Virus record (IMG/VR): IMGVR_UViG_3300045988_132810 | Location: 1 to 64,000 of that record | DNA from: a virus | Length of the DNA stretch: 64,000 nucleotides | Direction: 5' to 3' (one strand) | Part shown: in pieces, positions 1-64,000 of the stretch | How the letters are laid out: each line of letters starts with the position of its first letter | Numbering within the stretch: the first letter of the stretch is position 1 | The notes under the pieces: model-generated | What the model was told of the DNA's origin: nothing | The model's input: only the letters and a program-made list of their open reading frames with translations | Databases searched by the model: none | Translations under genes and position numbers: made by a program

Positions 1-107
1 AAGGAACTGATAGGTATAGCAAAGCAGAAGAATGCTGTGAACAGCTTGAAGAATGTATTGATTTGCTTAGTGAAGTGATTGACATCATGGAGGAGGTCGT
101 AACGTAA

Positions 108-590
108 ATGAATAATGGCGTCATGTGTGATTATTTTGAATATAATGGCATTAGATACTATACTGGTTCAAAATTTAAATGTAACAATTTTGTAAAGACA
201 AACGTTCAACTTTTTCCAGAAATTGAAGTCACATTTGTCAAGTACAATAAGAAGTCTAATATTTGCCGCATTCGCAGTAATGTTGCTATGTGTGAATTTG
301 AGTTCGCGCTTAGTACTTTTACAGACAATATTATTTGCGTCACTTGTCCTAAGACAAAAGAAGTTGTAAATAAAACAAATGAAAAATATGAAAATGACAA
401 ACAATACTATCACTGGATTGAAGACGGAGAAGACTGCTATAAGGCAAAGCCAGATGGCCTTGCTATTGGCTGGATGTGGTATATTTTTTTGATGGCAATT
501 GCAGCGATCTTTAATGGAGTTCTTGGACTCTGGGCGTTGATTACGTTTGGTTTTGTAAAATGGAGAAAAAAGAAAATTAAGGAGGGATAA
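108..590 (+). CDS. hypothetical protein with C-terminal membrane anchor
   Basis: 160-aa ORF; hydrophobic run LAIGWMWYIFLMAIAAIFNGVLGLWALITFGF followed by KWRKKK; abuts next gene. Confidence 0.5.
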   Translation: MNNGVMCDYFEYNGIRYYTGSKFKCNNFVKTNVQLFPEIEVTFVKYNKKSNICRIRSNVAMCEFEFALSTFTDNIICVTCPKTKEVVNKTNEKYENDKQYYHWIEDGEDCYKAKPDGLAIGWMWYIFLMAIAAIFNGVLGLWALITFGFVKWRKKKIKEG

Positions 591-592
591 AA

Positions 593-1567
593 ATGACAGG
601 CAGAACTGAAAAGGAAATTGCATCTACGAAGAAAATGCAAGAAAAATTGAAAGAGCTCCCTAAAATCTTTTCTGAATTTTATTATTATATGTGTTCGACA
701 AAATCTTATACAACAGTCGAAAGATATGTTGCATATGTAAGGGAATTCGCAGAATTTTTGAACGACGGGGACATTCCAAACAATTTTTACAAGAGAGTTG
801 CTCCGCTAGATATCAATAAATATTTCGCCGCAATGAAGAATAAAGAAAGCGCACATGGGCATTATAATACAAGTGACAGTATTCGTGCGACAAAATGGTC
901 TGCGTTGAATACTTTCTTTGGATTTCTTAAGAGTAATAACTATATTGCAAATAATCCAATGGAGAGAACGGAGCGTCCAAAAGTTCAAGATAGACCAGAC
1001 GTTGCTTACTTGACAGAAGAAGAAATTCAGGCAATGCTGGACAATGTTAACAAACTTGCAAGCACAAAAATGAAAAACAGAGATCTGGCGATTATTATGC
1101 TTGGACTTACAACTGGACTTCGTGTATCAGCACTTACGCAAATTGATATTAGTGATATTGATTTTGAGAATAATACTATTAAGGTAATTGAAAAAAGAGG
1201 AAAAACATGTAACATTCTTATTGGCGACAAGGTAAAAGAACAGATTGAATTGTGGCTCCAAGATAGAAAAAAATATTTTAGTATGACAGATTCCGATGCA
1301 CTATTTATTTCTAGTTTTAAGAAAAGAATTACTAGAGATGGGATCAGAGTAATTCTAGAAAAGTATAGCAAAGGTGTTATAAATAAGCATGTTACTCCAC
1401 ATGTGCTAAGGCATTCTTGTGCAACAAATCTGTATGAAAAAACAGGAGATATTTATCTTTGTGCAACAGTGCTAAATCATAAAAATATTGCTACTACTAT
1501 GAGATATGCAAATATGTCTAAAGACAAAAAACAGCAAGCTGCAAACATTTTGGATGATATGATTTAA
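593..1567 (+). CDS. tyrosine recombinase (XerC/XerD-like integrase family)
   Basis: 324-aa ORF after GGAGGG RBS; catalytic signature visible: TGLRVSAL (Arg), HVLRHSCAT (His-x-x-Arg), TTMRY (Tyr). Confidence 0.85.
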   Translation: MTGRTEKEIASTKKMQEKLKELPKIFSEFYYYMCSTKSYTTVERYVAYVREFAEFLNDGDIPNNFYKRVAPLDINKYFAAMKNKESAHGHYNTSDSIRATKWSALNTFFGFLKSNNYIANNPMERTERPKVQDRPDVAYLTEEEIQAMLDNVNKLASTKMKNRDLAIIMLGLTTGLRVSALTQIDISDIDFENNTIKVIEKRGKTCNILIGDKVKEQIELWLQDRKKYFSMTDSDALFISSFKKRITRDGIRVILEKYSKGVINKHVTPHVLRHSCATNLYEKTGDIYLCATVLNHKNIATTMRYANMSKDKKQQAANILDDMI

Positions 1568-1573
1568 TAAGAT

Positions 1574-1602
1574 TTGACAGTTATAATTTTGTACTGTACA
1601 AT
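1574..1602 (+). promoter_or_regulatory. sigma-70-type promoter
   Basis: TTGACA-17 nt-TACAAT; spacer holds the window-wide motif in reverse orientation (TATAATTTTGTACTG). Confidence 0.6.
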
Positions 1603-1635
1603 AAAAGAAACGAGAAATTCACAAGGGGTGATCAT

Positions 1636-2556
1636 GTGTTTTACAATGAGGAGGTAAAGATACAATTTATAAACGATTATAAAAGAAGTAGAATTGTAGC
1701 AGAGACTTCATTAACAGGAATGTTTAACAAAACATATAAATACGAACAACAAAAAGGGAAAGATTGTAATAGCTTTTCAAGAAAAGAAATATTAGCGATG
1801 TATAAAGAATTTGATGCAAAATCTGTGCATGTGCTTGAAAATTACAATGTATATTTGAAAAGCTATTCTATTTTCTGTATGCATCATGGTTTTTGTAAGA
1901 AAAATAATTATGCAGATATAAATAAAGCTATGCTGCTTCAATGCCTTGATACAGAAACATTGAATCAAAAATTCTTAACAAGGGAACAGCTTGATGATAT
2001 AGAAGATGAGTTATATAACTATACAGATAAAGCGCTTTTAGAATTGCTATGGGAAGGCATTAGCGGCAAAAGTATGGAAGATATTGTTGCTCTTAATAGA
2101 AGTATGATTAGCGAAGATAAAAAATATATATGTTTTAATGATGGACGAAAAGTTAAATTATCATCAAAATTATATAATTATTTAGACAAGGCATTTTCAG
2201 AAAAAGAATATATGTGTTATGGAACAACTATTAGGGTTAAAAAATTAATTGGAGATGACTGTCTCTATAAAGAAATGGATAATGCATATACAGTAGACTC
2301 AGACGATAAATTTTTCCGCTGGGTATATAGAAGAGTTCAAACATATAGAAAACATGTAGATATGCCATTGCTGACAATGAAGGCACTTGCTGCATCTGGG
2401 CTATTGTATAAAATTAAAAATGCAATGGAAAAAAACAATCTTGGATTAAGAGAATTTTTATATACAGAAGAAGGCAAAGCATTGGCGCAACAATATGGAT
2501 ATAAGTTAAATTCATATGTTGATGTTATTGCTAATAAATTTATAGATTTTGTATAG
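1636..2556 (+). CDS. hypothetical protein downstream of recombinase
   Basis: 306-aa ORF, GTG start 7 nt after AAGGGG RBS; family not recognised by eye. Confidence 0.6.
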   Translation: MFYNEEVKIQFINDYKRSRIVAETSLTGMFNKTYKYEQQKGKDCNSFSRKEILAMYKEFDAKSVHVLENYNVYLKSYSIFCMHHGFCKKNNYADINKAMLLQCLDTETLNQKFLTREQLDDIEDELYNYTDKALLELLWEGISGKSMEDIVALNRSMISEDKKYICFNDGRKVKLSSKLYNYLDKAFSEKEYMCYGTTIRVKKLIGDDCLYKEMDNAYTVDSDDKFFRWVYRRVQTYRKHVDMPLLTMKALAASGLLYKIKNAMEKNNLGLREFLYTEEGKALAQQYGYKLNSYVDVIANKFIDFV

Positions 2557-2588
2557 GCCGTAATGGTGCGGTCTATAATCTTAATTAA

Positions 2589-2603
2589 CAATACAAAATT
2601 ATA
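2589..2603 (+). promoter_or_regulatory. conserved intergenic motif copy (CAATACAAAATTATA)
   Basis: exact core ACAAAATTAT; lies 15 nt upstream of the -35 of the 2618 promoter. Confidence 0.6.
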
Positions 2604-2617
2604 ATTGCAAAAAATAG

Positions 2618-2646
2618 TTGCCGAACATATGTTTTTATTGTATAAT
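2618..2646 (+). promoter_or_regulatory. sigma-70-type promoter
   Basis: TTGCCG-17 nt-TATAAT upstream of ORF 2709. Confidence 0.5.
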
Positions 2647-2708
2647 TTTTGTATAAGAGAGAAGCAAAGGTAAATTATTTTACATTACAAAAGGGGAGAC
2701 ATAATTTT

Positions 2709-2960
2709 ATGGAAAAGAAAATTGTAAATGACTTACATAATCTAAATGGTAAGAATGGGGAAATAACAATACATCATGATTGGTATGGAAATCAAAAAAT
2801 TAGGGGAATTTTCCATATTATTGATGATGGAGAAAGGATTGGTGTTAAATTGAAAGATAATGAAATCTTTTTATGGAACAATGAAATTACAAACATTGAG
2901 GTAAGTGGAAATTACGCAATGATCAAAGGAGAGTCCATGCAAATTAAAATCGAAATATAA
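2709..2960 (+). CDS. hypothetical protein
   Basis: ATG 2709 (MEKKIVNDL) preceded by AAAGGGGAG RBS; the ORF-track start at 2649 lacks an RBS. Confidence 0.5.
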   Translation: MEKKIVNDLHNLNGKNGEITIHHDWYGNQKIRGIFHIIDDGERIGVKLKDNEIFLWNNEITNIEVSGNYAMIKGESMQIKIEI

Positions 2961-2986
2961 AATTTTTCGCTCTCTGATAAAAAAGC

Positions 2987-3015
2987 TTGACAAGACACAA
3001 TTATTATGGTATAAT
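2987..3015 (+). promoter_or_regulatory. sigma-70-type promoter (consensus)
   Basis: TTGACA-17 nt-TATAAT. Confidence 0.7.
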
Positions 3016-3032
3016 GCAATCGTAATGAGATG

Positions 3033-3048
3033 TAATACAAAATTATAG
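3033..3048 (+). promoter_or_regulatory. conserved intergenic motif copy (TAATACAAAATTATAG)
   Basis: 18 nt downstream of the -10 at 3010-3015 and 36 nt upstream of ATG 3085. Confidence 0.6.
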
Positions 3049-3084
3049 TCTTTTCAATTGTTAAGAAAGGGGGATGAATAATGA

Positions 3085-3294
3085 ATGAAATCAGAGAGCG
3101 TCAATGTTCAATGCCAGAAATGTGGAACAATTTTTCAGGTTGATGAACGAAATAATTATATTGAGTATTTATATATACAAGCGAAATGTCCATGCTGTGA
3201 GCACGAAAATGATATGTTGAATATAGGGAAAGACATTTTAGATAAATACACATATTATAATGTGGTCATGGATGAAAGATATTATAGGTATTAA
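3085..3294 (+). CDS. small zinc-ribbon protein, function unknown
   Basis: 69 aa with two CxxC pairs (CQKCG, CPCCE); GGGGGA RBS. Confidence 0.5.
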   Translation: MKSESVNVQCQKCGTIFQVDERNNYIEYLYIQAKCPCCEHENDMLNIGKDILDKYTYYNVVMDERYYRY

Positions 3295-3310
3295 TTTTTA
3301 TTTTATTAAA

Positions 3311-3326
3311 CAATACAAAATTATAG
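3311..3326 (+). promoter_or_regulatory. conserved intergenic motif copy (CAATACAAAATTATAG)
   Basis: 20 nt upstream of ATG 3347, directly before AAGGAG RBS; no -35/-10 pair nearby. Confidence 0.6.
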
Positions 3327-3346
3327 AAAAAGGAGACTAATAAGAT

Positions 3347-4420
3347 ATGGCAAACAAACTTTTTGAACTTCCACAAACCAAGGGAACCTTTCAGGTTAGA
3401 GGAATTGTAAGCGGAGTAGAGAAGGATAACTTCTATACAGAAAAGAAGACCAAGACAGGCAAGGATTTCCGTATGGTTAACTTTGGCGTAGAATATGAGG
3501 ACAAGAAGACAATTTATCCTTCGCTTAATGGTATGCCGCGCGATAAGGTATATTTTAGTAAGAAGGATGAAGATGGCAAGACAGAAGTAAAGGCAATTGC
3601 TTGGAAGGATAGAATTAAGAATGCACCAGAGGGATATCGTATGATTGGTGTACTGACTGGGCTTAAGAAAGTTCCGGGAGATAATGGCAAGCTCAAGAAT
3701 GACAATCATTATAGAACAGAATATGATGCATGTGAATATATTAATGAAAATCTTAATGATGGTGATTCTGTTTTTGTTAAAGGAAATCTAGAATTTGGCA
3801 GTTATACTAACAAAGATGGAGAAGTCTCTCGTACCACAAAGTTTGTCCCAACACAAGTTTCTCTATGTCAGAAGGATGTTGACTTTGAGGCGGAGGATTA
3901 TGCTCCCGCTCATGATTTTACGCAGACAATTGTTTTTGTTGGTATTGATCAGGAAAGAGAAAACGACAAACCAACCGGTCGATTCGTAGTTGATGCAAAG
4001 ATTGTAAATTATAACTCTATTGAGTCTGCTGAATTTATTATTGAAGATGCAAAGCTCGCAAAGCAGATGCGCAGTGGGCTAAAGCCTTATAATTCCATTC
4101 AGGTTCATGGGCACATCAATGTTGTTAATAATGTTGAAGACATGAATGATGAGGAAGATGATGATTGCTGGGGCGAATCTAATGATATGGACAATAAGAG
4201 AGTTTTTGCACCGACTCATCGAGAACTTATTATTACAGGTGCAAAGCCATCAACTATTGACAAAGACACATATACTGAAAAGGCAATTGATGAGGCAATT
4301 AAGAAGGTAAATGCATCAAAGAAAGCAGAACAGGATTTCACTGGTAAGGCAGAGTCAACATTCAATGTAGATGATGATTGGGGCGACGATACATCTGACG
4401 ATGAAGATGTGCCATGGTGA
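3347..4420 (+). CDS. putative single-stranded DNA-binding protein
   Basis: 357 aa; acidic C-terminal tail DDDWGDDTSDDEDVPW resembles SSB C-terminal tips; located in replication module. Confidence 0.5.
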   Translation: MANKLFELPQTKGTFQVRGIVSGVEKDNFYTEKKTKTGKDFRMVNFGVEYEDKKTIYPSLNGMPRDKVYFSKKDEDGKTEVKAIAWKDRIKNAPEGYRMIGVLTGLKKVPGDNGKLKNDNHYRTEYDACEYINENLNDGDSVFVKGNLEFGSYTNKDGEVSRTTKFVPTQVSLCQKDVDFEAEDYAPAHDFTQTIVFVGIDQERENDKPTGRFVVDAKIVNYNSIESAEFIIEDAKLAKQMRSGLKPYNSIQVHGHINVVNNVEDMNDEEDDDCWGESNDMDNKRVFAPTHRELIITGAKPSTIDKDTYTEKAIDEAIKKVNASKKAEQDFTGKAESTFNVDDDWGDDTSDDEDVPW

Positions 4421-4432
4421 GAATCCATAAGT

Positions 4433-4458
4433 CTAGGGAAGAATTAAAGCTTCCCTAG
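4433..4458 (+). terminator. stem-loop after SSB-like gene (weak terminator or attenuator)
   Basis: CTAGGGAAG / CTTCCCTAG 9-bp stem; no clear T-run follows. Confidence 0.35.
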
Positions 4459-4459
4459 A

Positions 4460-4475
4460 CAATACTAAATTATAG
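4460..4475 (+). promoter_or_regulatory. conserved intergenic motif copy, variant (CAATACTAAATTATAG)
   Basis: one mismatch to consensus; 18 nt upstream of ATG 4494. Confidence 0.5.
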
Positions 4476-4493
4476 ACAGCGAAGTGATAATAG

Positions 4494-5504
4494 ATGGAAG
4501 AATTAAAAGAAATGAATTCTTCCGTTGATGGGCTACAAGATACAACATATGCGGAAGTAAAAGATCCATATGGATTTATTTATATCACAACGAATTTGAT
4601 TGATGGCAAAAGATATTTAGGCCAAAGAAAATTCTATGGAAATTGGCAAGAATATCTTGGTAGTGGTGCAGCATTTAAACAAGCAATTGACAAATATGGA
4701 AAAGAAAATTTTGTAAGAAATGTAATTGATATTGCTTATTCTGCAGAAGAATTAAATGAAAAGGAATATAATTATAGTGTTTTCTTTAATGCTGTTGAAT
4801 CTAACAATTGGTATAATCTTGTTTATGGTGGAGGAACAACGCAAGGATGAACTCCAAGTAAAGAAACAAGAAAAAAGATATCAAAAGCTGCAAAAGAAAG
4901 ACTTTCAGATCCAAATAATCATCCAATGTATGGAAGAGTAGGATTAGTAGGCGAGAATAATCCCCAGTTTAAAGTTTCTCCAAAAGAACGCATGGATGAA
5001 GAAACATATAAACAATGGTATGAAAAACATAAATTATATTGGGCAAATCCAACAACTAAAGGCAAACATATATGGATAGAAAAACAACATCCCAGTTTAG
5101 GTAAAAAAATGTCAGATGAACAAAAATTAAATCTATCAGAAAAAGCAAAAGAAAGATTTATAAATCCAAGCAATCATCCAATGTATGGGAAACATCACAC
5201 AGAAGAAGCAAAGAAAAAGATGAGTGATTCTCGTAAAGGTAGTAATTGGTGGAAATGTAGAAGAATATATTGTATAGAATTAAATCAAATTTTTTGGGGA
5301 GCAAAAGAAGTACAAAATTTATATGGATTTGATCCAAGCTCTATTACAAAGTGCTGTAGAGGTAAACAAAATTATACGTATAAACATCCACAAACAGGCG
5401 AGGCATTGCATTGGTTGTATGCGGAAGATGCAATTGAAAAAGGATATATCACACAAGAAGAGTTAGATAGATATATAAATAGTTTAAAAGGTAAAGGAGA
5501 CTGA
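4494..5504 (+). pseudogene. GIY-YIG homing endonuclease with NUMOD3-like repeats, interrupted by one in-frame TGA (4848-4850)
   Basis: N-terminal GFIYITTN..KRYLGQ (GIY-YIG); ORFs 4494-4850 and 4926-5504 are in the same frame. Reading through the TGA gives GGGTTQG*TPSKETRKKISKAAKERLSDPNNHPMYGR, continuous with three NHPMYG(K/R) repeats. Confidence 0.75.
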
Positions 5505-5511
5505 TATTATT

Positions 5512-6588
5512 ATGGCTTTATGGAAGAAAAATGAGGTAACAGTAGATATTACTAACTATCGCCACTATTGGAGAGCACCAAAAAAATGGGGCAAAACTAC
5601 ATTGTTTGCAAATTTAATTAAAGAACTATATGGCGACATGAGTCATGGCCTATTGATTAGCTGTGGAAATGAGAGAGGTTATCTTGCTCTTGACAATCTA
5701 ATGGTTGCTGATTGCCCAGATTGGTCTACACTAATGGAAGTCGTTGACGAACTAGTAGAAAATAAGGACGAAAATTCGTTTTCTATTATTGCATTTGATA
5801 CCGTTGACGAATGGATTTCTATGGCTCAAAAGGAAATTGTGCGTCTTGACTATAAGAAGTCTGGCACCAAGCATGAATTTAATGCGTGTTTTGGAGGTTA
5901 TGGAGCTGGGCGTAGAAAAGTGGATGAGCTAATTAATTCCGTTATTACCAGACTAGAATCTAGTGGGTACTGTCTAGTGTTTATTGGGCACACTAAGATT
6001 AAGGATATTAAAGAGAAAAATGGCGATGAATACCAGATGCTTACATCTAATCTTTCAACAGATTATGATTCGATTTTTGCTAATAAGGCAGATATTTGTA
6101 TGATGGGTGTTATTGAAAGAGAAATTACTGATGGGCATGTAGATGGTGTTAGCAGATGGATGTACTTTCGTGGAAATGGATATATTGATGCAGGTGGTAG
6201 ATTTGAAGATATTGCTGACAGAGTAGAAGTTTCTGCAAAGAATTATATTGATACTGTCAAGGATGCAATTAAGAACTCTATTAAGTCTCATGACGCAACA
6301 GACGAATATATTGAGAGCAAATCAAAGCAGGAGAAAAAAGAAAAGGAAGACTATTATAATTCACATAAAGAGGATCTAATGGAAACAGACGAGTTGGATG
6401 TGGAAATTAGAAAAGACGAAGAATGCAAGAACCTTAAGGCAGAAATTAAGGGAGTTCTGTCATCTCTTTCTCCTGAAGACAAGAAAGCCAAACGTGCTGC
6501 CATAAAGGAAGCAGGACTTCCAGACCAGTTCGCCAAGGTTACAGATATTGCTATTCTAAACCAGATTCTTGAAGTAGTTTCACAGTAA
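5512..6588 (+). CDS. AAA/RecA-like ATPase (Sak4-like recombination/annealing protein)
   Basis: 358 aa; P-loop-like APKKWGKTT, FDTVDE Walker-B-like, FIGHTK; typical phage AAA_24 layout, judged by eye. Confidence 0.6.
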   Translation: MALWKKNEVTVDITNYRHYWRAPKKWGKTTLFANLIKELYGDMSHGLLISCGNERGYLALDNLMVADCPDWSTLMEVVDELVENKDENSFSIIAFDTVDEWISMAQKEIVRLDYKKSGTKHEFNACFGGYGAGRRKVDELINSVITRLESSGYCLVFIGHTKIKDIKEKNGDEYQMLTSNLSTDYDSIFANKADICMMGVIEREITDGHVDGVSRWMYFRGNGYIDAGGRFEDIADRVEVSAKNYIDTVKDAIKNSIKSHDATDEYIESKSKQEKKEKEDYYNSHKEDLMETDELDVEIRKDEECKNLKAEIKGVLSSLSPEDKKAKRAAIKEAGLPDQFAKVTDIAILNQILEVVSQ

Positions 6589-6601
6589 GGAGATACAACA
6601 A

Positions 6602-7267
6602 ATGAGCGCCACTTTAATTAGAAAATGCGCGTTCTGTGGGGAAGATATTGTTTTGACAAAGAATGATATGCATATGGTTTCTTACAAACAGAAAAGCTAT
6701 CATACTGAATGTTTTAAAACAATGTGTAATGGGCGAGTACTAAAAAACAACAGGTACTCGTCCATTTATTCAGATGCCTTACAGAATTTAGATCAACTAG
6801 AATCAGAAGCAAAAAAGAAATTAATGCATCGTTTTGTGCAAGACGAATTCAATGAGTATTTGATTGTACATTATGATGTTGGGGCATTAAGTCGTCGTTT
6901 TTGGTCAATTATTGCAGATATTCAATCTGGAAAATATAATGGAAGACGGTGCAAGCCAATTGAATTAGAAACCTTGTTTGATATGTGGAAGGACTATCAG
7001 AAAGAACTAGACAAAACAAATGCATGGAACAAGCGTCATGGCAAGGTGATTGACGGAGAGGTAAGAGTTAACTATGATCTTGCTATTTTAATGAGTAATT
7101 ATGTAAAATATTCAAAAGCCAAGGAAAAAGCAAAGAAAGAAGCAGAAGAGAAAGAGAAACAAAGTCGCGTTAAAAAGAGTGTAAACATTGATTATAGCAA
7201 AATTAAAGCAGTTGAACAGAATGATGGATTAGGGGATATTAGCGATCTTTTGGAAGACTTAATTTGA
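6602..7267 (+). CDS. hypothetical zinc-finger protein
   Basis: 221 aa; CAFCGE...YHTECF motif; K/E-rich C-terminus. Confidence 0.5.
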   Translation: MSATLIRKCAFCGEDIVLTKNDMHMVSYKQKSYHTECFKTMCNGRVLKNNRYSSIYSDALQNLDQLESEAKKKLMHRFVQDEFNEYLIVHYDVGALSRRFWSIIADIQSGKYNGRRCKPIELETLFDMWKDYQKELDKTNAWNKRHGKVIDGEVRVNYDLAILMSNYVKYSKAKEKAKKEAEEKEKQSRVKKSVNIDYSKIKAVEQNDGLGDISDLLEDLI

Positions 7268-7281
7268 TAGGAAGTGAAAAT

Positions 7282-8811
7282 ATGGAACTTGAATTAACTA
7301 ATAGCCAGTCCGAAATGCTGGTAGTTGGATCATTTTATAAAGAGCCAACATTATATCTAACATATGGAACCTCAATTGTCCCAAAATATGATTTTTCGGA
7401 CAAGGCATGTGAGTTTTTTTATCAGTTATTTTCTGATTATTATGTTTCATATTCTGAAGATTTTACCGAATTGAAAATTAATACGTTCTGCAGCATGTCT
7501 AAAGAGCGTTTTAAACAATATAGACAGTATGGTGGATATAAGACAATTAAAGAATTAATGGCAATGAGCGACCCTCATGATATTAAGAATTATCTTTCAA
7601 TATTTAAGAAGTTTTCATTGCTAAGAGCTTTTAATGAGACTGGATATGATGTATCAAAAATTTTGGCAATTAAGAATTTCAATGCATTAACGCCAGATGA
7701 TATTTGTAGAATTGTTCGTGGCAGAATTGATAAGGTAGCTAATAAAGTACAAGCAATTGATGAACCTGTTGTTCTTACAGAAAACGCAGTTGCATGTATT
7801 GATCAATTCCTATGCATGCCATCTATGGGCGTTGCTGGGCCATGGCCATATCTTCAGAAGTATTATAGAGGATTGCTTCCCGGAAACGTTTTGATGACAG
7901 GAGCTTTGAGCAATAGCGGTAAGGGTAGAAATCTCGTTTATCTTATTGCGTATCTAGTCCTTGTTCAAAAGCAAAAAATTCTATTGCTTGCAAACGAAAT
8001 GTCGGCAGAGAGCATTAAATTGAATTTCTTAGTTACATGCATTAATTCTCCAGAGATTCAAGAGCTACATGGAATTAAAGATATTTATAAACCAGAAAGA
8101 GAAATTGCACTCGGATCATATAAAGATGATAACGGAAAGTACATTTATAGACAGATGGATGATAATGGCGTGTATACAGAAGATGAAGAGTCTTATAAAA
8201 AGAGAATTTATGAAACATCTTCTGAATATCGGAAGGTGCAACGAATTATGCAATGGGTTGAATCTGAAAGTAGTGGAAAATTCTTGTTTAAGAATATCGG
8301 CTCTTGCTATGAAGATGAAGTACTTGAAATGGAAATTAAAAAAGCCAATACAATTTATAAGTGTGATGGTGTAGCATATGATACGCTAAAATGCTCTGGC
8401 CTTGAGGATTTTGCAAAGCTCGCAGCAACAGCGACAAAAATCACAGAATGGATTCATGAAACAAAAATGTATTGCATTTGTACTTTTCAGCTAACAGATT
8501 CAGCGCATGACATTTCAATTGAAAATCTAAACTCGCAAGAGATTGCAAGTTCTAAGAGAATTATGCATGTTACTGACCAAATGCAAATGTGGAAGCATTT
8601 ATCAGCAGATGATAAGCAAAACTATGTATATGTCTGTGAAGATGATACTTGGGGAGAACCAATAGAACATGATTTAAGATATGATAAAAATTATGTTGGA
8701 TTAAGAATTGTAAAGAACAGAGTTGGTTCTAAGAATGATTTGATCTGCTTTGAAGTAGATATGGACGGAAATGTTTGGAAAGAAATTGGTGTGCTTAAGA
8801 AGAAAATGTAA
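7282..8811 (+). CDS. DnaB-like replicative DNA helicase
   Basis: ATG 7282 after GGAAG RBS; N-terminal DnaB-like region, P-loop GALSNSGKGRN, C-terminal RecA-like fold motifs. Confidence 0.55.
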   Translation: MELELTNSQSEMLVVGSFYKEPTLYLTYGTSIVPKYDFSDKACEFFYQLFSDYYVSYSEDFTELKINTFCSMSKERFKQYRQYGGYKTIKELMAMSDPHDIKNYLSIFKKFSLLRAFNETGYDVSKILAIKNFNALTPDDICRIVRGRIDKVANKVQAIDEPVVLTENAVACIDQFLCMPSMGVAGPWPYLQKYYRGLLPGNVLMTGALSNSGKGRNLVYLIAYLVLVQKQKILLLANEMSAESIKLNFLVTCINSPEIQELHGIKDIYKPEREIALGSYKDDNGKYIYRQMDDNGVYTEDEESYKKRIYETSSEYRKVQRIMQWVESESSGKFLFKNIGSCYEDEVLEMEIKKANTIYKCDGVAYDTLKCSGLEDFAKLAATATKITEWIHETKMYCICTFQLTDSAHDISIENLNSQEIASSKRIMHVTDQMQMWKHLSADDKQNYVYVCEDDTWGEPIEHDLRYDKNYVGLRIVKNRVGSKNDLICFEVDMDGNVWKEIGVLKKKM

Positions 8812-8902
8812 AGCCAACAAAGGTGAAATTCTTAGATATAGTCTTAAGATTGATAGTATTAATTAAATAATATTTAGCAATGTATTGATTTAATTATACG
8901 AA

Positions 8903-8936
8903 AACTCCCACTTATATAGTGGGAGTTATTTTTTTA
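8903..8936 (+). terminator. rho-independent terminator
   Basis: ACTCCCAC/GTGGGAGT stem followed by TTATTTTTTT. Confidence 0.8.
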
Positions 8937-8983
8937 TACAAAAGTAGCAAAATATAAACTACAGTTTTGTACAACTTGCTATA

Positions 8984-9011
8984 TTGACAAACCGCAGAAA
9001 TGTGATATACT
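8984..9011 (+). promoter_or_regulatory. sigma-70-type promoter with TGn extension
   Basis: TTGACA-16 nt-TATACT preceded by TGTGA. Confidence 0.6.
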
Positions 9012-9016
9012 GGCTA

Positions 9017-9032
9017 TAGTACAAAATTATAG
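9017..9032 (+). promoter_or_regulatory. conserved intergenic motif copy (TAGTACAAAATTATAG)
   Basis: 6 nt after the -10 and 39 nt upstream of ATG 9072. Confidence 0.6.
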
Positions 9033-9071
9033 TACATCAAGGCGACAAATTTATAAAGGAGCAATCAACAA

Positions 9072-9416
9072 ATGTCAAATGAATATAAGGATTGGCTCAA
9101 TGATCAAAAAGAGCAAAATGAAGTAATTTTTAATCAGCTTCGAAATGGAAAACATCCATTTATTAGTTTGGAAGAACTAGAATTTTTTATCCATTGTATT
9201 AACGATTTTGGTATAAATGGGTTGATTATTCAGCAAAGCTATGTTAATAATGGATTCTATCTTGGTGTGGATGACGCAACTATTAATAAGTGGATGGAAA
9301 AAGATTCGATGAATATTAGAGATTGCCACAAATGTGTCTATGAGGTTGGATGCAATGGCAATCCAGCAGGATGCACATCTTATAAGAGAGATGCGCCAGA
9401 TGGAGGATGTTATTAA
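9072..9416 (+). CDS. hypothetical protein
   Basis: 114-aa ORF after AAGGAG RBS. Confidence 0.55.
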   Translation: MSNEYKDWLNDQKEQNEVIFNQLRNGKHPFISLEELEFFIHCINDFGINGLIIQQSYVNNGFYLGVDDATINKWMEKDSMNIRDCHKCVYEVGCNGNPAGCTSYKRDAPDGGCY

Positions 9417-9417
9417 A

Positions 9418-9585
9418 ATGAATTTTGATAATCGGGTTGTGATTGTAAGTAATTATGCAACTGAAGCACTTAATAATGAACTGAGCTATTGGGGCGATCG
9501 TGGATTTAGGCTAGTCTCTACTGAAATGGCAGCGAATACATGTGGCGTTACAGTTATGTATCTATTTTTTACAAAAGAGGCGTAA
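9418..9585 (+). CDS. hypothetical small protein
   Basis: ATG 9418 (MNFDNRVV) 1 nt after the upstream stop; internal Met of ORF-track 9334..9585. Confidence 0.45.
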   Translation: MNFDNRVVIVSNYATEALNNELSYWGDRGFRLVSTEMAANTCGVTVMYLFFTKEA

Positions 9586-9590
9586 AATCA

Positions 9591-9791
9591 ATGGATCAAT
9601 GCGGGACATGCAAGCATTATATTGGTTGTGGAGATTGGAATTTATGTTGTGATATTCCACATCCGACTCCTAAAGAAAAAGAAATGGGGATTACTTTTAT
9701 ATTTGGGCATTTGTGTTATGAGGACACAGGTGCTTGTGACATGTACGAGCCGAAAGGAGCAAACTATGTTAATGAAAATTGCACATCATAA
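9591..9791 (+). CDS. hypothetical Cys-rich protein
   Basis: ATG 9591 (MDQCGTCKHY...); multiple CxxC-like pairs. Confidence 0.45.
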   Translation: MDQCGTCKHYIGCGDWNLCCDIPHPTPKEKEMGITFIFGHLCYEDTGACDMYEPKGANYVNENCTS

Positions 9792-10035
9792 TGATGGAAA
9801 GGAAAAGTTTCAATCACATACTTGTTATTTATTTAATGATTCTGATAGATATCATAATTTTGACTTAACAAATATTTATGGATATGGCGAAACAAAAGAA
9901 GAAGCTATAGAAAACCTAAAGAAAAAACTTGCATATTATTTTGACGAGCTTCATGCGCTAGAAGAGATGCTTTATGAAACAGATGTGCTCGACAACGATA
10001 TTGTTGAAGTTGATTGTTTAGGAAGAAAGATTTAG
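9766..10035 (+). CDS. hypothetical protein
   Basis: ATG 9766 (MLMKIAHH) 6 nt after AAGGAG RBS; overlaps the upstream gene end. Confidence 0.45.
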   Translation: MLMKIAHHNDGKEKFQSHTCYLFNDSDRYHNFDLTNIYGYGETKEEAIENLKKKLAYYFDELHALEEMLYETDVLDNDIVEVDCLGRKI

Positions 10036-10130
10036 TGTATGTGGTGGCAAGATGGAGATTGTATTTGTAACACGGTAGTAAAATTACTTGGATTACTTGC
10101 GAATAGTATGGCATATTTAAAAAGTGCCAC

Positions 10131-10159
10131 TTGACAAACAGAAATTGTTGTGATATAAT
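10131..10159 (+). promoter_or_regulatory. sigma-70-type promoter (consensus, TGn-extended)
   Basis: TTGACA-17 nt-TATAAT with TGTGA immediately upstream of the -10. Confidence 0.7.
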
Positions 10160-10212
10160 CAAAGCATAGTTGAAAGAAGCCAATATGTGATTCAAAAAAA
10201 CGAAAAAAGCTA

Positions 10213-10241
10213 TTGACAAACAGAAAAACATATGGTATAAT
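10213..10241 (+). promoter_or_regulatory. sigma-70-type promoter (consensus)
   Basis: TTGACA-17 nt-TATAAT. Confidence 0.7.
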
Positions 10242-10260
10242 TCAAGCATAAGTCAAAAGA

Positions 10261-10276
10261 CAATACAAAATTATTT
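10261..10276 (+). promoter_or_regulatory. conserved intergenic motif copy (CAATACAAAATTATTT)
   Basis: 20 nt after the -10 and 24 nt upstream of ATG 10301. Confidence 0.55.
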
Positions 10277-10300
10277 AAAAAAGAAAGGACAAAAGAAAAA

Positions 10301-10645
10301 ATGGCTATTCAGTATTATAGCAACCCAAACACGAAGGAAACGTTCGCCGTTCTAAGAGGAACTGAGCTTGATGCAATTAATAAGATTGATAAGTTTCTCA
10401 ATGAGTTTGACTGTTATATGATTCGTGAGAAGTACATGATGCCTAAGCAGTTTAAGGTTAAGGTCAAGCTTGCGAAAGGTGATGTGTACGACGAGGAGAA
10501 GGGCAAGATGCTTGCAAAGGAAAAGCTTATGAAGAAGTATTATAGTGCTTTTGATAAGCGAATTGATATGTTTAGAGCAGATCTGATTGCACTAAACAGT
10601 CGTGTATTTGAAACTCCAGTAGAAATTCTTGAAAATATCACTTGA
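10301..10645 (+). CDS. hypothetical protein
   Basis: 114-aa ORF after AAAGGA RBS; stop codon overlaps the next -35 box. Confidence 0.55.
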   Translation: MAIQYYSNPNTKETFAVLRGTELDAINKIDKFLNEFDCYMIREKYMMPKQFKVKVKLAKGDVYDEEKGKMLAKEKLMKKYYSAFDKRIDMFRADLIALNSRVFETPVEILENIT

Positions 10646-10670
10646 CAATGCGAAATTATTGTGGTATAAT
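10642..10670 (+). promoter_or_regulatory. sigma-70-type promoter embedding a motif variant
   Basis: TTGACA-ATGCGAAATTATTGTGG-TATAAT. Confidence 0.7.
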
Positions 10671-10748
10671 TCAGAATGTAGTCAAGAGAGAGCCAACTTG
10701 ATTGATTGAGCCGCTTGAATACATAAGAAGAAAGACTATAAGATGCAC

Positions 10749-10777
10749 TTGACATGTGACAAGTAATGTGGTAATAT
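10749..10777 (+). promoter_or_regulatory. sigma-70-type promoter
   Basis: TTGACA-17 nt-TAATAT. Confidence 0.55.
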
Positions 10778-10791
10778 GTAAGCACGCTAGA

Positions 10792-10807
10792 CAGTACAAA
10801 ATTATAG
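10792..10807 (+). promoter_or_regulatory. conserved intergenic motif copy (CAGTACAAAATTATAG)
   Basis: 13 nt upstream of ATG 10821. Confidence 0.6.
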
Positions 10808-10820
10808 TCAAGGTGATAAG

Positions 10821-11558
10821 ATGAGCCAACTGATTGATATGACTAATTGGATTATGGCAGAGCATGGAGTGCCTGATAGTAAAATCACGGTACTTAAAAG
10901 AGTTGAAAACAACAAACATGGATCTACACGCTGGTTGTGTGAGTGCTCTTGTAGTGAACATAACAAATTTATTGCAATTGGTCAAGACATTAGGAATGGT
11001 AAAGTTAGATCTTGTGGATGTTTGCAAAAAGAAGCCACAAAAAAGATGGGGCAAAGCAGGCCAACAGAAAACAAACGAGATTTGTCTGGAAAGTTTGGAA
11101 TACTTTGGACAACAAACACTAATGATGAAGTGTATTTTGACCTAGAAGATTCAGAAGAAATTTTAAAACACAGTTGGTATTTGAGTGTAAAAGGTTATCC
11201 TACTTCACAGATTAATGGAAAACCAGTTAGGTTGCACCAATTTATTGGGTGTTATAACCACGACCATAAAAATAGGAATAAATTAGACAACCGAAAATCC
11301 AATTTAAGACCTTGTACTCAACAGGAAAACACAAGGAATAGAAGCAAGAACAAAAACAATAAATCTGGATTTACTGGAGTGTATTGGGATAAGCAATATT
11401 GTAAATGGGGCGCTCAAATTAAAGTCAAACAAAAGACAATTAAATTAGGAACATTTGATGATAAAATCGAAGCGCTTATCGCAAGATTAAAGGCCGAAAA
11501 AGAAATTTACAAAGAGTTTGCTCCACAAAGAGATTTGTTTGATGAATATAATATTTGA
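10821..11558 (+). CDS. free-standing HNH endonuclease with C-terminal AP2-type DNA-binding domain
   Basis: 245 aa; HQF..HDHKNRNKLDNRKSNLR..TQQEN (HNH_3-like) followed by SGFTGVYWDKQYCKWGAQIKVKQKTIKLGTF (AP2-like). Confidence 0.7.
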   Translation: MSQLIDMTNWIMAEHGVPDSKITVLKRVENNKHGSTRWLCECSCSEHNKFIAIGQDIRNGKVRSCGCLQKEATKKMGQSRPTENKRDLSGKFGILWTTNTNDEVYFDLEDSEEILKHSWYLSVKGYPTSQINGKPVRLHQFIGCYNHDHKNRNKLDNRKSNLRPCTQQENTRNRSKNKNNKSGFTGVYWDKQYCKWGAQIKVKQKTIKLGTFDDKIEALIARLKAEKEIYKEFAPQRDLFDEYNI

Positions 11559-11578
11559 TTTATAAGGAGATTGAGACT

Positions 11579-12232
11579 ATGACAAAAGAAACTTTGACTG
11601 TACATCGTGCTCTTGCAGAACTTAAGGTTATTGATTCACGCATCAATAATGCGATTTGTTCTGGTACGTTTGTGGTTGCGAATAAGCATTCTAATGAGAA
11701 GATTCATGGAGTGACCATTAATGAGTTTAAGAACAGCATGAAGTCAGATTTCCAGAAAGTGTCTGATCTGATTGCAAGACGTAATGCAATCAAGAAGGCG
11801 GTTGTTGCATCTAATGCAGTAACGAAGGTTAAGGTTGGTGACAACGAATACACAGTTGCTACCGCAATTGAGATGAAGAATCATGGGATGGAGTTCAAGA
11901 ACACATTCAAGAAGTGTCTTGAAGCTCAGTATGCTGTAGCAAAGAATGAGCTTGATAAGAACAGTGGTGATCCTCTTGAGAAGAGAGCAGAGAATTATGT
12001 TCTTAGTGTCATTCAGGCACAGCCGAAGGACTCTAAAATGGCTGTTGATTCGGAAGCGATGAAGAATCTTCGTGCTCAGTACATCAAGGATAACACTTAT
12101 GACATCATTGATCCTATTGGTGTCAAGGATGCCATTGAGCAGCTTGACAATGAGATTTCTAGTTTTATTACTGAAGTTGATGCGGCACTTTCGGTTAGTA
12201 ACGCACTAACTGTGCTTGATATCGAGTATTAA
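11579..12232 (+). CDS. hypothetical protein
   Basis: ATG 11579 (MTKETLTV) 10 nt after AAGGAG; 217 aa, predicted helical. Confidence 0.55.
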   Translation: MTKETLTVHRALAELKVIDSRINNAICSGTFVVANKHSNEKIHGVTINEFKNSMKSDFQKVSDLIARRNAIKKAVVASNAVTKVKVGDNEYTVATAIEMKNHGMEFKNTFKKCLEAQYAVAKNELDKNSGDPLEKRAENYVLSVIQAQPKDSKMAVDSEAMKNLRAQYIKDNTYDIIDPIGVKDAIEQLDNEISSFITEVDAALSVSNALTVLDIEY

Positions 12233-12445
12233 GCAACTAACTTGCTGCCATTCGAAAACCTAGAACGGACTTGCTTCGATGGTTTTGACCGATACATTGA
12301 TGTGAAATAATAAAAAAATTGGTCTTCAACAATATTTTTACTAATGCTAATAATACAGTAAAAGGTCTAATATATGGATTGACTTAAAATTGATTAAAAT
12401 TAAGACGTACATATATTTTCTAACTGTAAAGCTTAAAGTTTAAAT

Positions 12446-12473
12446 ATCAATGCTCAGAGATCAATGCTCAAAG
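12446..12473. repeat. tandem 14-bp direct repeat inside a 490-bp AT-rich non-coding region
   Basis: ATCAATGCTCAGAG / ATCAATGCTCAAAG back to back; flanked by several TAAAGTT-like repeats. Confidence 0.8.
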
Positions 12474-12757
12474 ATTATTTTTCGTCAAAGTTTAAGTCTT
12501 AAAGTTGTAAAGAGGGCTTTTAGATAATTATTAATTAAAATTGTGTGCCCACAAAGTTTTACAAAATCCTTGAGCAATGGTTTGGTTTCAAGTTCAATGG
12601 CCATAGGTTATCCACAAGGCTGAATGGTAGCAATCCTTGTGTGAAAATAGGTTAATGTGTGAAATATATAGAATTTCGAGTACTAGCAGAGCTGGGCATC
12701 TCTGAAAACTGCCCATTGATATGGCGGAGTGATGGAAGCAGTAGACATAGCAGACTT

Positions 12758-13525
12758 TTTCAGAAAGTAATTCTTTTTAAGAGATTCATACAAAGTGCTT
12801 AAGAATTACCTAATTTAAAATGTTAGGTGGATTGTATGAAAAAATGGGAAAGATTTACTCGGCAAGAGATTGAACAATTTGTAAAAGATAGTTTTAGTTA
12901 TGCTCAATTAGCAAAAAAGTGTGGATATAAAGGCGGGAGTAGTTTACAACAAATAAAGCAAATGGTAGAACAGTTTGAGCTAGACGTATCACATTTTACT
13001 GGGCAAGGGTGGCTTGCAGGAAGAACATACGAAAGTAAAAAATATATTCAGTTTAACGAATATATAAAAAGCAAATATGTCCAGACTAATAAACTTCGAA
13101 AAAAATTATTAAAAGAAGGACTTAAAGAGCATGTATGTGAATGTTGTTTAAATTCTATGTGGAATGGAGTGCCAATACCACTTGAAGTTCATCATATAGA
13201 CGGTGATAAAAACAACAATGATTTGGAAAATCTTCAATTATTGTGTCCAAATTGTCATGCATTAACTGATACTTATCGAGGAAGAAATACGAGAAGACAC
13301 AAGGAGAAAACATCAAATTGAAATCTCTTGTAGGAGCACCAAGTCAGGAAACTACTTGCGTGAATGACCCCTAAACGGCGAACAGTTCTGAGAACGCCGT
13401 ACCAATCCAACACTTGTTGGAAGTGCGTAGAGACTATACAGGGTCAACCTAAGTCGAAAGATATGGTTAAGACATAGTCCAGCCCACAACGTAGAAATAC
13501 GGCCATGGTGACATGGAGTGGGATG
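12758..13525 (+). mobile_element. group I intron (768 nt) in the tRNA-Leu(UAA) anticodon loop, carrying an HNH ORF
   Basis: Follows exon U34 and ends in G. Core-like elements are GTGCGTAGAGACTATACA (13423-13440, R-like) and AAGACATAGTCC (13469-13480, S-like). The ORF sits in the 5' part. Confidence 0.75.
12836..13321 (+). CDS. intron-encoded HNH homing endonuclease
   Basis: ATG 12836 after AGGTGG RBS; EVHHIDGDKNNNDLENLQLLCPNCH motif. Confidence 0.85.
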   Translation: MKKWERFTRQEIEQFVKDSFSYAQLAKKCGYKGGSSLQQIKQMVEQFELDVSHFTGQGWLAGRTYESKKYIQFNEYIKSKYVQTNKLRKKLLKEGLKEHVCECCLNSMWNGVPIPLEVHHIDGDKNNNDLENLQLLCPNCHALTDTYRGRNTRRHKEKTSN

Positions 13526-13635
13526 AAAATCTGCTGGTAGTAATACCGTGCGGGAGCAAAGCCCGTCTCCGCTACCACGCGAACAAATGGAATGCGTTAA
13601 GTAATGTGTGGCTGACTGACCTAAGAGTCAAATAT

Positions 13636-13709
13636 GCAAGCGTAACTCAGTTGGATAGAGTGCCTCGCTACGAACGAGGAAGACATGGGTTCAAATCCTA
13701 TCGTTTGCA
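13636..13709 (+). tRNA. tRNA-Arg(ACG): tRNA-Arg(ACG)
   Basis: Acceptor GCAAGCG/CGTTTGC, D arm ACTC..GAGT, anticodon arm CCTCG-CTACGAA-CGAGG, T arm ATGGG-TTCAAAT-CCTAT. Confidence 0.85.
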
Positions 13710-13720
13710 TTCTTTAATAT

Positions 13721-13805
13721 GCCCGAATGATGGAATTGGTAGACATGCAGCTCTCAAAAAGCTGTGCCGCAAGGCGTGTGAGATCGTGGCTCACTTCGGG
13801 TACCA
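13721..13805 (+). tRNA. tRNA-Leu(CAA): tRNA-Leu(CAA), CCA encoded
   Basis: Acceptor GCCCGAA/TTCGGGT, anticodon arm CAGCT-CTCAAAA-AGCTG, long variable arm, T arm GTGAG-ATCGTGG-CTCAC (atypical T-loop), A-CCA. Confidence 0.8.
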
Positions 13806-13971
13806 AATGGTAGTAAGTAGTGCAAATTTTATATCAGATAACCAGTAAGGATAAAATCCGTTGCAGGATTTGCTCCCTGTATCGAGAAAGATTAAATTTG
13901 AACTCGCTGAAAGTAGCTGGTGAATGGGTATAAAATGGAGTCATGCACGGCTCCGCTTGCTATCATTACCA
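13806..13971 (+). ncRNA. structured RNA X1 (unknown family): 12-bp terminal helix, NCCA 3' end, starts directly after the tRNA-Leu CCA
   Basis: Terminal helix AATGGTAGTAAG (13806-17) pairs with CTTGCTATCATT (13956-67), then A-CCA. Inner helices are GTGCA/TGCAC (13820-24/13944-48) and ATTTTATA/TATAAAAT (13826-33/13929-36). Homologous to X2 with compensatory changes. Confidence 0.6.
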
Positions 13972-14024
13972 CAGGTCTTTGTGGCAACTGTACGACCTTA
14001 TAAACTACTAAAGTTGCAACATAT

Positions 14025-14099
14025 TGCTGGCGGGAGGTTGGCATCTCAAGCGGCCTCATAAATCGTTTTAATCTGGTTCAATTCCAGAGTCAGCAACCA
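14025..14099 (+). tRNA. tRNA-(CAU): tRNA with CAU anticodon (Met or Ile2 type), weak anticodon stem
   Basis: Acceptor TGCTGGC/GTCAGCA, T arm TCTGG-TTCAATT-CCAGA, A-CCA; loop CTCATAA. The anticodon stem GCGGC/ATCGT has two G-U pairs and one mismatch. Confidence 0.6.
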
Positions 14100-14108
14100 A
14101 ATAAATAT

Positions 14109-14191
14109 GGGCAGGTAGCGAATCGGCAAACGCGGCGGACTGTAAATCCGTTCCTTCGGGGTAGTGGGCTCGACACCCACCCTGCCCACCA
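14109..14191 (+). tRNA. tRNA-Tyr(GUA): tRNA-Tyr(GUA), copy 1
   Basis: Acceptor GGGCAGG/CCTGCCC, anticodon arm GCGGA-CTGTAAA-TCCGT, long variable arm, T arm GTGGG-CTCGACA-CCCAC (atypical loop), A-CCA. Confidence 0.8.
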
Positions 14192-14294
14192 AATGATGGT
14201 GAGTAGCGTACAATGTCAGATTTTAGTGAAGGTAGAACCAGCAACTTTTAAATCTGTTAGGGGTCATACGCGGCCTCGCTTGCTATCATTGCCA
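14192..14294 (+). ncRNA. structured RNA X2 (same family as X1), starts directly after the tRNA-Tyr CCA
   Basis: Terminal helix AATGATGGTGAG (14192-203) pairs with CTTGCTATCATT (14279-90), then G-CCA. Inner helices are GCGTA/TACGC (14206-10/14267-71) and CAGATTT/AAATCTG (14217-23/14250-56). Confidence 0.6.
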
Positions 14295-14374
14295 AGGGAT
14301 AAGTTGCTTAAACTGTTCGAACGAACCCTACAAATCGGCAGAAACGGTGACAGCTCGGAAAGACGGCAAAACAT

Positions 14375-14450
14375 GGGGCGGTCATACAGCGGTCTAGTAT
14401 GTCGGACTTATAATCCGTTCACGAGTGTTCAAATCACTCTCGTCCCACCA
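14375..14450 (+). tRNA. tRNA-Ile(UAU): tRNA-Ile(UAU), CCA encoded
   Basis: 76-nt cloverleaf: acceptor GGGGCGG/TCGTCCC, D arm ATAC..GTAT, anticodon loop CT-TAT-AA, T arm GAGTG-TTCAAAT-CACTC. Confidence 0.8.
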
Positions 14451-14459
14451 AATTACATA

Positions 14460-14475
14460 TAATACAAAATTATAG
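14460..14475 (+). promoter_or_regulatory. conserved intergenic motif copy (TAATACAAAATTATAG)
   Basis: Between tRNA-Ile and ORF 14504, inside the tRNA array. Confidence 0.6.
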
Positions 14476-14503
14476 CTTTCAACACATGGAAGGACGACAA
14501 AGA

Positions 14504-15250
14504 ATGAATGACAAAATTGACGATATTGGAATTTATACTGATATACATGAAAGTGGTAAAAGAAATAAGGATGGTAATAAAATGTATTATGCCACCTGTA
14601 AAGTGTGTGGAACAATAGTAGAAAAGAAATTGGCCAATATCAAGCGAAGTAATAAAATTTGTTGTCACAAAACACAAAAAAACAATTTAAATAAGATTAA
14701 TGACATGCCAGTTGGCTGGATCAATAAATCAGATTTAAATAAAAAAATTTATGATACGTGGAAAGGAATGTGGAATAGAACAACTGAAAAATGTTGGGGG
14801 AAATACCCTACTTACATAGGGACAACAGTTGATGATTCATGGAGATTGCTTAGTAATTTTGTAAATGATATCAAAGAATTGCCCGGATATGAAGAGTGGG
14901 CAAATTCTAAAAAAAGAATGATGATGCTAGATAAAGACACATTGGTTGATGGGAATAAACACTATAGCAAAGAAACTTGTTGTTTTATCACAGCTTTAGA
15001 ATCGAGCAAAGACGTGAATAAAAGGCATCCTGATAATACTTTGAAAGCAAATGCAGCTAGTGTTAAGAAGTGTTCTATCCCAGTAAAAATAATGAATAAG
15101 CAAACTTTCGAAGAAAAGATTTTCCCTTCACTTCGAGAAGCGTGTAGAGTAATGGGATGGAATGAAGGTAATGCTTGGAAGGTAGTAAGTGATAAGTATC
15201 CATATAACAGTTCTGTAGAAGGATGGACAATAGAACAACTAAATGAATAA
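14504..15250 (+). CDS. putative free-standing homing-endonuclease-like DNA-binding protein
   Basis: ATG 14504 after GAAGGA RBS. N-terminal zinc-finger-like CKVCGT..CCHK resembles the N-terminus of the 10821 HNH-AP2 protein. C-terminal FPSLREACRVMGWNEGNAWKVV looks like a nuclease-associated HTH module; no clear catalytic motif seen. Confidence 0.4.
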   Translation: MNDKIDDIGIYTDIHESGKRNKDGNKMYYATCKVCGTIVEKKLANIKRSNKICCHKTQKNNLNKINDMPVGWINKSDLNKKIYDTWKGMWNRTTEKCWGKYPTYIGTTVDDSWRLLSNFVNDIKELPGYEEWANSKKRMMMLDKDTLVDGNKHYSKETCCFITALESSKDVNKRHPDNTLKANAASVKKCSIPVKIMNKQTFEEKIFPSLREACRVMGWNEGNAWKVVSDKYPYNSSVEGWTIEQLNE

Positions 15251-15282
15251 ACGCAATAAAGAAAATGTTGAAACATAAATGA

Positions 15283-15361
15283 AACACTGAGGTCGGAAAG
15301 GCTCCCGACGCTCCTCTTATAGGGAATCTGAGATGCAGGATACGCCGCCCTGCCAGTGTTT
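15283..15361 (+). ncRNA. degenerate tRNA-like cloverleaf (loop CT-TAT-AG), probable tRNA pseudogene
   Basis: Acceptor-like AACACTG/CAGTGTT, arm GTCGG..CCGAC, arm GCAGG-ATACGCCGC-CCTGC; poor anticodon stem, no CCA, no T-loop consensus. Confidence 0.4.
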
Positions 15362-15371
15362 AAAATTATAT

Positions 15372-15442
15372 TATCGTATAGCTTAATGGGAAAGCGCCCT
15401 CACTATCAGAGGGAGATACTTGTTCGATTCAAGTTGCGTTAG
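15372..15442 (+). tRNA. tRNA with non-canonical anticodon loop ACTATCA (formally UAU, Ile-like)
   Basis: Acceptor TATCGTA/TGCGTTA (one U-U mismatch), D arm GCTT..AAGC, anticodon stem CCCTC/GAGGG, T arm ACTTG-TTCGATT-CAAGT; C33 and C37 are unusual. Confidence 0.55.
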
Positions 15443-15520
15443 AAAAATGTGGATGCTATGCACGTCGCGCGCCGCCACCAAACAAAGCATAGCTGGCGCT
15501 GTGGAAAGACACAGAGATCT

Positions 15521-15605
15521 GCAGGAGTCCCATAGTGGTCGATTGGAGCGGTTTTGTAAGCCGCCAGCTTTGCTCACGTCGGTTCGAATCCGACCTCCTG
15601 CTCCA
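15521..15605 (+). tRNA. tRNA-Tyr(GUA): tRNA-Tyr(GUA), copy 2, CCA encoded
   Basis: Acceptor GCAGGAG/CTCCTGC, anticodon arm GCGGT-TTGTAAG-GCCGC, variable arm AGC-TTT-GCT, T arm GTCGG-TTCGAAT-CCGAC, T-CCA. Confidence 0.75.
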
Positions 15606-15613
15606 CATTATAT

Positions 15614-15729
15614 GCAAGTAAGGAAGAATTGGTCTTCTCTCATTTAACAAAGCTGAGATACAAAAAGATCGCTACTTTGGAAACGTTCGCTTTGGGGAAA
15701 TGTGTGTTCGAATCACACTACTTGCTCCA
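15614..15729 (+). ncRNA. 116-nt tRNA-like gene with expanded anticodon/variable region
   Basis: Canonical acceptor GCAAGTA/TACTTGC plus T-CCA, D arm GAAG-AATTGGT-CTTC, T arm GTGTG-TTCGAAT-CACAC. The middle part is TCTCA-(11-nt loop TTTAACAAAGC)-TGAGA followed by a 43-nt insert. Confidence 0.5.
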
Positions 15730-15853
15730 GCGAGGTAACGTCACTTCCATCACGTAGCACAGCGGATAGCAAATAGTGAAAGAGATATGTGCACCTAGGC
15801 TCTTGTTTGAACTATTTGGTTATGATAAAGAAGGATTGGAAACCTCGCTTTAT

Positions 15854-15943
15854 GAGAGCGTAACTCAGTTGGTAGAGTTTTATAGCGTGAAGGGATATGC
15901 TATTGAATACCCTTAGTCGCCAGTTCGAGTCTGGCCGCTCTCA
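15854..15943 (+). ncRNA. 90-nt tRNA-like gene with the anticodon arm replaced by a possible pseudoknot
   Basis: Canonical acceptor GAGAGCG/CGCTCTC, D arm ACTC-AGTTGGTA-GAGT, T arm GCCAG-TTCGAGT-CTGGC. The 38-nt centre has interleaved pairings ATAGC/GCTAT and AAGGG/CCCTT. Confidence 0.5.
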
Positions 15944-15970
15944 TTAAAATATATATTAGGAGAAATAGTT

Positions 15971-16225
15971 ATGGCAATTAAAATAATTAGTCAAGGAAAA
16001 GATTTTGATAATCCTATATTTACCCAGCGATGCCCTAAATGCGATTGCGTATTTACCTATCAGAATGAAGATGTTCATAGAGAGCCTACTGGTAGATATT
16101 ATAGAGATTTTGAAGAGTATTTTATTAAAATGGACGATTGCGACAGACAAGAAATTGCAGTATCTATTGAATGTCCTTGGTGCCATAAAAAGATTCATGT
16201 AAAAGATGAATATAAAAAAATATGA
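15971..16225 (+). CDS. small zinc-ribbon protein inside the tRNA array
   Basis: 84 aa after AGGAG RBS; CPKCDC...CPWCH. Confidence 0.55.
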   Translation: MAIKIISQGKDFDNPIFTQRCPKCDCVFTYQNEDVHREPTGRYYRDFEEYFIKMDDCDRQEIAVSIECPWCHKKIHVKDEYKKI

Positions 16226-16349
16226 AAGATGTAATTGCTCAATTTTAATGGAGTATTGCATGCAATAGAATTTATGGATGAATGTTATCGTCCGACAAGT
16301 TAATTGGTTCTTGTCGAAGTCAAAAACCATTATTTTATATAACTAGTAT

Positions 16350-16424
16350 GGGCCTGTAATTCAATAGTAGAATATACGCCTTTTAAGCGTACTACGGACG
16401 GAGCGTAACCGCCCAGACCCACCA
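16350..16424 (+). tRNA. tRNA-Lys(UUU): tRNA-Lys(UUU), CCA encoded
   Basis: Acceptor GGGCCTG/CAGACCC (one C-A mismatch), D arm ATTC..GAAT, anticodon arm TACGC-CTTTTAA-GCGTA, T arm GG(A)CGG-AGCGTAA-CCGCC (atypical). Confidence 0.7.
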
Positions 16425-16520
16425 TTTATTCTCTGTAATTTAGTCCACTTGACTCCGGTACAATCTTCTGCTCTGTTCCCTGTTTATGCAGGTTAGATGA
16501 ATAAAGACAGAGCTATTTAT

Positions 16521-16596
16521 GGCTGGCGGGAGGTTGGCATCTCAACTTGGCTCATAACCAAGCTCAATTCAGTTCGATTCTGAAGCTCAGCAACCA
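16521..16596 (+). tRNA. tRNA-(CAU): second CAU-anticodon tRNA, paralogue of 14025..14099, imperfect acceptor
   Basis: 5' half is identical to the first copy (GCTGGCGGGAGGTTGGCATCTCAA). Good anticodon arm CTTGG-CTCATAA-CCAAG and T arm TTCAG-TTCGATT-CTGAA. The acceptor has a 1-72 mismatch and a bulged C. Confidence 0.55.
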
Positions 16597-16599
16597 AAT

Positions 16600-16673
16600 A
16601 GCGGATTAGTGTAATAGTAGCACGACAGACTTTGGATCTGTAGGTAGGGGAGCATAGCCTCTATCCGCTGCCA
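16600..16673 (+). tRNA. tRNA-Gln(UUG): tRNA-Gln(UUG), CCA encoded
   Basis: Acceptor AGCGGAT/ATCCGCT, anticodon arm ACAGA-CTTTGGA-TCTGT, T arm AGGGG-AGCATAG-CCTCT (atypical loop), G-CCA. Confidence 0.75.
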
Positions 16674-16704
16674 TGTAAATATTAATTTTTAGGAGGAATA
16701 TATT

Positions 16705-16830
16705 ATGAACACAAGAACTGCACTACATTATGAGAATCGTATTGCGAAGCTAAAGGCCAAGAGTGAAGTTGTAAATGCAAACCTGATTAATAAAGCACAG
16801 AGGGAGCTTAACAAGCTGACACAAAAGTAA
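16705..16830 (+). CDS. 41-aa hypothetical protein between tRNA genes
   Basis: ATG 16705 8 nt after AGGAGG; MNTRTALHYENRIAKLKAKSEVVNANLINKAQRELNKLTQK; below the ORF-track length cutoff. Confidence 0.45.
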   Translation: MNTRTALHYENRIAKLKAKSEVVNANLINKAQRELNKLTQK

Positions 16831-16836
16831 GAATAT

Positions 16837-16911
16837 GCGGTAGTAGCTCAATGGTAGAGCATCAGATTTCCAATCTGATTGTTGCGAGATCGTGCCTCGT
16901 CTACCGCTCCA
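16837..16911 (+). tRNA. tRNA-Gly(UCC): tRNA-Gly(UCC), CCA encoded
   Basis: Acceptor GCGGTAG/CTACCGC, D arm GCTC..GAGC, anticodon arm TCAGA-TTTCCAA-TCTGA, T arm GCGAG-ATCGTGC-CTCGT (atypical loop). Confidence 0.8.
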
Positions 16912-16942
16912 TTGGCGTTGACCATTATTGGCAGCGACCATA

Positions 16943-16977
16943 GGGGGCCTAGAGCTTTCTAGGCTCCCATTTTTTTG
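16943..16977 (+). terminator. rho-independent terminator closing the tRNA array
   Basis: GGGGGCCTAGA..TCTAGGCTCCC hairpin followed by TTTTTTT. Confidence 0.8.
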
Positions 16978-16991
16978 TGCAATTTGCACAA

Positions 16992-17020
16992 TTGACAAAA
17001 CGAAAATATATGATATGATA
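16992..17020 (+). promoter_or_regulatory. sigma-70-type promoter
   Basis: TTGACA-16/17 nt-TATGAT/ATGATA. Confidence 0.5.
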
Positions 17021-17033
17021 ACGATAGATTGAA

Positions 17034-17049
17034 CAATACAAAATTATTG
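17034..17049 (+). promoter_or_regulatory. conserved intergenic motif copy (CAATACAAAATTATTG)
   Basis: 11 nt upstream of ATG 17061. Confidence 0.6.
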
Positions 17050-17060
17050 CGAGGTAAAAA

Positions 17061-17696
17061 ATGAATAAGATTAAAAAACTACTTATCATTGTTGGTCTTA
17101 TTATTTTAATTTTATTTTCAATTTCGATTAATGATGGTAAGAATATGAACAGCAAACAACCTTTGAAAGAAATGCCCATAGAATGTACAGCGACACCGGC
17201 ACTAGAAGAAATGCCTGTCATGGATCCAGAGGATGAACTTATTACATATGAAGAAGTTGCAGAAGTGGTTGCTGAAGATCAACCAGATATGTTTTCCGCA
17301 CCACAGACACAATATTCTGAAAGTGACTTAATGCTTTTAGCAAAAGTAATATATGCAGAGGCAGGAAGTGATTTTCTGTCAGATGAGTGGAAGATGTGTG
17401 TTGGCGAGGTCGTGTTAAATCGTGTTGCATCTCCTGAGTTTCCTAATACGATTACTGATGTTGTTTATCAGCCCGGACAATATCATAGAGCACGAAGTGG
17501 ATATATTGCCAGTTTAATTCCGAGTGAGCGATGCATTGATGTTGCACAAAGGCTATTGAATGGAGAGCGAATTATGGAGCCTTCGGTTGTTTTCCAAGCG
17601 AATTTTAAGCAGGGTAGTGGAGTTTATAAGGCGCTATATGATAGCCATCTTGGATGGACATATTTCTGTTATTCTAGTAATATGAGTTTGTATTAA
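17061..17696 (+). CDS. SleB/CwlJ-type cell wall hydrolase with N-terminal signal-anchor
   Basis: N-terminal LLIIVGLIILILFSISI; LLAKVIYAEAGSDFLSDEWKMCVGEVVLNRVASPEFPNTITDVVYQPGQY matches the Hydrolase_2 pattern. Confidence 0.7.
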   Translation: MNKIKKLLIIVGLIILILFSISINDGKNMNSKQPLKEMPIECTATPALEEMPVMDPEDELITYEEVAEVVAEDQPDMFSAPQTQYSESDLMLLAKVIYAEAGSDFLSDEWKMCVGEVVLNRVASPEFPNTITDVVYQPGQYHRARSGYIASLIPSERCIDVAQRLLNGERIMEPSVVFQANFKQGSGVYKALYDSHLGWTYFCYSSNMSLY

Positions 17697-17708
17697 GGGG
17701 AAGGTTAA

Positions 17709-17882
17709 ATGAGATACATAAAAATGAGTGTATTAGCTAATAAGCTGAATGCACGTGGCGGAGAACAAATTAGCAAAAATCTAGTTAATTACTGGTTTAG
17801 CACACTAGGGTATGATGTTAATCCAGAGCAAGCAGAAGATAACAAAAATACAAATAACAACAAAGGAGAAGAAAAACAATGA
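17709..17882 (+). CDS. 57-aa hypothetical protein
   Basis: ATG 17709 after GGGGAAGG; stop overlaps the next start (ATGA). Confidence 0.4.
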   Translation: MRYIKMSVLANKLNARGGEQISKNLVNYWFSTLGYDVNPEQAEDNKNTNNNKGEEKQ

Positions 17883-18298
17883 ACAACAATGACATGTCAA
17901 CAGCGCTGCGCAATCAGATTGAAACTATTCGCCGCAAGAGATGGTGCTCTGAAAATGAGTGTAGAAAATGCAAGAATTCTTTTTGGTGCAATATGTGTCG
18001 GCTACTAGCTTCTGCGGCAAACTATATTGATGATATGAATGAGCAGCTTCGTGCACAGGAGAAAATGGCAAAGGATACTTGTGATCTACTTACACGTCAG
18101 CTACTGGAGGCGACAAACGCGGCAGATGCCATGCGAGAAGACGTTGTTGACCTTGCTAATGATCTTCAGCTCGGACATGTTTGCGAGACTTGTAGCAGAA
18201 GAGAAAATTGTCTCAAGAATAAGACGGGTTGGCTGTCAAACAAGCAGTGCGTTGATTGGGAATATAAGAAGTTTGTTACTGATGTGGTGGACAATTGA
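17879..18298 (+). CDS. hypothetical Cys-rich coiled-coil protein
   Basis: 139-aa ORF after AAAGGAG RBS. Confidence 0.55.
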   Translation: MNNNDMSTALRNQIETIRRKRWCSENECRKCKNSFWCNMCRLLASAANYIDDMNEQLRAQEKMAKDTCDLLTRQLLEATNAADAMREDVVDLANDLQLGHVCETCSRRENCLKNKTGWLSNKQCVDWEYKKFVTDVVDN

Positions 18299-18299
18299 G

Positions 18300-18464
18300 A
18301 TGGATGAGCTAAAACCCTGTCCTTTTTGTGGGAATGCGCCCAATATGCGAATTACTGGATATGGAGCAGTATATGTGAGATGTCCTAACTGCGGAGTTGA
18401 AACACCTTATTATCAGAATGTTGAACTCGCAACACTTAAATGGAATATGAGAATTGAGTGTTGA
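18300..18464 (+). CDS. Lar-family-like small zinc-ribbon protein (possible restriction alleviation)
   Basis: ATG 18300; MDELKPCPFCGN...RCPNCG matches the LKPCPFCG-type N-terminus of the Lar family. Confidence 0.5.
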   Translation: MDELKPCPFCGNAPNMRITGYGAVYVRCPNCGVETPYYQNVELATLKWNMRIEC

Positions 18465-18489
18465 CAATACGAAATTATAGTGTTACAAT
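18461..18489 (+). promoter_or_regulatory. sigma-70-type promoter embedding a motif variant
   Basis: TTGACA-ATACGAAATTATAGTGT-TACAAT. Confidence 0.65.
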
Positions 18490-18524
18490 TGCTTATGATA
18501 AAACAAGTAAGGAGTTGTAACACT

Positions 18525-18686
18525 ATGAAAATGAAAAAATACATAATTATATACAAGGATAGAGGAAAACACAAATGGGCTGAATCAGACAGCTTAGAGA
18601 TACTACAAAGCATTTTTAGTAAATGTAGTTGGATTAAAGAATACAAAATTATTGACACATCAAATTTTAAGGAGGTAATGGATTAA
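18525..18686 (+). CDS. hypothetical small protein
   Basis: ATG 18525 after AAGGAG; contains an in-coding copy of the motif (18640-18654). Confidence 0.45.
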   Translation: MKMKKYIIIYKDRGKHKWAESDSLEILQSIFSKCSWIKEYKIIDTSNFKEVMD

Positions 18687-18688
18687 AA

Positions 18689-18907
18689 ATGGATTACAAT
18701 AATCTAGACAAGCAGTCCTATGAAAAGGGCTATAACGATGGTAAGCAAGATGCAGCATATGAGATTATCACTAAGATGAGATATCTTAATTATAATATTA
18801 TTGGCTCACTTGGATATGAAAATGTAGAGGATTATCCTGATTATTTGATGGTGTTTCTTGAAGGCATTGCAAAAGAATATGATGTAGAAGAAGACGAGGT
18901 GCATTAA
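18689..18907 (+). CDS. hypothetical protein
   Basis: 72-aa ORF after AAGGAGG RBS. Confidence 0.55.
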   Translation: MDYNNLDKQSYEKGYNDGKQDAAYEIITKMRYLNYNIIGSLGYENVEDYPDYLMVFLEGIAKEYDVEEDEVH

Positions 18908-18909
18908 TT

Positions 18910-20013
18910 ATGATTTACCTAGATAACGCTGCTACATCTCCAATTTGTGAAGCCGCAAAGAATATTATCCTTGACAATCTTGACGAATATTACAATCCAA
19001 ACAGTTCATATGAGGATGCTCGTGGAGTAAAGATTAAGGTCGAGGAAGCACGTGAAAAGATTGCGGCACTAATTGGAGCACAACCTGACGAGATTTACTT
19101 TACTTCTGGTGGATCTGAAGCAAATTCATGGGTTTCAAATCATGATTTTACACTAGCATCTAACATTGAGCATCATTCTATTGATCCAGACTATAAATTC
19201 AAGGTCGATTATAGAGGAATGGTTGATATAGAGAAATTTGAAAAAAGAGTAAATGAATTGCAGAATAATTATTTCGGTATTAGTCCGGGTATTGCTTCAT
19301 GTATGATGGTAAATAATGAACTTGGAGTTATTGAGCCAATTGAAGAACTAGCAAAGATTGCTCATGATAATCATATGTTGTTCCATACAGATGCAGTTCA
19401 GGCATTCCCTCATATGAAAATTAATGTAGAAGAGCTTGGCGTAGATATGTTGTCATGCTCTGCTCATAAGTTTGGTGGGATTAAAGGATGCGGATTCCTT
19501 TATATCAAAGATGGAATTCATATTCATCCTTTAATTAATGGTGGAAGCCAAGAAAGAGGAATCAGAGGTGGCACAACTAATGTCCTTGGTGTCTTGGCTA
19601 TGGCTGCTGCGCTAGAAGATACGACAACCCATATGAATGGAAATAATGCAAAAATTGCACGTTTATCCAAGAAGATTAAGGATAATTTATTGAATGTAAA
19701 AGGTGTCACAATTAATGGGGCAACAGATAAAAAGCAGTATTTAGACAGTATTTTGAACTTTAGAATTGATGGTGTACATGGTTCAGATGTTGTTGCGATG
19801 GCTGACGAATTTGGGATTGCTATTAGTGCTGGTTCAGCTTGCAATGAAGGTGATGCCATTCCATCTCATGTGCTAAAAGCAATTGGTTTGTCTGACGAAG
19901 AGGCACTAAGTAGCATTCGTGTATCTCTTGGAAGATATAATACAGAAGAAGAAATTGATTATGCTTGTGTGATTCTTCCAAAGGTCATTGAAAGATTGAG
20001 ATCACTTAATTGA
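18910..20013 (+). CDS. cysteine desulfurase (class V aminotransferase, NifS/IscS-like)
   Basis: IYLDNAATSP N-terminus; PLP-lysine context SAHKFGGIKGCGFLYIK; 367 aa. Confidence 0.85.
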   Translation: MIYLDNAATSPICEAAKNIILDNLDEYYNPNSSYEDARGVKIKVEEAREKIAALIGAQPDEIYFTSGGSEANSWVSNHDFTLASNIEHHSIDPDYKFKVDYRGMVDIEKFEKRVNELQNNYFGISPGIASCMMVNNELGVIEPIEELAKIAHDNHMLFHTDAVQAFPHMKINVEELGVDMLSCSAHKFGGIKGCGFLYIKDGIHIHPLINGGSQERGIRGGTTNVLGVLAMAAALEDTTTHMNGNNAKIARLSKKIKDNLLNVKGVTINGATDKKQYLDSILNFRIDGVHGSDVVAMADEFGIAISAGSACNEGDAIPSHVLKAIGLSDEEALSSIRVSLGRYNTEEEIDYACVILPKVIERLRSLN

Positions 20014-20029
20014 TAGTACAAAATTATAG
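20014..20029 (+). promoter_or_regulatory. conserved intergenic motif copy (TAGTACAAAATTATAG)
   Basis: Starts 1 nt after the desulfurase stop codon; 14 nt upstream of ATG 20044. Confidence 0.6.
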
Positions 20030-20043
20030 AAAGGATTTAATAA

Positions 20044-21207
20044 ATGATTATCAATAATAAAAGAGCGCTTGCATACATCCAGCATGTAACCAACATTCGT
20101 CCTATTGATGGTGCAGATAATATTGAACAGTGTAATGTACTTGGATGGAATCTCATTTGTAAGAAGGGTGAATTCCATGAAGGCGATCCTTGTGTTTATA
20201 TTGAGATTGACTCAAAAGTCCCTGAGAGAGAGGAATTTGAATTCCTTCGTGCAAAAGGTTTTAAGGTCAAGACAATGAAGCTTGGTAAGTTTAATTGTAT
20301 CAGTCAGGGCCTTGCCATGCCACAGTCTGCATTTAAAGAGTTGGCAGGGCTTTCAGAGGGGACGGATGTAACCGACATTCTTGGAATTAAGTATTCCGTA
20401 CAAGAGGACAATGCTCGTAAGAGCAATGGCGATCCTAATGCAAAATATAAATCTATGGCCGCTCGTCACCAGAAAATCTTTAAAAAGAAGTGGGCACGTT
20501 GGATGATGCGTCGTTCTTGGGGGCGTAAGGTTATGTTTTTCTTCTTCGGCAAGAAGAAGGATAACCCTCGTGGTTTTCCTTCATTTGTTTCAAAGACAGA
20601 TGAAGAGCGTGTAGAAAATCAGCCTTGGCGTATTAGTGATGGCAAGACTTATATTGCTACAGAAAAGCTAGATGGCACTTCTTGTACTTATGCACTTGAA
20701 CGAAAAGGGCGTAATAAGTTTGAATTTTATGTTTGTTCTCGTAATGTAAGACAGCAGGACGAGAAGCAAGAGTGTTACCATGACCATAACATCTATTGGG
20801 ATTTGGCGTTCAAGTACAATATCGAACAGCATTTGAAGGATATCCTGAATCAATTTCCTAAGCTTAAATGGGTATGCATTCAAGGCGAGGGCGTAGGCTC
20901 TGTTCAGGGCAATCCACTGAAGCTCAAGGAAGATGATTTATATGTTTTTAACTTTAAAGATTCTGAAAGGGGAAGATATAATTCTATTATTGGTAGAGCT
21001 ATTATTGAAAAGATGGGCATGAAATGGGTTCCCATTCTTGGAAAAGTTCAAATGCCAAACACTATGGAGGAACTTAAGGCGCTTGCAACTGGCAAGTCCA
21101 AGGTGAATCCAGATGTAATGCGTGAAGGTATTGTGTACCGTTCTTTGGATGGTAGTGATAGTTTCAAAAATGTCAGCCGCGAGTATTTGCTAAAACATAA
21201 TAATTAA
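20044..21207 (+). CDS. RNA ligase, DRB0094 (Rnl5)-like: N-terminal OB-like domain plus nucleotidyltransferase domain
   Basis: Adenylylation motif I ATEKLDGTS; N-terminal IDGADNIE..VLGW..GEF..GD..VYIEID pattern typical of this family. Confidence 0.75.
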   Translation: MIINNKRALAYIQHVTNIRPIDGADNIEQCNVLGWNLICKKGEFHEGDPCVYIEIDSKVPEREEFEFLRAKGFKVKTMKLGKFNCISQGLAMPQSAFKELAGLSEGTDVTDILGIKYSVQEDNARKSNGDPNAKYKSMAARHQKIFKKKWARWMMRRSWGRKVMFFFFGKKKDNPRGFPSFVSKTDEERVENQPWRISDGKTYIATEKLDGTSCTYALERKGRNKFEFYVCSRNVRQQDEKQECYHDHNIYWDLAFKYNIEQHLKDILNQFPKLKWVCIQGEGVGSVQGNPLKLKEDDLYVFNFKDSERGRYNSIIGRAIIEKMGMKWVPILGKVQMPNTMEELKALATGKSKVNPDVMREGIVYRSLDGSDSFKNVSREYLLKHNN

Positions 21208-21218
21208 AGGAGAATGAG

Positions 21219-21461
21219 ATGAAAGATTGTATTGAATTAATTGTTGGATTTATCATCTGGTGCATTATTAAACCTATCATTATTTTCGGTGCTGGTTGGT
21301 TTGGCGGTTGGATCCTGATGAATATTGTTGGTGGCGCAGTTGCAACTGGACTGAATACTTTGTTTGAAACTACTAGATTTATGCCAGACATAATTCCTGT
21401 TGTGTGCGGTACATTAGCGGTTATTGGAAATTTTTTTAAGACGACTGTAAGTAAAGAGTGA
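21219..21461 (+). CDS. small integral membrane protein
   Basis: 80 aa, three hydrophobic segments; AAGGAG RBS. Confidence 0.55.
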   Translation: MKDCIELIVGFIIWCIIKPIIIFGAGWFGGWILMNIVGGAVATGLNTLFETTRFMPDIIPVVCGTLAVIGNFFKTTVSKE

Positions 21462-21468
21462 GAATATA

Positions 21469-22284
21469 ATGAACTATCATTCAGATAATTGGATAATGGA
21501 CGGTGTTCGAGAGCATTATAACGAAGCTCTCGAATACTTTCCAGAAGATAGAATTGTGGGAATCTTCTATCAAGGTAGTGGTAATTATGGACTTGATTAT
21601 GAAGAGTCAGATGTTGATACTAAACTTATTGTAGCGCCGACATTTAAGGATATTGCAATGAACAAAAATCCCGTTAGTACAACTCATATTCGAACCAATG
21701 ATGAGCATACAGATTGGAAGGATATTAGACTTTATATCCAGACATTTAGGAAGCAAAATTTAAACTTCTTAGAAATCTTGTTCACTCCTTATAAAATCAT
21801 CAATCCCATGTATGAAAATCAATGGAATAGACTTATTAATGCCAGAGAAGATATTGCACATTATTCTCCAGTTCAAGCAATTAAGTCTATGCGAGGTATT
21901 GCTAAAGAAAAGTATTTTGCAATGGAGCATCATTATCCATCTCGTATGAAATTGATTAATAAGTTTGGATATGATCCGAAACAACTACATCATCTATTGC
22001 GAGTAGAGGAGTATATTGCAAGATATATCAATCATGTGCCATATGAAAAATGTTTGATTTCTGAAAGTCCAGAATATTTAGTAGAGGTCAAGAAAGGCTT
22101 ATATAATCTAGAAGACGCACGAGCACACGCTAATGACGCGATCGACCATATTGATTTACTATGTAATGATTTCTTAAAAAATGAATACACAGTGGATGCA
22201 AAAATTGATGAGCTGTTAAATAGCGTACAGTACGAGATTATGAAGATTGCAATTAAGAAAGAGATCGGTGATGAAAATGAATAG
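21469..22284 (+). CDS. Pol-beta superfamily nucleotidyltransferase (RNA-ligase-associated type)
   Basis: GSGNYGLDYEESDVDTK (G-S...D-x-D NTase motif); position next to the RNA ligase and kinase-HD genes. Confidence 0.65.
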   Translation: MNYHSDNWIMDGVREHYNEALEYFPEDRIVGIFYQGSGNYGLDYEESDVDTKLIVAPTFKDIAMNKNPVSTTHIRTNDEHTDWKDIRLYIQTFRKQNLNFLEILFTPYKIINPMYENQWNRLINAREDIAHYSPVQAIKSMRGIAKEKYFAMEHHYPSRMKLINKFGYDPKQLHHLLRVEEYIARYINHVPYEKCLISESPEYLVEVKKGLYNLEDARAHANDAIDHIDLLCNDFLKNEYTVDAKIDELLNSVQYEIMKIAIKKEIGDENE

Positions 22285-23158
22285 ACCAACTTTGATATTA
22301 CTTGTCGGGCCACCCGGCGCAGGAAAGACTACATATGCTGAAAAATATATCTCACAGCATGATAATACAGTTTATTTAAGCTCAGATGAAATCCGCAAAG
22401 AAATGTGGGGAAATGAAGCTATTCAGGGCGATAACAGTGAAATATTTAGTAGAATGCAGGCTAGGGCAGTTGATGGTTTGAATTTCGGCTATGATGTCAT
22501 TTATGACGCAACAAATATGACACGCAAGGATAGAGCAGGAATCATTTCAGTTTGTCCAAAGGTTGCTAAGATCGAATGTCATATTATCTGGGCCACAATT
22601 GAAACTTGTATTGAAAGAGATACTGCAAGAAAGCGTACAGTTGGTAAAGAAGTTATTGACAGAATGCTAAAGCGTTTTCACGCTCCTTATTATGATGAGG
22701 GGATTGACGAGATTAAGGTGATTGTGCCAAACAATTTTAATCATCAAAAATACATAGACGATTCTATGAATGCAATGAAGATCTCACATGACAATCCACA
22801 TCATACTTTAGACATTTACAATCATTGTGAGTCGGCATATAAGTATACTGTAAGTAACGATATGTGTGATAATACTATTGCACTTGCAGCATCCTTTCAC
22901 GATATTGGTAAACCATATGTCAAAACATTCATTGATGCAAAAGGTGAACCGAGTGATACTGCACACTACTATGGTCATCAATGCGTTGGAGCATGGATGG
23001 TATATGGTCTTGTTGTAGATAACATTAGAGTAGATATTGCTTGGCTTGTAAGCACTCATATGGCACCATTTCTTAATGAAAAGTATTATAGGAATTTGCC
23101 ATCATATTTAAAAACGTCTGTAGCTTTGCTTCATGAGGCAGACGTAGCGGCGCATTGA
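22271..23158 (+). CDS. P-loop polynucleotide-kinase-like domain fused to HD phosphohydrolase domain
   Basis: ATG 22271 overlaps the upstream gene by 14 nt; LVGPPGAGKTT Walker A; C-terminal FHDIGKP...HEAD HD signature. Confidence 0.7.
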   Translation: MKMNRPTLILLVGPPGAGKTTYAEKYISQHDNTVYLSSDEIRKEMWGNEAIQGDNSEIFSRMQARAVDGLNFGYDVIYDATNMTRKDRAGIISVCPKVAKIECHIIWATIETCIERDTARKRTVGKEVIDRMLKRFHAPYYDEGIDEIKVIVPNNFNHQKYIDDSMNAMKISHDNPHHTLDIYNHCESAYKYTVSNDMCDNTIALAASFHDIGKPYVKTFIDAKGEPSDTAHYYGHQCVGAWMVYGLVVDNIRVDIAWLVSTHMAPFLNEKYYRNLPSYLKTSVALLHEADVAAH

Positions 23159-23178
23159 TAAAATATTAAATTAACCTC

Positions 23179-23207
23179 TTGACAATACAAAATTATTGAC
23201 ATATAAT
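23179..23207 (+). promoter_or_regulatory. sigma-70-type promoter embedding the motif
   Basis: TTGACA-ATACAAAATTATTGACA-TATAAT. Confidence 0.75.
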
Positions 23208-23235
23208 GTCCACATAGAAAGGAGAGTGAATATTT

Positions 23236-24264
23236 GTGGATGTACAATCTTTAAAAGAATATATATTAGACAATGAAAAATTGCTAGAGATTCTTCAGGA
23301 GATTGGATGCCACAGTATTCACGATCATGGTGGATATATTACATGCGGAAACAAAACTGGAGATAACAAATCAGCAATTGTTATTTATTTAAATGAAAAT
23401 TTAACTGTTGTAAATTACACTCGTACAATGACGAGCAGCAAAAGAACAACAGATATCTTTGATTTGATTTGTTATAACGAAGACTATTCTTTTCCTGAAG
23501 CTCTTAAGTTCTGTTGCAATTTATTTGGGCTAGATTATTATCAAGAGCCAGAAGAAGTTCCAGAATCTCTTCAAATCCTTAAAATGTTACAGCAAATGGC
23601 GACAGAAGAAGATGACTTTGATGACACTCCGCTAAAGCCTATTCCAGAAAAAATTCTATCTTATTATCTCCCTTACGGTAATAAGCAGTTTGAACAAGAT
23701 GGAATTAGTCTAAGCACTCAAAGATTATTTGAAGTATCTTTTGACCCAATGACAAACTCAATTGCGATTCCAATTAGAGATGAAATTGGGACATTGGTTG
23801 GGATTAAAGCAAGAAGAATGGAATATGACCCGGATAGTGGAATGTCTAAATATTTTTTTCTCGAACCATGTGCAAAGTCAAGAATCTTGTATGGTCTATT
23901 TCAAAATATAAAATTAATTCAACATACAGGGATAGTATGGGTTGGTGAAAGTGAAAAATTTGTGCAGCAATTGTACGATATGGGGTATTATGGTGTAAGT
24001 ACTGGTGGCACAAAAATTTCAAAAATTCAAGTTGAGATGCTAACAAGATTAAATGCCAAGATTGTTTTTTGTTATGATGAAGATGTTGATGAAGAACAAT
24101 TAAAAAACATTTCGAATATGTTCCTAAATGGGATTCCAGTATATGCAATTATTGATAAAGATCATATTCTTGACAATAAAGAATCTCCTAGCGACAATCC
24201 TGAAAAATTTAAACATCTAATTAAAAATAATATATATAGTTTGCGTGAGGATAATGACGAATAA
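23236..24264 (+). CDS. DNA primase (Toprim domain)
   Basis: GTG start after AAGGAGAG; VWVGESEKFVQQLYDMGYYGVSTGG and CYDEDVDE Toprim-like motifs. Confidence 0.65.
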   Translation: MDVQSLKEYILDNEKLLEILQEIGCHSIHDHGGYITCGNKTGDNKSAIVIYLNENLTVVNYTRTMTSSKRTTDIFDLICYNEDYSFPEALKFCCNLFGLDYYQEPEEVPESLQILKMLQQMATEEDDFDDTPLKPIPEKILSYYLPYGNKQFEQDGISLSTQRLFEVSFDPMTNSIAIPIRDEIGTLVGIKARRMEYDPDSGMSKYFFLEPCAKSRILYGLFQNIKLIQHTGIVWVGESEKFVQQLYDMGYYGVSTGGTKISKIQVEMLTRLNAKIVFCYDEDVDEEQLKNISNMFLNGIPVYAIIDKDHILDNKESPSDNPEKFKHLIKNNIYSLREDNDE

Positions 24265-24688
24265 ACAGAGAAAATTTTTTAAACATGCAAAGGCCGCTTC
24301 TGAAATGAGCAGTTTCCCAAGAGTACATATTGGTGCAATTGTTACATGTGGCAATAAAGTTGTAGGTGTAGGTTTCAATAGCAGAAAGAGTTCACCGATT
24401 CAAAAGAAATATAATAAATATAGAAATTTTGATTGTTCTGCAACCAATACAGAGCCTCTTCATTTGACACATGCAGAAGTGGCCGCACTTGGGCAGTTGA
24501 AATATATGGACATTGATGTTAGCAAATGTGAAGTATGGACATATAGAGAAAATCTAAATCATGAGCTTTCTCCATCTCGTCCATGCGCTGCATGTATGAA
24601 TTATCTCAAAGACCTTGGTATTAAAAAAATACATTATACAACTGATGGCGGATACGCCGACGAAGAAATTGTGATTAAGGAGAGTTAA
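24254..24688 (+). CDS. dCMP deaminase
   Basis: HAEVAAL ... PCAACMNYL zinc-binding deaminase signature. Confidence 0.8.
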   Translation: MTNKQRKFFKHAKAASEMSSFPRVHIGAIVTCGNKVVGVGFNSRKSSPIQKKYNKYRNFDCSATNTEPLHLTHAEVAALGQLKYMDIDVSKCEVWTYRENLNHELSPSRPCAACMNYLKDLGIKKIHYTTDGGYADEEIVIKES

Positions 24689-24690
24689 AA

Positions 24691-24870
24691 GTGTATAAGA
24701 GAAATTGTGTTGAAGTTAGTGAGGATCTATGTAAAAAATGTTTTATTAAGATCGCCAAGCCAAGCAAGAAAGAGATTAAGCATATTGTACTAACAGACTA
24801 TAATGCGACATGTGACAATTGCGGGCGAAAGGGGCCAATTGTTGATTATATTAATGATGAAGATTATTAA
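24691..24870 (+). CDS. 59-aa zinc-ribbon-like protein
   Basis: GTG 24691 after AAGGAGAG; CKKC...CDNCG. Confidence 0.4.
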   Translation: MYKRNCVEVSEDLCKKCFIKIAKPSKKEIKHIVLTDYNATCDNCGRKGPIVDYINDEDY

Positions 24871-24888
24871 TTTGGAGGAAATAAAATA

Positions 24889-25659
24889 ATGACAAATGAT
24901 CAGAAAGAATTGGTTCAGCCGATTTTAAATACGATTACGAACTCAGATATTAAAGAATTTGCAATGGTACTACTTGAAGATATGCCAGATTACATATGGC
25001 ACATTGGTGCTTCAAGTACCGGGAAATATCATCCCGCTTATAGTCTTGGAGAAGGCGGGCTTATGCGTCATCAAATGGCGGTTGTAAGATTCTTAAATTT
25101 CTTTTTTGAACTTGAGCAGTACAACAGTAAGCTTACCACGAGGCAGATGGATTTAATGCGTGTAGCGGGGTTGTTGCACGATGGTCGCAAAAGTGGTTCT
25201 CAGCAAGATTATGAAACTTCTAAATATACAAGATTTAATCATCCACTACTGATGGCAGATGAAATTAGAAAATATGATGGGAAATATTTAGATCATGAGG
25301 AAATTGAATTTATCGCTGATGTAGTCTCTAAGCACATGGGGCAGTGGTCAGAGGATAGGAAAAGCAATGTTGTTCTTCCAAAACCTAGCGATAGATTCTC
25401 TAGGATGCTACATGTTGCCGATTACCTTGCAAGTCGCAAATGCCTTACAATGGATTTTACAGGATATATTGAACCAAAAAGTACAACTATTAACCCAGAA
25501 GAATATGTGTTACCATTCGGCAAATATAGTGGGCAGAAGCTCATAGACATCTATAAAGCGCATCCTGATTATTGTGATTGGATGGAAAATAATATTCATA
25601 AGCGTGATGTTCTAGCTGTTTTAAAAATGGTAAAGGAGAAATGTAAAAATGAAGATTGA
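24889..25659 (+). CDS. HD-domain phosphohydrolase with DUF3820-like C-terminus
   Basis: KYHP...LLHDGRKSG...HVADYL HD pattern; C-terminal PFGKYSGQKLIDIYKAHPDYCDWM. Confidence 0.6.
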   Translation: MTNDQKELVQPILNTITNSDIKEFAMVLLEDMPDYIWHIGASSTGKYHPAYSLGEGGLMRHQMAVVRFLNFFFELEQYNSKLTTRQMDLMRVAGLLHDGRKSGSQQDYETSKYTRFNHPLLMADEIRKYDGKYLDHEEIEFIADVVSKHMGQWSEDRKSNVVLPKPSDRFSRMLHVADYLASRKCLTMDFTGYIEPKSTTINPEEYVLPFGKYSGQKLIDIYKAHPDYCDWMENNIHKRDVLAVLKMVKEKCKNED

Positions 25660-26059
25660 GATCCTTGCTGGTGGTAATATTGAAAAAGCATTTAAAGAAC
25701 TTAATGTAGATTTTGTTACAACATATTCTGGCGATCAATATAAAGTATGTGAAATTGATAAGAAAGACATGAAGCGCATGGAAGATTATGAAGGAGAATG
25801 GCCTGACGATTGGGGCTGGTGGAGCTTTACTAAAGGATCAAACATGGGAACTCCTTATAATTTTGTTAAGATTAATGGCCGTGATATTATTTGTTGGGAG
25901 GGCGATGGCCATTGTAACGATGAATACAATACTCTTCTAGACTATATGAGTAAAGCAATTGGGGCGTCACAGCCAAGAAATGTATGTGCTCTGGCGGTTG
26001 ATCTTGCTCGTGCGAATGGCATGTCTATGTCAGAACTGTTTAAAATCTATCAAAGATAA
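25649..26059 (+). CDS. hypothetical protein
   Basis: 136-aa ORF overlapping the upstream stop; AAGGAG RBS. Confidence 0.55.
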   Translation: MKIEILAGGNIEKAFKELNVDFVTTYSGDQYKVCEIDKKDMKRMEDYEGEWPDDWGWWSFTKGSNMGTPYNFVKINGRDIICWEGDGHCNDEYNTLLDYMSKAIGASQPRNVCALAVDLARANGMSMSELFKIYQR

Positions 26060-26099
26060 TGCATTTTATAAAAAACACAATAGTATATCAAAAAAATAT

Positions 26100-26127
26100 G
26101 GCTCCTAGGCAACTGGGAGCCTTTTTG
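26100..26127 (+). terminator. rho-independent terminator
   Basis: GGCTCC..GGAGCC hairpin followed by TTTTTGTT. Confidence 0.75.
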
Positions 26128-26131
26128 TTAC

Positions 26132-26160
26132 TTGACAATACAAAATTATTGTGATATAGT
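26132..26160 (+). promoter_or_regulatory. sigma-70-type promoter embedding the motif
   Basis: TTGACA-ATACAAAATTATTGTGA-TATAGT. Confidence 0.7.
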
Positions 26161-26181
26161 GGTATCACAAAGAAAGGGTGC

Positions 26182-27897
26182 ATGCATTTGAAATATAAAT
26201 TAACAGGCAATAATGATACTACAAATATTTTAAAAACAGTATTAAATAATAGAGGAATTGAAAATTATAATAAATACCTAGCGTTGTGTGACAATTGTTC
26301 CGACAATTGGGATAATTTAAATTCTATAGATGAAGCAGTAAATTGTTTTGATTGTCATTTTTATAATAAGCATAAAATGGCAATTTTGTCTGACACTGAT
26401 GTTGATGGAATCACAAGTGCAACAATGATGTATCAATATATTAAACTCATGGACGCAGACTATCCAGTATCAATTATTGTGCATAAGAAGAACAAGTCAC
26501 ACGGTCTAGCATCTTGGGACTTTGATATTCCAGACAATACAAAGTTATTGATTATTCCAGATGCAGGGAGTAATGATGTGGATGAATGTAAAAAGTTAAT
26601 AAACGATGGTATTGAAGTAATTGTTCTTGATCACCATCAAGTGTCTACAGACAAATTAAATCCTGCTATTGTAGTAAACAACCAAGCATCTAATAGGTAT
26701 CCAAATAAGGAAGCATGTGGCGCTCATGTTACATATAATTTCCTGCAAGCATTAGATGAGTGTTATTGGAATGATATTTGTGAAGATCATTTTACTGACC
26801 TAGTGGCATTAGCAGATATTTCAGATGTGATGTCAATGAGATCATTTAATACTCGTGCGATGGTTAACTATGGAATAAATCATATTAACAATAAAATGTT
26901 TCAAGAGATCCTTAAGGCGCAGGATTTTTCTACAAAAGGGATTGTATCTCCATTTACAATTGCATTCTACGTTACTCCTTTGATTAATGCGTTTCTACGT
27001 AGTGCTTCATTTGAGGAGCGAGAGTTGCTGGTTAATGCTTTTTGTGAATGTGAAGAAAAAACTTTTGAATATATAAAACGTGGAGAAAATTTTCCTATTG
27101 AAGAAAATATTTATCAACATTGCGTTAGGATTGCAAAATCATATAAATCGAAGCAAGATCGCGCTAGAGACAAAGCATACAAGGCATTAATGGCTTCTAA
27201 TGATTATTCTAATGATAAAGTTGCTATTGTAGATGCGACAGGTGAATTAAATTCAGCATATACAGGGCTTGTTGCAATTAAGATGTCTGAGGTGCTGAAT
27301 AAACCTGTACTTCTTGTTATAGAAACAGATAATGGATTTGCTGGAAGCGGTAGAGTTTTTGATTATTGCCCAATTGAAGACTTCAGAGAACTTGTCGATG
27401 AGTGCCCGGAATCTACTATGTCACAGGGCCATGCACAAGCATTCGGTCTTTGTTTGACTGACATTAATAAGGCACGAGAATGGTTTAATGAAAATCTTAA
27501 AGACGTATCTTTTGAAAAAATATATGTAGTAGATTTCATTGTTGATGCAGAAGATGTATCAATTTCGTGGTGCCAAGAACTTGATAAATATAAATCAACT
27601 TTTGCACATGGAGTAGACGAACCATTGTGGTTGATTAAAGATTTATATATATCTAATGATAATGCCAAAATTGTCGGCAAGAACGATGATACAATTCAAA
27701 TTTATGACGAGGATACGAATATCAAATATGTTATGTTCAAATGCGATGAATCAAATGAAGTGTTTGATTGGATAAATAATAACTTTGCAGGAGAAGAGAC
27801 GTATATTAATGTAATTGGTACATTAGGCATTAACGTATATAATGGACAAGTTTCTCCACAAGTATTAATTAAAGAATGTGAGATTAGAAAGGATTAA
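26182..27897 (+). CDS. RecJ-like DHH/DHHA1 single-strand exonuclease
   Basis: DTDVDGITS, IPDAGSND, VLDHHQ motifs in order. Confidence 0.75.
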   Translation: MHLKYKLTGNNDTTNILKTVLNNRGIENYNKYLALCDNCSDNWDNLNSIDEAVNCFDCHFYNKHKMAILSDTDVDGITSATMMYQYIKLMDADYPVSIIVHKKNKSHGLASWDFDIPDNTKLLIIPDAGSNDVDECKKLINDGIEVIVLDHHQVSTDKLNPAIVVNNQASNRYPNKEACGAHVTYNFLQALDECYWNDICEDHFTDLVALADISDVMSMRSFNTRAMVNYGINHINNKMFQEILKAQDFSTKGIVSPFTIAFYVTPLINAFLRSASFEERELLVNAFCECEEKTFEYIKRGENFPIEENIYQHCVRIAKSYKSKQDRARDKAYKALMASNDYSNDKVAIVDATGELNSAYTGLVAIKMSEVLNKPVLLVIETDNGFAGSGRVFDYCPIEDFRELVDECPESTMSQGHAQAFGLCLTDINKAREWFNENLKDVSFEKIYVVDFIVDAEDVSISWCQELDKYKSTFAHGVDEPLWLIKDLYISNDNAKIVGKNDDTIQIYDEDTNIKYVMFKCDESNEVFDWINNNFAGEETYINVIGTLGINVYNGQVSPQVLIKECEIRKD

Positions 27898-27902
27898 TCG
27901 CA

Positions 27903-28121
27903 ATGGGATGGAATAGTACAAAAGATAAACTTCCTCCAGACATGGTAGATGTTCTTGGCTATACAGATGCAGATAAATTCAAAGTCGTATCCATTAAGAA
28001 TGGAGTTTGGAACACTTATATGAATGTACTTTATTGGATGTGGCTTCCTGATAAACCAGATATTAAGTCAGAAGAGCCAACAAAAAGACGTGGTAGAAAG
28101 AAGGCGACAGATAAAACATGA
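27903..28121 (+). CDS. hypothetical protein (DUF551-like)
   Basis: 72 aa; W..KDKLPP N-terminus. Confidence 0.45.
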   Translation: MGWNSTKDKLPPDMVDVLGYTDADKFKVVSIKNGVWNTYMNVLYWMWLPDKPDIKSEEPTKRRGRKKATDKT

Positions 28122-28405
28122 CAAAAATTGATCAATATAAATGTGATTATTGTGGAGAAGTTTTCAATGATTATGACAAGTGCCTTGCACATGAATATGA
28201 GCATCAGAATGATGATGTGTCTAGAGCAAAATATTTAATCAAATATAATTTAAGAAAAGATCTTTGTGACTATTGTGAGCATAGCTACTTTGTATATGGG
28301 TGCGAGATTGATTGCCAGTTTAAGAAAAACTGCAATTACAAAAACAATTATGAATTATTTGCGCCAGTGAAACCATTCCATGATAAAAGCATTAAAGGTT
28401 ATTAA
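28118..28405 (+). CDS. hypothetical zinc-finger protein
   Basis: 95 aa; CDYCGE..CLAHEYEH. Confidence 0.5.
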   Translation: MTKIDQYKCDYCGEVFNDYDKCLAHEYEHQNDDVSRAKYLIKYNLRKDLCDYCEHSYFVYGCEIDCQFKKNCNYKNNYELFAPVKPFHDKSIKGY

Positions 28406-28419
28406 GAAAGGATAATTAA

Positions 28420-29157
28420 ATGAGCTATTGGGACTATGAAGAACCTATGTGGGAACCATCTGAAGCAGACGAACTATTTGATGAAATAAAATCAAAGCTT
28501 ATTGATGCAGCTAAAGATTCTTTGAAGAGTGACATGGAATCACTTAAAAGACGCAATGAGTATCTTGAGAAGCGCAATAAAGAGCTTGAGGACAAATCAC
28601 TAGAAGTATCAAGAAAAGAAAGTGATCTGGAATATAAATCACGAAATCTTCGTAGAGAAGTAGAAAAAGAATTTTATAAGACTGCTATTGACGATATCTT
28701 TAAGGATGCGCTTGAAAAATCTCAGCTTTGGATTGCATATAATAAACCACATGAAAAGCCTAAGTGCGACAAATGCGACGAAAATAGGAAGTGGGTTTTG
28801 ACTTGGCCTGATGGGACAACCACGAGCAAGAGTTGCACATGTTCACAGCCAGATTATTGGTATGAGCCAGAAGAGACATGGATTGAGTCATTGAGATATA
28901 GAGTTAATGACGCATATTATCCATCGGAAAGATATTATCGCCTCGATAAAAGTTATCAGTGCACTGGTGACAGCAGATGGAATGATTATTCTTATAAAGA
29001 TTTTGGGATCCAGTTTGTATATGATAAGTTCTGTGATGATGTTATTGAAAAGCGAGATCAACTCACATATGGTAAAAATATTGGATTTACATCAAAAGAA
29101 GAATGTCAAAAGTATTGTGATTGGTTGAATAAACGGAGTTTGAGAAATAAGCAATAG
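28420..29157 (+). CDS. hypothetical coiled-coil protein
   Basis: 245-aa ORF. Confidence 0.55.
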   Translation: MSYWDYEEPMWEPSEADELFDEIKSKLIDAAKDSLKSDMESLKRRNEYLEKRNKELEDKSLEVSRKESDLEYKSRNLRREVEKEFYKTAIDDIFKDALEKSQLWIAYNKPHEKPKCDKCDENRKWVLTWPDGTTTSKSCTCSQPDYWYEPEETWIESLRYRVNDAYYPSERYYRLDKSYQCTGDSRWNDYSYKDFGIQFVYDKFCDDVIEKRDQLTYGKNIGFTSKEECQKYCDWLNKRSLRNKQ

Positions 29158-29180
29158 AAATAAAGATTTGAGGTGTGTAT

Positions 29181-29381
29181 ATGAATTGGAGAGAGCAGAT
29201 TATTCAAAATATTAAAGATTGCGGACAGTCCCTTATGGATAACGCCGAGAACATTGTGGATGGTTACAAGTACGCAAGGGTATTTACTATTACTTGCTAT
29301 GTAGACGGAAATGGAGAACCCCCGTATGTCAGTGTCAACACTGATTTTTATCCTGAGAAGTTTATTGAAAGGCATATGTAA
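29181..29381 (+). CDS. hypothetical protein
   Basis: ATG 29181 after GAGGTG. Confidence 0.45.
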   Translation: MNWREQIIQNIKDCGQSLMDNAENIVDGYKYARVFTITCYVDGNGEPPYVSVNTDFYPEKFIERHM

Positions 29382-29396
29382 AAGGAGGACAAAACA

Positions 29397-29738
29397 ATGA
29401 ATAGTAATGTAATTATTGATAACCATATTACTCCCACTGACGTAAAGATTTATGTTGAAAATGGCACTCCTTATCTTGATTATACAGGTGTATGCTATGC
29501 GAGTAACGGTGACAAAATTAAAGTTCATTTTCCAAAAATTGATCTTACACTTACTAATATAACACAAGAAAAAGAATATGAAGAGTGGAAATATCAGTTT
29601 GGCTCCAGAAAAATACTTACAAAATTTAATGTTTGCGCGTCAAATGACAAATGGGCTACATTTGAAGTTATTGAACGAGAAGTGTCAAAGGAACAGCTTG
29701 AGAAGGAGCTCGGTTATAAGTTGAATATTAAGGAGTAA
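29397..29738 (+). CDS. hypothetical protein
   Basis: 113-aa ORF after AAGGAGG. Confidence 0.55.
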   Translation: MNSNVIIDNHITPTDVKIYVENGTPYLDYTGVCYASNGDKIKVHFPKIDLTLTNITQEKEYEEWKYQFGSRKILTKFNVCASNDKWATFEVIEREVSKEQLEKELGYKLNIKE

Positions 29739-29741
29739 TTT

Positions 29742-30026
29742 ATGGAAACTTATCCTCTTACAATACGTCCGAGATGCGACACAGAAGATGAATGGATTAA
29801 ATATAATCCTGTATTAAAATACAAAGAGTTTGTAGTGTCTGTTGATAAAAATGGTGCAAGATATAAAATTGGAGATGGAGCATCTAAGTATGATAAACTG
29901 CAATTTGTACCACTGGAAATGGCGATAACAAATGGAATGATATACTGCACTGGTGGCCTATATAGCTATGTAAAGATTGAACTAATAAATCCAAAAAAAA
30001 TTGAGGAGGCAAATCATGATCTCTAA
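29742..30026 (+). CDS. hypothetical protein
   Basis: 94-aa ORF after AAGGAG. Confidence 0.5.
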   Translation: METYPLTIRPRCDTEDEWIKYNPVLKYKEFVVSVDKNGARYKIGDGASKYDKLQFVPLEMAITNGMIYCTGGLYSYVKIELINPKKIEEANHDL

Positions 30027-30351
30027 GGAAGCTTTTATTAATACTATGAAGCATCTTGAAAATCTGGACACGAAAATGGCAAGAGTTGATAGTGCTCTAA
30101 AGGATCTTTGCGAAGACTTTTGTGGATTTTATATTACAGACATTTTTGATATTGTTATTAATTTGCTCGAAGAAGTGTTCCATGACCAAGAGGAATGGAT
30201 GGGTTACTTTGTGTTTGAGGAGGATTGGTTGCATGGATTTAAAATTGGAGATGTAATTGTTAACAATGTACCGGTTATTATTGATGATTGGGGAGATGTT
30301 TATGATTTTTTGATTGTCAACATGGAGGAAGAAAATGAAAAAACAATTTAA
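30016..30351 (+). CDS. hypothetical acidic protein
   Basis: ATG 30016 after GAGGAGG. Confidence 0.5.
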   Translation: MISKEAFINTMKHLENLDTKMARVDSALKDLCEDFCGFYITDIFDIVINLLEEVFHDQEEWMGYFVFEEDWLHGFKIGDVIVNNVPVIIDDWGDVYDFLIVNMEEENEKTI

Positions 30352-30634
30352 AACAGTTATTTGCCTTGTTGCTTTGACGATCTCTCTTCTATGTCTAGCA
30401 GGATGTGCCTCAACTGGTTCTAAGGATTATATAAAGAATACTAATGGTCGTTTGAGACCAACAGCTATGCAAGACCTATATTATGATACGAATACCAAAA
30501 TCGTGTATATACTTTTCAATGAATACGCGGGACATTCTGGATACGGCTATATGTCTCCTTATTATGCGCCGAATGGAATGCCTTATACTTATGATGCGTC
30601 AACTAACACTTTGAAAGAAATTGAAAGGAATTAA
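30335..30634 (+). CDS. lipoprotein
   Basis: MKKQFKTVICLVALTISLLCLAGCAS: signal peptide with LAGC lipobox. Confidence 0.65.
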   Translation: MKKQFKTVICLVALTISLLCLAGCASTGSKDYIKNTNGRLRPTAMQDLYYDTNTKIVYILFNEYAGHSGYGYMSPYYAPNGMPYTYDASTNTLKEIERN

Positions 30635-30637
30635 CTT

Positions 30638-31477
30638 ATGGACAAGACTACACTTGGTGATAGAATGAAAAACAACTACGAGAATATTAGCAGATATTAT
30701 CTAACTCGTAGAATGCCAATAATTACCCGCATTGACGGAAAGAGCTTCCACACTTTTACAAGAGGTTTTAAAAAGCCTTTTGATGACATTCTTGTAAAGA
30801 CTATGCAAGAGACTATGAAGTATCTTTGTGAAAATATTCAAGGCTGTGTTCTTGGTTATACACAAAGTGACGAAATTTCTCTTGTATTAGTAGATTATGC
30901 AGAGCTTACCACAGATGCTTGGTTTGGGAACAATCTACAGAAGATGTGTAGCGTTTCTGCAAGCATGGCTACTCTCGCGTTTAATAAAGCTTTTACTCGT
31001 AATATTTCAAAACAATCTAAACGACTTTATACAGAACACCTTGAGGAAAAAGATGCTTCTTATATTGAAACTCTTGAAATTGCAATGAATAAAGGTGCAA
31101 TGTTTGATTCTCGTGTCTTTACAATTCCAAAAGAAGAGGTTTGCAATTATATGCTATGGCGGCAACAAGACGCTACTCGCAATTCAATCCTGTCTGTAGG
31201 TCAGGCCAACTTTAGTCATAAGGATCTTCATGGTAAGTCTTGCAACAACATTCAGGATATGCTTATGACCAAGAAGGGCATTAATTGGAACGATTATGCT
31301 ACAACTTTAAAGCGTGGTAGTTGCTGCATTAAGGTTGATGATGGTCTTGCCCAGTACGATGAAGCAGGAAATATTTGTGGTTATACACAGAGAAGCCAGT
31401 GGATAATTGATAATGAAATTCCTATCTTCTCACAGGACAGAAATTATATTGAAAGACTTATTAATGTAGGAGGTTAA
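30638..31477 (+). CDS. Thg1-like protein (tRNA-His guanylyltransferase family, 3'-5' nucleotide addition)
   Basis: RIDGKSFHTFTRGFKKPFDD and GYTQSDEISLVL match Thg1/TLP catalytic-region patterns. Confidence 0.75.
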   Translation: MDKTTLGDRMKNNYENISRYYLTRRMPIITRIDGKSFHTFTRGFKKPFDDILVKTMQETMKYLCENIQGCVLGYTQSDEISLVLVDYAELTTDAWFGNNLQKMCSVSASMATLAFNKAFTRNISKQSKRLYTEHLEEKDASYIETLEIAMNKGAMFDSRVFTIPKEEVCNYMLWRQQDATRNSILSVGQANFSHKDLHGKSCNNIQDMLMTKKGINWNDYATTLKRGSCCIKVDDGLAQYDEAGNICGYTQRSQWIIDNEIPIFSQDRNYIERLINVGG

Positions 31478-31481
31478 AAAA

Positions 31482-31622
31482 ATGATTAACGATCTAATTA
31501 ATAGACTACAGAAGTGCCCTGAGTATTCGTGCTCTAGATGCACTTATTATGGAACTCCTGCTTGTGCAATCAAGGAAGCAATTGTTGAACTACGCCATTA
31601 TGAGCAGGTTATTTCTAAGTAA
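31482..31622 (+). CDS. 46-aa Cys-rich hypothetical protein
   Basis: ATG 31482 after GGAGG; below the ORF-track cutoff. Confidence 0.4.
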   Translation: MINDLINRLQKCPEYSCSRCTYYGTPACAIKEAIVELRHYEQVISK

Positions 31623-31635
31623 CGAGGGATAGCTT

Positions 31636-31842
31636 ATGAAAATTCTAGTAGATGAGATGCCATCGCGCCCAATGGATTGCCCACATTCAGAACTGAGTGG
31701 AAATATAGAATATCAATGGTGGCATTGTAATTATGGAGGTTGTGGATGTCAAAACACAAATAGCTGTCCATTCTTTATTAGCTTTGAAGACTATAAAAAT
31801 CGAACATATGAACGTACTCGTTTTACACCAATCATGGACTAG
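31636..31842 (+). CDS. hypothetical Cys-rich protein
   Basis: 68-aa ORF. Confidence 0.5.
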   Translation: MKILVDEMPSRPMDCPHSELSGNIEYQWWHCNYGGCGCQNTNSCPFFISFEDYKNRTYERTRFTPIMD

Positions 31843-31930
31843 AAGTATAAAAGCATGTTATTGCTTCTGTATTGACCATTATTGTATTATATCTGCTGTA
31901 GAAATAAAACAAAATTTTAGGAGGAATATT

Positions 31931-32161
31931 ATGATCCAATGTTGCGAATATGCTTGTCCATATAGAAATTCGTCTTCTGGATATTGTAGTCTAACTGCTT
32001 GTTATAAGCAACCAATTGTACCAAAGCATGAAAATATGTTAATTTTCCCTCATACTATAGGTAATATTACATATTACAACAAAGAAGAATTGATTAAATG
32101 GGTTGAAGACCAGCAGAAATTTAATAAAGATACCACTTATGGAGTAGGAAATTGGTGTTAA
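31931..32161 (+). CDS. hypothetical Cys-rich protein
   Basis: ATG 31931 after AGGAGG; upstream part of ORF-track 31733..32161 overlaps the previous gene. Confidence 0.5.
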   Translation: MIQCCEYACPYRNSSSGYCSLTACYKQPIVPKHENMLIFPHTIGNITYYNKEELIKWVEDQQKFNKDTTYGVGNWC

Positions 32162-32195
32162 ATAACAAATAAAAATATATTTTTAAGGTGAATGT

Positions 32196-32510
32196 ATGGA
32201 ATTGTTTAAAAAAGCATTTAGAAAGAATATGGTGACTCTTCAAAAGTTTAAGCCTATTTTTACTACTGTAGACGGTCATAGGCATACTGGTTTTGAATAT
32301 AATTATGGAATTGTAGAAAAATTGCTGTGTAGTGTTCCAGAATATATGATGATTGATATTAAAAGTGATGGTTACTTAGAAGATAATTGTGGGGTAATGT
32401 ACCCGCTGGCAAATATTGTGTCGATTGATTGGCAACTGGTAGACGAAAAAAAAGTAGAGGATAAATTTGGAGAATATCAAATTTTCGTAACAACAAAAGA
32501 TGTAGAATAA
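32196..32510 (+). CDS. hypothetical protein
   Basis: 104-aa ORF after AAGGTG. Confidence 0.5.
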   Translation: MELFKKAFRKNMVTLQKFKPIFTTVDGHRHTGFEYNYGIVEKLLCSVPEYMMIDIKSDGYLEDNCGVMYPLANIVSIDWQLVDEKKVEDKFGEYQIFVTTKDVE

Positions 32511-32535
32511 ATATGTTAAATATATGGGGGAGTAT

Positions 32536-32757
32536 ATGAAAAATATAACTTTCGAAGAAATGTTAAATATGGAAGTGCAAGACTTGTTACATGGTTATCC
32601 GTCAGGCGGTTATACATATTATTATAAAGATGGTGATGGCGGGTATCATGAAATTGTTGAATTGGATCTGTTGCGTGGTAGATTTGTGACGGATGACGGT
32701 GACTTCTCAGAGTTTGAATGGGAGCTTAAAGAGAGTCATATTTACATAGATGAATGA
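32536..32757 (+). CDS. hypothetical protein
   Basis: ATG 32536 after GGGGGAG. Confidence 0.5.
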   Translation: MKNITFEEMLNMEVQDLLHGYPSGGYTYYYKDGDGGYHEIVELDLLRGRFVTDDGDFSEFEWELKESHIYIDE

Positions 32758-32792
32758 TAAAAATTACATTTTAATATAAGGAGTTAAGGTAT

Positions 32793-32936
32793 ATGAATAA
32801 GAGTGCATGGTGGGCATGGGCAATCAGAAATAGCGTATGTGTAATTTGCTGGACTACTCTTGCGATTGTTTTAACAAGTGGTGGATATGTCTTTTCTCCA
32901 TGCTATTTCTTTGTTCTCTCCAGACTAACACTGTAA
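32793..32936 (+). CDS. 47-aa hydrophobic peptide
   Basis: ATG 32793 after AAGGAG; AWWAWAIRNSVCVICWTTLAIVL; overlaps the next ORF in another frame. Confidence 0.4.
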   Translation: MNKSAWWAWAIRNSVCVICWTTLAIVLTSGGYVFSPCYFFVLSRLTL

Positions 32937-33094
32937 AGGAATATTGTAGAATTTGCGACAAATGCGGCAAGCATAGTGAATATGCAGATAGCTACGATGC
33001 AGCATTAGACAAGGCGAAGAAAGCAGGATGGATTCATTATGCAGATGGCAATAAAGATTATTGCCCAGAATGTAAGGACAAATTAGACGAATAA
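32900..33094 (+). CDS. zinc-ribbon protein, start uncertain
   Basis: CRICDKCG...YCPECK; no RBS before either candidate ATG (32837 or 32900). Confidence 0.4.
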   Translation: MLFLCSLQTNTVKEYCRICDKCGKHSEYADSYDAALDKAKKAGWIHYADGNKDYCPECKDKLDE

Positions 33095-33104
33095 GGAGTA
33101 ACTC

Positions 33105-33293
33105 ATGGATCTTGAAAATTATTTTGTGAAAGCGGTTGAAGAGTGTAATATGACCAAGCCTTTAGAAATTCTTAATTGGTATCGTAATCTTTATTATAAA
33201 GAAGAAGTACATACCGAGCACAGAATCATGGCAGAGGCCATCAATAATTTGTTTATGGAATATAAGGACGTATTTTGCGACGATGAGGAGTAA
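33105..33293 (+). CDS. hypothetical protein
   Basis: 62-aa ORF after AAGGAG. Confidence 0.5.
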   Translation: MDLENYFVKAVEECNMTKPLEILNWYRNLYYKEEVHTEHRIMAEAINNLFMEYKDVFCDDEE

Positions 33294-33297
33294 AGTT

Positions 33298-33465
33298 ATG
33301 ACAGACAATAAAGAATTTGCAACATGTAGCTGTTGTGGAAAAACTGTTCAACAAGGTGATATGTATTTCGAGGCAGGGTTTTTTGACAGATATGAAATTG
33401 TAGATGGCGAATATGTATATAAAGGATACGCGGTTTGTGAAGATTGCCATAATAACGGCAAGTAA
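33298..33465 (+). CDS. hypothetical zinc-ribbon protein
   Basis: ATG 33298 after GAGGAG; CSCCG...CEDCH. Confidence 0.5.
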   Translation: MTDNKEFATCSCCGKTVQQGDMYFEAGFFDRYEIVDGEYVYKGYAVCEDCHNNGK

Positions 33466-33493
33466 AAAATAGAATTTATGGAGAAAAAATTGT

Positions 33494-33838
33494 ATGGATT
33501 ATGAATTTCATGTAGGAGATTATGTTGAAACAAAGGATGGCACCATTGGTTATATCAGCTCTGTACGTGCCACTGGTGATGTATTGTGGATGTGTACTAG
33601 CGATGGCCATGGTTATCATGCAGGTCAAGAATATGGGATTATGCATAATGTTGATTTTCCTTATTTCTATAACCGTATTGGCCAGTACACTTTTACATAC
33701 CAAGACAAAAAGCTTAAAAAGTTGACAAGTTATGGTTGGAATATGGGCGTATCTGGCGATGATCTTATTTTAAAAATCAACGAACTTATAGATGCTGTAA
33801 ATGAATTGAGGGATAAAAATGACAGGCAAGCAAAATAA
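33494..33838 (+). CDS. hypothetical protein
   Basis: 114-aa ORF. Confidence 0.5.
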   Translation: MDYEFHVGDYVETKDGTIGYISSVRATGDVLWMCTSDGHGYHAGQEYGIMHNVDFPYFYNRIGQYTFTYQDKKLKKLTSYGWNMGVSGDDLILKINELIDAVNELRDKNDRQAK

Positions 33839-33849
33839 GTTTAATAGAT

Positions 33850-34041
33850 ATGCACTTATATACTGTCGAATACGCGCCAAGCATCCAAATTGGAGCCATG
33901 GACAGATTAAATATTGTACTATATATGCTTGGAGAAGGACACAACATGACAAGAAGTGAATATGATCAGCTTCATAAACTGTTGCACACATTGCAGACAG
34001 AGGCTCCTTGTCATAATAGATCTTGTAAATGCTGTAAATAA
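33850..34041 (+). CDS. hypothetical protein
   Basis: 63-aa ORF. Confidence 0.4.
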   Translation: MHLYTVEYAPSIQIGAMDRLNIVLYMLGEGHNMTRSEYDQLHKLLHTLQTEAPCHNRSCKCCK

Positions 34042-34056
34042 ATGGAGGAATAAATA

Positions 34057-34248
34057 ATGGGTATTTATTATTTTGCAAGACCTAATCAGATGGTTGGGCA
34101 TAAGTTTACTGATGATGTTGCAGTTGTATATGCAATGAGCAAGGGATCTGCAATTAAGAAGTTCTCTGTATTATATAAAGATGTGCAGGATAATGAAGTC
34201 AAGAAGATTAGTTTCTGGAATAGAGCCATAGTCTTAACAGACTACTAA
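34057..34248 (+). CDS. hypothetical protein
   Basis: 63-aa ORF after GGAGGA. Confidence 0.5.
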   Translation: MGIYYFARPNQMVGHKFTDDVAVVYAMSKGSAIKKFSVLYKDVQDNEVKKISFWNRAIVLTDY

Positions 34249-34280
34249 AATAAACAAAAAAATAAGCTAGGAGATAAAAT

Positions 34281-34517
34281 ATGGAATCAGTATGCAGAAA
34301 TTGTGATTTAGGATTAAAGCGTTCAGAATGTACTGACAAAGAACATACTGAATGTGAATGTCGTAAATGGATAATTAAAGAAATTAATCAAACTACTTTA
34401 TTAGGTTTGATGCATCTTTTAGATGAAGTTCTTGAAACAGTTTCTGAGAACAAAAATGATTTACGAAACAATAAAGCTAGAATGATCGAATTTCTGAGTA
34501 GAGGGATGATTGAGTGA
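34281..34517 (+). CDS. hypothetical protein
   Basis: 78-aa ORF after AGGAG. Confidence 0.5.
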   Translation: MESVCRNCDLGLKRSECTDKEHTECECRKWIIKEINQTTLLGLMHLLDEVLETVSENKNDLRNNKARMIEFLSRGMIE

Positions 34518-36451
34518 ATAAAATTGAAACTATTAAAAATCTGACAGCCAAACTGCTGCAGTATTGCGATGAATATTATAATTTAGACCGTCCGACTATC
34601 TCTGACGCAGAATATGATAAGAAGTTTGACGAACTTAAATCACTTGAGGATGAAACAGGATTTTGGCTTGCCAATTCTCCTACTCGTAAGGTACAGGGGC
34701 AAGCGCTTGATTGTTTTACGAAAGTTAAGCATAGTAAACCAATGCTTTCTGCAGCAAAGACTAAAGATGCGAATGAAATTAAAAAATTTATTGGCAATCA
34801 GCCATTTTATTGTAGCTACAAGTTAGATGGGCTTACACTCGTGGTTCGCTACGAAAATGGAGAATTTATTCAGGCTGTAACTCGTGGCAATGGTGAAATT
34901 GGTGAAGATGTGACCGCTCAAGCAAGAATGATTTCAAATCTTCCAATGCATATTGATTACAACGATAAACTTGAACTTCGCGGCGAATGTGTGATTTCTT
35001 GGAAGAATTTTCACAAGATTAATGAGTCTCTTGATGAGCCTTATAGTCATCCTCGCAACTTAGCAGCGGGGAGCCTCCGTCAGCTTGATACAAATATTAC
35101 AAAGCAGCGCAATCTTTCTTATGTGGTTTTTGAGTGTGTATCAAATCTATATGATAACAATACACTATTTGATTCTAAATTAGACGAACTTGGATATCTA
35201 GATTGCCTTGGATTTGAAACTGTTGGGCGATGTATTGGAAATGTTGATGATTGTATCGAAGGTATGCAACCAGATTGGTATCAATATCCTTGTGATGGAT
35301 TAATCTTTGAAATGTGCATGAAGTCATATTCCAAGACACTACCAGTTACCGCACATCATGAGGGATGTCGTATGGCTCTTAAGTGGGCTGATGAAATGTA
35401 TGAGACAACTCTTCGAGATGTAGAGTGGAATCCAACAAGAAGCGGATTAATCGCACCTGTCGCAATCTTTGATGAAATAGATTTAGATGGGGCATTAACT
35501 ACAAGAGCAACACTCCATAATCTTTCTATCATTGAGCAGCTTGAACTTGGGATTGGTGATACTATTACGGTATACCGCAGCAATATGGTGATTCCTAAAG
35601 TTTATGACAATCTAACTCGTAGCAATACACTAACAATTCCAACTACGTGTCCTTGTTGTGGAGAGCCTACTGAGATTAAATATACTGATAATAGTAAAGT
35701 TCTCATGTGTACTAATCCAAATTGCGCAGCAAAGAAATTGGCACAGTTTACGCATTTTGTAAGTCGTAAAGCAATGAGCATTGATGGTCTATCAGAGAAG
35801 ACACTTGAGCTGCTAATTTCCCATGGATTTTTGCATAATTATAAGGACATTTATCGTTTGAAAGAACATAAGAATGAAATTACACAACTGCCGGGGATGG
35901 GGGTAAAATCTGTAGATAAACTGCTAGATTCTATTGAAAAATCAAGGACAGTAACGCTTGATAGATTTATTACTGCGCTTGGTATTCCTAATATTGGCTC
36001 TTCTGCGGCAAAAGCTATTAGTAAGCAATTTAATGGAGACCATTATGATTTTGTACAAGCATTAGCTAATGGATATGATTTTTCGCAAATTGATGATTTC
36101 GGAGAAATTACAAATAAGTCAATTCATGATTGGTGGAATAGCAAAGATCCAATGGTTGAATTGCTTCCTGTTGAGATGAACTTTATCGTTGAGAATGATG
36201 TGGGTTCTAGTTCCAATCTTGATGGTAAAAGCTTCTGCATTACAGGAAGTTTAACTCATTACCCAAATAGGGATGCACTTGTTAAAGCCATTGAAGACAA
36301 TGGCGGCAAATATGTATCTGGAGTGAGCAAGAAGACTGACTATCTTATTAATAATGATACCACAAGCACAAGCGGCAAGAATAAGAAGGCTATTGAATTA
36401 AATATTCCAATTATTAGCGAGGAGGATTTTCTTAAAATGCTATCAGAATAA
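34514..36451 (+). CDS. ligA: NAD-dependent DNA ligase
   Basis: 645 aa; YYNLDRPTISDAEYD N-terminus, adenylation motif SYKLDGL, four-Cys zinc finger CPCCGE..CTNPNC, C-terminal BRCT-like FCITGSL. Confidence 0.9.
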   Translation: MNKIETIKNLTAKLLQYCDEYYNLDRPTISDAEYDKKFDELKSLEDETGFWLANSPTRKVQGQALDCFTKVKHSKPMLSAAKTKDANEIKKFIGNQPFYCSYKLDGLTLVVRYENGEFIQAVTRGNGEIGEDVTAQARMISNLPMHIDYNDKLELRGECVISWKNFHKINESLDEPYSHPRNLAAGSLRQLDTNITKQRNLSYVVFECVSNLYDNNTLFDSKLDELGYLDCLGFETVGRCIGNVDDCIEGMQPDWYQYPCDGLIFEMCMKSYSKTLPVTAHHEGCRMALKWADEMYETTLRDVEWNPTRSGLIAPVAIFDEIDLDGALTTRATLHNLSIIEQLELGIGDTITVYRSNMVIPKVYDNLTRSNTLTIPTTCPCCGEPTEIKYTDNSKVLMCTNPNCAAKKLAQFTHFVSRKAMSIDGLSEKTLELLISHGFLHNYKDIYRLKEHKNEITQLPGMGVKSVDKLLDSIEKSRTVTLDRFITALGIPNIGSSAAKAISKQFNGDHYDFVQALANGYDFSQIDDFGEITNKSIHDWWNSKDPMVELLPVEMNFIVENDVGSSSNLDGKSFCITGSLTHYPNRDALVKAIEDNGGKYVSGVSKKTDYLINNDTTSTSGKNKKAIELNIPIISEEDFLKMLSE

Positions 36452-36457
36452 AATTTA

Positions 36458-36485
36458 GGGGAGAACTTATCTCCCCATTTTTTAT
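36458..36485 (+). terminator. rho-independent terminator
   Basis: GGGGAGA/TCTCCCC hairpin followed by ATTTTTTAT. Confidence 0.8.
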
Positions 36486-36497
36486 GCATTTAACTAC

Positions 36498-36526
36498 TTG
36501 ACAAATCAAAATTTTGTGATATTATA
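36498..36526 (+). promoter_or_regulatory. sigma-70-type promoter
   Basis: TTGACA-16/17 nt-TATTAT/ATTATA preceded by TGTGA. Confidence 0.6.
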
Positions 36527-36538
36527 TGTATAGTTGAA

Positions 36539-36554
36539 CAATACAAAATTATAG
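36539..36554 (+). promoter_or_regulatory. conserved intergenic motif copy (CAATACAAAATTATAG)
   Basis: 13 nt after the -10 and 11 nt upstream of ATG 36566. Confidence 0.6.
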
Positions 36555-36565
36555 TTAAGGAGTTG

Positions 36566-36742
36566 ATGCATGATATGATTGAATATAATAATTGCTGTGT
36601 CGCATGTGGTGAAATTATTCCTGAAGGAAGACAGGTTTGCTCACAGTGTGAGAGAAAATATGAAGCAAAAGATGATGCGACTGATAATATTCAGAAAAAA
36701 CAAAACACATTTATAAATTACATTAAAAAATATTTTATTTAA
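36566..36742 (+). CDS. 58-aa zinc-ribbon protein
   Basis: CCVACGE...CSQCE; AAGGAG RBS; start is 36566 or 36575. Confidence 0.45.
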   Translation: MHDMIEYNNCCVACGEIIPEGRQVCSQCERKYEAKDDATDNIQKKQNTFINYIKKYFI

Positions 36743-36757
36743 GAAAGGATTTACATT

Positions 36758-37000
36758 ATGAAAAAGAACAACACGAACAATCAGAACGCGACGCTAATGG
36801 TTACTAGTCTAGAGGATAATGGCGACTATATTCTCTCGTATATTCCGCTGTCTATTGACATGGATCTGCTTCAGCATATTCTAGCTGAGGGCAAGAGCAC
36901 TAATAGCGAAGTCGTGCAGTACGTGCTAGATTGTGACGAAAAGACTTATTGGAAGGATATGTGGGAGAGTTTCAAGGAGGAGCCAGAGAATGACGCATAA
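36758..37000 (+). CDS. hypothetical protein
   Basis: 80-aa ORF after AAAGGA. Confidence 0.5.
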   Translation: MKKNNTNNQNATLMVTSLEDNGDYILSYIPLSIDMDLLQHILAEGKSTNSEVVQYVLDCDEKTYWKDMWESFKEEPENDA

Positions 37001-37235
37001 GCTTTATTTTTATAATAGTTATCACGAGGCACGAGAGCTTGCTACATTTGAGGATGGCCTAACTGACGAAGAAGTGCGTAAGGCTGCGTATAAAGAAATT
37101 ACAAAGTTTTGCAATGAACGTTACTTCGCAATTTATTATACGAGAATGTGGAATGCCGCAGGAGATACTATTATTGACGTAGGAAGCCATACAGAATTCT
37201 TTCACATTTCTCCTGCAGTGAGTATTGCCGAGTAA
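36990..37235 (+). CDS. hypothetical protein
   Basis: ATG 36990 after AGGAGG, overlaps the upstream stop. Confidence 0.5.
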   Translation: MTHKLYFYNSYHEARELATFEDGLTDEEVRKAAYKEITKFCNERYFAIYYTRMWNAAGDTIIDVGSHTEFFHISPAVSIAE

Positions 37236-37239
37236 TATA

Positions 37240-37255
37240 CAATACAAAATTATAT
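37240..37255 (+). promoter_or_regulatory. conserved intergenic motif copy (CAATACAAAATTATAT)
   Basis: 14 nt upstream of ATG 37270, directly before AGGAGG. Confidence 0.6.
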
Positions 37256-37269
37256 AGGAGGTTGGTTGA

Positions 37270-37455
37270 ATGAGTAAAAAGTGTACGTGCGCTTATTGTA
37301 AGTGCAAATTAAATAAAGAAGATGCGTTCGTAAAGCATGCAGGCAAGCATAATACCTATTATTGCTCGGAAGAGCACTATAAATATGCAGTAGATCGCAA
37401 GAAGAAAAGAGAGGAATTTAAGAAAAGACAGGCAATGAAAAGTGGTGAGGTTTAA
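37270..37455 (+). CDS. hypothetical Cys-rich basic protein
   Basis: 61-aa ORF. Confidence 0.5.
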   Translation: MSKKCTCAYCKCKLNKEDAFVKHAGKHNTYYCSEEHYKYAVDRKKKREEFKKRQAMKSGEV

Positions 37456-38598
37456 TTGGAGCTAACAGATGGACAGAAGAAAGGACTAGAAATTGCTTGC
37501 CAGCGGTATAAAGAGAATAAGTCATATACTGTTATTGCAGGCTTTGGCGGAACTGGTAAAAGTTTCCTAGTTTGTCATATTATCAAAGAACTAAAGTTAA
37601 AAGACAATGAAGTGGTCTTTATCGCGTTTACAGGCAAAGCCGCTCTGGTTCTTAAAGAAAAGGGCAATAAAAATACAATGACGGCGCATAAGTTGTTATA
37701 CCACTCAGAAGAGCAAGCTGATGGCACATATATTCATACTCCGAAGACCAAACTTGACCATAAATACAAGCTTATTGTCGTTGACGAGGCGAGTATGTTG
37801 CCGCAGGAAATGATTGATTTGTTGCTGTCTCATCATGTATACACCATTTTCCTTGGTGATCCAGCGCAGCTTCCACCAATCTCTGGAGAACAAACTATTT
37901 TGAACAATCCACACGTTTTTCTTGATGAAATTGTGCGACAGGCTCTTGATAATCCGATTATTAAACTTTCTATGGATGTTCGGCATGGAATGAAGCTGCA
38001 TTATACTGCAGAGGATAAACGATGCCGTGTTCTTCCTAGAAGTAAAGTGTCAGATAAAATGTTGCTTGGTGCAGATCAGATTCTTTGTGGGAAAAATAAA
38101 ACTAGGAATGAGCTTAATTACTACATGAGAAAACTAATTCTCGGAGATAACTACAGCGACGAGCCAGTAGAAGGAGATAAAGTAATTTGCCTTAAAAATA
38201 GCTGGAACAAAATTAATAACGTTGGTAACGAGCTTGTCAATGGCACTATCGGCACGTTACAGAATATCCGCATTATGGAATCAAACTTTTATGGCAAAGT
38301 GATTTATGCTACCTTTGCTTCTAATGACGGAGGAATTTATAAAGACTTGATGATTGATTATCAGTTACTTACTACTGGCAAGCCGACTGTGAATGCTGAT
38401 AATTGGAAGCAATTCGCGGGGATTGAGAAGCCACTACAGTTTGCTTTTGGGTATGTGTGCACTGTTCACAAATACCAAGGCTCAGAGGCTGACAGAGTTG
38501 TAGTTTTTGACGAAGCGTTTGGAGATGCGGACGAACAAAGAAAATGGCGATACACAGCGGTGACACGCGCCGCCAAGCAATTGGTATTAGTGGAATAA
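37456..38598 (+). CDS. RecD-like superfamily 1 DNA helicase
   Basis: TTG start; GFGGTGKSF Walker A, VVDEASML Walker B, C-terminal CTVHKYQGSEADRVVV. Confidence 0.75.
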   Translation: MELTDGQKKGLEIACQRYKENKSYTVIAGFGGTGKSFLVCHIIKELKLKDNEVVFIAFTGKAALVLKEKGNKNTMTAHKLLYHSEEQADGTYIHTPKTKLDHKYKLIVVDEASMLPQEMIDLLLSHHVYTIFLGDPAQLPPISGEQTILNNPHVFLDEIVRQALDNPIIKLSMDVRHGMKLHYTAEDKRCRVLPRSKVSDKMLLGADQILCGKNKTRNELNYYMRKLILGDNYSDEPVEGDKVICLKNSWNKINNVGNELVNGTIGTLQNIRIMESNFYGKVIYATFASNDGGIYKDLMIDYQLLTTGKPTVNADNWKQFAGIEKPLQFAFGYVCTVHKYQGSEADRVVVFDEAFGDADEQRKWRYTAVTRAAKQLVLVE

Positions 38599-38616
38599 AT
38601 AAAAAAGGAGAAAACA

Positions 38617-39003
38617 ATGAAAAAGAATAATGTAACATTTAAGTATTGCGGACTTAACAAGAAGAATAATTTTCTAGAAGCGCCAATTTGTCCATGTGGA
38701 TGTGGGAATCGTATAAGTCTCGTACTAGAGAATGATAACGATGTATTTGACTTCATGTATACTATGCTAGATGAGCATGAATGCAATCATTGCGCTATCT
38801 TTGCACTGAAGAACGATGGACATATTCTCATAGCGTTGAAGTTTTCGCCTGATGAGATTCAGTGCTATGTAGTCAGAAATAATAATGTTCGAGCAAGTAG
38901 ATGGCGCAATGTATTTGCTGGTCTTCAGAGTGAGTGCGAGTTCCATTGCTATGGACTGCTTGAGCAGGTCGATAACGAACATTATAAAATTGTAATGGAT
39001 TGA
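38617..39003 (+). CDS. hypothetical protein
   Basis: 128-aa ORF after AAGGAG. Confidence 0.5.
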   Translation: MKKNNVTFKYCGLNKKNNFLEAPICPCGCGNRISLVLENDNDVFDFMYTMLDEHECNHCAIFALKNDGHILIALKFSPDEIQCYVVRNNNVRASRWRNVFAGLQSECEFHCYGLLEQVDNEHYKIVMD

Positions 39004-39009
39004 TAGTGG

Positions 39010-39025
39010 GAATACAAAATTATTG
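39010..39025 (+). promoter_or_regulatory. conserved intergenic motif copy (GAATACAAAATTATTG)
   Basis: 14 nt upstream of ATG 39040. Confidence 0.6.
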
Positions 39026-39039
39026 TTGGGGGTGAGAAG

Positions 39040-40017
39040 ATGGGGAAAGTGACTTGGACTAAAGAACAGGAAGAGTATCTAGAAAAATTATATTCACAAT
39101 ACCTTCCATTAAAAGATATTGTTGAGAAAATAAATGATTTTTCTGGGATTGCCCGTACATATACGGCAGTCTCTAATAAAGCAGGAAGTATGGGGTTAAC
39201 TAAAAAATATATAAAGCAAAATAATGCTCATTTTGAAGCGATTTATCAAAATTACAATTGGTATTATGACATGTTCGTTGAAAGAGGATTGAATCATGAC
39301 GAAATGGCAAAAATCGCGAGCTGTACAAAACGAGTAATAGAGAAATGGGGACAAGAAAAGCACCATATAGACACATACACTAGGATGAAAAATAAACAAA
39401 TAAATGCACAACAGCATGATTTAATTATTGGTTCATTGCTAGGAGATGGACACATTGATAAAAGAGAAGATTTCCCATTGTTTATTGTAAGTCATGCAAA
39501 AAATCAAAAAGATTATCTGTATTATAAATATGAAATTATGAAAGATTTGTGTGAGATGACTCCAACGGAGTACAATGGGAAAAAAGAATATTCTATAATG
39601 GGCAGTGTATGTAATTGTCAAGATTTTTATAGATTCAATACTAGGACATACTATTCGTTAAAGCCGTTTCGAGATATGACAAAAATAGACTTAATTCGTT
39701 GTCTTAATGAATATTCATTCTCTATTTGGATGTTAGACGATGCGCATTGTAATATAAAAGGATATTGGGAGTTGTGCGCTCCATTGGAAACAGAGTCTGA
39801 AAGAAAAGAGCTGATATCATCCCTTCAAAACAAATTTGGCCTATCAACAGTTCAGAAAAAAGACAATAGATATTTTCGATTTCATTCAGAAGATTCTTTA
39901 AAAATTACAAAAATAATATTAAACAACATCCCCCACAATTTAGATATTGTGCAAGATAAGATATTGTCTAAAAATAAATATCGTGCATTAGGAGGTGAAA
40001 AAAATGAGTTTCGTTAA
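39040..40017 (+). CDS. free-standing LAGLIDADG homing endonuclease with N-terminal HTH-like region
   Basis: LIIGSLLGDGHIDK and SIWMLDDAHC (two LAGLIDADG-type motifs); 3' end overlaps the dnaE start. Confidence 0.75.
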   Translation: MGKVTWTKEQEEYLEKLYSQYLPLKDIVEKINDFSGIARTYTAVSNKAGSMGLTKKYIKQNNAHFEAIYQNYNWYYDMFVERGLNHDEMAKIASCTKRVIEKWGQEKHHIDTYTRMKNKQINAQQHDLIIGSLLGDGHIDKREDFPLFIVSHAKNQKDYLYYKYEIMKDLCEMTPTEYNGKKEYSIMGSVCNCQDFYRFNTRTYYSLKPFRDMTKIDLIRCLNEYSFSIWMLDDAHCNIKGYWELCAPLETESERKELISSLQNKFGLSTVQKKDNRYFRFHSEDSLKITKIILNNIPHNLDIVQDKILSKNKYRALGGEKNEFR

Positions 40018-42322
40018 TCTCCACGTACATAGCGCTCAAGGCTCACTTCTTGACTCTATTCTTACTGTAAAACAAATTGCTCAGTATGCGAAAGACAATG
40101 GGCAACCAGCAATTGCTCTAAGTGACCATGGCTTTATGTATGCGTCAATGAATCACGTTATTGAATGTCAAAAGCTTGGCATCAAACCTATCACTGCATG
40201 TGAAATTTATGAATGTGATGACCATATGCTTAAAAACGATACAAAAGACAATGTGCAACCAAGATATCATTTGCTTTTAATTGTAAAAAATCAAATCGGG
40301 AAAGATAACCTTTTTAAAATAGTATCAGAAGGATGTACGAATGGCATGTATAAAAAGCCAAGAGTGTCAATTCAGTGGATCAAAGACAACAATTTAGGGG
40401 AAGGTATTATTTGTCTCACTGCATGTCAAGCTGGACGACTAGCAAAATACCTTGACACAGGAATGTATCAAGAAGCAGAAGAATTTGTTAATCTGCTTAA
40501 AGACACATTTGATTATGTTGCTTGTGAGATTCAGTCACATCCAACAGAGTCTCAGCTAAGGTCAAACACTCTTATTTGGAAATTTGCTAATCATCTTCAA
40601 ATTCCATATGTCATTACAACAGATGCTCATATGCTGAGAGCAGATCAACTAGATACACATTCAATCTTTGTAGAAATTGGAGAAGGCAGAGAAGCAGGAG
40701 AAACTTATATTGGATGCCACCTTCAAAATGAAGAAGACATTTATAAATATCTTGGAAATTGGAATCTAGACAGGGTAATTCAGCATGGTATTGATGAAAC
40801 AATTCACATTGCCAATATGGTGGATGACAATATTGATTATGAGTTAAATAAGGGTACAATAATGCCAAAGGCTCATATCCCAGACGGATATGACACAGAG
40901 TCATATTTTAGATATTTAGTATATTCTACATTTGATGAAAAGTTTGGGCATATGCCACAAGAAGAGCAGGATGCACGTAGAGAAAGAATTGAGTCTGAAA
41001 TTCCCGTCTTGAAAGAATTAGACTTTTTGAACTATCTTTTAATTCAGTATGAATTTTGTAATGAATGTGATAGGCGTGGAATCCCAAGAGGGTATAGTCG
41101 TGGTTCCGCTGCAAATTGCCTTTGCGTTTTTATGCTAAATATTACTCAAATAGATAGTGTAAAATATGATCTAGACTTTACAAGATTCGCGAATCTAGGT
41201 CGTAAAGGCTCGGCAGCAGATATTGACTTGGATATTTCAAAAGCTAGAAGACAAGAAGCAATCCAAGTCCTGTGTGATATTTTTGGACAAGATCACGTTG
41301 CACCAATGGCAACATTTAATACACTCAGCACTAAAGTAGCAATTAGTGATATTGGAAAAGTATTAAATGACAAACAGGACAGCCCATACTTTGGGCAAAT
41401 CCCATATAGTCTGAGGAACGAAGTAACAAAAATGATTCCTACAATCAAGACATTAAACGATCTTGGTGAGTCGGAAGACAAAGACATGTTGCTTAAAGAC
41501 CTTATTGGCAAGAACGAAAAACTTGATAAAATTTATAAACAATTCCCTTTATGGTTTAAATATGTTATGGAGCTTGAAGGGCTCCCAAAATCGCGGGGTC
41601 GTCATGCAAGCGGTACTCTATTAACTCCTAAACCAGTATTACATTATGCCCCATTATGTTTAGATAATGAAAAGCATGTTATGGCACAATTTGAAATGCA
41701 TATATGCCAAGATACTGATGGTGGAATGGGCCTCGTTAAGGAAGATGCACTTGGGCTTGAAACATTAGACATCCTCGATTCGGCTTTAAAAAATGCCAAT
41801 TTAACATGGAAAGACGTTGATATTAATCATTTAAATATTGATGATAAGAAAGTATTTAAAGAAATCTATGCTTCTGGCAATACTGTTGGGATCTTCCAAT
41901 TTGAAAGCGCCGAGGCAAGGAACATGAGTATTGCGGCGCATGTTGACAACATTGAGGATGTTATCGCCATAAATGCAAGTAATCGTCCCGGAACAAAAAA
42001 TAGTTTTCCTGATTATTGCAAAAATAAATTGTGCCCAGAATCCATTCAATGTATACATCCAGATTTAAAAAAACTATTTCAAAAAACATGGGGAATTCTT
42101 TTATATCAAGAAGATTCGCTCCATTTGCTTGCATATGCAGGTTTTAATGAGGTAGAACAGGACACTGGACGTAGGGCCATCGGCAAAAAAAAGAAAGATG
42201 TTATGGCCTCTTTGTATACACAATTTGCAGATGGGCTAAGAAAAAAACAATGGACAGAGCAACAAATCAAAGAAGTTTGGGCTTTACTTGAGAAACAAGC
42301 AGAATATAGCTTCAATCGTGGT
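40004..42322 (+). CDS. dnaE: DNA polymerase III alpha subunit, exon 1
   Basis: PHP-domain start FVNLHVHSAQGSLLDS; ORF ends ..AEYSFNRG then a TAA inside the intron. Confidence 0.85.
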
Positions 42323-42532
42323 TAACACAATGGCCCCTTATATTGGCGACAATATATTGAACACCGAATATGCTGGAACACCCTTAGAGCTTCACATACC
42401 AAGGCGTAATAGTTGTGGAGATTGGGCAATCAGCAGGGAGTAATGACCCTCAACGACCACCAAGGTGCTTCTCTCAGAGAAGATGGTATGGTCTAATCCC
42501 TTTTAAATACTGCGAAAGCAGGGGTATAAATG
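42323..42532 (+). mobile_element. ORF-less group I intron (210 nt) in dnaE
   Basis: Exon 1 ends in T and the intron ends in G. Joining restores FNRG-HAVAYSLLSY..YYPVEFM, colinear with the FNKSHxxAY..HYPxEFM block of DnaE. Core-like AATCAGCAGG (42428-37) and TCAACGAC (42450-57). Confidence 0.75.
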
Positions 42533-43552
42533 CATGCTGTTGCTTATAGTCTGTTATCTTATCTTACCGCATGGATGAAAGTATATTATCCAGTAGAATT
42601 TATGACCGCACTTTTGACAGCGAAGTCGGACAATACTTCAAAGCTTAGTGTTATTATTACAGATTGTCATAGAATGGGAATCAAAGTACTTCCGCCTAAG
42701 ATTAATGAGTCTGAATTTTCTTTTAAGGCTAAGCCAGAGACTAAAGAAATCCTTTTTGGTTTTGGCGCAGTAAAAGGCATTGGCGAGTCAGTAATTACTA
42801 AGATTATTGAGAACCAGCCATATAGCAGCTTTGATGATTATCTGTCAAAAATCCAAGATAAAGCGGCCACAATTGCTCTAATTAAAGCTGGTGCTTTCCC
42901 TACTTCTAATAAAATGAAGCTGATGAGAAAGTATGCTACCTTATCGTATGATAAGAAAGAATATAAACCAGTTCAATCATATGGGACAAAAGCAAAATTA
43001 TTGCTAAATTGGGATATCAACGTAGATGATTACAAGGCTGGCAAAAAAGTAGATAAAGAAGCCGTGCTGCAATTGTATAATGCAAAGCGTAAAGAAAAGT
43101 TCGACCAAGTGCAAGAGGTCAAATATAAAGCGTATATGACAGAGTTCCAACAAAAATATGCTAGAGATCAATTCCTATGGGAATACGAAAGCTTATCAAT
43201 GTTTTTGACAGAGAACCCATTGCAAGAAGGTGTAGATTTAATAAACGCTAATTGGGATGATGTCCCGAATGGAGAAAAAACAGTTGTCTTGTGTGTTATA
43301 TCAGACATAAAGCGCAAGAAAGATAAAAACAACAATCCCTTCGCATATCTAGATTTGATTACTTCTGATAGAATTATTGAAGCGACTATTTGGAGTAGAC
43401 AACTAAAAGAATATTTTGATCTTATCTCGAAGGGCAAGTGCCTTGCAATTCTTGGAAGGAAAGAAGACGATCATTTGTTCGTTGAAAAAGTTAAACCCTA
43501 CACCGTTTGGCTCGAAAAAATAAAACATACACGTGCCAAAAAGACATCTTGA
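42533..43552 (+). CDS. dnaE: DNA polymerase III alpha subunit, exon 2
   Basis: Same frame as exon 1 after intron removal; HhH-like and OB-fold-like C-terminal parts. Confidence 0.85.
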   Translation, partial: HAVAYSLLSYLTAWMKVYYPVEFMTALLTAKSDNTSKLSVIITDCHRMGIKVLPPKINESEFSFKAKPETKEILFGFGAVKGIGESVITKIIENQPYSSFDDYLSKIQDKAATIALIKAGAFPTSNKMKLMRKYATLSYDKKEYKPVQSYGTKAKLLLNWDINVDDYKAGKKVDKEAVLQLYNAKRKEKFDQVQEVKYKAYMTEFQQKYARDQFLWEYESLSMFLTENPLQEGVDLINANWDDVPNGEKTVVLCVISDIKRKKDKNNNPFAYLDLITSDRIIEATIWSRQLKEYFDLISKGKCLAILGRKEDDHLFVEKVKPYTVWLEKIKHTRAKKTS

Positions 43553-43577
43553 CAGCACAAAATTATTGTGATATAAT
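43549..43577 (+). promoter_or_regulatory. sigma-70-type promoter embedding a motif variant
   Basis: TTGACA-GCACAAAATTATTGTGA-TATAAT; the -35 overlaps the dnaE stop codon. Confidence 0.7.
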
Positions 43578-43610
43578 CGCATTACAAACTAGAAGAAGGA
43601 GTGATTCAAC

Positions 43611-43976
43611 ATGGATGAAAATGAAAACTATGAACAGCCAGAGAGCGTTGAAAGCGTAGAAGAAGCAGACGAGCAAGCACCGCCAGCATCTGAACTTGCA
43701 AACGACGAGCTCAAAGAAGCAATTACTACACAGATGAAGAAGGTACAGATGGCGGCTTTGCTCAGTGGCTCGAAAGCAATTTGTGGCGTTGTGCTTCAGT
43801 ACATCGCGGAGTTCAAGCGTCAACCGGGCAAGAAGTCGGCGAACGACTATAAGAGACTAATCAAGAAGATTGAACATTTTTGTTCAATTAGTCTGGGCAA
43901 GGACGTTAACGAGAATGGTGATATTGTTGATGTAAAGAAGGAAGAAGAAAACACTTCCGAACCAGAGCAGGATTAA
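43611..43976 (+). CDS. hypothetical acidic protein
   Basis: 121-aa ORF after AAGGAG. Confidence 0.55.
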   Translation: MDENENYEQPESVESVEEADEQAPPASELANDELKEAITTQMKKVQMAALLSGSKAICGVVLQYIAEFKRQPGKKSANDYKRLIKKIEHFCSISLGKDVNENGDIVDVKKEEENTSEPEQD

Positions 43977-43992
43977 CAATACAAAATTATTG
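43977..43992 (+). promoter_or_regulatory. conserved intergenic motif copy (CAATACAAAATTATTG)
   Basis: Starts right after the upstream stop; 9 nt upstream of ATG 44002. Confidence 0.6.
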
Positions 43993-44001
43993 GAGGCAAC
44001 T

Positions 44002-44592
44002 ATGCAGAAGTTTACTGTTGCTCTAGATTGTGATGAGGTACTTAATAATCTCATTGAGAAAACTCTAGAGCTATATAACACGAGACATGACACAGAACTA
44101 ACGACAGAGATTTTCACGCAATATGACTTTTACAAATGCCTTCCATTTGAAGTAGCTGAGGAACTAACTTCTATTTTTATGGAGAAAGAGCTGTGGGATT
44201 CACTATCCCCAGCTCCTGATTCTCAGTGGGGTGTTAAGAAGCTAATTGATAATGGGTATGATGTCTACGTTGCAACAGCAACGCATTACTCAAATTTTGC
44301 GTGGAAAGTTGATTGGTTCGCTAATAACTTCCCATTTATTGACCAGAAACATATTATCTGTATTCAAAACAAGTCGCTATTGCATGTAGATGTACTTGTT
44401 GATGATTGTGCAGAGAATTTAATGGCTACAAATTATGCGGTTGATAGAGTGCTTCTTGACAAGCCATGGAATCGAAACGTACATGATGATGTGTATGGAA
44501 TTTACAGAGCTAATAACTGGGAAGAAATTGTAGATTATGTGAATGAACTATATAAAGAAAACCAAGGGCTTTATTTGATGGAGGGATGCTAA
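44002..44592 (+). CDS. 5'(3')-deoxyribonucleotidase (HAD family)
   Basis: ATG 44002 after GGAGG; VALDCDEVLNN (DxDxV HAD motif I). Confidence 0.6.
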   Translation: MQKFTVALDCDEVLNNLIEKTLELYNTRHDTELTTEIFTQYDFYKCLPFEVAEELTSIFMEKELWDSLSPAPDSQWGVKKLIDNGYDVYVATATHYSNFAWKVDWFANNFPFIDQKHIICIQNKSLLHVDVLVDDCAENLMATNYAVDRVLLDKPWNRNVHDDVYGIYRANNWEEIVDYVNELYKENQGLYLMEGC

Positions 44593-45837
44593 TTGATTGT
44601 AACTAAGCGTGATGGACGAAAGGTAGAATTTGATAAAACAAAGATCGAGAACGCTATTTTAAAAGCACATAAAAGTATTTACCATGGAGAGAATTTTGAA
44701 GATATTCAAGATTTTGCTGCAAAAGTTGCTTTCGATATCGAGTCAAGCAATTCTGCTTCTGAACTTTCCGTTGAAGACATTCAGGATATGGTTGAACGAA
44801 AGCTAATGGCGTCTCGGTTCAAAACAACTGCCAGAGCATATGTAAATTATCGTTTCTTGCATGAAATGGCGAGAAATCAATATCAAGAGCTAATGCAGAC
44901 CGTGTCAGAAAAGCTAACAGCGAATAATATCCAAAACCAAAATGCAAATGTTGACGAAGCTTCATTTGGTGGCCGTATTGGAGAGGCGAGCGATGTTGTG
45001 ACAAGACGTTATGCTCTAGAATACCTTGTCTCACCAATGGCAAAGGCCAACCATGAGAATAATGAGGTTTACATTCATGACCTTAATGCTTATGCGGTTG
45101 GTTCTCATAACTGTCTTAGCATTCCGTTCGACGATCTGCTTGCGAATGGATTCAATACTAGACAGACGGATGTGCGTCCTGCACAAAGTATTAATACGGC
45201 ATTTCAGCTTGTTGCGGTTATCTTTCAACTTCAGAGCTTACAACAGTTTGGCGGCGTAAGTGCTACGCATTTAGACTGGACGATGGTTCCTTATGTAAGA
45301 AAGAGCTTTTATAAGCACTTTAAGGATGGGGTCAAATATTGCCTACGAGATGAATGGGACGAACATTGGGACAGCGACTTTAATGATTCTCGTCCGATTG
45401 ACTGGGATGAATATAAAAACTATCCAGAGGCATATGAGTATGCACTGGATATGACAACAAAGGAAATTTATCAGGCCGTTGAGGGAATGTACCACAATTT
45501 AAATACACTTCAAAGTCGTTCTGGAAATCAGCTCCCATTTACATCAATTAATTATGGTACTTGTACGCTTCCAGAAGGACGTATGGTAACTAAAGCACTA
45601 CTTGATGTTTCTATCAAAGGCATTGGCAAACTTCATCGCACTAGTATTTTCCCATGTGGAATCTTTCAGTGCATGAAGGGAGTAAACCGCAAGCCAGAAG
45701 ATCCGAATTATGATCTATTCCAGTTGGCTCTAAAGTCTACAAGTCTTAGACTTTATCCTAATTATGCCAATGTAGATTGGAGTAATAATGCTGGATATGA
45801 CATTAATGATCCAAGAACGTACTTCAGTACCATGGGT
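44593..45837 (+). CDS. nrdD: anaerobic ribonucleoside-triphosphate reductase, exon 1
   Basis: TTG start; ATP-cone VTKRDGRKVEFDKTKIENAI; exon ends ..YFSTMG. Confidence 0.85.
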
Positions 45838-46167
45838 AAGCGTAAACTTATAGCTCATGTAAAACCTTTTGAACCTCGCCAGAGGGTGTCTAATTTAGGC
45901 TAACGGTTAGGACTCTACGAGTTGAGACCGTGCTAAGTAATTAAGAATAGATTATTTCAGGGCAATGGATGGTGATATGTGCGACAATTTATAAAATAAC
46001 TATTCTTAATTAAAAGTGTATCGACTATCCCTGATGAATGTATGGGAGTAGGGGCAGAGATTGGCGCTGCCGTTGTTTTAGGAAACGAAGCAACTGAGAA
46101 CCGAAGCGGAAGGCTATCGAAAGATAGAAGATATAGTCAGTGCAGATGGCAACATCTGATAAACACG
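45838..46167 (+). mobile_element. ORF-less group I intron (330 nt) in nrdD
   Basis: Exon 1 ends in T (ATGGGT) and the intron ends in G (AACACG). Joining gives ..STMG-CRTANGY.. (MGCR block of class III RNRs). S-like AAGATATAGTC at 46128-46138. Confidence 0.75.
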
Positions 46168-47166
46168 TGTAGAACAGCAAATGGATATGACATTAATGGT
46201 TTTGGTCAGCTAAAAGACGGTAGAGGAAATATCTGCCCTGTGACAATCATTATGCCAACATTGGCAATGGAAGCAAAAGAAGCTGCTCTCAAAAATTCAG
46301 AGCCTTTTGAAGAAGATTTAGAAGGATTGGCCGTTGATAATTTCATGAAACTTTTGAATGAAAAAATCAATGAAGCAAAAGATATGCTTCTTGAACGTTT
46401 TGATTGGATTTGTTCTCAATCTCCAGAAGCGGCAAAGTTTATGTATGAAAATAATGTTATGGCTGGATATGTACCAGAAGAAGGTATTCGTTCTGCTTTA
46501 AAACATGGAACTTTAGCACTAGGCCAATTAGGTTTAGCCGAAACACTGCAAATTCTCATTGGTTGTGATCATACAGAGCCAGAGGGAATGAAATTGGCAA
46601 AGCACATTGAGCAACTATTCAAAGATAGATGTGCAGAGTTTAAGCAAGAATATCATCTCAACTTTGGTGTATATTATACACCTGCAGAGAATCTTTGTTA
46701 CACTGCTATGCAGAAATTTAAAATGAAGTATGGAGAAATTCCTAATGTGTCTGACAAAGACTTCTTTACTAATTCAATTCATGTTCCTGTTTGGAAAGAA
46801 GTAAATCCATTTGAGAAGATTGATATTGAATCACAGCTAACAGGATATTCAAATGCAGGATGCATTACTTATGTTGAATTAGACTCTGGAGCAAAAAACA
46901 ATGTTAAAGCTCTTGAAACAATTGTAAATTATGCGATGAATAAAGATATACCTTATTTTGCTTTGAATGTCCCAAACGACCAGTGTATGAACTGTGGATA
47001 TTGCGATGAAATGAACGATGTTTGCCCAATGTGCAACAGTAATGATATTAAAAGGTTGCGTCGTGTAACCGGATATTTGACAAATGATTACAAAACTGCA
47101 TTTAATAAGGGCAAGCAACAAGAAGTTGAAATGCGTGTTAAACACGACAAAATTATTAGTAGGTGA
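46168..47166 (+). CDS. nrdD: anaerobic ribonucleoside-triphosphate reductase, exon 2
   Basis: In frame after splicing; C-terminal zinc cluster CMNCGY..CPMC and glycyl-radical motif RRVTGYL. Confidence 0.85.
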   Translation, partial: CRTANGYDINGFGQLKDGRGNICPVTIIMPTLAMEAKEAALKNSEPFEEDLEGLAVDNFMKLLNEKINEAKDMLLERFDWICSQSPEAAKFMYENNVMAGYVPEEGIRSALKHGTLALGQLGLAETLQILIGCDHTEPEGMKLAKHIEQLFKDRCAEFKQEYHLNFGVYYTPAENLCYTAMQKFKMKYGEIPNVSDKDFFTNSIHVPVWKEVNPFEKIDIESQLTGYSNAGCITYVELDSGAKNNVKALETIVNYAMNKDIPYFALNVPNDQCMNCGYCDEMNDVCPMCNSNDIKRLRRVTGYLTNDYKTAFNKGKQQEVEMRVKHDKIISR

Positions 47167-47171
47167 TTCAT

Positions 47172-47711
47172 ATGAATTATTTAGGAATCAATAAATGCTC
47201 AATCGCAGACGGCCCCGGAGTACGAGTAGTACTCTGGGTGTCTGGATGTAATGTACATTGTAATAATTGTCAAAACCCTCAGTCATGGGATTTTAATGCG
47301 GGCGAACAATTTGATGATCTTGCGAAGCAAAAGCTGTTTGACGCATTAAATAAGCCATGGGTACAAGGTTTAACATTATCTGGTGGCCATCCTTTAGAAT
47401 ATGAAAATCTGCAAGAAGTATATTGTATCATTAATGAATTTAGAGAGAAATTTCAAGACAAAGATATCTGGCTATATACCGGATACACATTAACAATCAA
47501 TGACTTTGATACATCGGTTGATGTTTGTTTCGACAATAGTCTATTGACAAATTACATTCTTGCAATGTGCGATGTTGTAGTTGATGGCCCATATATAGAT
47601 TCTATGCGAGATATTACATTACCATTTCGTGGGAGCACAAATCAGCGTCTTATTGACGTTCATGAGACAATCAAACAACAAGAGATTGTTTTATACAATA
47701 CAAAACTATAA
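47172..47711 (+). CDS. nrdG: anaerobic RNR activating enzyme (radical SAM)
   Basis: ATG 47172; GPGVRVVLWVSGCNVHCNNCQNP (CxxxCxxC). Confidence 0.85.
   Translation: MNYLGINKCSIADGPGVRVVLWVSGCNVHCNNCQNPQSWDFNAGEQFDDLAKQKLFDALNKPWVQGLTLSGGHPLEYENLQEVYCIINEFREKFQDKDIWLYTGYTLTINDFDTSVDVCFDNSLLTNYILAMCDVVVDGPYIDSMRDITLPFRGSTNQRLIDVHETIKQQEIVLYNTKL
47696..47711 (+). promoter_or_regulatory. conserved motif copy, variant (CAATACAAAACTATAA)
   Basis: Overlaps the last codons of nrdG; 17 nt upstream of ATG 47729. Confidence 0.45.
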
Positions 47712-47728
47712 TAAAGGAGTAATGAATA

Positions 47729-48031
47729 ATGGGTGATATTACAAGAGAGAAGACAATTGAAGAACTAGAAGAGGAACTTAAGACAGCATCTGAAGAATAC
47801 AAGAGACTTAGCTCACTAGTTAAGCAGAAGAAGGATGCTGAAGAGGAAGAGAGAAATAAAAAGATCGAGGCTGCAAAGAAGAATCGTGCAGCAACTATTG
47901 AAAAAATGCTAACAGATGTAGATAATGAGATCAAGAAATATCTTGAGGATTATGGCACTTTCCGCATCAATAAGAGCTTCTATTATCTAAATTATATTTT
48001 TAACGGCAAGAGTCCAATTTGGTTTTGGTAA
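47729..48031 (+). CDS. hypothetical coiled-coil protein
   Basis: 100-aa ORF after AAGGAG. Confidence 0.55.
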   Translation: MGDITREKTIEELEEELKTASEEYKRLSSLVKQKKDAEEEERNKKIEAAKKNRAATIEKMLTDVDNEIKKYLEDYGTFRINKSFYYLNYIFNGKSPIWFW

Positions 48032-48045
48032 TGGAGGGCTTGCTT

Positions 48046-48537
48046 ATGAACGCACATATTAAGTTTGCAAAGACAAGACCAGATGCAAAGATCCCTAGTA
48101 AGCGGCAAGGGGATGGATGCTATGATCTTTATGTTTGCTTCGATGAAGAATTTGTTGTGATTCAGCCTCATACAGTCAAGCTAGTTCCAACAGGAATCTG
48201 TAGCACTTTTGATAGCAATTACCGCATTGGGTTTAGAGAACGCGGAAGTAATACAAAGTCCGCAATGTTCGTTATGGCTGGACAGATTGATTCTAACTTT
48301 ACAGGAGAGTGGTTTGTAGCGCTCTATAATGGCAATGACATTCCTATCGAAATTACCAAAAATGTTTCAGAAGTTACAAAGGAAGAAGATTTCATTCGTG
48401 TTCCATATAGCAAGGCTGTTGCACAGTTTGCTGTAGAAGAAGTGCCGCAGGTTGAGATCGAAGAAGTCGATGTAGACGATATTACCAATCTCAAGACTGA
48501 GCGCGGCGCAGGAATGCTTGGGAGTAGTAATAAGTGA
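48046..48537 (+). CDS. dut: dUTP diphosphatase
   Basis: ATG 48046; PSKRQGDGCYDL, RERGSN, GQIDSNFTGEW, and terminal ERGAGMLGSS resemble trimeric dUTPase motifs. Confidence 0.75.
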   Translation: MNAHIKFAKTRPDAKIPSKRQGDGCYDLYVCFDEEFVVIQPHTVKLVPTGICSTFDSNYRIGFRERGSNTKSAMFVMAGQIDSNFTGEWFVALYNGNDIPIEITKNVSEVTKEEDFIRVPYSKAVAQFAVEEVPQVEIEEVDVDDITNLKTERGAGMLGSSNK

Positions 48538-48578
48538 ATATTGGACAAATAATGACCGAGAAGATAAGGAGAGGTAAT

Positions 48579-49172
48579 ATGAAGAAAAAGCCACTAGGAT
48601 ATCTTGGAGGAGATATAATGAGCTTCGGCTCAAATCTTGCAAGGCAGTATGAATATGATAAGTTTCTTAAAATGGGTCTGCCTGTGGAAGTATACAGCCC
48701 TGTAATGAATAAATCTATTAATGATAAATCTAATATGACAGAAGAAGAAAACAATCACCTTGCAGAAAAGATTACAGAAGCAGATATTGACCGTCTTTGG
48801 AATAGTGATTTTGTCGTTATGTGCCCTGAACAAAGTGCAATTGGTTCAATGTGTGAGACTGGTTGCCTATTCGGTTGGAAGTATATGGCAGACAAGCTTA
48901 CAGAGATCATCACAGAATGCGAAAATAATCACGCCCCATCTGAAGGGGCACTAGCTTGTCTAAAGAGAGAAATTAATCGTATTGCCGATAAACAAAATTA
49001 TTTTCATTACTTTGATATTCGCACAAATCATCTTAATGAAAAGGATTGGCGTAGAAGTTTCAGTATTAATCAATTGCTATATGGCATGATCCTTTATGCA
49101 GCTAAAAATGGCGATTTCGAAACATTTGATGAAATATTAGAGCATTTGGAGGGATTATATGGGAACAAGTAA
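48579..49172 (+). CDS. nucleoside 2-deoxyribosyltransferase-like protein
   Basis: ATG 48579; YLGGDIMSFGSNLARQYE..L..G..VYSP resembles the N-terminal pattern of that family; weak call. Confidence 0.4.
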   Translation: MKKKPLGYLGGDIMSFGSNLARQYEYDKFLKMGLPVEVYSPVMNKSINDKSNMTEEENNHLAEKITEADIDRLWNSDFVVMCPEQSAIGSMCETGCLFGWKYMADKLTEIITECENNHAPSEGALACLKREINRIADKQNYFHYFDIRTNHLNEKDWRRSFSINQLLYGMILYAAKNGDFETFDEILEHLEGLYGNK

Positions 49173-49173
49173 T

Positions 49174-50412
49174 ATGATTTATGGAATTGGCGACAAGCCG
49201 CCGTTTGGGAAAATGATACTCTTTGGAGTACAAATGGTGTTGTCTGTGTTCGTTGCCACAGTGCTTATTGCAAACATTTGTGGAATTGCTACGTCTGGAG
49301 CACTTATAGGAGCAGCACTTTCAACTTTTATTTACATCTTTATAACTAAAGGCCAATCTCCTATGTTCCTAAGTAACAGCGGAGCCTTCGTCGCACCAGT
49401 ATTGTTTGCACTTAGTATAGGTGGTTATACTGGTATAGCAATTGGAGGTTTAACGGCATGTATTGTATATTGTATTTTGGGATTCATCTTCACTAAAATT
49501 CCATACCAATCAATTTACAAGGTGTTCCCTCCAGCTCTTATTGGCGCTGTCACAACAGTAATTGGAGTGAATCTAATGGGATTCATTTCTGGCTATGTTG
49601 GAGAAACTGGACAGTGGGGAATCGTTGTGGCACTAATTACAACATTCTCTATTGCACTTATTTCTCATTATGCTAAAGGTATTGTGAGAATACTGCCATT
49701 TTTGCTTGGTATATTAATTGGATATGCAATCGCCGTACTCCTTACAGTTACAGGAGTATGTGCCCTTGTAGACTTTTCCGTATTTAATAATCTTAAATTT
49801 GTACAAATGCCAGATTTTGCTTTTACTCATTGGGGAGCAATTGAATGGAGTACTATTATCCCTATAGCTGTTATGTTTATAGCATATACTGTGTCTGCTT
49901 GTATGGAAGCTCTTAGTGACCATGCAGCACTAGGCGGAATTATCGGAATAGATCTTTATTCAAAGCCCGGACTTGGGAGAATCTTCTTTGGTGAAGGACT
50001 AGGCAATTTAATTAGTGCATGCTTTGGCGGTCTTGGCTCATGTAGTTACGGAGAAAGTGTGGCGACGATTGGATTCAGTCGTGTAGCATCTGTATGTGTA
50101 ACAGCAACCGCAGCAGTTCTACTCGGACTACTTGGTTTTGTTGCTCCAGTTCAAGCATTTATCGCTTCAATTCCAAGCTGTGTATTTGCAGGAGCGGCTA
50201 TTATTCTTTATGGCTTTATCGCATGTTCTGGTGTTAAGATGCTACAGAAAGTAAATCTTAATGTACAGAAGAATCTGATTATAGTATCTGCAGTTTTGTC
50301 TCTTGGCATCAGTGGGCTAGTTGTTGGTGGTAAAATAATATCATTCTCTGCAACTGCACTAGCTTTGATTGTCGGCGTAATTCTTAATCTAATTCTTCGT
50401 GACAAGGAGTGA
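49174..50412 (+). CDS. nucleobase (uracil/xanthine-type, NCS2 family) permease
   Basis: About 12 hydrophobic segments; FGVQMVLSVFVATVLIA resembles the NCS2 QHxLAMFGATVLVP block. Confidence 0.6.
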   Translation: MIYGIGDKPPFGKMILFGVQMVLSVFVATVLIANICGIATSGALIGAALSTFIYIFITKGQSPMFLSNSGAFVAPVLFALSIGGYTGIAIGGLTACIVYCILGFIFTKIPYQSIYKVFPPALIGAVTTVIGVNLMGFISGYVGETGQWGIVVALITTFSIALISHYAKGIVRILPFLLGILIGYAIAVLLTVTGVCALVDFSVFNNLKFVQMPDFAFTHWGAIEWSTIIPIAVMFIAYTVSACMEALSDHAALGGIIGIDLYSKPGLGRIFFGEGLGNLISACFGGLGSCSYGESVATIGFSRVASVCVTATAAVLLGLLGFVAPVQAFIASIPSCVFAGAAIILYGFIACSGVKMLQKVNLNVQKNLIIVSAVLSLGISGLVVGGKIISFSATALALIVGVILNLILRDKE

Positions 50413-50417
50413 CAAAT

Positions 50418-50966
50418 ATGCACACAATTTTCCTAATTGTTGGCAAGAGTGGGTCTGGAAAAGACTCACTCGTTAACCAGCTATGTAAAGAACATGGATA
50501 TAGACAGCTTAAATCATATGCAACCCGCGCTCGTAGAGATGGAGAGGGAGATACTCATACATTTATTACACCAGAGGAAGTAGCTCAGTATAAAGATCAA
50601 ATGGTTGCTTATACGTGCATCTCTGGTTATGAATATTTCTCAACAAAGCAGCAATTACTAGATTCAGATTTTTATGTAATCGACTATAGAGGGATCGAGT
50701 ATATGCACAATCTCTCGCTTGATCTTTCTGATGTTCGATTCGTAACTATCTATATTCACGTACCAGATGAAGTTCGTGAAGAACGAGCCATTAATGGACG
50801 AAAAGATGATGCACTAACCTTCTATAAACGTTGTTTTAATGAAAATGAACAGTTCACAGAAATGATAATGAGAGATGATTTTGATTACGCAATTTCAAAT
50901 ATTAATTTTGATAAAGCATACAAGGTTCTTAAAACAATTGTAGAGGAGGAGCTAAAAAATGATTAA
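50418..50966 (+). CDS. P-loop nucleoside/nucleotide kinase (guanylate-kinase-like)
   Basis: ATG 50418; IVGKSGSGKDSLVNQL Walker A. Confidence 0.5.
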   Translation: MHTIFLIVGKSGSGKDSLVNQLCKEHGYRQLKSYATRARRDGEGDTHTFITPEEVAQYKDQMVAYTCISGYEYFSTKQQLLDSDFYVIDYRGIEYMHNLSLDLSDVRFVTIYIHVPDEVREERAINGRKDDALTFYKRCFNENEQFTEMIMRDDFDYAISNINFDKAYKVLKTIVEEELKND

Positions 50967-51168
50967 ACGCAATATTGTAGAAACTATTTATGAATATGAC
51001 AAAGACGGCAAGTTGACGAGAAAGTCCGTCACAGAAACGCATGAGACAGATGACGAAACGAGATATCCTCTTACCAATTCTATGCTCACAACTTTATACA
51101 ACAATTGCACCACAACGACTTCGTGTGAATGCCAAGACAAGTGTGGTTCTTGTAATGATGATTTTTGA
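50959..51168 (+). CDS. hypothetical protein
   Basis: 69-aa ORF. Confidence 0.45.
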   Translation: MIKRNIVETIYEYDKDGKLTRKSVTETHETDDETRYPLTNSMLTTLYNNCTTTTSCECQDKCGSCNDDF

Positions 51169-51207
51169 TTATAAAGTGCATATAAATATACAAAATTAAA
51201 TAACAAC

Positions 51208-51247
51208 ATGTCGGTAGTGTAATCTTGCATTACCGACATATTTATTT
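51208..51247 (+). terminator. rho-independent terminator ending the long plus-strand gene block
   Basis: ATGTCGGTA/TACCGACAT 9-bp stem followed by ATTTATTTAT. Confidence 0.65.
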
Positions 51248-51304
51248 ATCAAAAATGCAATGATATAATGTAAAATAGAGCAAATATGATAGGAGAGTGA
51301 TAAT

Positions 51305-51499
51305 ATGAAATACATAACAGTAAAACAGTTATATGAAAAATTAAACGCAGAGCATCCGGGATTAATAGGAATTAATAGTGTTTACGAACTTGTCAAACGT
51401 AAAGATTTCCCATCAGTAAGAAACGGACGAAAATTTCTTATTATTGAGGACAAAGTTGATGAATGGTTTGAAAAGAAAAGTTTAGCTTATAAAAGATAG
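51305..51499 (+). CDS. excisionase-family-like helix-turn-helix DNA-binding protein
   Basis: 64 aa; ITVKQLYEKL...SVYELVKRKDFPSVRNGRKFLI pattern; located upstream of the integrase. Confidence 0.55.
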   Translation: MKYITVKQLYEKLNAEHPGLIGINSVYELVKRKDFPSVRNGRKFLIIEDKVDEWFEKKSLAYKR

Positions 51500-51515
51500 A
51501 TAAACTATATTGAAT

Positions 51516-51826
51516 TGTGGTCAAAAGATGTGGTACAATAAAATTGTGGTAAATGATGTGGTCATTCAGCAAAAACATATCACTTAAATCTAGGAGAATC
51601 AATGACTTGAGTTGTTTTTATTTATGGACACTTATGATTCATATAGCCTGAGAAACAGCCATAAAAACATAATAGAACAGCTATTCACAAACACAAGTCT
51701 AAAGCATTGGAGCTAGAATATATGCTGGTTTAAGCTTGCTTTGGAAGAAAATTGTATTCACTCGATATCACCAATAATCTTGTACTGTTATGATAAATAA
51801 TCAAAAAATTGTGGTATTATTGTGGT
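51516..51826. repeat. two clusters of TGTGGT(A/C) direct repeats (candidate integrase arm-type sites / attP region)
   Basis: TGTGGT at 51516, 51529, 51545 and 51557, then again at 51810 and 51821 (plus TGTGAA at 51832), flanking about 250 bp. Confidence 0.5.
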
Positions 51827-51889
51827 ACGATTGTGAATAAAAATTGCCATTGACCATATTGTTTTCATCAAATATAATAATGATATGAA

Positions 51890-51905
51890 CTATAATTTTG
51901 TATTG
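51890..51905 (-). promoter_or_regulatory. conserved motif copy in reverse orientation
   Basis: CTATAATTTTGTATTG is the reverse complement of CAATACAAAATTATAG; 24 nt upstream of integrase ATG 51929. Confidence 0.5.
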
Positions 51906-51928
51906 TTAGAAAATGGAGGAATATATTT

Positions 51929-53071
51929 ATGGCAAAGAAAAGAAGTAATGGGGAAGGATCGTGGACGCAAAGAGACAATGGCACTTGGAAATTGTCTGTA
52001 GCTTATAAAGGAATAGGAAGAAAATATTTTTACGGGGACAAGCAAACTTGTTTAAAGAAAAAACGTGAATTTGAAGTATTACTTAATAAAAATATCGTTG
52101 GGAATAAGGATATATTATTTGAAGATTTTATTCATTCTTGGCTTTTCACAGTCAAACAGCCAACATTGAAACCTTCATCATTTGATAGAATGGAACGTGT
52201 ATTAAAAGAAAAACATGTGACAAGATTATATAATTTAGAAATGAAACAAATAGATGGACATTTAATTCAAACTTTTATTATTAATAAAATGAAAGACGAT
52301 GGGCTCGCATATGAAACAATTAAGAAAACATGTTCTGTATTAGGAGAAATATTCAATTATGCATTACTACGAGAAAAGATTGATAGAAACCCGATGGGGG
52401 AAGTTAGACTACCAAAAAAGTCGCTATTTGTACAAAAAGAAAGAAGATATTTGTCTCAACAAGAAAGAGAAAAATTAATACAAACATGCTATTCTAGGCA
52501 TAAAAATGGAGTGCGTATTTATAAGAATGGCGCTTTGTATGTATTTTTACTATATACTGGATGCAGAGTTGGAGAAGCTTTAGCTTTAAGGTGGAGCGAC
52601 ATTGATTTTGAAACGCGTACTGCGAAAATTTATAAAACTGTCGCTCGTATCAATGACAGAAGCAAGAGTAAAAATAAGACCATTGAAATTGTATCCAATT
52701 CTACAAAAACAGGAGTCGCAAGAACTATTTATTTGTCAGACATGGCAATTGCTGCGTTAAGAGATCTGCAAGAGCAGATTGGATGGGAGCCAAACGGATA
52801 CATTGTCCATGTGAATCATACAAAACCAATTTGTAAAGTCGCTGCACAAAACACATTTGATCGTATTATTAATAGAGCAGGAATAAAGCATTGTGGAGTC
52901 CACGCACTTAGGCACTCTTTTGTGAGCTTAATGTTACACAACAATGTCCCGATAACAATGATATCTCAAATGGTTGGGCATTTAAATATAAATATGACAA
53001 TGCAGGTCTATTCTCATTTGCTAGACGAAACTAAAATTGAGTCTATGTCAATTATAAAAAACATTAAATAA
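51929..53071 (+). CDS. site-specific tyrosine integrase
   Basis: 380 aa; YTGCRVGEALAL (Arg), HALRHSFVS (His-x-x-Arg), MQVYSH (Tyr). Confidence 0.85.
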   Translation: MAKKRSNGEGSWTQRDNGTWKLSVAYKGIGRKYFYGDKQTCLKKKREFEVLLNKNIVGNKDILFEDFIHSWLFTVKQPTLKPSSFDRMERVLKEKHVTRLYNLEMKQIDGHLIQTFIINKMKDDGLAYETIKKTCSVLGEIFNYALLREKIDRNPMGEVRLPKKSLFVQKERRYLSQQEREKLIQTCYSRHKNGVRIYKNGALYVFLLYTGCRVGEALALRWSDIDFETRTAKIYKTVARINDRSKSKNKTIEIVSNSTKTGVARTIYLSDMAIAALRDLQEQIGWEPNGYIVHVNHTKPICKVAAQNTFDRIINRAGIKHCGVHALRHSFVSLMLHNNVPITMISQMVGHLNINMTMQVYSHLLDETKIESMSIIKNIK

Positions 53072-53228
53072 CAGGATGTTCTTTATAATTGACATTAACT
53101 CCACTCCCCTACTGCCAACTTCAAAAAGGTGCCATCACTTTGTCAATTTTACCCCTAGTTTTTGCTATAAGGGTGATTGCACTTTTTAACGAAAAATGTT
53201 ATGATATTCATATAAAGGTGGTGTGAAT

Positions 53229-53390
53229 ATGACATGCAAACCGGGAACAAAATCCATTACATTTAGGCTTCCAGAAGAAGAAAAATTCCAAATAGAGCTT
53301 GCAGCTCACGCAGAGAATAGGTCAGTGAATAATTGGATACTAAATGTGATTAGAATTCATTTAAAAGCGCAGCAGGGCGCAAAAAAATAG
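53229..53390 (+). CDS. 53-aa ribbon-helix-helix (Arc/CopG-like) protein
   Basis: ATG 53229 after AAAGGTGG; KSITFRLPEEEKFQIELAAHAENRSVNNWILNVI fits a beta-strand plus two-helix RHH pattern. Confidence 0.5.
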   Translation: MTCKPGTKSITFRLPEEEKFQIELAAHAENRSVNNWILNVIRIHLKAQQGAKK

Positions 53391-53419
53391 GGACTAGAGA
53401 TTTTATTCTCTAGTCCCTA
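53391..53419. terminator. bidirectional terminator between convergent modules
   Basis: GGGACTAGAGA-TTTTAT-TCTCTAGTCCC perfect 11-bp hairpin between the plus-strand and minus-strand gene ends. Confidence 0.75.
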
Positions 53420-53427
53420 AGCGTTTA

Positions 53428-53946
53428 TTATGCTTTTAACCAATCTTGGCTCTCATAATATTTCGTAATGGTATGATATAGTTCTGACCCCATAGAATTA
53501 CAATGAAGCTCATTAATATACTTCGAATAGATTTCATCAATATGATTTTTCTCTTCTGGATAAAGTTTTATTCCACGAGCACATCTAGACACACATTCAG
53601 ACAACTCTGCCTTGATCCGATCCCGCTCATTTTCAAAGACTCTATTGTCAAGCGTACACAACTTAGAATCAACGTTATTCAGTCTCGTATCAACATCTTT
53701 TAGATGATTGATAATTTGTTCATCCGCTTTCTTGCTTTTCGTTTCTTGCTGATCAATCTTGTATTCTAAATTATTAAGCTGCTTCGTATGAGCTTTCATC
53801 GTATTAGTTAGCTCCTCGGCATTTGTTGTGTTTCTGAGCCATGTTTCTATTTTTTTTCTTATTGGTTTAATCAGAACGCCCAAGAACGCAACGATTACCA
53901 TAATCCCGCTTATTAGGCTGGATATGTTTGTAATTAAATCTATCAT
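53428..53946 (-). CDS. membrane-anchored coiled-coil protein (function unknown; last gene of the tail module)
   Basis: N-terminal ISSLISGIMVIVAFLGVLI hydrophobic segment followed by a heptad-rich region. Confidence 0.5.
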   Translation of the reverse strand: MIDLITNISSLISGIMVIVAFLGVLIKPIRKKIETWLRNTTNAEELTNTMKAHTKQLNNLEYKIDQQETKSKKADEQIINHLKDVDTRLNNVDSKLCTLDNRVFENERDRIKAELSECVSRCARGIKLYPEEKNHIDEIYSKYINELHCNSMGSELYHTITKYYESQDWLKA

Positions 53947-53973
53947 TGTTTATATCACTCCAAACAATATAAT

Positions 53974-55752
53974 TTATTCTCCTTTTAATATATCAATCTC
54001 GCGCTGAAGTTCTTGGCATTTTTTTACTAGTAACGGGATAATCTCATCATAGGCTAATGAATAATTTTTATGTTCTTTTGTACTTTCATCTTCGTCATAA
54101 TGAACAATTCCCGTTTTCTGTTTTGATTCATTTGAACTTAATAGTACTTGCTCTACATCTTGTGCGATAAATCCATAATGTATTGTATCAGAATCGTCAT
54201 TCTTTAATACATATTGAACCGGCTTTAGCTTGTCAATGATGTCAATATCAATATCGTTAATGTCGCGCTTTAAATTTCTATCAGAATCCACTTGTGGAGA
54301 CGAAGCAAAACTTGCTGCCCATTCACAGCGGAATAACCCTTTGTTGTCAGCTTGTTTTTGTGCAAAACCACCAATTGCAATTGAGCTATTGTCACCAGAA
54401 ATATTTAATGGTACATTCTTTGTCCCAACATTTGTGTAAAACATAGCGTATTGACCAACACTGTCAGAAATAACAATTTTGAAATCATATGCGGTGTCTA
54501 CAGCGAAAGAAGCATCTTTATACGTATATGTGTAGCTAGTTCTATCACTCTCGTCATCTTTCACAATAACACTATTTGATTCGGAATACGTAGCATCTGA
54601 ACGTTTTTTACTATATGCTTTAATTTTGATATTGTTATTGTCACCTAACGTATAAAACGACGCATTTAACTGGTGCGTAACATATTGCCCAGACCCATTC
54701 ATGCTACCATCTGCGTTGCTTCTAAACGAAGTTATTGAAGTAATAGTTGGGGGATTATAATCACTAACATAAATACTTTGAGTCTTAGTCGCAGTTCTAC
54801 CACGACTATCTGTTATTGTGACAGTGTATATTTTAGTTCCACAAGTTGTTAAAGTAGCACTTGTTGCCATATAAGATCTAGATGAAATTGTAGACGTATA
54901 AGACAAATTTGGGCCACTAATTACACATTTACGTATTGTTGAACCGTATATTCCAGAAGCAGATACGGCCCACTGTACAGTTGAATTATTTTTAACATAT
55001 AACCCACATCCAGAAGGCTTAGTACTTGCAATAGACGATGTAAAAGCACTTATAGAAGGTCTCACATCAGAAGGGACTTTTAAAGTAAAATTAATAGATT
55101 TTTTTCCAACCTCTGTATTCCCATTATATGTTATACATGTTAATGTTCCTGTGCCTGATTCAGAATTAGGGATTTGGGATGCTAATTGCTTAGAAAGAGG
55201 AGTCCATGTTACAGATGAATTTGAAGTTTGCGAAACAATTGTTCCATTTTCATTTCCAAAAGACCAAACTAATGTGTGAGTAAAAGAAGATTCTGCTTTT
55301 GATATTTGGATAGTTATTGTAGAATCCATTGTACTCCCACTTACACTAATACTTGAAGCTCTTGGAATTTGAGGAAGATTAATATAATAGTCATATCTCG
55401 TACTGCTGATCGCATATGTATAAAGAGCTGCCTCTGCCCATGCAGAAAATGATTGTGTCCCATTGGAATTATGAGTTAAAGTGAAGCTTCCTGAACCTAA
55501 CGGTTGGTCGACATACATTTTAAACCTGTCAGCTCGACTCACTACAGTAACTCCTGCGATACTAACAGTTATTGGGCCAGCCATAACATAGTGGCCACCA
55601 TATCCACCAGCAGATGTAACAGTCCAATATATGGTTGATGTATTATTTGCAACACTTTGAGAAGAAGACCATTCTACTCTAATTCTATTTGGGAATGCAT
55701 CACCAACATCATATACACTTGTCTCAAACGCACCACTTGATGCAGTTGCCAT
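53974..55752 (-). CDS. tail fibre / receptor-binding protein with C-terminal peptidase S74 intramolecular chaperone domain
   Basis: C-terminal DRNLKRDINDI..KLKPVQYVLKND..IHYGFIAQDVEQVL..YDEIIPLLVKKCQELQ matches the S74 auto-cleaving chaperone pattern; Ser/Thr-rich beta-type repeats upstream. Confidence 0.7.
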   Translation of the reverse strand: MATASSGAFETSVYDVGDAFPNRIRVEWSSSQSVANNTSTIYWTVTSAGGYGGHYVMAGPITVSIAGVTVVSRADRFKMYVDQPLGSGSFTLTHNSNGTQSFSAWAEAALYTYAISSTRYDYYINLPQIPRASSISVSGSTMDSTITIQISKAESSFTHTLVWSFGNENGTIVSQTSNSSVTWTPLSKQLASQIPNSESGTGTLTCITYNGNTEVGKKSINFTLKVPSDVRPSISAFTSSIASTKPSGCGLYVKNNSTVQWAVSASGIYGSTIRKCVISGPNLSYTSTISSRSYMATSATLTTCGTKIYTVTITDSRGRTATKTQSIYVSDYNPPTITSITSFRSNADGSMNGSGQYVTHQLNASFYTLGDNNNIKIKAYSKKRSDATYSESNSVIVKDDESDRTSYTYTYKDASFAVDTAYDFKIVISDSVGQYAMFYTNVGTKNVPLNISGDNSSIAIGGFAQKQADNKGLFRCEWAASFASSPQVDSDRNLKRDINDIDIDIIDKLKPVQYVLKNDDSDTIHYGFIAQDVEQVLLSSNESKQKTGIVHYDEDESTKEHKNYSLAYDEIIPLLVKKCQELQREIDILKGE

Positions 55753-55769
55753 ATAATATCACCTCCACG

Positions 55770-58700
55770 TTATTGTATTGCGACAATAGATAAGCTTCCA
55801 TTGCTTTCTATTTGAAGTTTAAAATTGCCTAAAGAAATAGATGATAGTTTCTCTTCTGTGCCAACTTTTAAACTACCATCAATTTCTGCTTGTTTCATGT
55901 ATGCAGTATCATTCGCAAAATAAGTAATTGGAATACCAAATTTAATTTCTGGATCTGCAAAATTTTCACCAATTGAACTTATCGGCTTATATTGGGCAGA
56001 CAAAAAATCTGGATTTTTATAATAGTCGTAATAAGTATCATTGTTTTCTTGGTGGATATATAAAATATAATCATAATTATTATATCTATTGCTTTGTGTT
56101 GGTTCAGACTCTACTGTTATAATTCTCGCCTTACGACAGAATTCAATTCTTTGTGCAGAAACTCTTGAGAAATATTCCCCAGAACCGTTGTTTTCACCAA
56201 CAACTAAACCATTATCGCCATCAAAACTAAAGAAAGAAAGCTTCTCGGCGGCATCGCCTTTATTCATAGTTACCGTTCCATCTTTATCAACCATAAAAGC
56301 ATAAGAACCATCTTCCTGCTCGCCAATACAAATTTGGCCACCAACTATACTACTACCTTCGACCAGTCCAGCACGAACACAGCCTGCTAGAATGCCCCAA
56401 TATTCTTCTCCATCAATAGTATAATTACCAAATACAGACTTAGTCGTCTGGAAATTGTCGTCTGAGTATAGGAATTTATTGTTTGTAATCCAGCCCTCAT
56501 GATTATCTAATACGCCATCTACAACTTTACGAAGGTGAATACCATAATTATCCCACGACACACTTTGTCCAGCAGAATTTGATTTAATTGAAGTCGTTGC
56601 GTCAATTAATCCGTTTCTAATCCTCTCATCAATAGCAGTGGCTACGTCATAGCCTTTTTGCCAATAAGAAGAACCACTAGCAACCGCTTTACCAGCGCTA
56701 ACTGCTTGAGACAACAAATCAGCATGGATATCGCCCTGATCCTTCGCAGATAATAAGTCTCCGAAAGTACATGAGAAATTACTTAAATCAGAAAAATTCA
56801 ACTGGACTTCGAGCAATCTTGCTTTCTTGATGAAGTCATCTCGCATTTTAACTTTTACAAAATTGCCAAGGCTAAACTGATTCAGAATAGGAGCAAACTC
56901 AGGCATTGCATAGATATTTCTCATAGAAGCAGAGAAAGACAATTTTGGCTGAGAAATCTTTTTTAATTCTTTTTGTCCAGCGACTAACAATTCTTTCTGC
57001 GTATTAATCTTGTCCAAGTCAGTATCAATTTCTGAAACATAGAAGCAATCATCCGAATATTCATCTTCTCTTAGGAACAAGGACAACCTATCCAAATTCT
57101 CTGGAGTAAAATTTTTGTTAACACTTATGTCCTCTGATATTAACGTGATTTCATCATTTACTTTTTGGATCTCCGCTTGAATATCTTCAACCTTTTTTTG
57201 TTTATTCTCTAGTTCTTTATTAATGGCATTAAGCTTATTAAGATTATTTATATAAGCCTTGTATTCATCACTATCTGCGTCCTTTTTGTCCCATTCAGCA
57301 GCAATTTGTACATCTTGGATTGACAAGTATATATCTTTTGTTTCTTTGAGAGAATTAATACCTTCTGCCCCAACAACTAAGTTTCTTTCATTCCAAACAT
57401 AAGTATACTTTTGTTCATCTTTGCCCGTCTGCTTGTTCTTCACAATAGACACTTTAATCTCGCATACATAATACTTAGAAGCAACTTCATTTCCATTGTT
57501 GTCTTGGTTGACTATTTTATAAACTTCACCAAGGTTATCTATACTTGCTTCTGGCAAATAAAGTCCTGCTTGTTCAAAGTTCTCTGGAGTAACAATCTTT
57601 TCTGTAATTTTATATTCGTCAGGGACAGAATTTTCTTCAGTTAACCGACTGTCTATAAGTTCGTATAGCCTTTTTAATGTTTCAGTATAGCCTTCTACCC
57701 ACACAACATAATCTCCGGCTTTTGGCTCGTAAGAATCCAGTTTTGGAGAGACATCTGTTCTTAATATTTTGCCATCTCCCGCATTAGACTCAACAACTGA
57801 CAAAGCGTTTTCGGCCTCGATAGTCTTTACAATAAGTTTATCTCCATTTTCAAGCGCGGCATACACTGTCAATGTTTTTTTAGTTTTGTCGTACAGATAT
57901 CCATCTTCACCTTCTGAAATTGTTTCAGTTAACATCGAATCAGGGGATTTCTTTTCAACGATATGCTTTGAACCAATGTCGTTTTGTAGCATAAAATGAT
58001 TATCTAAAAATTCAGCGGAAACTGTATCTCCAATTCCTAAACTAGTGGTAATAGTTAATATGCTAGAATTAAATGTGTAATCTTCAGTAATATTGTCATT
58101 AATTCTAACAGAAGTTAATGCTTTATTACTATTTGAAACAACAAATGATTTGTTAATAGTTTTAAACAAAACTATATCGTCCTGACTGAGCCTACTATCA
58201 TTAACAACTAAACTATTTTCATTTTTGTCATAAGTATAATCATTAACGTCAACAGTTAGCTCTTGTGTCTTCCCGTCATTTGAATGGCGCAAAATACACA
58301 CTGCCGCAATATTTTCATTTGCAGACAATTGTTTAACATCGAAATGAGTGTCAATAGACGCTACAACCACAGAGCTATTTATCAAAAGATTGTCCAGAGA
58401 AATAGTTAATTTTTTAATACTATAATCGTACTCATATTGTTTAACACCAATTTCTTTGCCATCAACGAGCACAGATACTATTTTGTCTTTTGGCAGAGAT
58501 AGAGAAAAAGATTTTGGAACAAATTCTATTACAATTTGTTCTCCACTAAACAATAAGTCTAAATTAGAAACTGTGACAACATTATCCGAAAAAGTGTAGT
58601 TAACTTTCTGAGAATTAATTTTGACAGATAATATTTGTTTATCGTACTGTTGGCTTTCAAACTTATTATTAACTAAATTTATAACAACTCTATCGCTTGG

Positions 58701-60875
58701 ATTTAATTCATTTATTGTTAAAATGTTTCCATCCAAATTATATCCCTGCTGCTTCTCGCCATTTACCATTACGGACACAATTTCCTTGTCGTCATCATCG
58801 GATAAATCAAACTGCGTATCAATTGATTCAACTCTAATAGTATCTCCTACGGACAAGCCATTGATAGTTAGTTGTGCCCCGTCCAGTTCATACTTAGAAA
58901 AGTCCGTGTCATTTATCTCCACGGAAACGACTTTGTCTCGAAGTTTTTTTAAAGTAAAACGATTTTGAATATATTCTACTTCAATAATGCTTCCATATTT
59001 TATTGCGTCAGTGTCATTAATAGTAATAGTTGACCCAGTAGTGTTCACAGTATATTTAACATCATTTTCATCCACTTTAACAGCAGCTATTGCATATCCG
59101 CTTGGAATAGACACCTGAACGCTTGTAAACAATGTGCCATTTGGTGTGCTGATTTTTATTTCGTCTCCAACAGATAACGAGACATTGATTGTTAAATATT
59201 TTTCATTGCCATTTGTCACATAAGAATATTCAGATGACATCAACTCACGAGCGCCATTAATAATAATCTTGCTGTCTTTTGTAATCACGCTCTCTATTAC
59301 GAACTTATTCTCACATGTGATTACTTCAACTGTATTACCAGTTGTTAACAAAGACTTATTAGTGATTTCTAATTTGTTGTTTGAATATTCATAGTTGGTG
59401 TTATCTACTTCTTTGCCTTCAATTTTTACAATGCTATTCTCATTAAAGTTAAAATCTGAGGGAAGAGTAAATATATACGAGCCATCGAAAGTGAAAGTTG
59501 CAACATCTTCTTGTGCAGTGATCGTTTCGACCTGCATATTTGGCTCATTAAAAGTTTCATTTTTGCTATTAACGGCAATCTCTTCAATCTCGCTGTTAAT
59601 TTTATATTCCTTAATAACTTTATCTATATTATATGAAACTGTATCTCCATTTACATTGAATTGTTCTTGTGCGCTTTGTACGGGGAGCTGTTGTACAACG
59701 CCAGCGACAAAATCCTCGCTCGTCGTCTTTACATCAAAATACTCTTCTGTTGATCCGCTGATATCCTTGCTATAAAACCCACTCATGTACTTAGACTGCT
59801 TGTCCATATAGTATTTATATTCTTGGTACAAGCTATCTCCCATCCACTCTGGAGTGCAATAATAATCTAAATTCATAATAGAAGGTAGTCCAAAGTTAAC
59901 ATTTCGAATATCTAAATCATCCGACCCTTTAACTGTAAGAACGGTCTTTATATCATCTGCCGAATAATTAACTTTCATATCATTTGATAAATTTTCAAAC
60001 GCAATAATAACATCAGTATCATATTTATGCTTAAATTCGTTAGAAACTTCAATAATGTCTCCTTGCGCAGGTACATTATCAAAAGACAATTCTTTTGTAG
60101 TCAAATTGTATTTATACTCTGTGACAACATGGCCATTAATTGTGATATCAGTATCTGTAGAAATATCATTTTGTAAATTGAAAATGTTCGTTTCTCCATC
60201 TCCAATAAAGCGTTCAACTTCATTTTCTGCATAAATGCTAATTGTATTATTAATTGTGTCGAACTCAACATAACATTTAAATGTTTCGCACATATCATTC
60301 ATAATGAAATCATAAATGGACTGACGATCAATTTCAAAACTACGGCTCTGTTTTGCTAATTCTTCATCAACATGTCCTACTGTCCACCCATATGCTTTTT
60401 GTAAAACAAGATGAATTAAACTATGTTCGATATCATCTGGATTATATAGAACGGCTCCATCAATACTACCAACAGTATCTCCAACGTCGCCTTCGTTGAT
60501 AATGAAATTTTCAAGATATCTTTGAGACAGAGAATACTCTAGAGAATAGGCATTGATATGTTTATACTCTTGAATACCATTTCCATCAATTTCTGGGTCT
60601 TGCAATTGGAAATAACCAAATCCCTCTAGATATACAAGCCTAAGTCCTTCAACATAATCATAGTACGGCGTTGGCTTTGTCTCTCCAGTAATAATATCGC
60701 AATAAATAGAAGGAACATCAAATGAAATTTCACTATATGCGTTAAATTTGAAAGTGCCTTCTAGATTAGTCACATTTAATTTACAAATCTTTTCTTTATT
60801 TGTCTGGCACAAAACTACATTAGGGGCACGATAAGTGTCAGACAATAAATCTTTTGGTAGTTGCATTTCTTTCAC
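55770..60875 (-). CDS. tail-associated (Tal-like) baseplate protein, 1701 aa, with a central tandem-repeat array
   Basis: Position directly after Dit; N-terminal prophage-tail-like region; about 10 tandem repeats of roughly 50 aa; coiled coil near residues 1150-1200. Confidence 0.7.
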   Translation of the reverse strand: MKEMQLPKDLLSDTYRAPNVVLCQTNKEKICKLNVTNLEGTFKFNAYSEISFDVPSIYCDIITGETKPTPYYDYVEGLRLVYLEGFGYFQLQDPEIDGNGIQEYKHINAYSLEYSLSQRYLENFIINEGDVGDTVGSIDGAVLYNPDDIEHSLIHLVLQKAYGWTVGHVDEELAKQSRSFEIDRQSIYDFIMNDMCETFKCYVEFDTINNTISIYAENEVERFIGDGETNIFNLQNDISTDTDITINGHVVTEYKYNLTTKELSFDNVPAQGDIIEVSNEFKHKYDTDVIIAFENLSNDMKVNYSADDIKTVLTVKGSDDLDIRNVNFGLPSIMNLDYYCTPEWMGDSLYQEYKYYMDKQSKYMSGFYSKDISGSTEEYFDVKTTSEDFVAGVVQQLPVQSAQEQFNVNGDTVSYNIDKVIKEYKINSEIEEIAVNSKNETFNEPNMQVETITAQEDVATFTFDGSYIFTLPSDFNFNENSIVKIEGKEVDNTNYEYSNNKLEITNKSLLTTGNTVEVITCENKFVIESVITKDSKIIINGARELMSSEYSYVTNGNEKYLTINVSLSVGDEIKISTPNGTLFTSVQVSIPSGYAIAAVKVDENDVKYTVNTTGSTITINDTDAIKYGSIIEVEYIQNRFTLKKLRDKVVSVEINDTDFSKYELDGAQLTINGLSVGDTIRVESIDTQFDLSDDDDKEIVSVMVNGEKQQGYNLDGNILTINELNPSDRVVINLVNNKFESQQYDKQILSVKINSQKVNYTFSDNVVTVSNLDLLFSGEQIVIEFVPKSFSLSLPKDKIVSVLVDGKEIGVKQYEYDYSIKKLTISLDNLLINSSVVVASIDTHFDVKQLSANENIAAVCILRHSNDGKTQELTVDVNDYTYDKNENSLVVNDSRLSQDDIVLFKTINKSFVVSNSNKALTSVRINDNITEDYTFNSSILTITTSLGIGDTVSAEFLDNHFMLQNDIGSKHIVEKKSPDSMLTETISEGEDGYLYDKTKKTLTVYAALENGDKLIVKTIEAENALSVVESNAGDGKILRTDVSPKLDSYEPKAGDYVVWVEGYTETLKRLYELIDSRLTEENSVPDEYKITEKIVTPENFEQAGLYLPEASIDNLGEVYKIVNQDNNGNEVASKYYVCEIKVSIVKNKQTGKDEQKYTYVWNERNLVVGAEGINSLKETKDIYLSIQDVQIAAEWDKKDADSDEYKAYINNLNKLNAINKELENKQKKVEDIQAEIQKVNDEITLISEDISVNKNFTPENLDRLSLFLREDEYSDDCFYVSEIDTDLDKINTQKELLVAGQKELKKISQPKLSFSASMRNIYAMPEFAPILNQFSLGNFVKVKMRDDFIKKARLLEVQLNFSDLSNFSCTFGDLLSAKDQGDIHADLLSQAVSAGKAVASGSSYWQKGYDVATAIDERIRNGLIDATTSIKSNSAGQSVSWDNYGIHLRKVVDGVLDNHEGWITNNKFLYSDDNFQTTKSVFGNYTIDGEEYWGILAGCVRAGLVEGSSIVGGQICIGEQEDGSYAFMVDKDGTVTMNKGDAAEKLSFFSFDGDNGLVVGENNGSGEYFSRVSAQRIEFCRKARIITVESEPTQSNRYNNYDYILYIHQENNDTYYDYYKNPDFLSAQYKPISSIGENFADPEIKFGIPITYFANDTAYMKQAEIDGSLKVGTEEKLSSISLGNFKLQIESNGSLSIVAIQ

Positions 60876-60884
60876 CTGCCTTTA

Positions 60885-61976
60885 TTATGAAATACTTACT
60901 TGTCGTATAGGTTTATTAATAATTAACTCTCCGTTTACGACCTCTGCATCAAATTCATTAAATGGGCATACGCTTCCATCGTCTTCAAGCGTAAGTACAC
61001 CATTGGAGACGTCCGTACCAATTTCTAGCTTCACGTCCTTGAGTTCTCCTCTTACAATCATTTTGTGTCCCTCAACTTTGATATTAGTCCAAATTGGAGG
61101 GTTCTTAGTTGTGTCGCCTTTGATTTTTAATACCTTGCCTTCTACCCAAACGGTTAAGCCATCTTTAAGGTCATAATCATTTAGCAGGCCATCTGCTACT
61201 TTCATTGGATATCTAAACTCAATTTTTAATGTTCCGGTACCATTCGCGGAAAAATAATTAGTTCCGGGGAGCAACGTTGGAAACATAAAATTGAAATCAT
61301 CGTCAAAGATTCTCTTCTCATTCGTAGAATATACAACAAAATTATTATCTATTGTAACTGTTTCGTCCTGTTGTAAATTCTTAAACTCCGTCTCATTATT
61401 CAATGATTTGTTTTTAATGAGTAAATTTCCATGAGATGAGCCATTCTGAAATGTTAACTTTGGATAAATATAAGAATAAACGTCATCACTTTGGTTGTCT
61501 ATTGCGAATTCAGTCTCTCCTGCAATTTTGATTTCTACAGGATATACTTTTGAATACGCCCACGGACTTACTGCAGTAAATGTTGCTACGATGCCAATAA
61601 CTCTTGCATCCATCTTCTGAAGCTGCACATTCGTGAATCTACCAAGATATGAGCACACAACATCACCATCTTTGTCGCAGACATCCATCCATGCGTTGCT
61701 TCTAGAACCAGTAAGCCAACGCAATGTGTTTCTAACCTTGTATGGGCCAATATCAGACCCGTCTACTTCGATAAATGTTACAGACGGAGTTGCGACAGAA
61801 TTATATTTCGCACCATAGTCTGTGCGCATTGTACCATCATAGCTATCAGTAAAAACAGGCTCCATATCTAAGTATGAATCCACTGTCCCGTTATCTGGAT
61901 TGAATGTACTTACTACAAGCTCTAAATCATAATTTGTTTGATTGCGGAAACGAATTTTAGGATGATATATCGCCAA
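60885..61976 (-). CDS. distal tail protein (Dit)
   Basis: 363 aa between the tape measure and Tal genes; typical siphovirus gene order. Confidence 0.65.
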   Translation of the reverse strand: MAIYHPKIRFRNQTNYDLELVVSTFNPDNGTVDSYLDMEPVFTDSYDGTMRTDYGAKYNSVATPSVTFIEVDGSDIGPYKVRNTLRWLTGSRSNAWMDVCDKDGDVVCSYLGRFTNVQLQKMDARVIGIVATFTAVSPWAYSKVYPVEIKIAGETEFAIDNQSDDVYSYIYPKLTFQNGSSHGNLLIKNKSLNNETEFKNLQQDETVTIDNNFVVYSTNEKRIFDDDFNFMFPTLLPGTNYFSANGTGTLKIEFRYPMKVADGLLNDYDLKDGLTVWVEGKVLKIKGDTTKNPPIWTNIKVEGHKMIVRGELKDVKLEIGTDVSNGVLTLEDDGSVCPFNEFDAEVVNGELIINKPIRQVSIS

Positions 61977-62016
61977 GATATCACACCTCCTACTAACTAC
62001 TTGAAATTATATAAAT

Positions 62017-62042
62017 AGGAGAGAGCTGTTGTGCTCTCTCCT
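62017..62042 (-). terminator. stem-loop between the tape measure and Dit genes
   Basis: AGGAGAGAGC/GCTCTCTCCT 10-bp stem; on the minus strand it directly follows a motif copy; weak T-run. Confidence 0.4.
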
Positions 62043-62055
62043 ATAATTTTGTGTT
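62041..62055 (-). promoter_or_regulatory. conserved motif copy on the minus strand (AACACAAAATTATAG)
   Basis: Reverse complement of CTATAATTTTGTGTT; same orientation as the tail genes; 64 nt upstream of the Dit start. Confidence 0.5.
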
Positions 62056-64000
62056 ATCTAACACGATTATAAAGCTTTTTATTGATATTTTTCATATAAT
62101 TGTCCATCTGGTCTTGCACCGCCTTGGTAATGTTCTGGATGGAACTATTATCTGCTCTGTCAATATGGACAACCTCTCCGACTTGGAGGTTCAACTCAAG
62201 ATTGTTGTTAATAACATGAGGCGCACTAACAACAGGTCTAGATTGCTCTAGAACACTAGATGGATCTAGTTTGCCCCATTCCATAAGTCTTTCTGTTAGG
62301 TCTGCAGGAATAATTCCTGTTCCTTTCTTAATATAAGAAAGCCTACCTGCACCGTCTGGAACAAGCTGCAACTCTTCACCAAGCTCGTCAAGGAATGCGA
62401 ACTGGTCTTTATCAATTGATTTAGCTCCACTACTGTAACCCTCTATGTCGCTCAGACGCACCCAGCCAGTGTAGCCACCATTTCTGCCAATGAGAACTTC
62501 CGAGTCGGTTGCCTGATAAACTGTAAATGTAGATCCCGGCACCCAAGACTGCATTCTTGTTCCGTTTCCACCATCTCTAGAGAAGTGAGTCGCTGAACTC
62601 TTAACAGTTACAGATGACCCCTTAGTTGGGGCTGCTGGAGTGGATGGCTCAGTAGCTGGTGATTGCTGCGGCGTCGAAGGAGTTGGCGGAGTATACTTCG
62701 CGCTCTCAGTCGAATTCTTCTTGCTATTTGTGGCCTTAATTATGCTATCTGCGGTCTTATCAGCCTCAACTTGTAAATCTACAAGCTCTTGTTTTAATGC
62801 GCGTAATTGCTCAGTAAATGCGCTCGCAGAAGTGTCTAATTGCTCCTGATAAGTACCAATGGCATCTACGCCTTCCAGCCAAGGCTTAGTTACAGAATCA
62901 GAAAGAGTGATTCCATACTTGTCGGCTATTTCAGATAGGTTTTGTGCTAATGAATCTGTATTCGCAGCGATAACAGCATAGCTATCTTGAATGACTTGGT
63001 TCTCATTCTTAAGCGATTCATCAAGCGCATCCATTTCGTCTTGCTTGTTGTCTTGATAATTCTCAAGAGACTTGTCAAGGGCTTCTTGCTGCTTTTCAAT
63101 ACTATGGTCATAATACAGGTCGTTTAACTCGTCTTGCGCTTGCTTCAGTTCGGCTTCTAATTTTTTCTTCTGCGCAATTGCGGAAGCTGAATTGTCGCCA
63201 GAAATTACTGCAAGCCTCTTCTGAATGTCTGCAATATTCTTCTGCTGCTCGGCAACTTGCTTCGCAAAGTCATTTGCATCTTTTTGGAGGCTAAGTTCCT
63301 CTTTCTTTTTATCTATAAGCTTCGAAAGAGCGTCTATCTCCGCCTGCATAGATGTTTTGACACTTTCTATACGAGTCTTATTCAGATCAATAATAGACTT
63401 CTTCGCGGATTCTTGCGCCTCAATTGCGTCCCATTGATTCTCTTTAAGCTCGGCAAGCTTTTCGTTATACTCATCTGTGCTATAAAGCCCAGCGGAATAA
63501 TCTTTCTCCAGACGTGCAATCGCTTCGCCGTATTGCTCAACTTTAAAGTTTGCAACTTCTAGCTGCTGTGCAAGTAGACCAAGAGCAGTCACGCCATCTT
63601 TAGTCCAATTGCCAAATTCGTCTACTACTTTTTCTTCGTCAGAAACCAAGTTATACAAATGAGAAAGCTCAGAATCAACATTATCAATTTTGCTAATTAA
63701 CTTGTCAAGATTATCCCAGTAAAGGTCATTAATACTATTCTGGAAGCCTTCGATATCTTTCTTACATGAAAGGATTGAGTCGTCAACGTCATAAATGGCG
63801 TTAACCATTTCGTACCAATCATCAGTTCCAACTCTAACATCTCCAGAAGCGACAGCTTGATCTAGGATACTTTGTAGTGAAGCACGCTTATTATTTAGGT
63901 CTTCAATTTGCTTCTGAGAGTCTTTCATTAATTCCTTATAGAAGTTTTCAGAAAGTCTTTCTCCCGCTTCGTCAAGAAGATCCATCTCGGCCTGAATGAG
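62054..64000 (-). CDS. tail tape measure protein, N-terminally truncated by the window edge
   Basis: Reading frame stays open to position 64000; long coiled coil, a P/T/S linker, an SH3-like insert (WVPGSTFTVYQATDSEVLIGRNGGYTGWVRLSDIEGY) and a conserved C-terminal block. Confidence 0.75.
   Translation of the reverse strand, partial: LIQAEMDLLDEAGERLSENFYKELMKDSQKQIEDLNNKRASLQSILDQAVASGDVRVGTDDWYEMVNAIYDVDDSILSCKKDIEGFQNSINDLYWDNLDKLISKIDNVDSELSHLYNLVSDEEKVVDEFGNWTKDGVTALGLLAQQLEVANFKVEQYGEAIARLEKDYSAGLYSTDEYNEKLAELKENQWDAIEAQESAKKSIIDLNKTRIESVKTSMQAEIDALSKLIDKKKEELSLQKDANDFAKQVAEQQKNIADIQKRLAVISGDNSASAIAQKKKLEAELKQAQDELNDLYYDHSIEKQQEALDKSLENYQDNKQDEMDALDESLKNENQVIQDSYAVIAANTDSLAQNLSEIADKYGITLSDSVTKPWLEGVDAIGTYQEQLDTSASAFTEQLRALKQELVDLQVEADKTADSIIKATNSKKNSTESAKYTPPTPSTPQQSPATEPSTPAAPTKGSSVTVKSSATHFSRDGGNGTRMQSWVPGSTFTVYQATDSEVLIGRNGGYTGWVRLSDIEGYSSGAKSIDKDQFAFLDELGEELQLVPDGAGRLSYIKKGTGIIPADLTERLMEWGKLDPSSVLEQSRPVVSAPHVINNNLELNLQVGEVVHIDRADNSSIQNITKAVQDQMDNYMKNINKKLYNRVR

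What the first reader, a model, noticed from the sequence alone, without database searches (positions are those of the whole stretch)
15614..15943. tRNA-like genes whose anticodon arm is replaced by larger, possibly pseudoknotted inserts
Seen: 15614-15729 (116 nt) and 15854-15943 (90 nt) each have a perfect 7-bp acceptor stem, a D arm and a canonical T arm (GUGUG-UUCGAAU-CACAC and GCCAG-UUCGAGU-CUGGC). Neither has a 5-bp/7-nt anticodon hairpin. In the second, the centre offers interleaved helices AUAGC/GCUAU and AAGGG/CCCUU, which is H-type pseudoknot topology with 3-, 4- and 6-nt loops. In the first, an 11-nt loop (UUUAACAAAGC) closed by UCUCA/UGAGA can pair its CAAAGC with GCUUUG 36 nt downstream, and the insert contains an imperfect 17-nt tandem duplication. 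Inference: these are either decayed tRNA genes or deliberate tRNA mimics that present the acceptor/T/D surface without an anticodon. Mimics of this kind could act as decoys or sponges for tRNA-binding nucleases, or as primers or tags.
Basis: partly seen in the sequence, partly recalled or inferred. Interest (0 to 1): 0.65.

Follow-up and report, generated by a model that had tools for sequence, protein, structure and literature searches.

The report
Phage tRNA look-alikes with pseudoknot cores
Two genes in a gut phage's tRNA cluster encode tRNA-shaped RNAs with no anticodon arm; one belongs to a widespread, conserved phage RNA family in which a small pseudoknot sits where the anticodon arm should be, so it is a purpose-built tRNA mimic of unknown job rather than a broken tRNA.

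Summary
Both elements exist as described. E2 (15854-15943) is not decayed. It belongs to a family of at least 50 distinct sequences from about a dozen phage lineages (AT-rich ~150 kb and GC-rich ~40 kb gut phages, one 210 kb phage). All members keep a canonical acceptor stem, D arm, T arm and 45-48 core. In all of them the anticodon arm is replaced by two interleaved helices. Both helices covary, including the pseudoknot helix AAGGG/CCCUU, which also occurs as AAUGG/CCAUU, AAGGA/UCCUU, AAACG/CGUUU and AAGCGG/CCGCUU. No anticodon, isotype or discriminator base is conserved. No single deletion restores an ordinary anticodon arm. Rfam holds no dedicated family, and the core motif had no true match in a scan of one genome per species (185,579 species). 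E1 (15614-15729, CCA encoded) has a tRNA frame well beyond chance, but it occurs only as 98-100% identical copies in one phage subclade. Its internal pseudoknot and its "tandem duplication" therefore cannot be tested. Function is inferred only. The array contains homing endonuclease genes and lies 4 kb upstream of an RNA ligase/kinase repair cassette. I favour a non-decoding, tRNA-processed RNA whose pseudoknot binds a tRNA-recognising protein, most likely a host tRNA-targeting defence enzyme.

The parts
15614..15729 (+). E1: 113-nt tRNA-like RNA plus encoded CCA. Acceptor 15614-15620 / 15719-15725, discriminator U 15726, CCA 15727-15729.
   Evidence: Sequence; frame scan against shuffles; about 58 near-identical copies among the fetched loci of sister phages
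15623..15637 (+). E1 D arm: GAAG 15623-15626, loop AAUUGGU with GG, CUUC 15634-15637. Position 8 is A, not the usual U.
   Evidence: Sequence; frame scan D-arm criterion met
15638..15658 (+). E1 hairpin UCUCA (15638-15642), 11-nt loop UUUAACAAAGC, UGAGA (15654-15658). Predicted only.
   Evidence: Sequence. Three independent single substitutions in sister copies break this stem.
15648..15694 (+). E1 candidate long-range pairing CAAAGC (15648-15653) with GCUUUG (15689-15694). It could form a pseudoknot with the hairpin or be part of one long irregular hairpin.
   Evidence: MFE and centroid folds both use this pairing; it never varies, so there is no comparative test
15702..15718 (+). E1 T arm GUGUG-UUCGAAU-CACAC
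   Evidence: Sequence; frame scan
15854..15943 (+). E2: 90-nt member of a conserved phage tRNA-like family. Acceptor 15854-15860 / 15936-15942, discriminator A 15943, no encoded CCA.
   Evidence: Rfam tRNA 43.2 bits with the centre skipped; own covariance model 111.3 bits, against 47 bits or less for ordinary tRNAs
15863..15878 (+). E2 D arm ACUC-AGUUGGUA-GAGU (A14, G15, G18, G19, A21 all present)
   Evidence: Alignments A2 and A4; pair counts
15882..15903 (+). E2 helix S1: AUAGCG 15882-15887 with UGCUAU 15898-15903. It encloses L1 UG (15888-15889), S2a and L2 AUA (15895-15897).
   Evidence: 5 of 6 pairs show changes on both sides across 50 sequences; variants listed
15890..15914 (+). E2 helix S2 (pseudoknot): AAGGG 15890-15894 with CCCUU 15910-15914. 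L3 UGAAUA lies at 15904-15909.
   Evidence: 98.4% paired, 3 of 5 pairs with changes on both sides, on an alignment fitted to S1 and not to S2; variants AAUGG/CCAUU, AAGGA/UCCUU, AAAGG/CCUUU, AAUGGG/CCCGUU, AAACGU/GCGUUU, AAGCGG/CCGCUU
15915..15935 (+). E2 variable-loop equivalent AGUC (positions 45-48) and T arm GCCAG-UUCGAGU-CUGGC
   Evidence: GGUC/AGUC is conserved in all members. A45 occurs only with A10-U25 in the window clade and G45 with G10-C25 elsewhere; L112 and L170 are exceptions.
16943..16968 (+). Intrinsic terminator closing the tRNA/ncRNA array, followed by a strong promoter at 16992-17019. This implies E1 and E2 are co-transcribed with the tRNAs.
   Evidence: Consensus scan: 11-bp GC-rich stem plus T run. 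Inference only.

Best explanation
E2 and, less certainly, E1 are non-decoding tRNA-shaped RNAs. They are transcribed with the phage's tRNA array and matured like tRNAs (RNase P, RNase Z, CCA addition). The tRNA body acts as a processing and stability scaffold and presents the elbow and acceptor surface. In E2 the anticodon arm is replaced by a compact H-type pseudoknot: S1 of 5-6 bp, L1 of 2-4 nt, S2 of 5-6 bp that begins AA and ends UU directly before the 45-48 core nucleotides, L2 usually AUA, and L3 usually UGAAUR. This pseudoknot is the functional module. The most likely mechanism is that the RNA acts in trans by occupying a protein that recognises tRNA shape, with the pseudoknot giving tight or uncleavable binding where the anticodon arm would sit. 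On that view it is a decoy or inhibitor of a host tRNA-targeting defence enzyme. Shown: the family, its conservation, both helices, the canonical tRNA core, and the absence of a conserved anticodon, isotype or discriminator. Inferred: transcription and processing, action in trans, and the identity of the target.
For: The family is real. Exact-core and relaxed pattern scans recovered it from IMG/VR and metagenome contigs. A covariance model separates 50 distinct members (66-116 bits) from every ordinary tRNA in the same loci (47 bits or less). Both central helices covary. The AU-rich core is almost identical in phages whose scaffolds are 48% and 60% GC, while the acceptor and T stems diverge with compensatory changes. 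That places the selected function in the core. It is not a decoder. ARAGORN's isotype calls are inconsistent. L1 varies in sequence and length, and the spacing from GAA to S2 varies by 0-3 nt. The base following GAA is U in most members, whereas functional tRNAs almost always have a purine at position 37 (textbook tRNA knowledge). One sister phage (L046) carries a normal tRNA-Phe(GAA) as well as E2. It is not an intron-bearing tRNA: no single deletion gives a 5-bp/7-nt arm in any of the 50 members. It is unlikely to need a specific charge, because the discriminator is A, U or G even among close relatives. The tRNA core is kept: U8, A14, G15, G18, G19, A21 and GGUC, with A45 found only alongside A10-U25. 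Conflict context: HNH endonuclease ORFs lie inside the array. An RNA ligase (PF09414), an RlaP-like nucleotidyltransferase (weak hit) and a PNK-like kinase sit at 20044-23158. Other tRNAs in this and related arrays are also remodelled. Published work shows that phage tRNA arrays counter tRNA-cleaving defences (PMC10264068, PMC11555353, PMC13096335, PMC13056530).
Against: There are no expression, processing or binding data. No target is identified. No protein partner co-occurs across all clades. The downstream Zn-ribbon protein is found only in clade A and part of clade B, and a Lar-like Zn-ribbon ORF in 5 of 12 clades. Enzymes turn over, so a decoy would have to bind tightly or be abundant. 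A coaxially stacked H-type pseudoknot puts its two ends about 11 bp apart, which is hard to reconcile with both ends joining a canonical tRNA core. The true 3D arrangement is therefore unknown, and S1 and S2 could be alternative states rather than coexisting. The patterns used to collect most members fixed UGAA and, in one scan, AAGG/CCTT, so the conservation of those letters is partly by construction. The one scan that did not fix them still returned 41 of 46 loci with them, plus one variant without UGAA (L197). For E1 there is no comparative evidence at all.
Confidence: 0.38

Rival explanations
1. E2 is an 'armoured' but still decoding tRNA-Phe. On this view S2 is the true anticodon stem (27-31/39-43), L3 'U-GAA-NN' is the 3' side of the anticodon loop, and S1 is an added clamp that hides the loop from anticodon nucleases.
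For: S2 abuts the 45-48 nucleotides exactly as an anticodon stem would, and UGAA is present in almost all members. The best-scoring ordinary tRNA against the family model is a tRNA-Phe(GAA), whose loop is UUGAAGA. Other tRNAs in these arrays carry inserts yet keep normal anticodon arms.
Against: UGAA was fixed by most of the search patterns. The number of nucleotides between GAA and S2 is 0, 1, 2 or 3, not a constant 2. The position-37 equivalent is U in most members. L197 lacks UGAA. The 5' half of the loop is replaced by a helix strand. L046 has an ordinary tRNA-Phe as well. The discriminator is not fixed at A73.
Confidence: 0.1
2. The inserts are short introns, or segments processed out by the phage's ligase/kinase pair or a host enzyme, leaving ordinary tRNAs.
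For: ARAGORN models E2 as a tRNA with an intron. An RNA ligase and a PNK-like kinase are encoded 4 kb downstream. For E1, one 41-nt deletion gives CUCAU-UUAACAA-AUGGG with anticodon AAC.
Against: No single contiguous deletion restores a canonical arm in any of 50 E2 members. Many members lack U33 in the S1 loop, where L1 begins CG, CA or AG. There are no group I intron or other Rfam hits. The centre is the most conserved part, which is unlike an intron. The E1 solution needs two G.U pairs and an unmodified-A34 anticodon, and I estimate about a 0.08 probability of finding one such solution by chance.
Confidence: 0.03
3. The elements are decayed tRNA pseudogenes. This is realistic only for E1: a tRNA disabled by insertion or duplication and carried along in a recently spread cassette.
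For: E1 is confined to one subclade; sister phages have an ordinary 94-nt tRNA-Ser(GCU) in the same slot. It has A8 instead of U8. Rfam and ARAGORN do not detect it. The fold is not better than shuffles. Substitutions break UCUCA/UGAGA. Spacer2 beside it has a similar number of variable sites, 5 against 4.
Against: E1 keeps a perfect 7-bp acceptor, D arm, T arm, discriminator and CCA in all of about 58 copies. The acceptor and T-stem substitutions seen keep pairing, as A-U to G.U and U-A to U.G. Its divergence per site (0.43%) matches the neighbouring true tRNAs (0.10-0.46%) and is below the spacers (1.3-1.4%) and the adjacent ORF (5.4%). For E2 this rival is excluded.
Confidence: 0.15
4. The element is a scaffolded aptamer or regulatory element with a target unrelated to defence. 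Candidates include a small-molecule or ion sensor, a regulator or cofactor of a phage protein (Zn-ribbon protein, RNA-repair enzymes), or a tRNA-like punctuation signal that directs RNase P/Z cleavage of the polycistronic transcript.
For: The topology and size resemble small ligand-binding pseudoknots. This is an analogy from general knowledge and was not tested. A homologous 76-84 aa Zn-ribbon ORF follows E2 in two otherwise unrelated phage clades. In ~40 kb phages E2 can be the only tRNA-like gene, lying between a ParB-methyltransferase and the small terminase gene.
Against: No riboswitch family is matched even at E<=10. The Zn-ribbon ORF is absent from most clades. A mere punctuation signal would not need a sequence-conserved pseudoknot.
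Confidence: 0.22
5. Structural rival: S1 and S2 are mutually exclusive hairpins of a conformational switch, not a simultaneous pseudoknot.
For: Each helix can be extended at the other's expense. S1 extends to 8 bp (AUAGCGUG/UAUGCUAU) and S2 extends by UAU/AUA. MFE predictions choose one or the other depending on the homologue. Joining both ends of a coaxial pseudoknot to the tRNA core is geometrically awkward (inference).
Against: The loop lengths (2-4, 2-5 and 3-8 nt) are those of classical H-type pseudoknots and are maintained across variants. The extension pairs are not conserved in divergent members. Covariation cannot separate the two cases.
Confidence: 0.2

Closest known systems
Phage T4 RNAC and RNAD (species 1 and 2 RNAs)
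   Same: They are small stable RNAs transcribed from a phage tRNA gene region alongside true tRNAs, and their role is still unknown (PMC3014915, PMC9697503). From my own memory, untested here: they are RNase P substrates with tRNA-like ends.
   Different: There is no sequence similarity: BLAST of the region against 50,697 phage records hit only one unannotated gut contig for E2. T4 infects a proteobacterium. No pseudoknot-for-anticodon-arm architecture is documented for them in the papers read.
Engineered 'tRNA scaffold' for recombinant RNA (Ponchon and Dardel 2007; own knowledge, not read here)
   Same: The architecture is the same: a tRNA body is kept for processing and nuclease resistance, and the anticodon arm is swapped for a functional RNA module.
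   Different: That scaffold is man-made and joins the insert through a continuous stem. Here the element is natural, and the module is a pseudoknot whose 3' strand abuts the variable-loop nucleotides.
Bacterial Y RNA-like YrlA and other tRNA mimics (mascRNA, plant-virus TLS, tmRNA tRNA-like domain)
   Same: They are non-decoding RNAs that copy the tRNA elbow and acceptor to engage tRNA-recognising proteins. YrlA genes sit beside RNA-repair operons (PMC7790460), much as E1 and E2 sit near a ligase/kinase cassette.
   Different: No Rfam hit to YrlA, Y RNA, tmRNA or TLS families, and no tmRNA by ARAGORN. In TLS the pseudoknot is in the acceptor stem. In YrlA the acceptor is replaced by the Ro-binding stem. 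E2 keeps a complete, free acceptor end.
Phage tRNAs that evade anticodon nucleases (T5 and T4 tRNA arrays against PrrC, PARIS, retron-Eco7/PtuAB, Septu, Schlafen)
   Same: The genomic setting (tRNA array with homing endonucleases) and the presumed selective pressure are the same (PMC10264068, PMC11555353, PMC13096335, PMC13056530).
   Different: Those are decoding tRNAs with point changes in the anticodon loop or stem. E2 has no anticodon arm, so it would have to act as a decoy or inhibitor rather than as a replacement tRNA.
Type III antitoxin RNAs (ToxI and relatives) and their phage-encoded mimics (own knowledge)
   Same: They are ~35-nt RNA pseudoknots that inhibit an endoribonuclease by binding it, and phages are known to copy them.
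   Different: ToxI occurs as tandem repeats next to its toxin gene. E2 is single-copy and embedded in a tRNA frame, with no tandem repeat and no sequence resemblance.

Membership tests
tRNA (Rfam RF00005 / canonical cloverleaf) | 7-bp acceptor stem, D arm with G18 G19, T arm with UUCRANY loop | tested here: met
   E1 and E2 both pass the frame scan. For E2 these helices are 99-100% paired across 50 homologues.
tRNA (Rfam RF00005 / canonical cloverleaf) | 5-bp anticodon stem with a 7-nt loop (U33, purine 37) and a consistent anticodon | tested here: not met
   The Rfam alignment skips 35 nt in E2. ARAGORN isotypes are inconsistent. No deletion restores the arm in 50 of 50 members. E1 has an 11-nt loop plus a 43-nt extra region.
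tRNA (Rfam RF00005 / canonical cloverleaf) | Score at or above the Rfam gathering threshold | tested here: inconclusive
   E2 scores 43.2 bits against a threshold of 29, but only with permissive filters and with the centre treated as an insertion; it was missed with the default filters. E1 is not reported even at E<=10.
Intron-containing tRNA (group I or bulge-helix-bulge type) | A removable insert in the anticodon loop that leaves a canonical tRNA, plus a group I core or BHB motif | tested here: not met
   No group I or other intron family in Rfam. No restoring deletion for E2. The centre is more conserved than the exon-like parts.
tmRNA | tRNA-like domain with G3:U70, internal tag ORF, several pseudoknots, ~300 nt or more | tested here: not met
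   ARAGORN finds no tmRNA. Pair 3:70 is G-C in E2 and A-U in E1. The lengths are 90 and 116 nt.
YrlA / Y RNA | Ro-binding stem with a conserved bulged helix plus a tRNA-like module; matched by Rfam models | tested here: not met
   No Rfam hit at E<=10 in 15600-15960 or at the gathering threshold in the window and 8 loci.
H-type RNA pseudoknot | Two helices in the order S1a-S2a-S1b-S2b, each supported by covariation, with loop lengths that can span the grooves | tested here: met
   For E2, S1 and S2 both covary, with loops of 2-4, 2-5 and 3-8 nt. Whether the helices coexist was not testable. For E1 the topology is possible but unsupported.
Known small pseudoknot riboswitches (preQ1-I/II/III, SAM-II/V, fluoride, guanidine-III) | Match to the family covariance model; position in a 5' UTR | tested here: not met
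   No hit at E<=10. The element lies inside a tRNA frame, not in a 5' UTR.
CsrA/RsmA-sponge hairpin | GGA in the loop of a hairpin, conserved as a single-stranded motif | tested here: not met
   The window's loop reads AAGGGAUAU, but GGA is lost in L154, L156, L192 and L197, and those letters covary with S2b instead.
Phage attP / tRNA-gene integration site copy | Identity to a host tRNA gene segment | tested here: not met
   The core pattern was found in none of the GTDB representative genomes except for one chance match inside a coding region.
Type III antitoxin RNA | Tandem repeats of a ~35-nt pseudoknot unit adjacent to an endoribonuclease toxin gene | tested here: not met
   No tandem repeat. 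The element is single-copy inside a tRNA frame. The neighbouring ORFs are an HNH endonuclease and a Zn-ribbon protein.

The most novel reading that the evidence does not exclude
E2-type RNAs are a previously undescribed class of phage anti-defence RNA. Each is a tRNA-shaped molecule in which a conserved pseudoknot replaces the anticodon arm. It docks into host tRNA-targeting immune nucleases (anticodon nucleases of the PrrC/PARIS/Septu/Schlafen kind, or acceptor-end toxins) as an uncleavable, tight-binding pseudo-substrate. E1 and the other insert-bearing tRNA frames in these arrays would be further, lineage-specific inventions built on the same scaffold principle.
Probability: 0.25. Interest if true: 0.85.

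Novelty: new variant of a known kind. Interest (0 to 1): 0.66.

Why it matters
Phage tRNA clusters have held unexplained small RNAs since T4's RNAC and RNAD were found. They are now understood as anti-defence loci in a conflict centred on tRNA cleavage. A conserved, covariation-supported family that keeps the whole tRNA body but swaps the anticodon arm for a pseudoknot would be a natural version of the engineered tRNA scaffold. It would also be a candidate RNA inhibitor of tRNA-recognising enzymes. The family gives a defined 90-nt object for structure determination, pull-downs and defence-system screens. It also explains a recurring artefact: tRNA finders call these genes as intron-bearing tRNAs of arbitrary isotype, which distorts phage tRNA inventories and the codon-usage or recoding inferences drawn from them.

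Tried and rejected
1. Megablast of the region against 50,697 phage records gave nothing. Sensitive blastn gave one unannotated gut contig for E2 and one skipping-rope hit.
2. One viral scan was wasted on a mistyped pattern with one N too many before GTTCGA.
3. The search for distant E1 relatives returned only the same subclade plus three chance matches in coding sequence.
4. The Zn-ribbon ORF downstream of E2 is not a universal partner. It is homologous between clades A and B (29% identity) but absent from the other clades. Clustering of neighbouring ORFs gave no family shared by all clades. The best was a Lar-like Zn-ribbon ORF in 5 of 12 clades.
5. CsrA sponge and Shine-Dalgarno mimic: the purine run covaries with its partner and GGA is not conserved.
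6. Known riboswitch, ribozyme, tmRNA or Y RNA: no Rfam hits.
7. attP or host tRNA copy: absent from representative bacterial genomes.
8. Intron: no restoring deletion.
9. My first divergence comparison was inflated by one locus (L043) with a non-homologous spacer. Recomputed without it, the case for purifying selection on E1 is weak.
10. Six literature searches found no description of this architecture.
11. A short ORF starting at the AUG inside E2 was considered and dropped. The spacing to the purine run is 1 nt, and the frame is not conserved between clades.
Full report
Setting. The window is part of an AT-rich phage of about 150 kb from the human gut. Its DNA polymerase III alpha subunit is closest (53% identity) to that of Clostridium phage Amboise, which infects [Clostridium] innocuum. 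A cell-wall hydrolase and the rest of the gene content also fit a Bacillota host. Between 13.6 and 16.9 kb lies a plus-strand array of tRNA genes interspersed with HNH endonuclease ORFs and short unannotated spacers. The array ends at a strong intrinsic terminator (16943-16968), which is followed by a near-consensus promoter. About 3-4 kb downstream of E2 lie a cysteine desulfurase (18910-20013), an RNA ligase (PF09414, 20044-21207), an RlaP-like nucleotidyltransferase (weak hit, 21469-22284) and a PNK-like P-loop kinase (22247-23158). The last three form an RNA-repair cassette of the kind phages use against tRNA-cleaving defences.

The observation. E2 (15854-15943) has a perfect 7-bp acceptor stem, a textbook D arm (A14, G15, G18, G19, A21) and a textbook T arm. 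Rfam's tRNA model reaches 43.2 bits only by treating 35 central nucleotides as an insertion. ARAGORN labels it 'Phe gaa with intron' but gives its homologues Thr, Val, Ala, Tyr, Leu, His or '???', so these labels are arbitrary. E1 (15614-15729) has a perfect acceptor stem, a D arm with GG, the T arm GUGUG-UUCGAAU-CACAC, discriminator U and an encoded CCA. A purpose-written scan for acceptor, T-arm and D-arm frames finds E1 and E2 among the true tRNAs. Mononucleotide shuffles of the whole window give 0.26 acceptor-plus-T-arm frames on both strands, even before the D arm or CCA is required. E1 is less canonical than E2: it has A8 instead of U8, and neither Rfam nor ARAGORN reports it.

E2 is a member of a family. 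The 28-nt core pattern GTGAAGGGATAT-N5-TGAATACCCTT occurs in 26 IMG/VR contigs of two unrelated kinds: AT-rich ~150 kb phages like the window, and GC-rich ~40 kb phages. The first homologue came from blastn against GenBank phages (MT836871). Relaxed patterns run on the metagenome and viral collections, together with one pattern that fixed only the tRNA scaffold and left the centre free, raised this to about 160 loci and 50 distinct sequences in about a dozen lineages. These include a 210-kb phage (L156) and contigs from non-human samples. A covariance model built from 24 sequences scores members at 66-116 bits and every ordinary tRNA in the same loci at 47 bits or less. In GTDB's one-genome-per-species set the core pattern matched only once, by chance inside a coding region. 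Rfam 15 has no family for it. Six literature searches and three papers read for this purpose found no description.

Anatomy of the centre. A parse of all members gives the order: D stem, UU(U), S1a, L1, S2a, L2, S1b, L3, S2b, GGUC, T stem.
- S1 is 4-6 bp and takes many forms: AUAGC(G)/(U)GCUAU, AUCGC/GCGAU, ACAGC/GCUGU, CGGU/ACCG, UUAUCG/UGAUAA, GUUC/GAAC, CUUGC/GCAAG, GCUAU/AUAGC and GUGC/GCAC.
- S2, the pseudoknot helix, always begins AA and ends UU. Its interior covaries: AAGGG/CCCUU, AAUGG/CCAUU, AAGGA/UCCUU, AAAGG/CCUUU, AAUGGG/CCCGUU, AAACGU/GCGUUU and AAGCGG/CCGCUU.
- The loops are 2-4 nt (L1, variable in sequence), 2-5 nt (L2, usually AUA) and 3-8 nt (L3, usually UGAAUR).

On the 50-sequence alignment, which was fitted to S1 but not to S2, 98.7% of cells pair, against 83.9% in column shuffles and 32-48% when partners are slid. 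S1 has changes on both sides in 5 of 6 pairs. S2 is 98.4% paired with such changes in 3 of 5 pairs.

What the conservation says. The tRNA body drifts with compensatory changes, and its GC content follows that of the host genome (48% against 60%). The AU-rich core stays almost letter-for-letter the same. Selection therefore acts mainly on the centre. The nucleotides after S2 (GGUC, or AGUC in the window clade) look like positions 45-48. A45 occurs only together with A10-U25, and G45 with G10-C25, with two exceptions (L112 and L170). This is what the 10-25-45 base triple of a canonical tRNA core predicts. S2 thus occupies the place of the anticodon stem. S1 pairs an insert at the 26/27 junction with an insert on the 5' side of what would be the anticodon loop.

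There is a caveat that I could not resolve. If S1 and S2 stack coaxially, as in classical H-type knots, their outer ends lie about 11 bp apart, which does not fit both ends joining the core. Either the knot is bent (L2 is 3 nt), or the two helices alternate. Each helix can be extended at the other's expense, and single-sequence folds pick one or the other.

Not a decoder and not an intron carrier. No anticodon is conserved in the S1 loop, and many members lack U33 there. The tempting reading of L3 as 'U33-GAA', a caged tRNA-Phe, meets several obstacles. The spacing to S2 varies by 0-3 nt. The position-37 equivalent is U in most members. One member (L197) has no UGAA. Sister phage L046 carries a normal tRNA-Phe(GAA) besides E2. 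UGAA was also fixed by most of my search patterns, although the scaffold-only scan returned 41 of 46 loci with it. A brute-force test of every single contiguous deletion found none that yields a 5-bp/7-nt arm with U33 and R37 in any of the 50 members. The discriminator is A, U or G even among close relatives, and CCA is encoded in some clades and not in others. This argues against a conserved aminoacylation identity.

E1. Every copy found, about 58 across the fetched loci of one subclade, is 98-100% identical. The last viral scan, which allowed the stems and scaffold to vary, found no divergent relative. Sister phages have an ordinary 94-nt tRNA-Ser(GCU) in the same slot, so E1 plus the 124-nt spacer after it is a swapped-in cassette. 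The few substitutions keep the acceptor and T stems paired (A-U to G.U, U-A to U.G) but break UCUCA/UGAGA three times. Divergence per site is 0.43%. This is like the neighbouring tRNAs (0.10-0.46%) and E2 (0.46%), below the spacers (1.3-1.4%) and far below the adjacent ORF (5.4%), but the counts are small. An earlier figure was distorted by one non-homologous locus. The fold is no better than shuffles (z = -1.1), and the centroid uses CAAAGC/GCUUUG as an ordinary long-range helix. Tandem Repeats Finder sees no duplication. One 41-nt deletion would give an arm with anticodon AAC, but it needs two G.U pairs and is about what chance allows. E1 is therefore a tRNA-derived gene with an intact tRNA frame and an unverified interior. 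It could be a young functional mimic or a recently disabled tRNA, and I lean to the former at roughly 60:40.

Mechanism. The following are shown: a conserved tRNA body, a conserved pseudoknot in place of the anticodon arm, no decoding features, and co-orientation inside a terminator-bounded tRNA array. The following are inferred. The RNAs are co-transcribed and cut out by RNase P and RNase Z and receive CCA. The tRNA body serves as scaffold and as recognition surface. The pseudoknot is the business end and binds a protein that normally grips a tRNA's anticodon arm. I favour a host tRNA-targeting defence enzyme as that protein, for three reasons:
- The array has the hallmarks of an anti-defence locus, namely homing endonucleases and cassette-like gain and loss of small RNAs between sister phages.
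- The RNA-repair genes lie next door.
- Other tRNAs in these arrays are remodelled at the elbow, D loop, variable arm or anticodon loop.

Published work supports the general picture. Phage tRNA arrays counter PrrC-, PARIS-, retron-, Septu- and Schlafen-type tRNases, and homing endonucleases amplify such loci (PMC10264068, PMC11555353, PMC13096335, PMC13056530). None of this identifies the target, and no protein partner is shared by all clades. My confidence in the functional part is therefore modest (0.38 for the whole statement), while confidence in the family and its structure is high.

Comparison with known systems. The closest natural precedent is T4's RNAC and RNAD, small RNAs from the tRNA region whose role is still unknown (PMC3014915, PMC9697503); there is no sequence similarity. 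In design E2 works like the engineered tRNA scaffold, in which the anticodon arm is replaced by an RNA of interest (own knowledge). It resembles YrlA, mascRNA, viral TLS and the tmRNA tRNA-like domain in being a non-decoding tRNA mimic, but it fails each family's defining features (see the membership table). It is a tRNA by its frame and not by its anticodon arm. I class it as a new variant of a known kind: a tRNA mimic with a novel, conserved module.

Verdict. E1's internal pairings and its duplication remain unsupported. The 'deliberate mimic' reading is right for E2 and open for E1. The function is unproven.

Noticed in passing
window 15282-15361 (+): A full-length skipping-rope RNA (RF02924, 77.9 bits) sits inside the tRNA array just after an HNH-like ORF (14486-15250). 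It is followed by a tRNA rather than the terminator described for this motif (PMC5737381). Many sister phages lack it at this position.
   Followed up: partly
window 16350-16421 (+): A tRNA-Lys(UUU)-like gene (Rfam 43.5 bits) that ARAGORN misses. Its T loop reads AGCGUAA instead of UUCRANY, and its D loop has no G18 G19, so the elbow is altered in the isoacceptor that anticodon nucleases most often target.
   Followed up: partly
window 15521-15605 (+): tRNA-Thr(UGU) of 85 nt with a ~15-nt extra variable arm and encoded CCA. This class II-like shape is unusual for tRNA-Thr. Related loci have tRNA(UAU) genes with ~24-nt variable arms (L095:1892-1984, L082:10488-10579).
   Followed up: partly
window 18910-23158 (+): A cysteine desulfurase (Aminotran_5), an RNA ligase (PF09414 plus OB domain), an RlaP-like nucleotidyltransferase (weak hit) and a PNK-like P-loop kinase lie in a row. 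The last three form a putative tRNA/RNA repair cassette beside the tRNA array.
   Followed up: partly
L029:2132-2283, L016, L035:2390-2539, L041:2387-2536 (sister phages; absent from the window): A 149-150-nt tRNA frame (anticodon stem CCCGA/UCGGG, encoded CCA) whose anticodon loop carries a ~77-nt structured insert. The insert's basal helix shows compensatory changes (CGCUGCA/UGCAGCG against CACUACA/UGUAGUG).
   Followed up: partly
L025:7289-7387 and relatives; L156 (108-nt frame); L114:11424-11514; L112:1239-1321: Further oversize tRNA frames occur in phage tRNA arrays. One is a 99-nt frame with a 33-nt insert in the anticodon loop. Another is a 108-nt frame. A third is a tRNA with a hairpin inserted in the D loop. 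A fourth is an 83-nt frame with a non-standard centre directly after an E2 copy.
   Followed up: no
L029-L033, L037, L039: between tRNA-Thr and E1 (window equivalent 15605/15606): A 114-nt insertion flanked by the direct repeat ACATT is present in some sister phages and absent in the window. It contains a helix with compensatory changes (CUCGU/ACGAG against CUUGU/ACAAG), so it looks like another mobile small-RNA module.
   Followed up: no
L040, L045, L047, L048, L051 at about 2850-2990 (upstream of the Zn-ribbon ORF): Relatives that lack both E1 and E2 carry, in E2's place, a T-arm-like hairpin (GACGG-UUCGAGU-CCGUC) followed by two conserved hairpins. This is an unidentified RNA in the same slot.
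   Followed up: no
window 15730-15853 (+): The spacer between E1 and E2 is closed by a 7-bp helix (GCGAGGU/ACCUCGC) and is well conserved (5 variable sites in 124 nt). Its fold is no better than shuffles (z = +0.86). In L043 it is replaced by ~450 nt that contain another tRNA-like frame.
   Followed up: partly
window 15971-16225 (+); L001:3348-3578: An 84-aa protein with two CxxC pairs (phrog_2834, unknown function) follows E2. A 29%-identical homologue follows E2 in the unrelated GC-rich clade B but not in the other clades.
   Followed up: yes
window 593-2556 (+): Two adjacent tyrosine-recombinase (integrase-like) genes in a phage of about 150 kb.
   Followed up: no
L001:2555-3000: In the GC-rich clade B phages, a ~440-nt GC-rich, apparently highly structured non-coding stretch lies between tRNA-Gln and the E2 copy. 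There was no Rfam hit at the gathering threshold.
   Followed up: no

Follow-up and report, generated by a model that had tools for sequence, protein, structure and literature searches.

Positions 18,910 to 23,158 of the 64,000-nucleotide stretch of phage DNA analysed here, referred to as the window, accommodate five open reading frames, all on the + strand. A preliminary description had presented them as five consecutive co-oriented genes, and their coordinates and orientation agree with that account. Every sizeable gene between positions ~100 and 53,000 lies on the + strand, so that neither the shared orientation nor the close spacing sets these five apart. The features that bear on the locus are the following.

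13635..16911, + strand: tRNA array, 11 tRNAs predicted by ARAGORN and one more by Rfam, Gln-UUG among them
18461..18489, + strand: sigma-70-like promoter, 11/12 matches, with TG, from a consensus scan only
18689..18907, + strand: conserved 72-aa ORF directly 5' of the desulfurase
18910..20013, + strand: group-I (NifS/IscS-type) cysteine desulfurase, 367 aa, a backbone gene of the phage clade
20044..21207, + strand: Rnl5 (NgrRnl/DraRnl)-type ATP-dependent RNA ligase, 387 aa, N-terminal OB and nucleotidyltransferase domains
21219..21461, + strand: small hydrophobic protein, 80 aa, conserved motif NxLFxTTRFxxDxxPxxCGTLxVIGxFFKT
21469..22284, + strand: RlaP-like Pol-beta nucleotidyltransferase, 271 aa
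22247..23158, + strand: kinase-HD protein, predicted bifunctional end-healing enzyme, 303 aa, N-terminal P-loop polynucleotide kinase and C-terminal HD phosphoesterase
23179..23207, + strand: sigma-70 promoter, perfect consensus TTGACA-17-TATAAT, from a consensus scan
30638..31477, + strand: Thg1-like 3'-5' nucleotidyltransferase (PF04446, 8.1e-31)
47163..47711, + strand: [4Fe-4S] radical-SAM activase NrdG

An HNH ORF and a skipping-rope RNA also lie within the tRNA array, whose end is marked by a terminator-like hairpin (16943-16968). Both the array and the Thg1-like gene had been claimed at the outset, and both are real, the former by ARAGORN and Rfam and the latter by its Pfam match. The 72-aa ORF is 81–99% identical in siblings and 50% in the relative L072. 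Judging by the sequence, the small ORFs, the desulfurase and the repair cassette that follows are probably transcribed from the promoter at 18461..18489, and no convincing terminator is found between 18490 and 23158. The promoter at 23179..23207 stands between this cassette and the primase gene.

The domain calls hold in HMM searches, the RlaP and HD matches falling slightly below Pfam thresholds and being backed by motifs and homologs. The ligase matches the PHA02142 OB domain (1.6e-25) and RNA_ligase (4.9e-18) in Pfam, places its motif I lysine, K208, within EKLDGTS and aligns over both domains with NgrRnl (PDB 5cot, 5e-43). Like the Rnl5 family enzymes NgrRnl of Naegleria gruberi and DraRnl of Deinococcus, it consists of an N-terminal OB domain and a nucleotidyltransferase domain with KxDG, and is devoid of a C-terminal domain; in contrast to them, it carries a ~60-aa basic insert between the two domains and scores below the NCBIfam equivalog cut-off. 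The nucleotidyltransferase reaches 21.7 bits against the RlaP model PF10127, slightly under the gathering score of 23, and matches phrog_388 'nucleotidyltransferase' at 1.3e-19. It carries the motif GSGNYGLDYEESDVD, with the Pol-beta residues G36, S37, S47, D48 and D50 invariant; T4 NrdC.11 has a matching active-site block, and homologs that are 71–83% identical bear a precomputed PF10127 call. The kinase-HD protein, whose true start is probably the ATG at 22271, matches AAA_33 at 1.5e-25 and HD at 18.7 bits (cut-off 22). Its H..HD..H..H..D signature and kinase catalytic residues are invariant among alleles only 33% identical. Among solved structures, the best match to the kinase domain comes from Pnkp1 in the Pnkp1-Rnl-Hen1 repair complex (8.7e-10), and the HD region matches its counterpart in the CCA-adding enzyme (TIGR02692, 2.8e-8).

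In phage T4, Pnkp and Rnl1 repair tRNA-Lys cleaved by PrrC. The logic is shared, as both ends are healed before sealing, and a T4 Rnl1-type ligase (PF09511) occupies the same slot in relatives of the phage. The ligase in the window, however, is of Rnl5 type, and the phosphatase is an HD domain instead of a DxDxT acyl-phosphatase. The T4 RlaP homolog, NrdC.11, is presumably not clustered with the T4 repair genes.

Ligase, RlaP and kinase/phosphoesterase together constitute a previously described type of RNA end-healing and sealing system, and the domain identities and homologs bear out the earlier view of this triad as an RNA-repair-type cassette. The window endows a large gut-type phage with a recognisable set of predicted RNA break-repair genes. 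RlaP-associated repair is on record for bacteria and phages (Burroughs & Aravind 2016, cited in PMC7824862; PMC12776372). RlaP reportedly adds 1–2 NMP to damaged RNA 3' ends (PMC12776372) and in phages tracks RNA ligases (PMC7824862). The cassette resembles these systems in its three functions, its tight packing and its residence in a phage with many tRNAs, and the ligase needs 5'-phosphate and 3'-OH ends, which fits the 3'-OH product of RlaP. It departs from them in the sub-threshold Pfam score of its RlaP, in embedding a conserved small membrane protein and in the three ligase classes that swap in one slot among relatives. In the Runella slithyformis cluster (Munir & Shuman 2017, as described in PMC6097658), an ATP-dependent ligase likewise adjoins an HD-Pnk that is a bifunctional HD phosphoesterase and P-loop 5'-OH kinase; the phage enzyme has the reverse domain order, with the kinase N-terminal and HD C-terminal, and its partners are RlaP and the membrane protein, with neither Tpt1 nor MTase-HIT.

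In the mechanism proposed here, the kinase domain would phosphorylate the 5'-OH, the HD domain would open and remove the 3' phosphate, and RlaP would restore one or two nucleotides where the 3' end had been trimmed, leaving the Rnl5-type ligase to seal the break via a lysyl-AMP intermediate at K208. Lost tRNAs might be replaced from the array and tRNA 5' ends mended by the Thg1-like enzyme. The repair triad co-occurs with tRNA arrays and Thg1-like genes.

Those Rnl5 enzymes that have been characterised seal nicks in duplexes whose 3'-OH strand is RNA (PMC4408790); rejoining of broken anticodon loops is not known for them, a point against the repair reading. Their activity would suit a ligase and kinase engaged in DNA replication or repair, for instance in sealing nicks at RNA-primed ends. 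Such a role would account for the location of the cassette among primase, RecJ-like and dCMP deaminase genes, in a block for replication and nucleotide metabolism, and the Runella HD-Pnk is a DNA/RNA end-healing enzyme by the title cited in PMC6097658. Nevertheless, the phage encodes an NAD-dependent DNA ligase of its own (34514-36451), and the cassette includes RlaP, which reportedly acts on RNA only (PMC12776372). Furthermore, in relatives the cassette incorporates Thg1 (L088, L090) or a T4 Rnl1-type ligase in place of the Rnl5-type (L086, L192, L022), or lies beside PTH2 (L193, L196). A DNA function is accordingly regarded as improbable.

A comparison of ~90 related phage loci bears on the place of the desulfurase. 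The desulfurase, primase and dCMP deaminase genes show 93–100% nucleotide identity among siblings and are stable backbone genes. Between flanks that are 93–100% identical, the alleles of ligase, membrane protein, RlaP and Pnk-HD assort independently, and three interchangeable classes, one of them T4 Rnl1-type, fill the ligase slot; the desulfurase remains constant while the cassette genes swap alleles. In diverged relatives the whole cassette resides 3–5 kb off the desulfurase, downstream of primase, dCMP deaminase and an HD gene, and in some it is placed after NrdG. Ligase and desulfurase are direct neighbours only in a single population of close relatives, drawn from one dataset. In roughly half of the ligase-bearing loci the fetched flank, which extends up to 10 kb on either side, shows no desulfurase, and the same is true of 17 ligase loci with at least three tRNAs. 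The comparison thus sets the desulfurase apart from the cassette. In the lineage of the window, a mobile cassette probably landed between desulfurase and primase, so that desulfurase and cassette are probably co-transcribed.

The desulfurase itself matches Aminotran_5 at 1.2e-63, and its best NCBIfam model is NifS (TIGR03402, 315.6 bits). Like the enzymes of the NifS-NifU (IscS-IscU) pairs of anaerobic Firmicutes and Deltaproteobacteria, to which it is 36–41% identical, it belongs to group I and retains all catalytic residues; unlike them, it is short (367 aa versus ~378–406 aa) and has no adjacent scaffold gene. Short homologs, many of them on phage-sized contigs, form a large family, with identities of 52% or more across the 120 matches listed. 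IscU or NifU adjoins 77 of the 80 nearest cellular homologs, and the phage enzyme probably descends from the NifS of such Fe-S assembly pairs. Homologs of IscU, NifU and MnmA were not found in the window or in 1.83 Mb of related phage loci, except in L023, which looks like a bacterial fragment. The search for sulfur acceptors covered ~84 kb of the ~150-kb genome, made up of the window and ~20 kb of flanking sequence from homologous contigs of ~148 kb. Within the window no Fe-S or sulfur-dependent protein other than NrdG is recognisable, which makes NrdG a candidate client. The desulfurase would mobilise sulfur through host acceptors, probably towards Fe-S clusters for NrdG and similar enzymes and possibly towards tRNA thiolation.

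The SspA (322 bits) and DndA (306 bits) models of PADLOC and the DndA model TIGR03235 (213 bits) would cast the enzyme as a sulfur donor for DNA phosphorothioation. Such models, however, capture group-I desulfurases in general, and NifS scores equal or better; the partners DndB-E and SspB-D were sought in the window and flanks and none was detected, and the nearest cellular homologs belong to NifS-NifU pairs. This assignment is very hard to credit.

The desulfurase lies just downstream of the tRNA array, at 99–2300 nt, in nearly all relatives examined, so that a tRNA-related role may still be entertained; the arrays of relatives often include Gln-UUG, Lys-UUU and Glu-UUC. A single system to replace, repair and re-modify tRNAs could then embrace the desulfurase, whose persulfide sulfur would pass to host MnmA or ThiI for thiolation of U34 or U8 in phage-encoded tRNAs and in those with a wobble nucleotide rebuilt by RlaP, which would leave an unmodified nucleotide (PMC12776372). 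Besides probable co-transcription in this lineage, the idea draws on the MnmA homologs within 2.5 kb of 11 of the 80 nearest cellular homologs and on IscS-type enzymes supplying Fe-S assembly as well as tRNA thiolation (PMC2854127). The re-modification step is speculation, and against the scheme stand the single-lineage adjacency, the lack of co-variation with cassette alleles and the tRNA-bearing ligase loci described above. Moreover, a phage thiouridylase was searched for and not found, and the synteny of array and desulfurase is a single inherited arrangement and not a series of independent events. An integrated system is judged unlikely. The proposal that the desulfurase leads the repair system as a functional member is not supported, and the two probably do not form one dedicated system; their linkage is probably positional. 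The reading that we favour, and consider likely, is that genes 20044-23158 constitute a phage RNA end-healing and sealing cassette of RlaP-associated type and that the desulfurase is a separate backbone gene.

The earlier suggestion of a linkage to the repair genes, which is not supported for the desulfurase as a functional member, is real and recurrent for the membrane protein. The 80-aa protein, probably with 2–3 membrane helices, has no match in a Pfam search, and its homologs populate at least 85 database clusters. With dN/dS of 0.14–0.40 it is under purifying selection, and its gene stays inside repair cassettes despite ligase-class swaps and relocations, as an optional but recurrent accessory. 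The selection on this small protein and its persistence were the least expected result of the analysis.

The five consecutive genes that the preliminary description grouped into a desulfurase-led RNA-repair cluster are all present in the window, and profile (HMM) searches agree with the domains assigned to them:

18910-20013, plus strand: cysteine desulfurase
20044-21207, plus strand: Rnl5-type RNA ligase
21219-21461, plus strand: 80-aa membrane protein (TM gene)
21469-22284, plus strand: RlaP-like nucleotidyltransferase
22247-23158, plus strand: kinase fused to an HD phosphoesterase (Pnk-HD)

The tRNA array (13635-16911) and the Thg1-like gene (30638-31477; 8.1e-31) described alongside them are equally real. 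The five ORFs are separated by 7-30 nt or overlap. As the plus strand carries essentially all genes from ~100 to 53,000, neither co-orientation nor tight spacing singles these five out: in a phage genome so uniformly oriented, gene adjacency is weak evidence. A consensus scan placed intergenic sigma-70-like sites on the plus strand at 18461-18489 (11/12) and 23179-23207 (12/12) and disclosed no convincing terminator between the two. These strong promoter-like sites suggest, by pattern match only, that the small upstream ORFs, the desulfurase and the repair genes probably form one transcript in the lineage of the window.

The clade to which the window belongs is well sampled as phage contigs of ~150 kb in IMG/VR and other metagenome assemblies. 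Among GenBank phages the cluster has no megablast match and the window no close relative. Two tyrosine integrase genes and an MrpR-like recombinase in the window (593-2556, 51929-53071), taken together with YorF and YorH Pfam matches in a homologous contig (L198), indicate an SPbeta-like, probably temperate phage; a scan of GTDB representative genomes found no prophage copy. Rfam detected no RNA elements inside the cluster, and PADLOC, apart from a generic hit to HD/Cas3 and a weak one to VakA in one allele, found no resemblance to defence systems in the cassette proteins.

Comparison with relatives, by tblastn of the window's proteins against 85 fetched loci, dissolves the desulfurase-led operon. 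Only in one population of close relatives, represented by 16 loci that all belong to the same IMG/VR dataset, does the ligase immediately follow the desulfurase. Diverged relatives have, in sequence, the tRNA array, desulfurase, primase, dCMP deaminase, HD/ExoX-C protein, ligase, sometimes Thg1, RlaP and Pnk-HD, and in two loci (L193, L196) the RlaP, Pnk-HD and TM genes follow NrdD/NrdG. In roughly half of the loci anchored on a ligase, the fetched flank (up to 10 kb on each side, in some cases less) contains no desulfurase; 17 ligase loci without a desulfurase in that flank have at least three tRNAs, some up to 20. Siblings, the closest relatives, share 93-100% nucleotide identity in the desulfurase, primase and dCMP deaminase genes, and what lies between these backbone genes is mosaic: there are three ligase alleles (A, B and C), some phages have the TM gene and others lack it, and RlaP and Pnk-HD each occur as A or B, the two Pnk-HD alleles sharing 33% amino acid identity. 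Nearly all allele combinations are seen, with an occasional insertion of a Dam-like methyltransferase or GIY-YIG gene. In the wider clade the ligase slot is held by three classes that are mutually unalignable.

Genes inserted in sibling cassettes and ligase classes of the cassette slot
L016, 11137-11880: D12-class adenine methyltransferase between desulfurase and ligase
L005, 13218-13880: GIY-YIG endonuclease, then a 134-aa ORF, between RlaP and Pnk-HD
Ligase slot, wider clade: Rnl5 type, motif KLDG
Ligase slot, wider clade: 449-500-aa OB plus nucleotidyltransferase protein, motif KMHG
Ligase slot, wider clade: T4 Rnl1 type (PF09511), motif KVDG

Because cassette alleles are mosaic, the backbone is nearly invariant and gene order differs in relatives, we conclude from sequence comparison that the ligase-(TM)-RlaP-Pnk-HD genes behave as a mobile, fast-reassorting cassette, with the desulfurase as part of a stable backbone; the proposed linkage of the desulfurase to the repair genes does not survive. 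Three classes of ligase, two RlaP clades and two Pnk-HD clades are involved in this reassortment. The cassette thus emerges as a hypervariable module that reassorts gene by gene in an SPbeta-like clade mainly from metagenomes, the pattern expected of counter-defence genes engaged in an arms race with host RNA-cleaving immunity.

Several further genes were observed in and around these loci. Another HD-domain protein, which has an ExoX-like motif at its C-terminus (phrog_5889; window 24889-25659), is encoded by a conserved backbone gene, located between the dCMP deaminase and the repair cassette in diverged relatives and represented by two alleles among siblings (35% versus 98% identity). One locus (L090) carries a PARP-like ADP-ribosyltransferase (18240-19895; PF00644, 4e-23) inside the cassette, between RlaP and Pnk-HD, preceded directly by a 141-aa ORF that is a possible macro-domain-like candidate. 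In L193 and L196 the cassette is followed by dUTPase, Xis and integrase genes, and a PTH2 peptidyl-tRNA hydrolase (8226-8654 and 8276-8704, respectively) is separated from RlaP, Pnk-HD and the TM gene by a few kb.

The ligase aligns at 5e-43 with NgrRnl of Naegleria, the Rnl5 family's structural exemplar, and the alignment spans the OB as well as the nucleotidyltransferase domain. In the phage protein the OB domain (PF21189, PHA02142 OB, 1.6e-25) is N-terminal to the nucleotidyltransferase domain (RNA_ligase PF09414, 4.9e-18); residues 7-116 align to NgrRnl OB residues 5-121, and the motif I KxDG lysine is present, EKLDGTS aligning with VKLDGSS. There is no appended C-terminal domain, the alignment reaching residue 386 of 387 in the query and 338 of 340 in NgrRnl; the protein misses the TIGR02306 equivalog cut-off (NCBIfam; 110.3 bits versus 151.15). 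Sealing of 3'-OH(RNA)/5'-PO4 nicks via ligase-AMP, the Rnl5 trait, is a putative property of the window enzyme. The T4 Pnkp/Rnl1 pathway, in contrast, employs an Rnl1-type ligase (PF09511), a type that takes the same slot in L086, L192 and L022. Since Rnl1-type ligases and Thg1 can occupy the same cassette, a role in the repair of RNA, probably tRNA, is supported. The Rnl5 enzymes characterised so far act on nicks in duplexes and are not known to rejoin anticodon loops (PMC4408790), so that broken anticodon loops are only a possible substrate of the cassette.

Membership of the nucleotidyltransferase in the RlaP family is likely but not proven. Its PF10127 score (21.7 bits) is slightly below the gathering score of 23, sibling alleles reach 16-18 bits, and homologues with 71-83% identity bear a precomputed PF10127 call. 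The protein matches the phrog_388 'nucleotidyltransferase' (1.3e-19), and the Pol-beta signature G[SG]...DxD, here GS...SDxD, is kept: G36, S37, S47, D48 and D50 are invariant in sets of 11 and of 24 sequences. T4 NrdC.11, listed as a family member in the RlaP preprint (PMC12776372), is matched by BLASTP (3e-5) and by hhalign (71% probability, E 3.6e-5), the latter over a 32-residue active-site block only. Sequence and profile searches of the PDB found nothing. The fold looked for was a Pol-beta nucleotidyltransferase core with a helical C-terminal domain, and the PDB set searched included no RlaP structure: Foldseek matched the AF2 model (pLDDT 86.9) to generic Pol-beta nucleotidyltransferases only, with ANT(4') and HalB as best matches (E ~2e-4, TM ~0.4), and the model appears to resemble such two-domain enzymes. 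An RNA ligase is encoded next to the gene. RlaP adds one or two NMPs at the 3'-OH of damaged RNA and can restore the function of over-trimmed tRNA (PMC12776372); in jumbo phages it tracks RNA ligases, alongside kinases, phosphoesterases, tRNA arrays and occasionally Thg1 (PMC7824862). In view of this activity and tracking, the reported literature upholds the earlier view that ligase, RlaP and kinase-HD constitute a known system type.

In Pnk-HD the kinase domain occupies residues 16-147 (AAA_33, 1.5e-25); among solved structures it comes closest to Pnkp1 from the Pnkp1-Rnl-Hen1 RNA repair complex (4xrp, 8.7e-10). The HD domain, at approximately 185-300, is sub-threshold for Pfam HD (18.7 bits versus 22) and has a match (2.8e-8) in the HD region of TIGR02692, the CCA-adding enzyme model. 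In six aligned proteins with identities as low as 33%, the Walker A motif, the catalytic Asp, two Arg and the full H..HD..H..H..D set are invariant, hence both domains are under selection. Runella HD-Pnk has an N-terminal HD domain and a C-terminal kinase (PMC6097658), whereas the phage order is reversed; T4 Pnkp carries a DxDxT acyl-phosphatase domain where the phage protein has HD, and profile searches of Pnk-HD matched no such HAD-type domain. Minor variant features of the cluster are this inverted arrangement of the Pnk-HD domains, the membrane protein embedded in the cassette and a striking modular exchange of alleles.

Quite probably the role of the cassette is to heal and seal RNA that host RNases have cut, each activity being predicted from homology. 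The kinase would phosphorylate the 5'-OH, the HD domain would remove the 2',3'-cyclic or 3' phosphate, RlaP would restore trimmed nucleotides and the Rnl5-type ligase would seal the break; the tRNA array and Thg1 may provide parallel routes that keep translation going.

The 80-aa ORF encodes a hydrophobic protein with at least 85 homologue clusters, a strongly conserved motif (NxLFxTTRFxxDxxPxxCGTLxVIGxFFKT) and a dN/dS of 0.14-0.40. Several sibling phages lack the gene. Where present, it recurs in cassettes of quite different make-up, so the linkage to repair genes first noted in the window stands: it survives both replacement of the ligase class and relocation of the cassette.

Positions of the 80-aa membrane-protein gene
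Window: after the Rnl5 ligase
L192: between Rnl1-type ligase and RlaP
L022: between Rnl1-type ligase and Pnk-HD (43% identity)
L088: after Thg1 (43% identity)
L193 and L196: after Pnk-HD, at a different genome position

A literature search found no description of a linkage between a small membrane protein and a repair cassette; Pfam and PADLOC gave no match, and the AF2 model is of low confidence (pTM 0.35). This recurrent protein stands as a concrete candidate accessory, new to phage RNA repair and amenable to experimental test; together with the hypervariability of the cassette, it deserves specialist attention.

The desulfurase (Aminotran_5 PF00266, 1.2e-63; best NCBIfam model NifS) aligns with solved NifS/IscS proteins and keeps all catalytic group-I hallmarks: IEHH, HTDAVQ, SAHKF with the PLP lysine and GSAC with the cysteine. 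It misses the NCBIfam equivalog cut-offs for NifS (315.6 versus 530.75) and IscS (236.3 versus 548) and belongs to a large family of short homologues, typically of 357-370 aa. The 120 best-listed matches are at least 52% identical, many on phage-sized contigs. The nearest cellular relatives, from Oscillospiraceae, other Clostridia, Desulfobacterales and one methanogen, share only 36-41% identity; among the 80 nearest, an IscU/NifU gene lies no more than 600 nt away in 77, and an MnmA homologue no more than 2.5 kb away in 11. By descent the predicted enzyme is thus a NifS/IscS of Fe-S assembly, an enzyme type that is at the same time the hub of sulfur supply to tRNA thiolation (PMC2854127). No IscU/NifU or MnmA homologue was found in the window and 1.83 Mb of related loci, except in L023, which looks like a bacterial fragment; the phage desulfurase must therefore use host acceptors. 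The NrdG activase is the only recognisable Fe-S or sulfur-dependent phage protein in ~84 kb (window plus homologous-contig flanks).

Against a purely Fe-S role stands the position of the gene, which follows the tRNA array in nearly every relative, at distances down to 99 nt (L041; 255 nt in L088), the preceding arrays often holding Gln-UUG, Lys-UUU and Glu-UUC. This order is suggestive only, as it represents one inherited arrangement and no repeated independent association. The desulfurase is best interpreted as part of the backbone, a sulfur-mobilising gene that adjoins the cassette by position, and a dedicated 're-modification' role is unlikely. The more ambitious proposal is that the array replaces tRNAs, Pnk-HD, RlaP, ligase and Thg1 rebuild them, and the desulfurase supplies the sulfur with which wobble U34 (or U8) of newly made and RlaP-rebuilt tRNAs is re-thiolated, with the membrane protein as a dedicated component that might localise repair or neutralise a membrane-associated RNase; such full restoration seems quite improbable. 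A desulfurase feeding tRNA thiolation would, if true, represent the first viral 'repair plus re-modification' pathway. PADLOC matches to SspA and DndA of DNA phosphorothioation reflect the generic fold, and no dndB-E or sspB-D partners were detected in the window or flanks.

In a tblastn search of GenBank phages with the desulfurase, most of the records hit were host-contaminated or unrelated. L092 is a PglZ/BrxL/WYL defence island look-alike, judged by protein sizes and sequences only, and L094 a high-GC, prophage-like stretch; these two loci are uninformative. Distant viral desulfurases (L024-L026, 28% identity) sit without tRNAs in what resembles, by ORF sizes only, a host suf operon. An NrdG-anchored scan for co-occurrence recovered sibling phages only. 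One relative, L086, has two tandem Aminotran_5 ORFs (9096-11089; 214 and 362 aa), with an OGG/HhH-GPD glycosylase replacing the primase downstream.

Elsewhere in the window, the tRNA array contains a skipping-rope RNA motif (RF02924, 15282-15361, plus strand; 77.9 bits versus a gathering score of 36.7), adjoined by an HNH endonuclease ORF (14486-15250), and an extra tRNA (16350-16421, plus strand; Rfam, 43.5 bits) without an ARAGORN call. nrdD, the gene for the anaerobic ribonucleotide reductase, is divided between two ORFs (44593-45903 and 46042-47166); their Pfam matches meet at positions 268 and 262 of the profile, with an intervening segment of ~300 nt, and Rfam finds no intron at the gathering threshold. 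A DnaE-like Pol III alpha also lies in two ORFs (39995-42325 and 42530-43552), just downstream of a LAGLIDADG endonuclease ORF (39040-40017), and this split may reflect interruption by a mobile element. A xanthine/uracil permease family transporter (49159-50412; PF00860, 5e-50) is encoded among nucleotide-metabolism genes: its neighbours are NT5C, a dUTPase-like gene, guanylate kinase and a weak, sub-threshold nucleoside deoxyribosyltransferase-like match.
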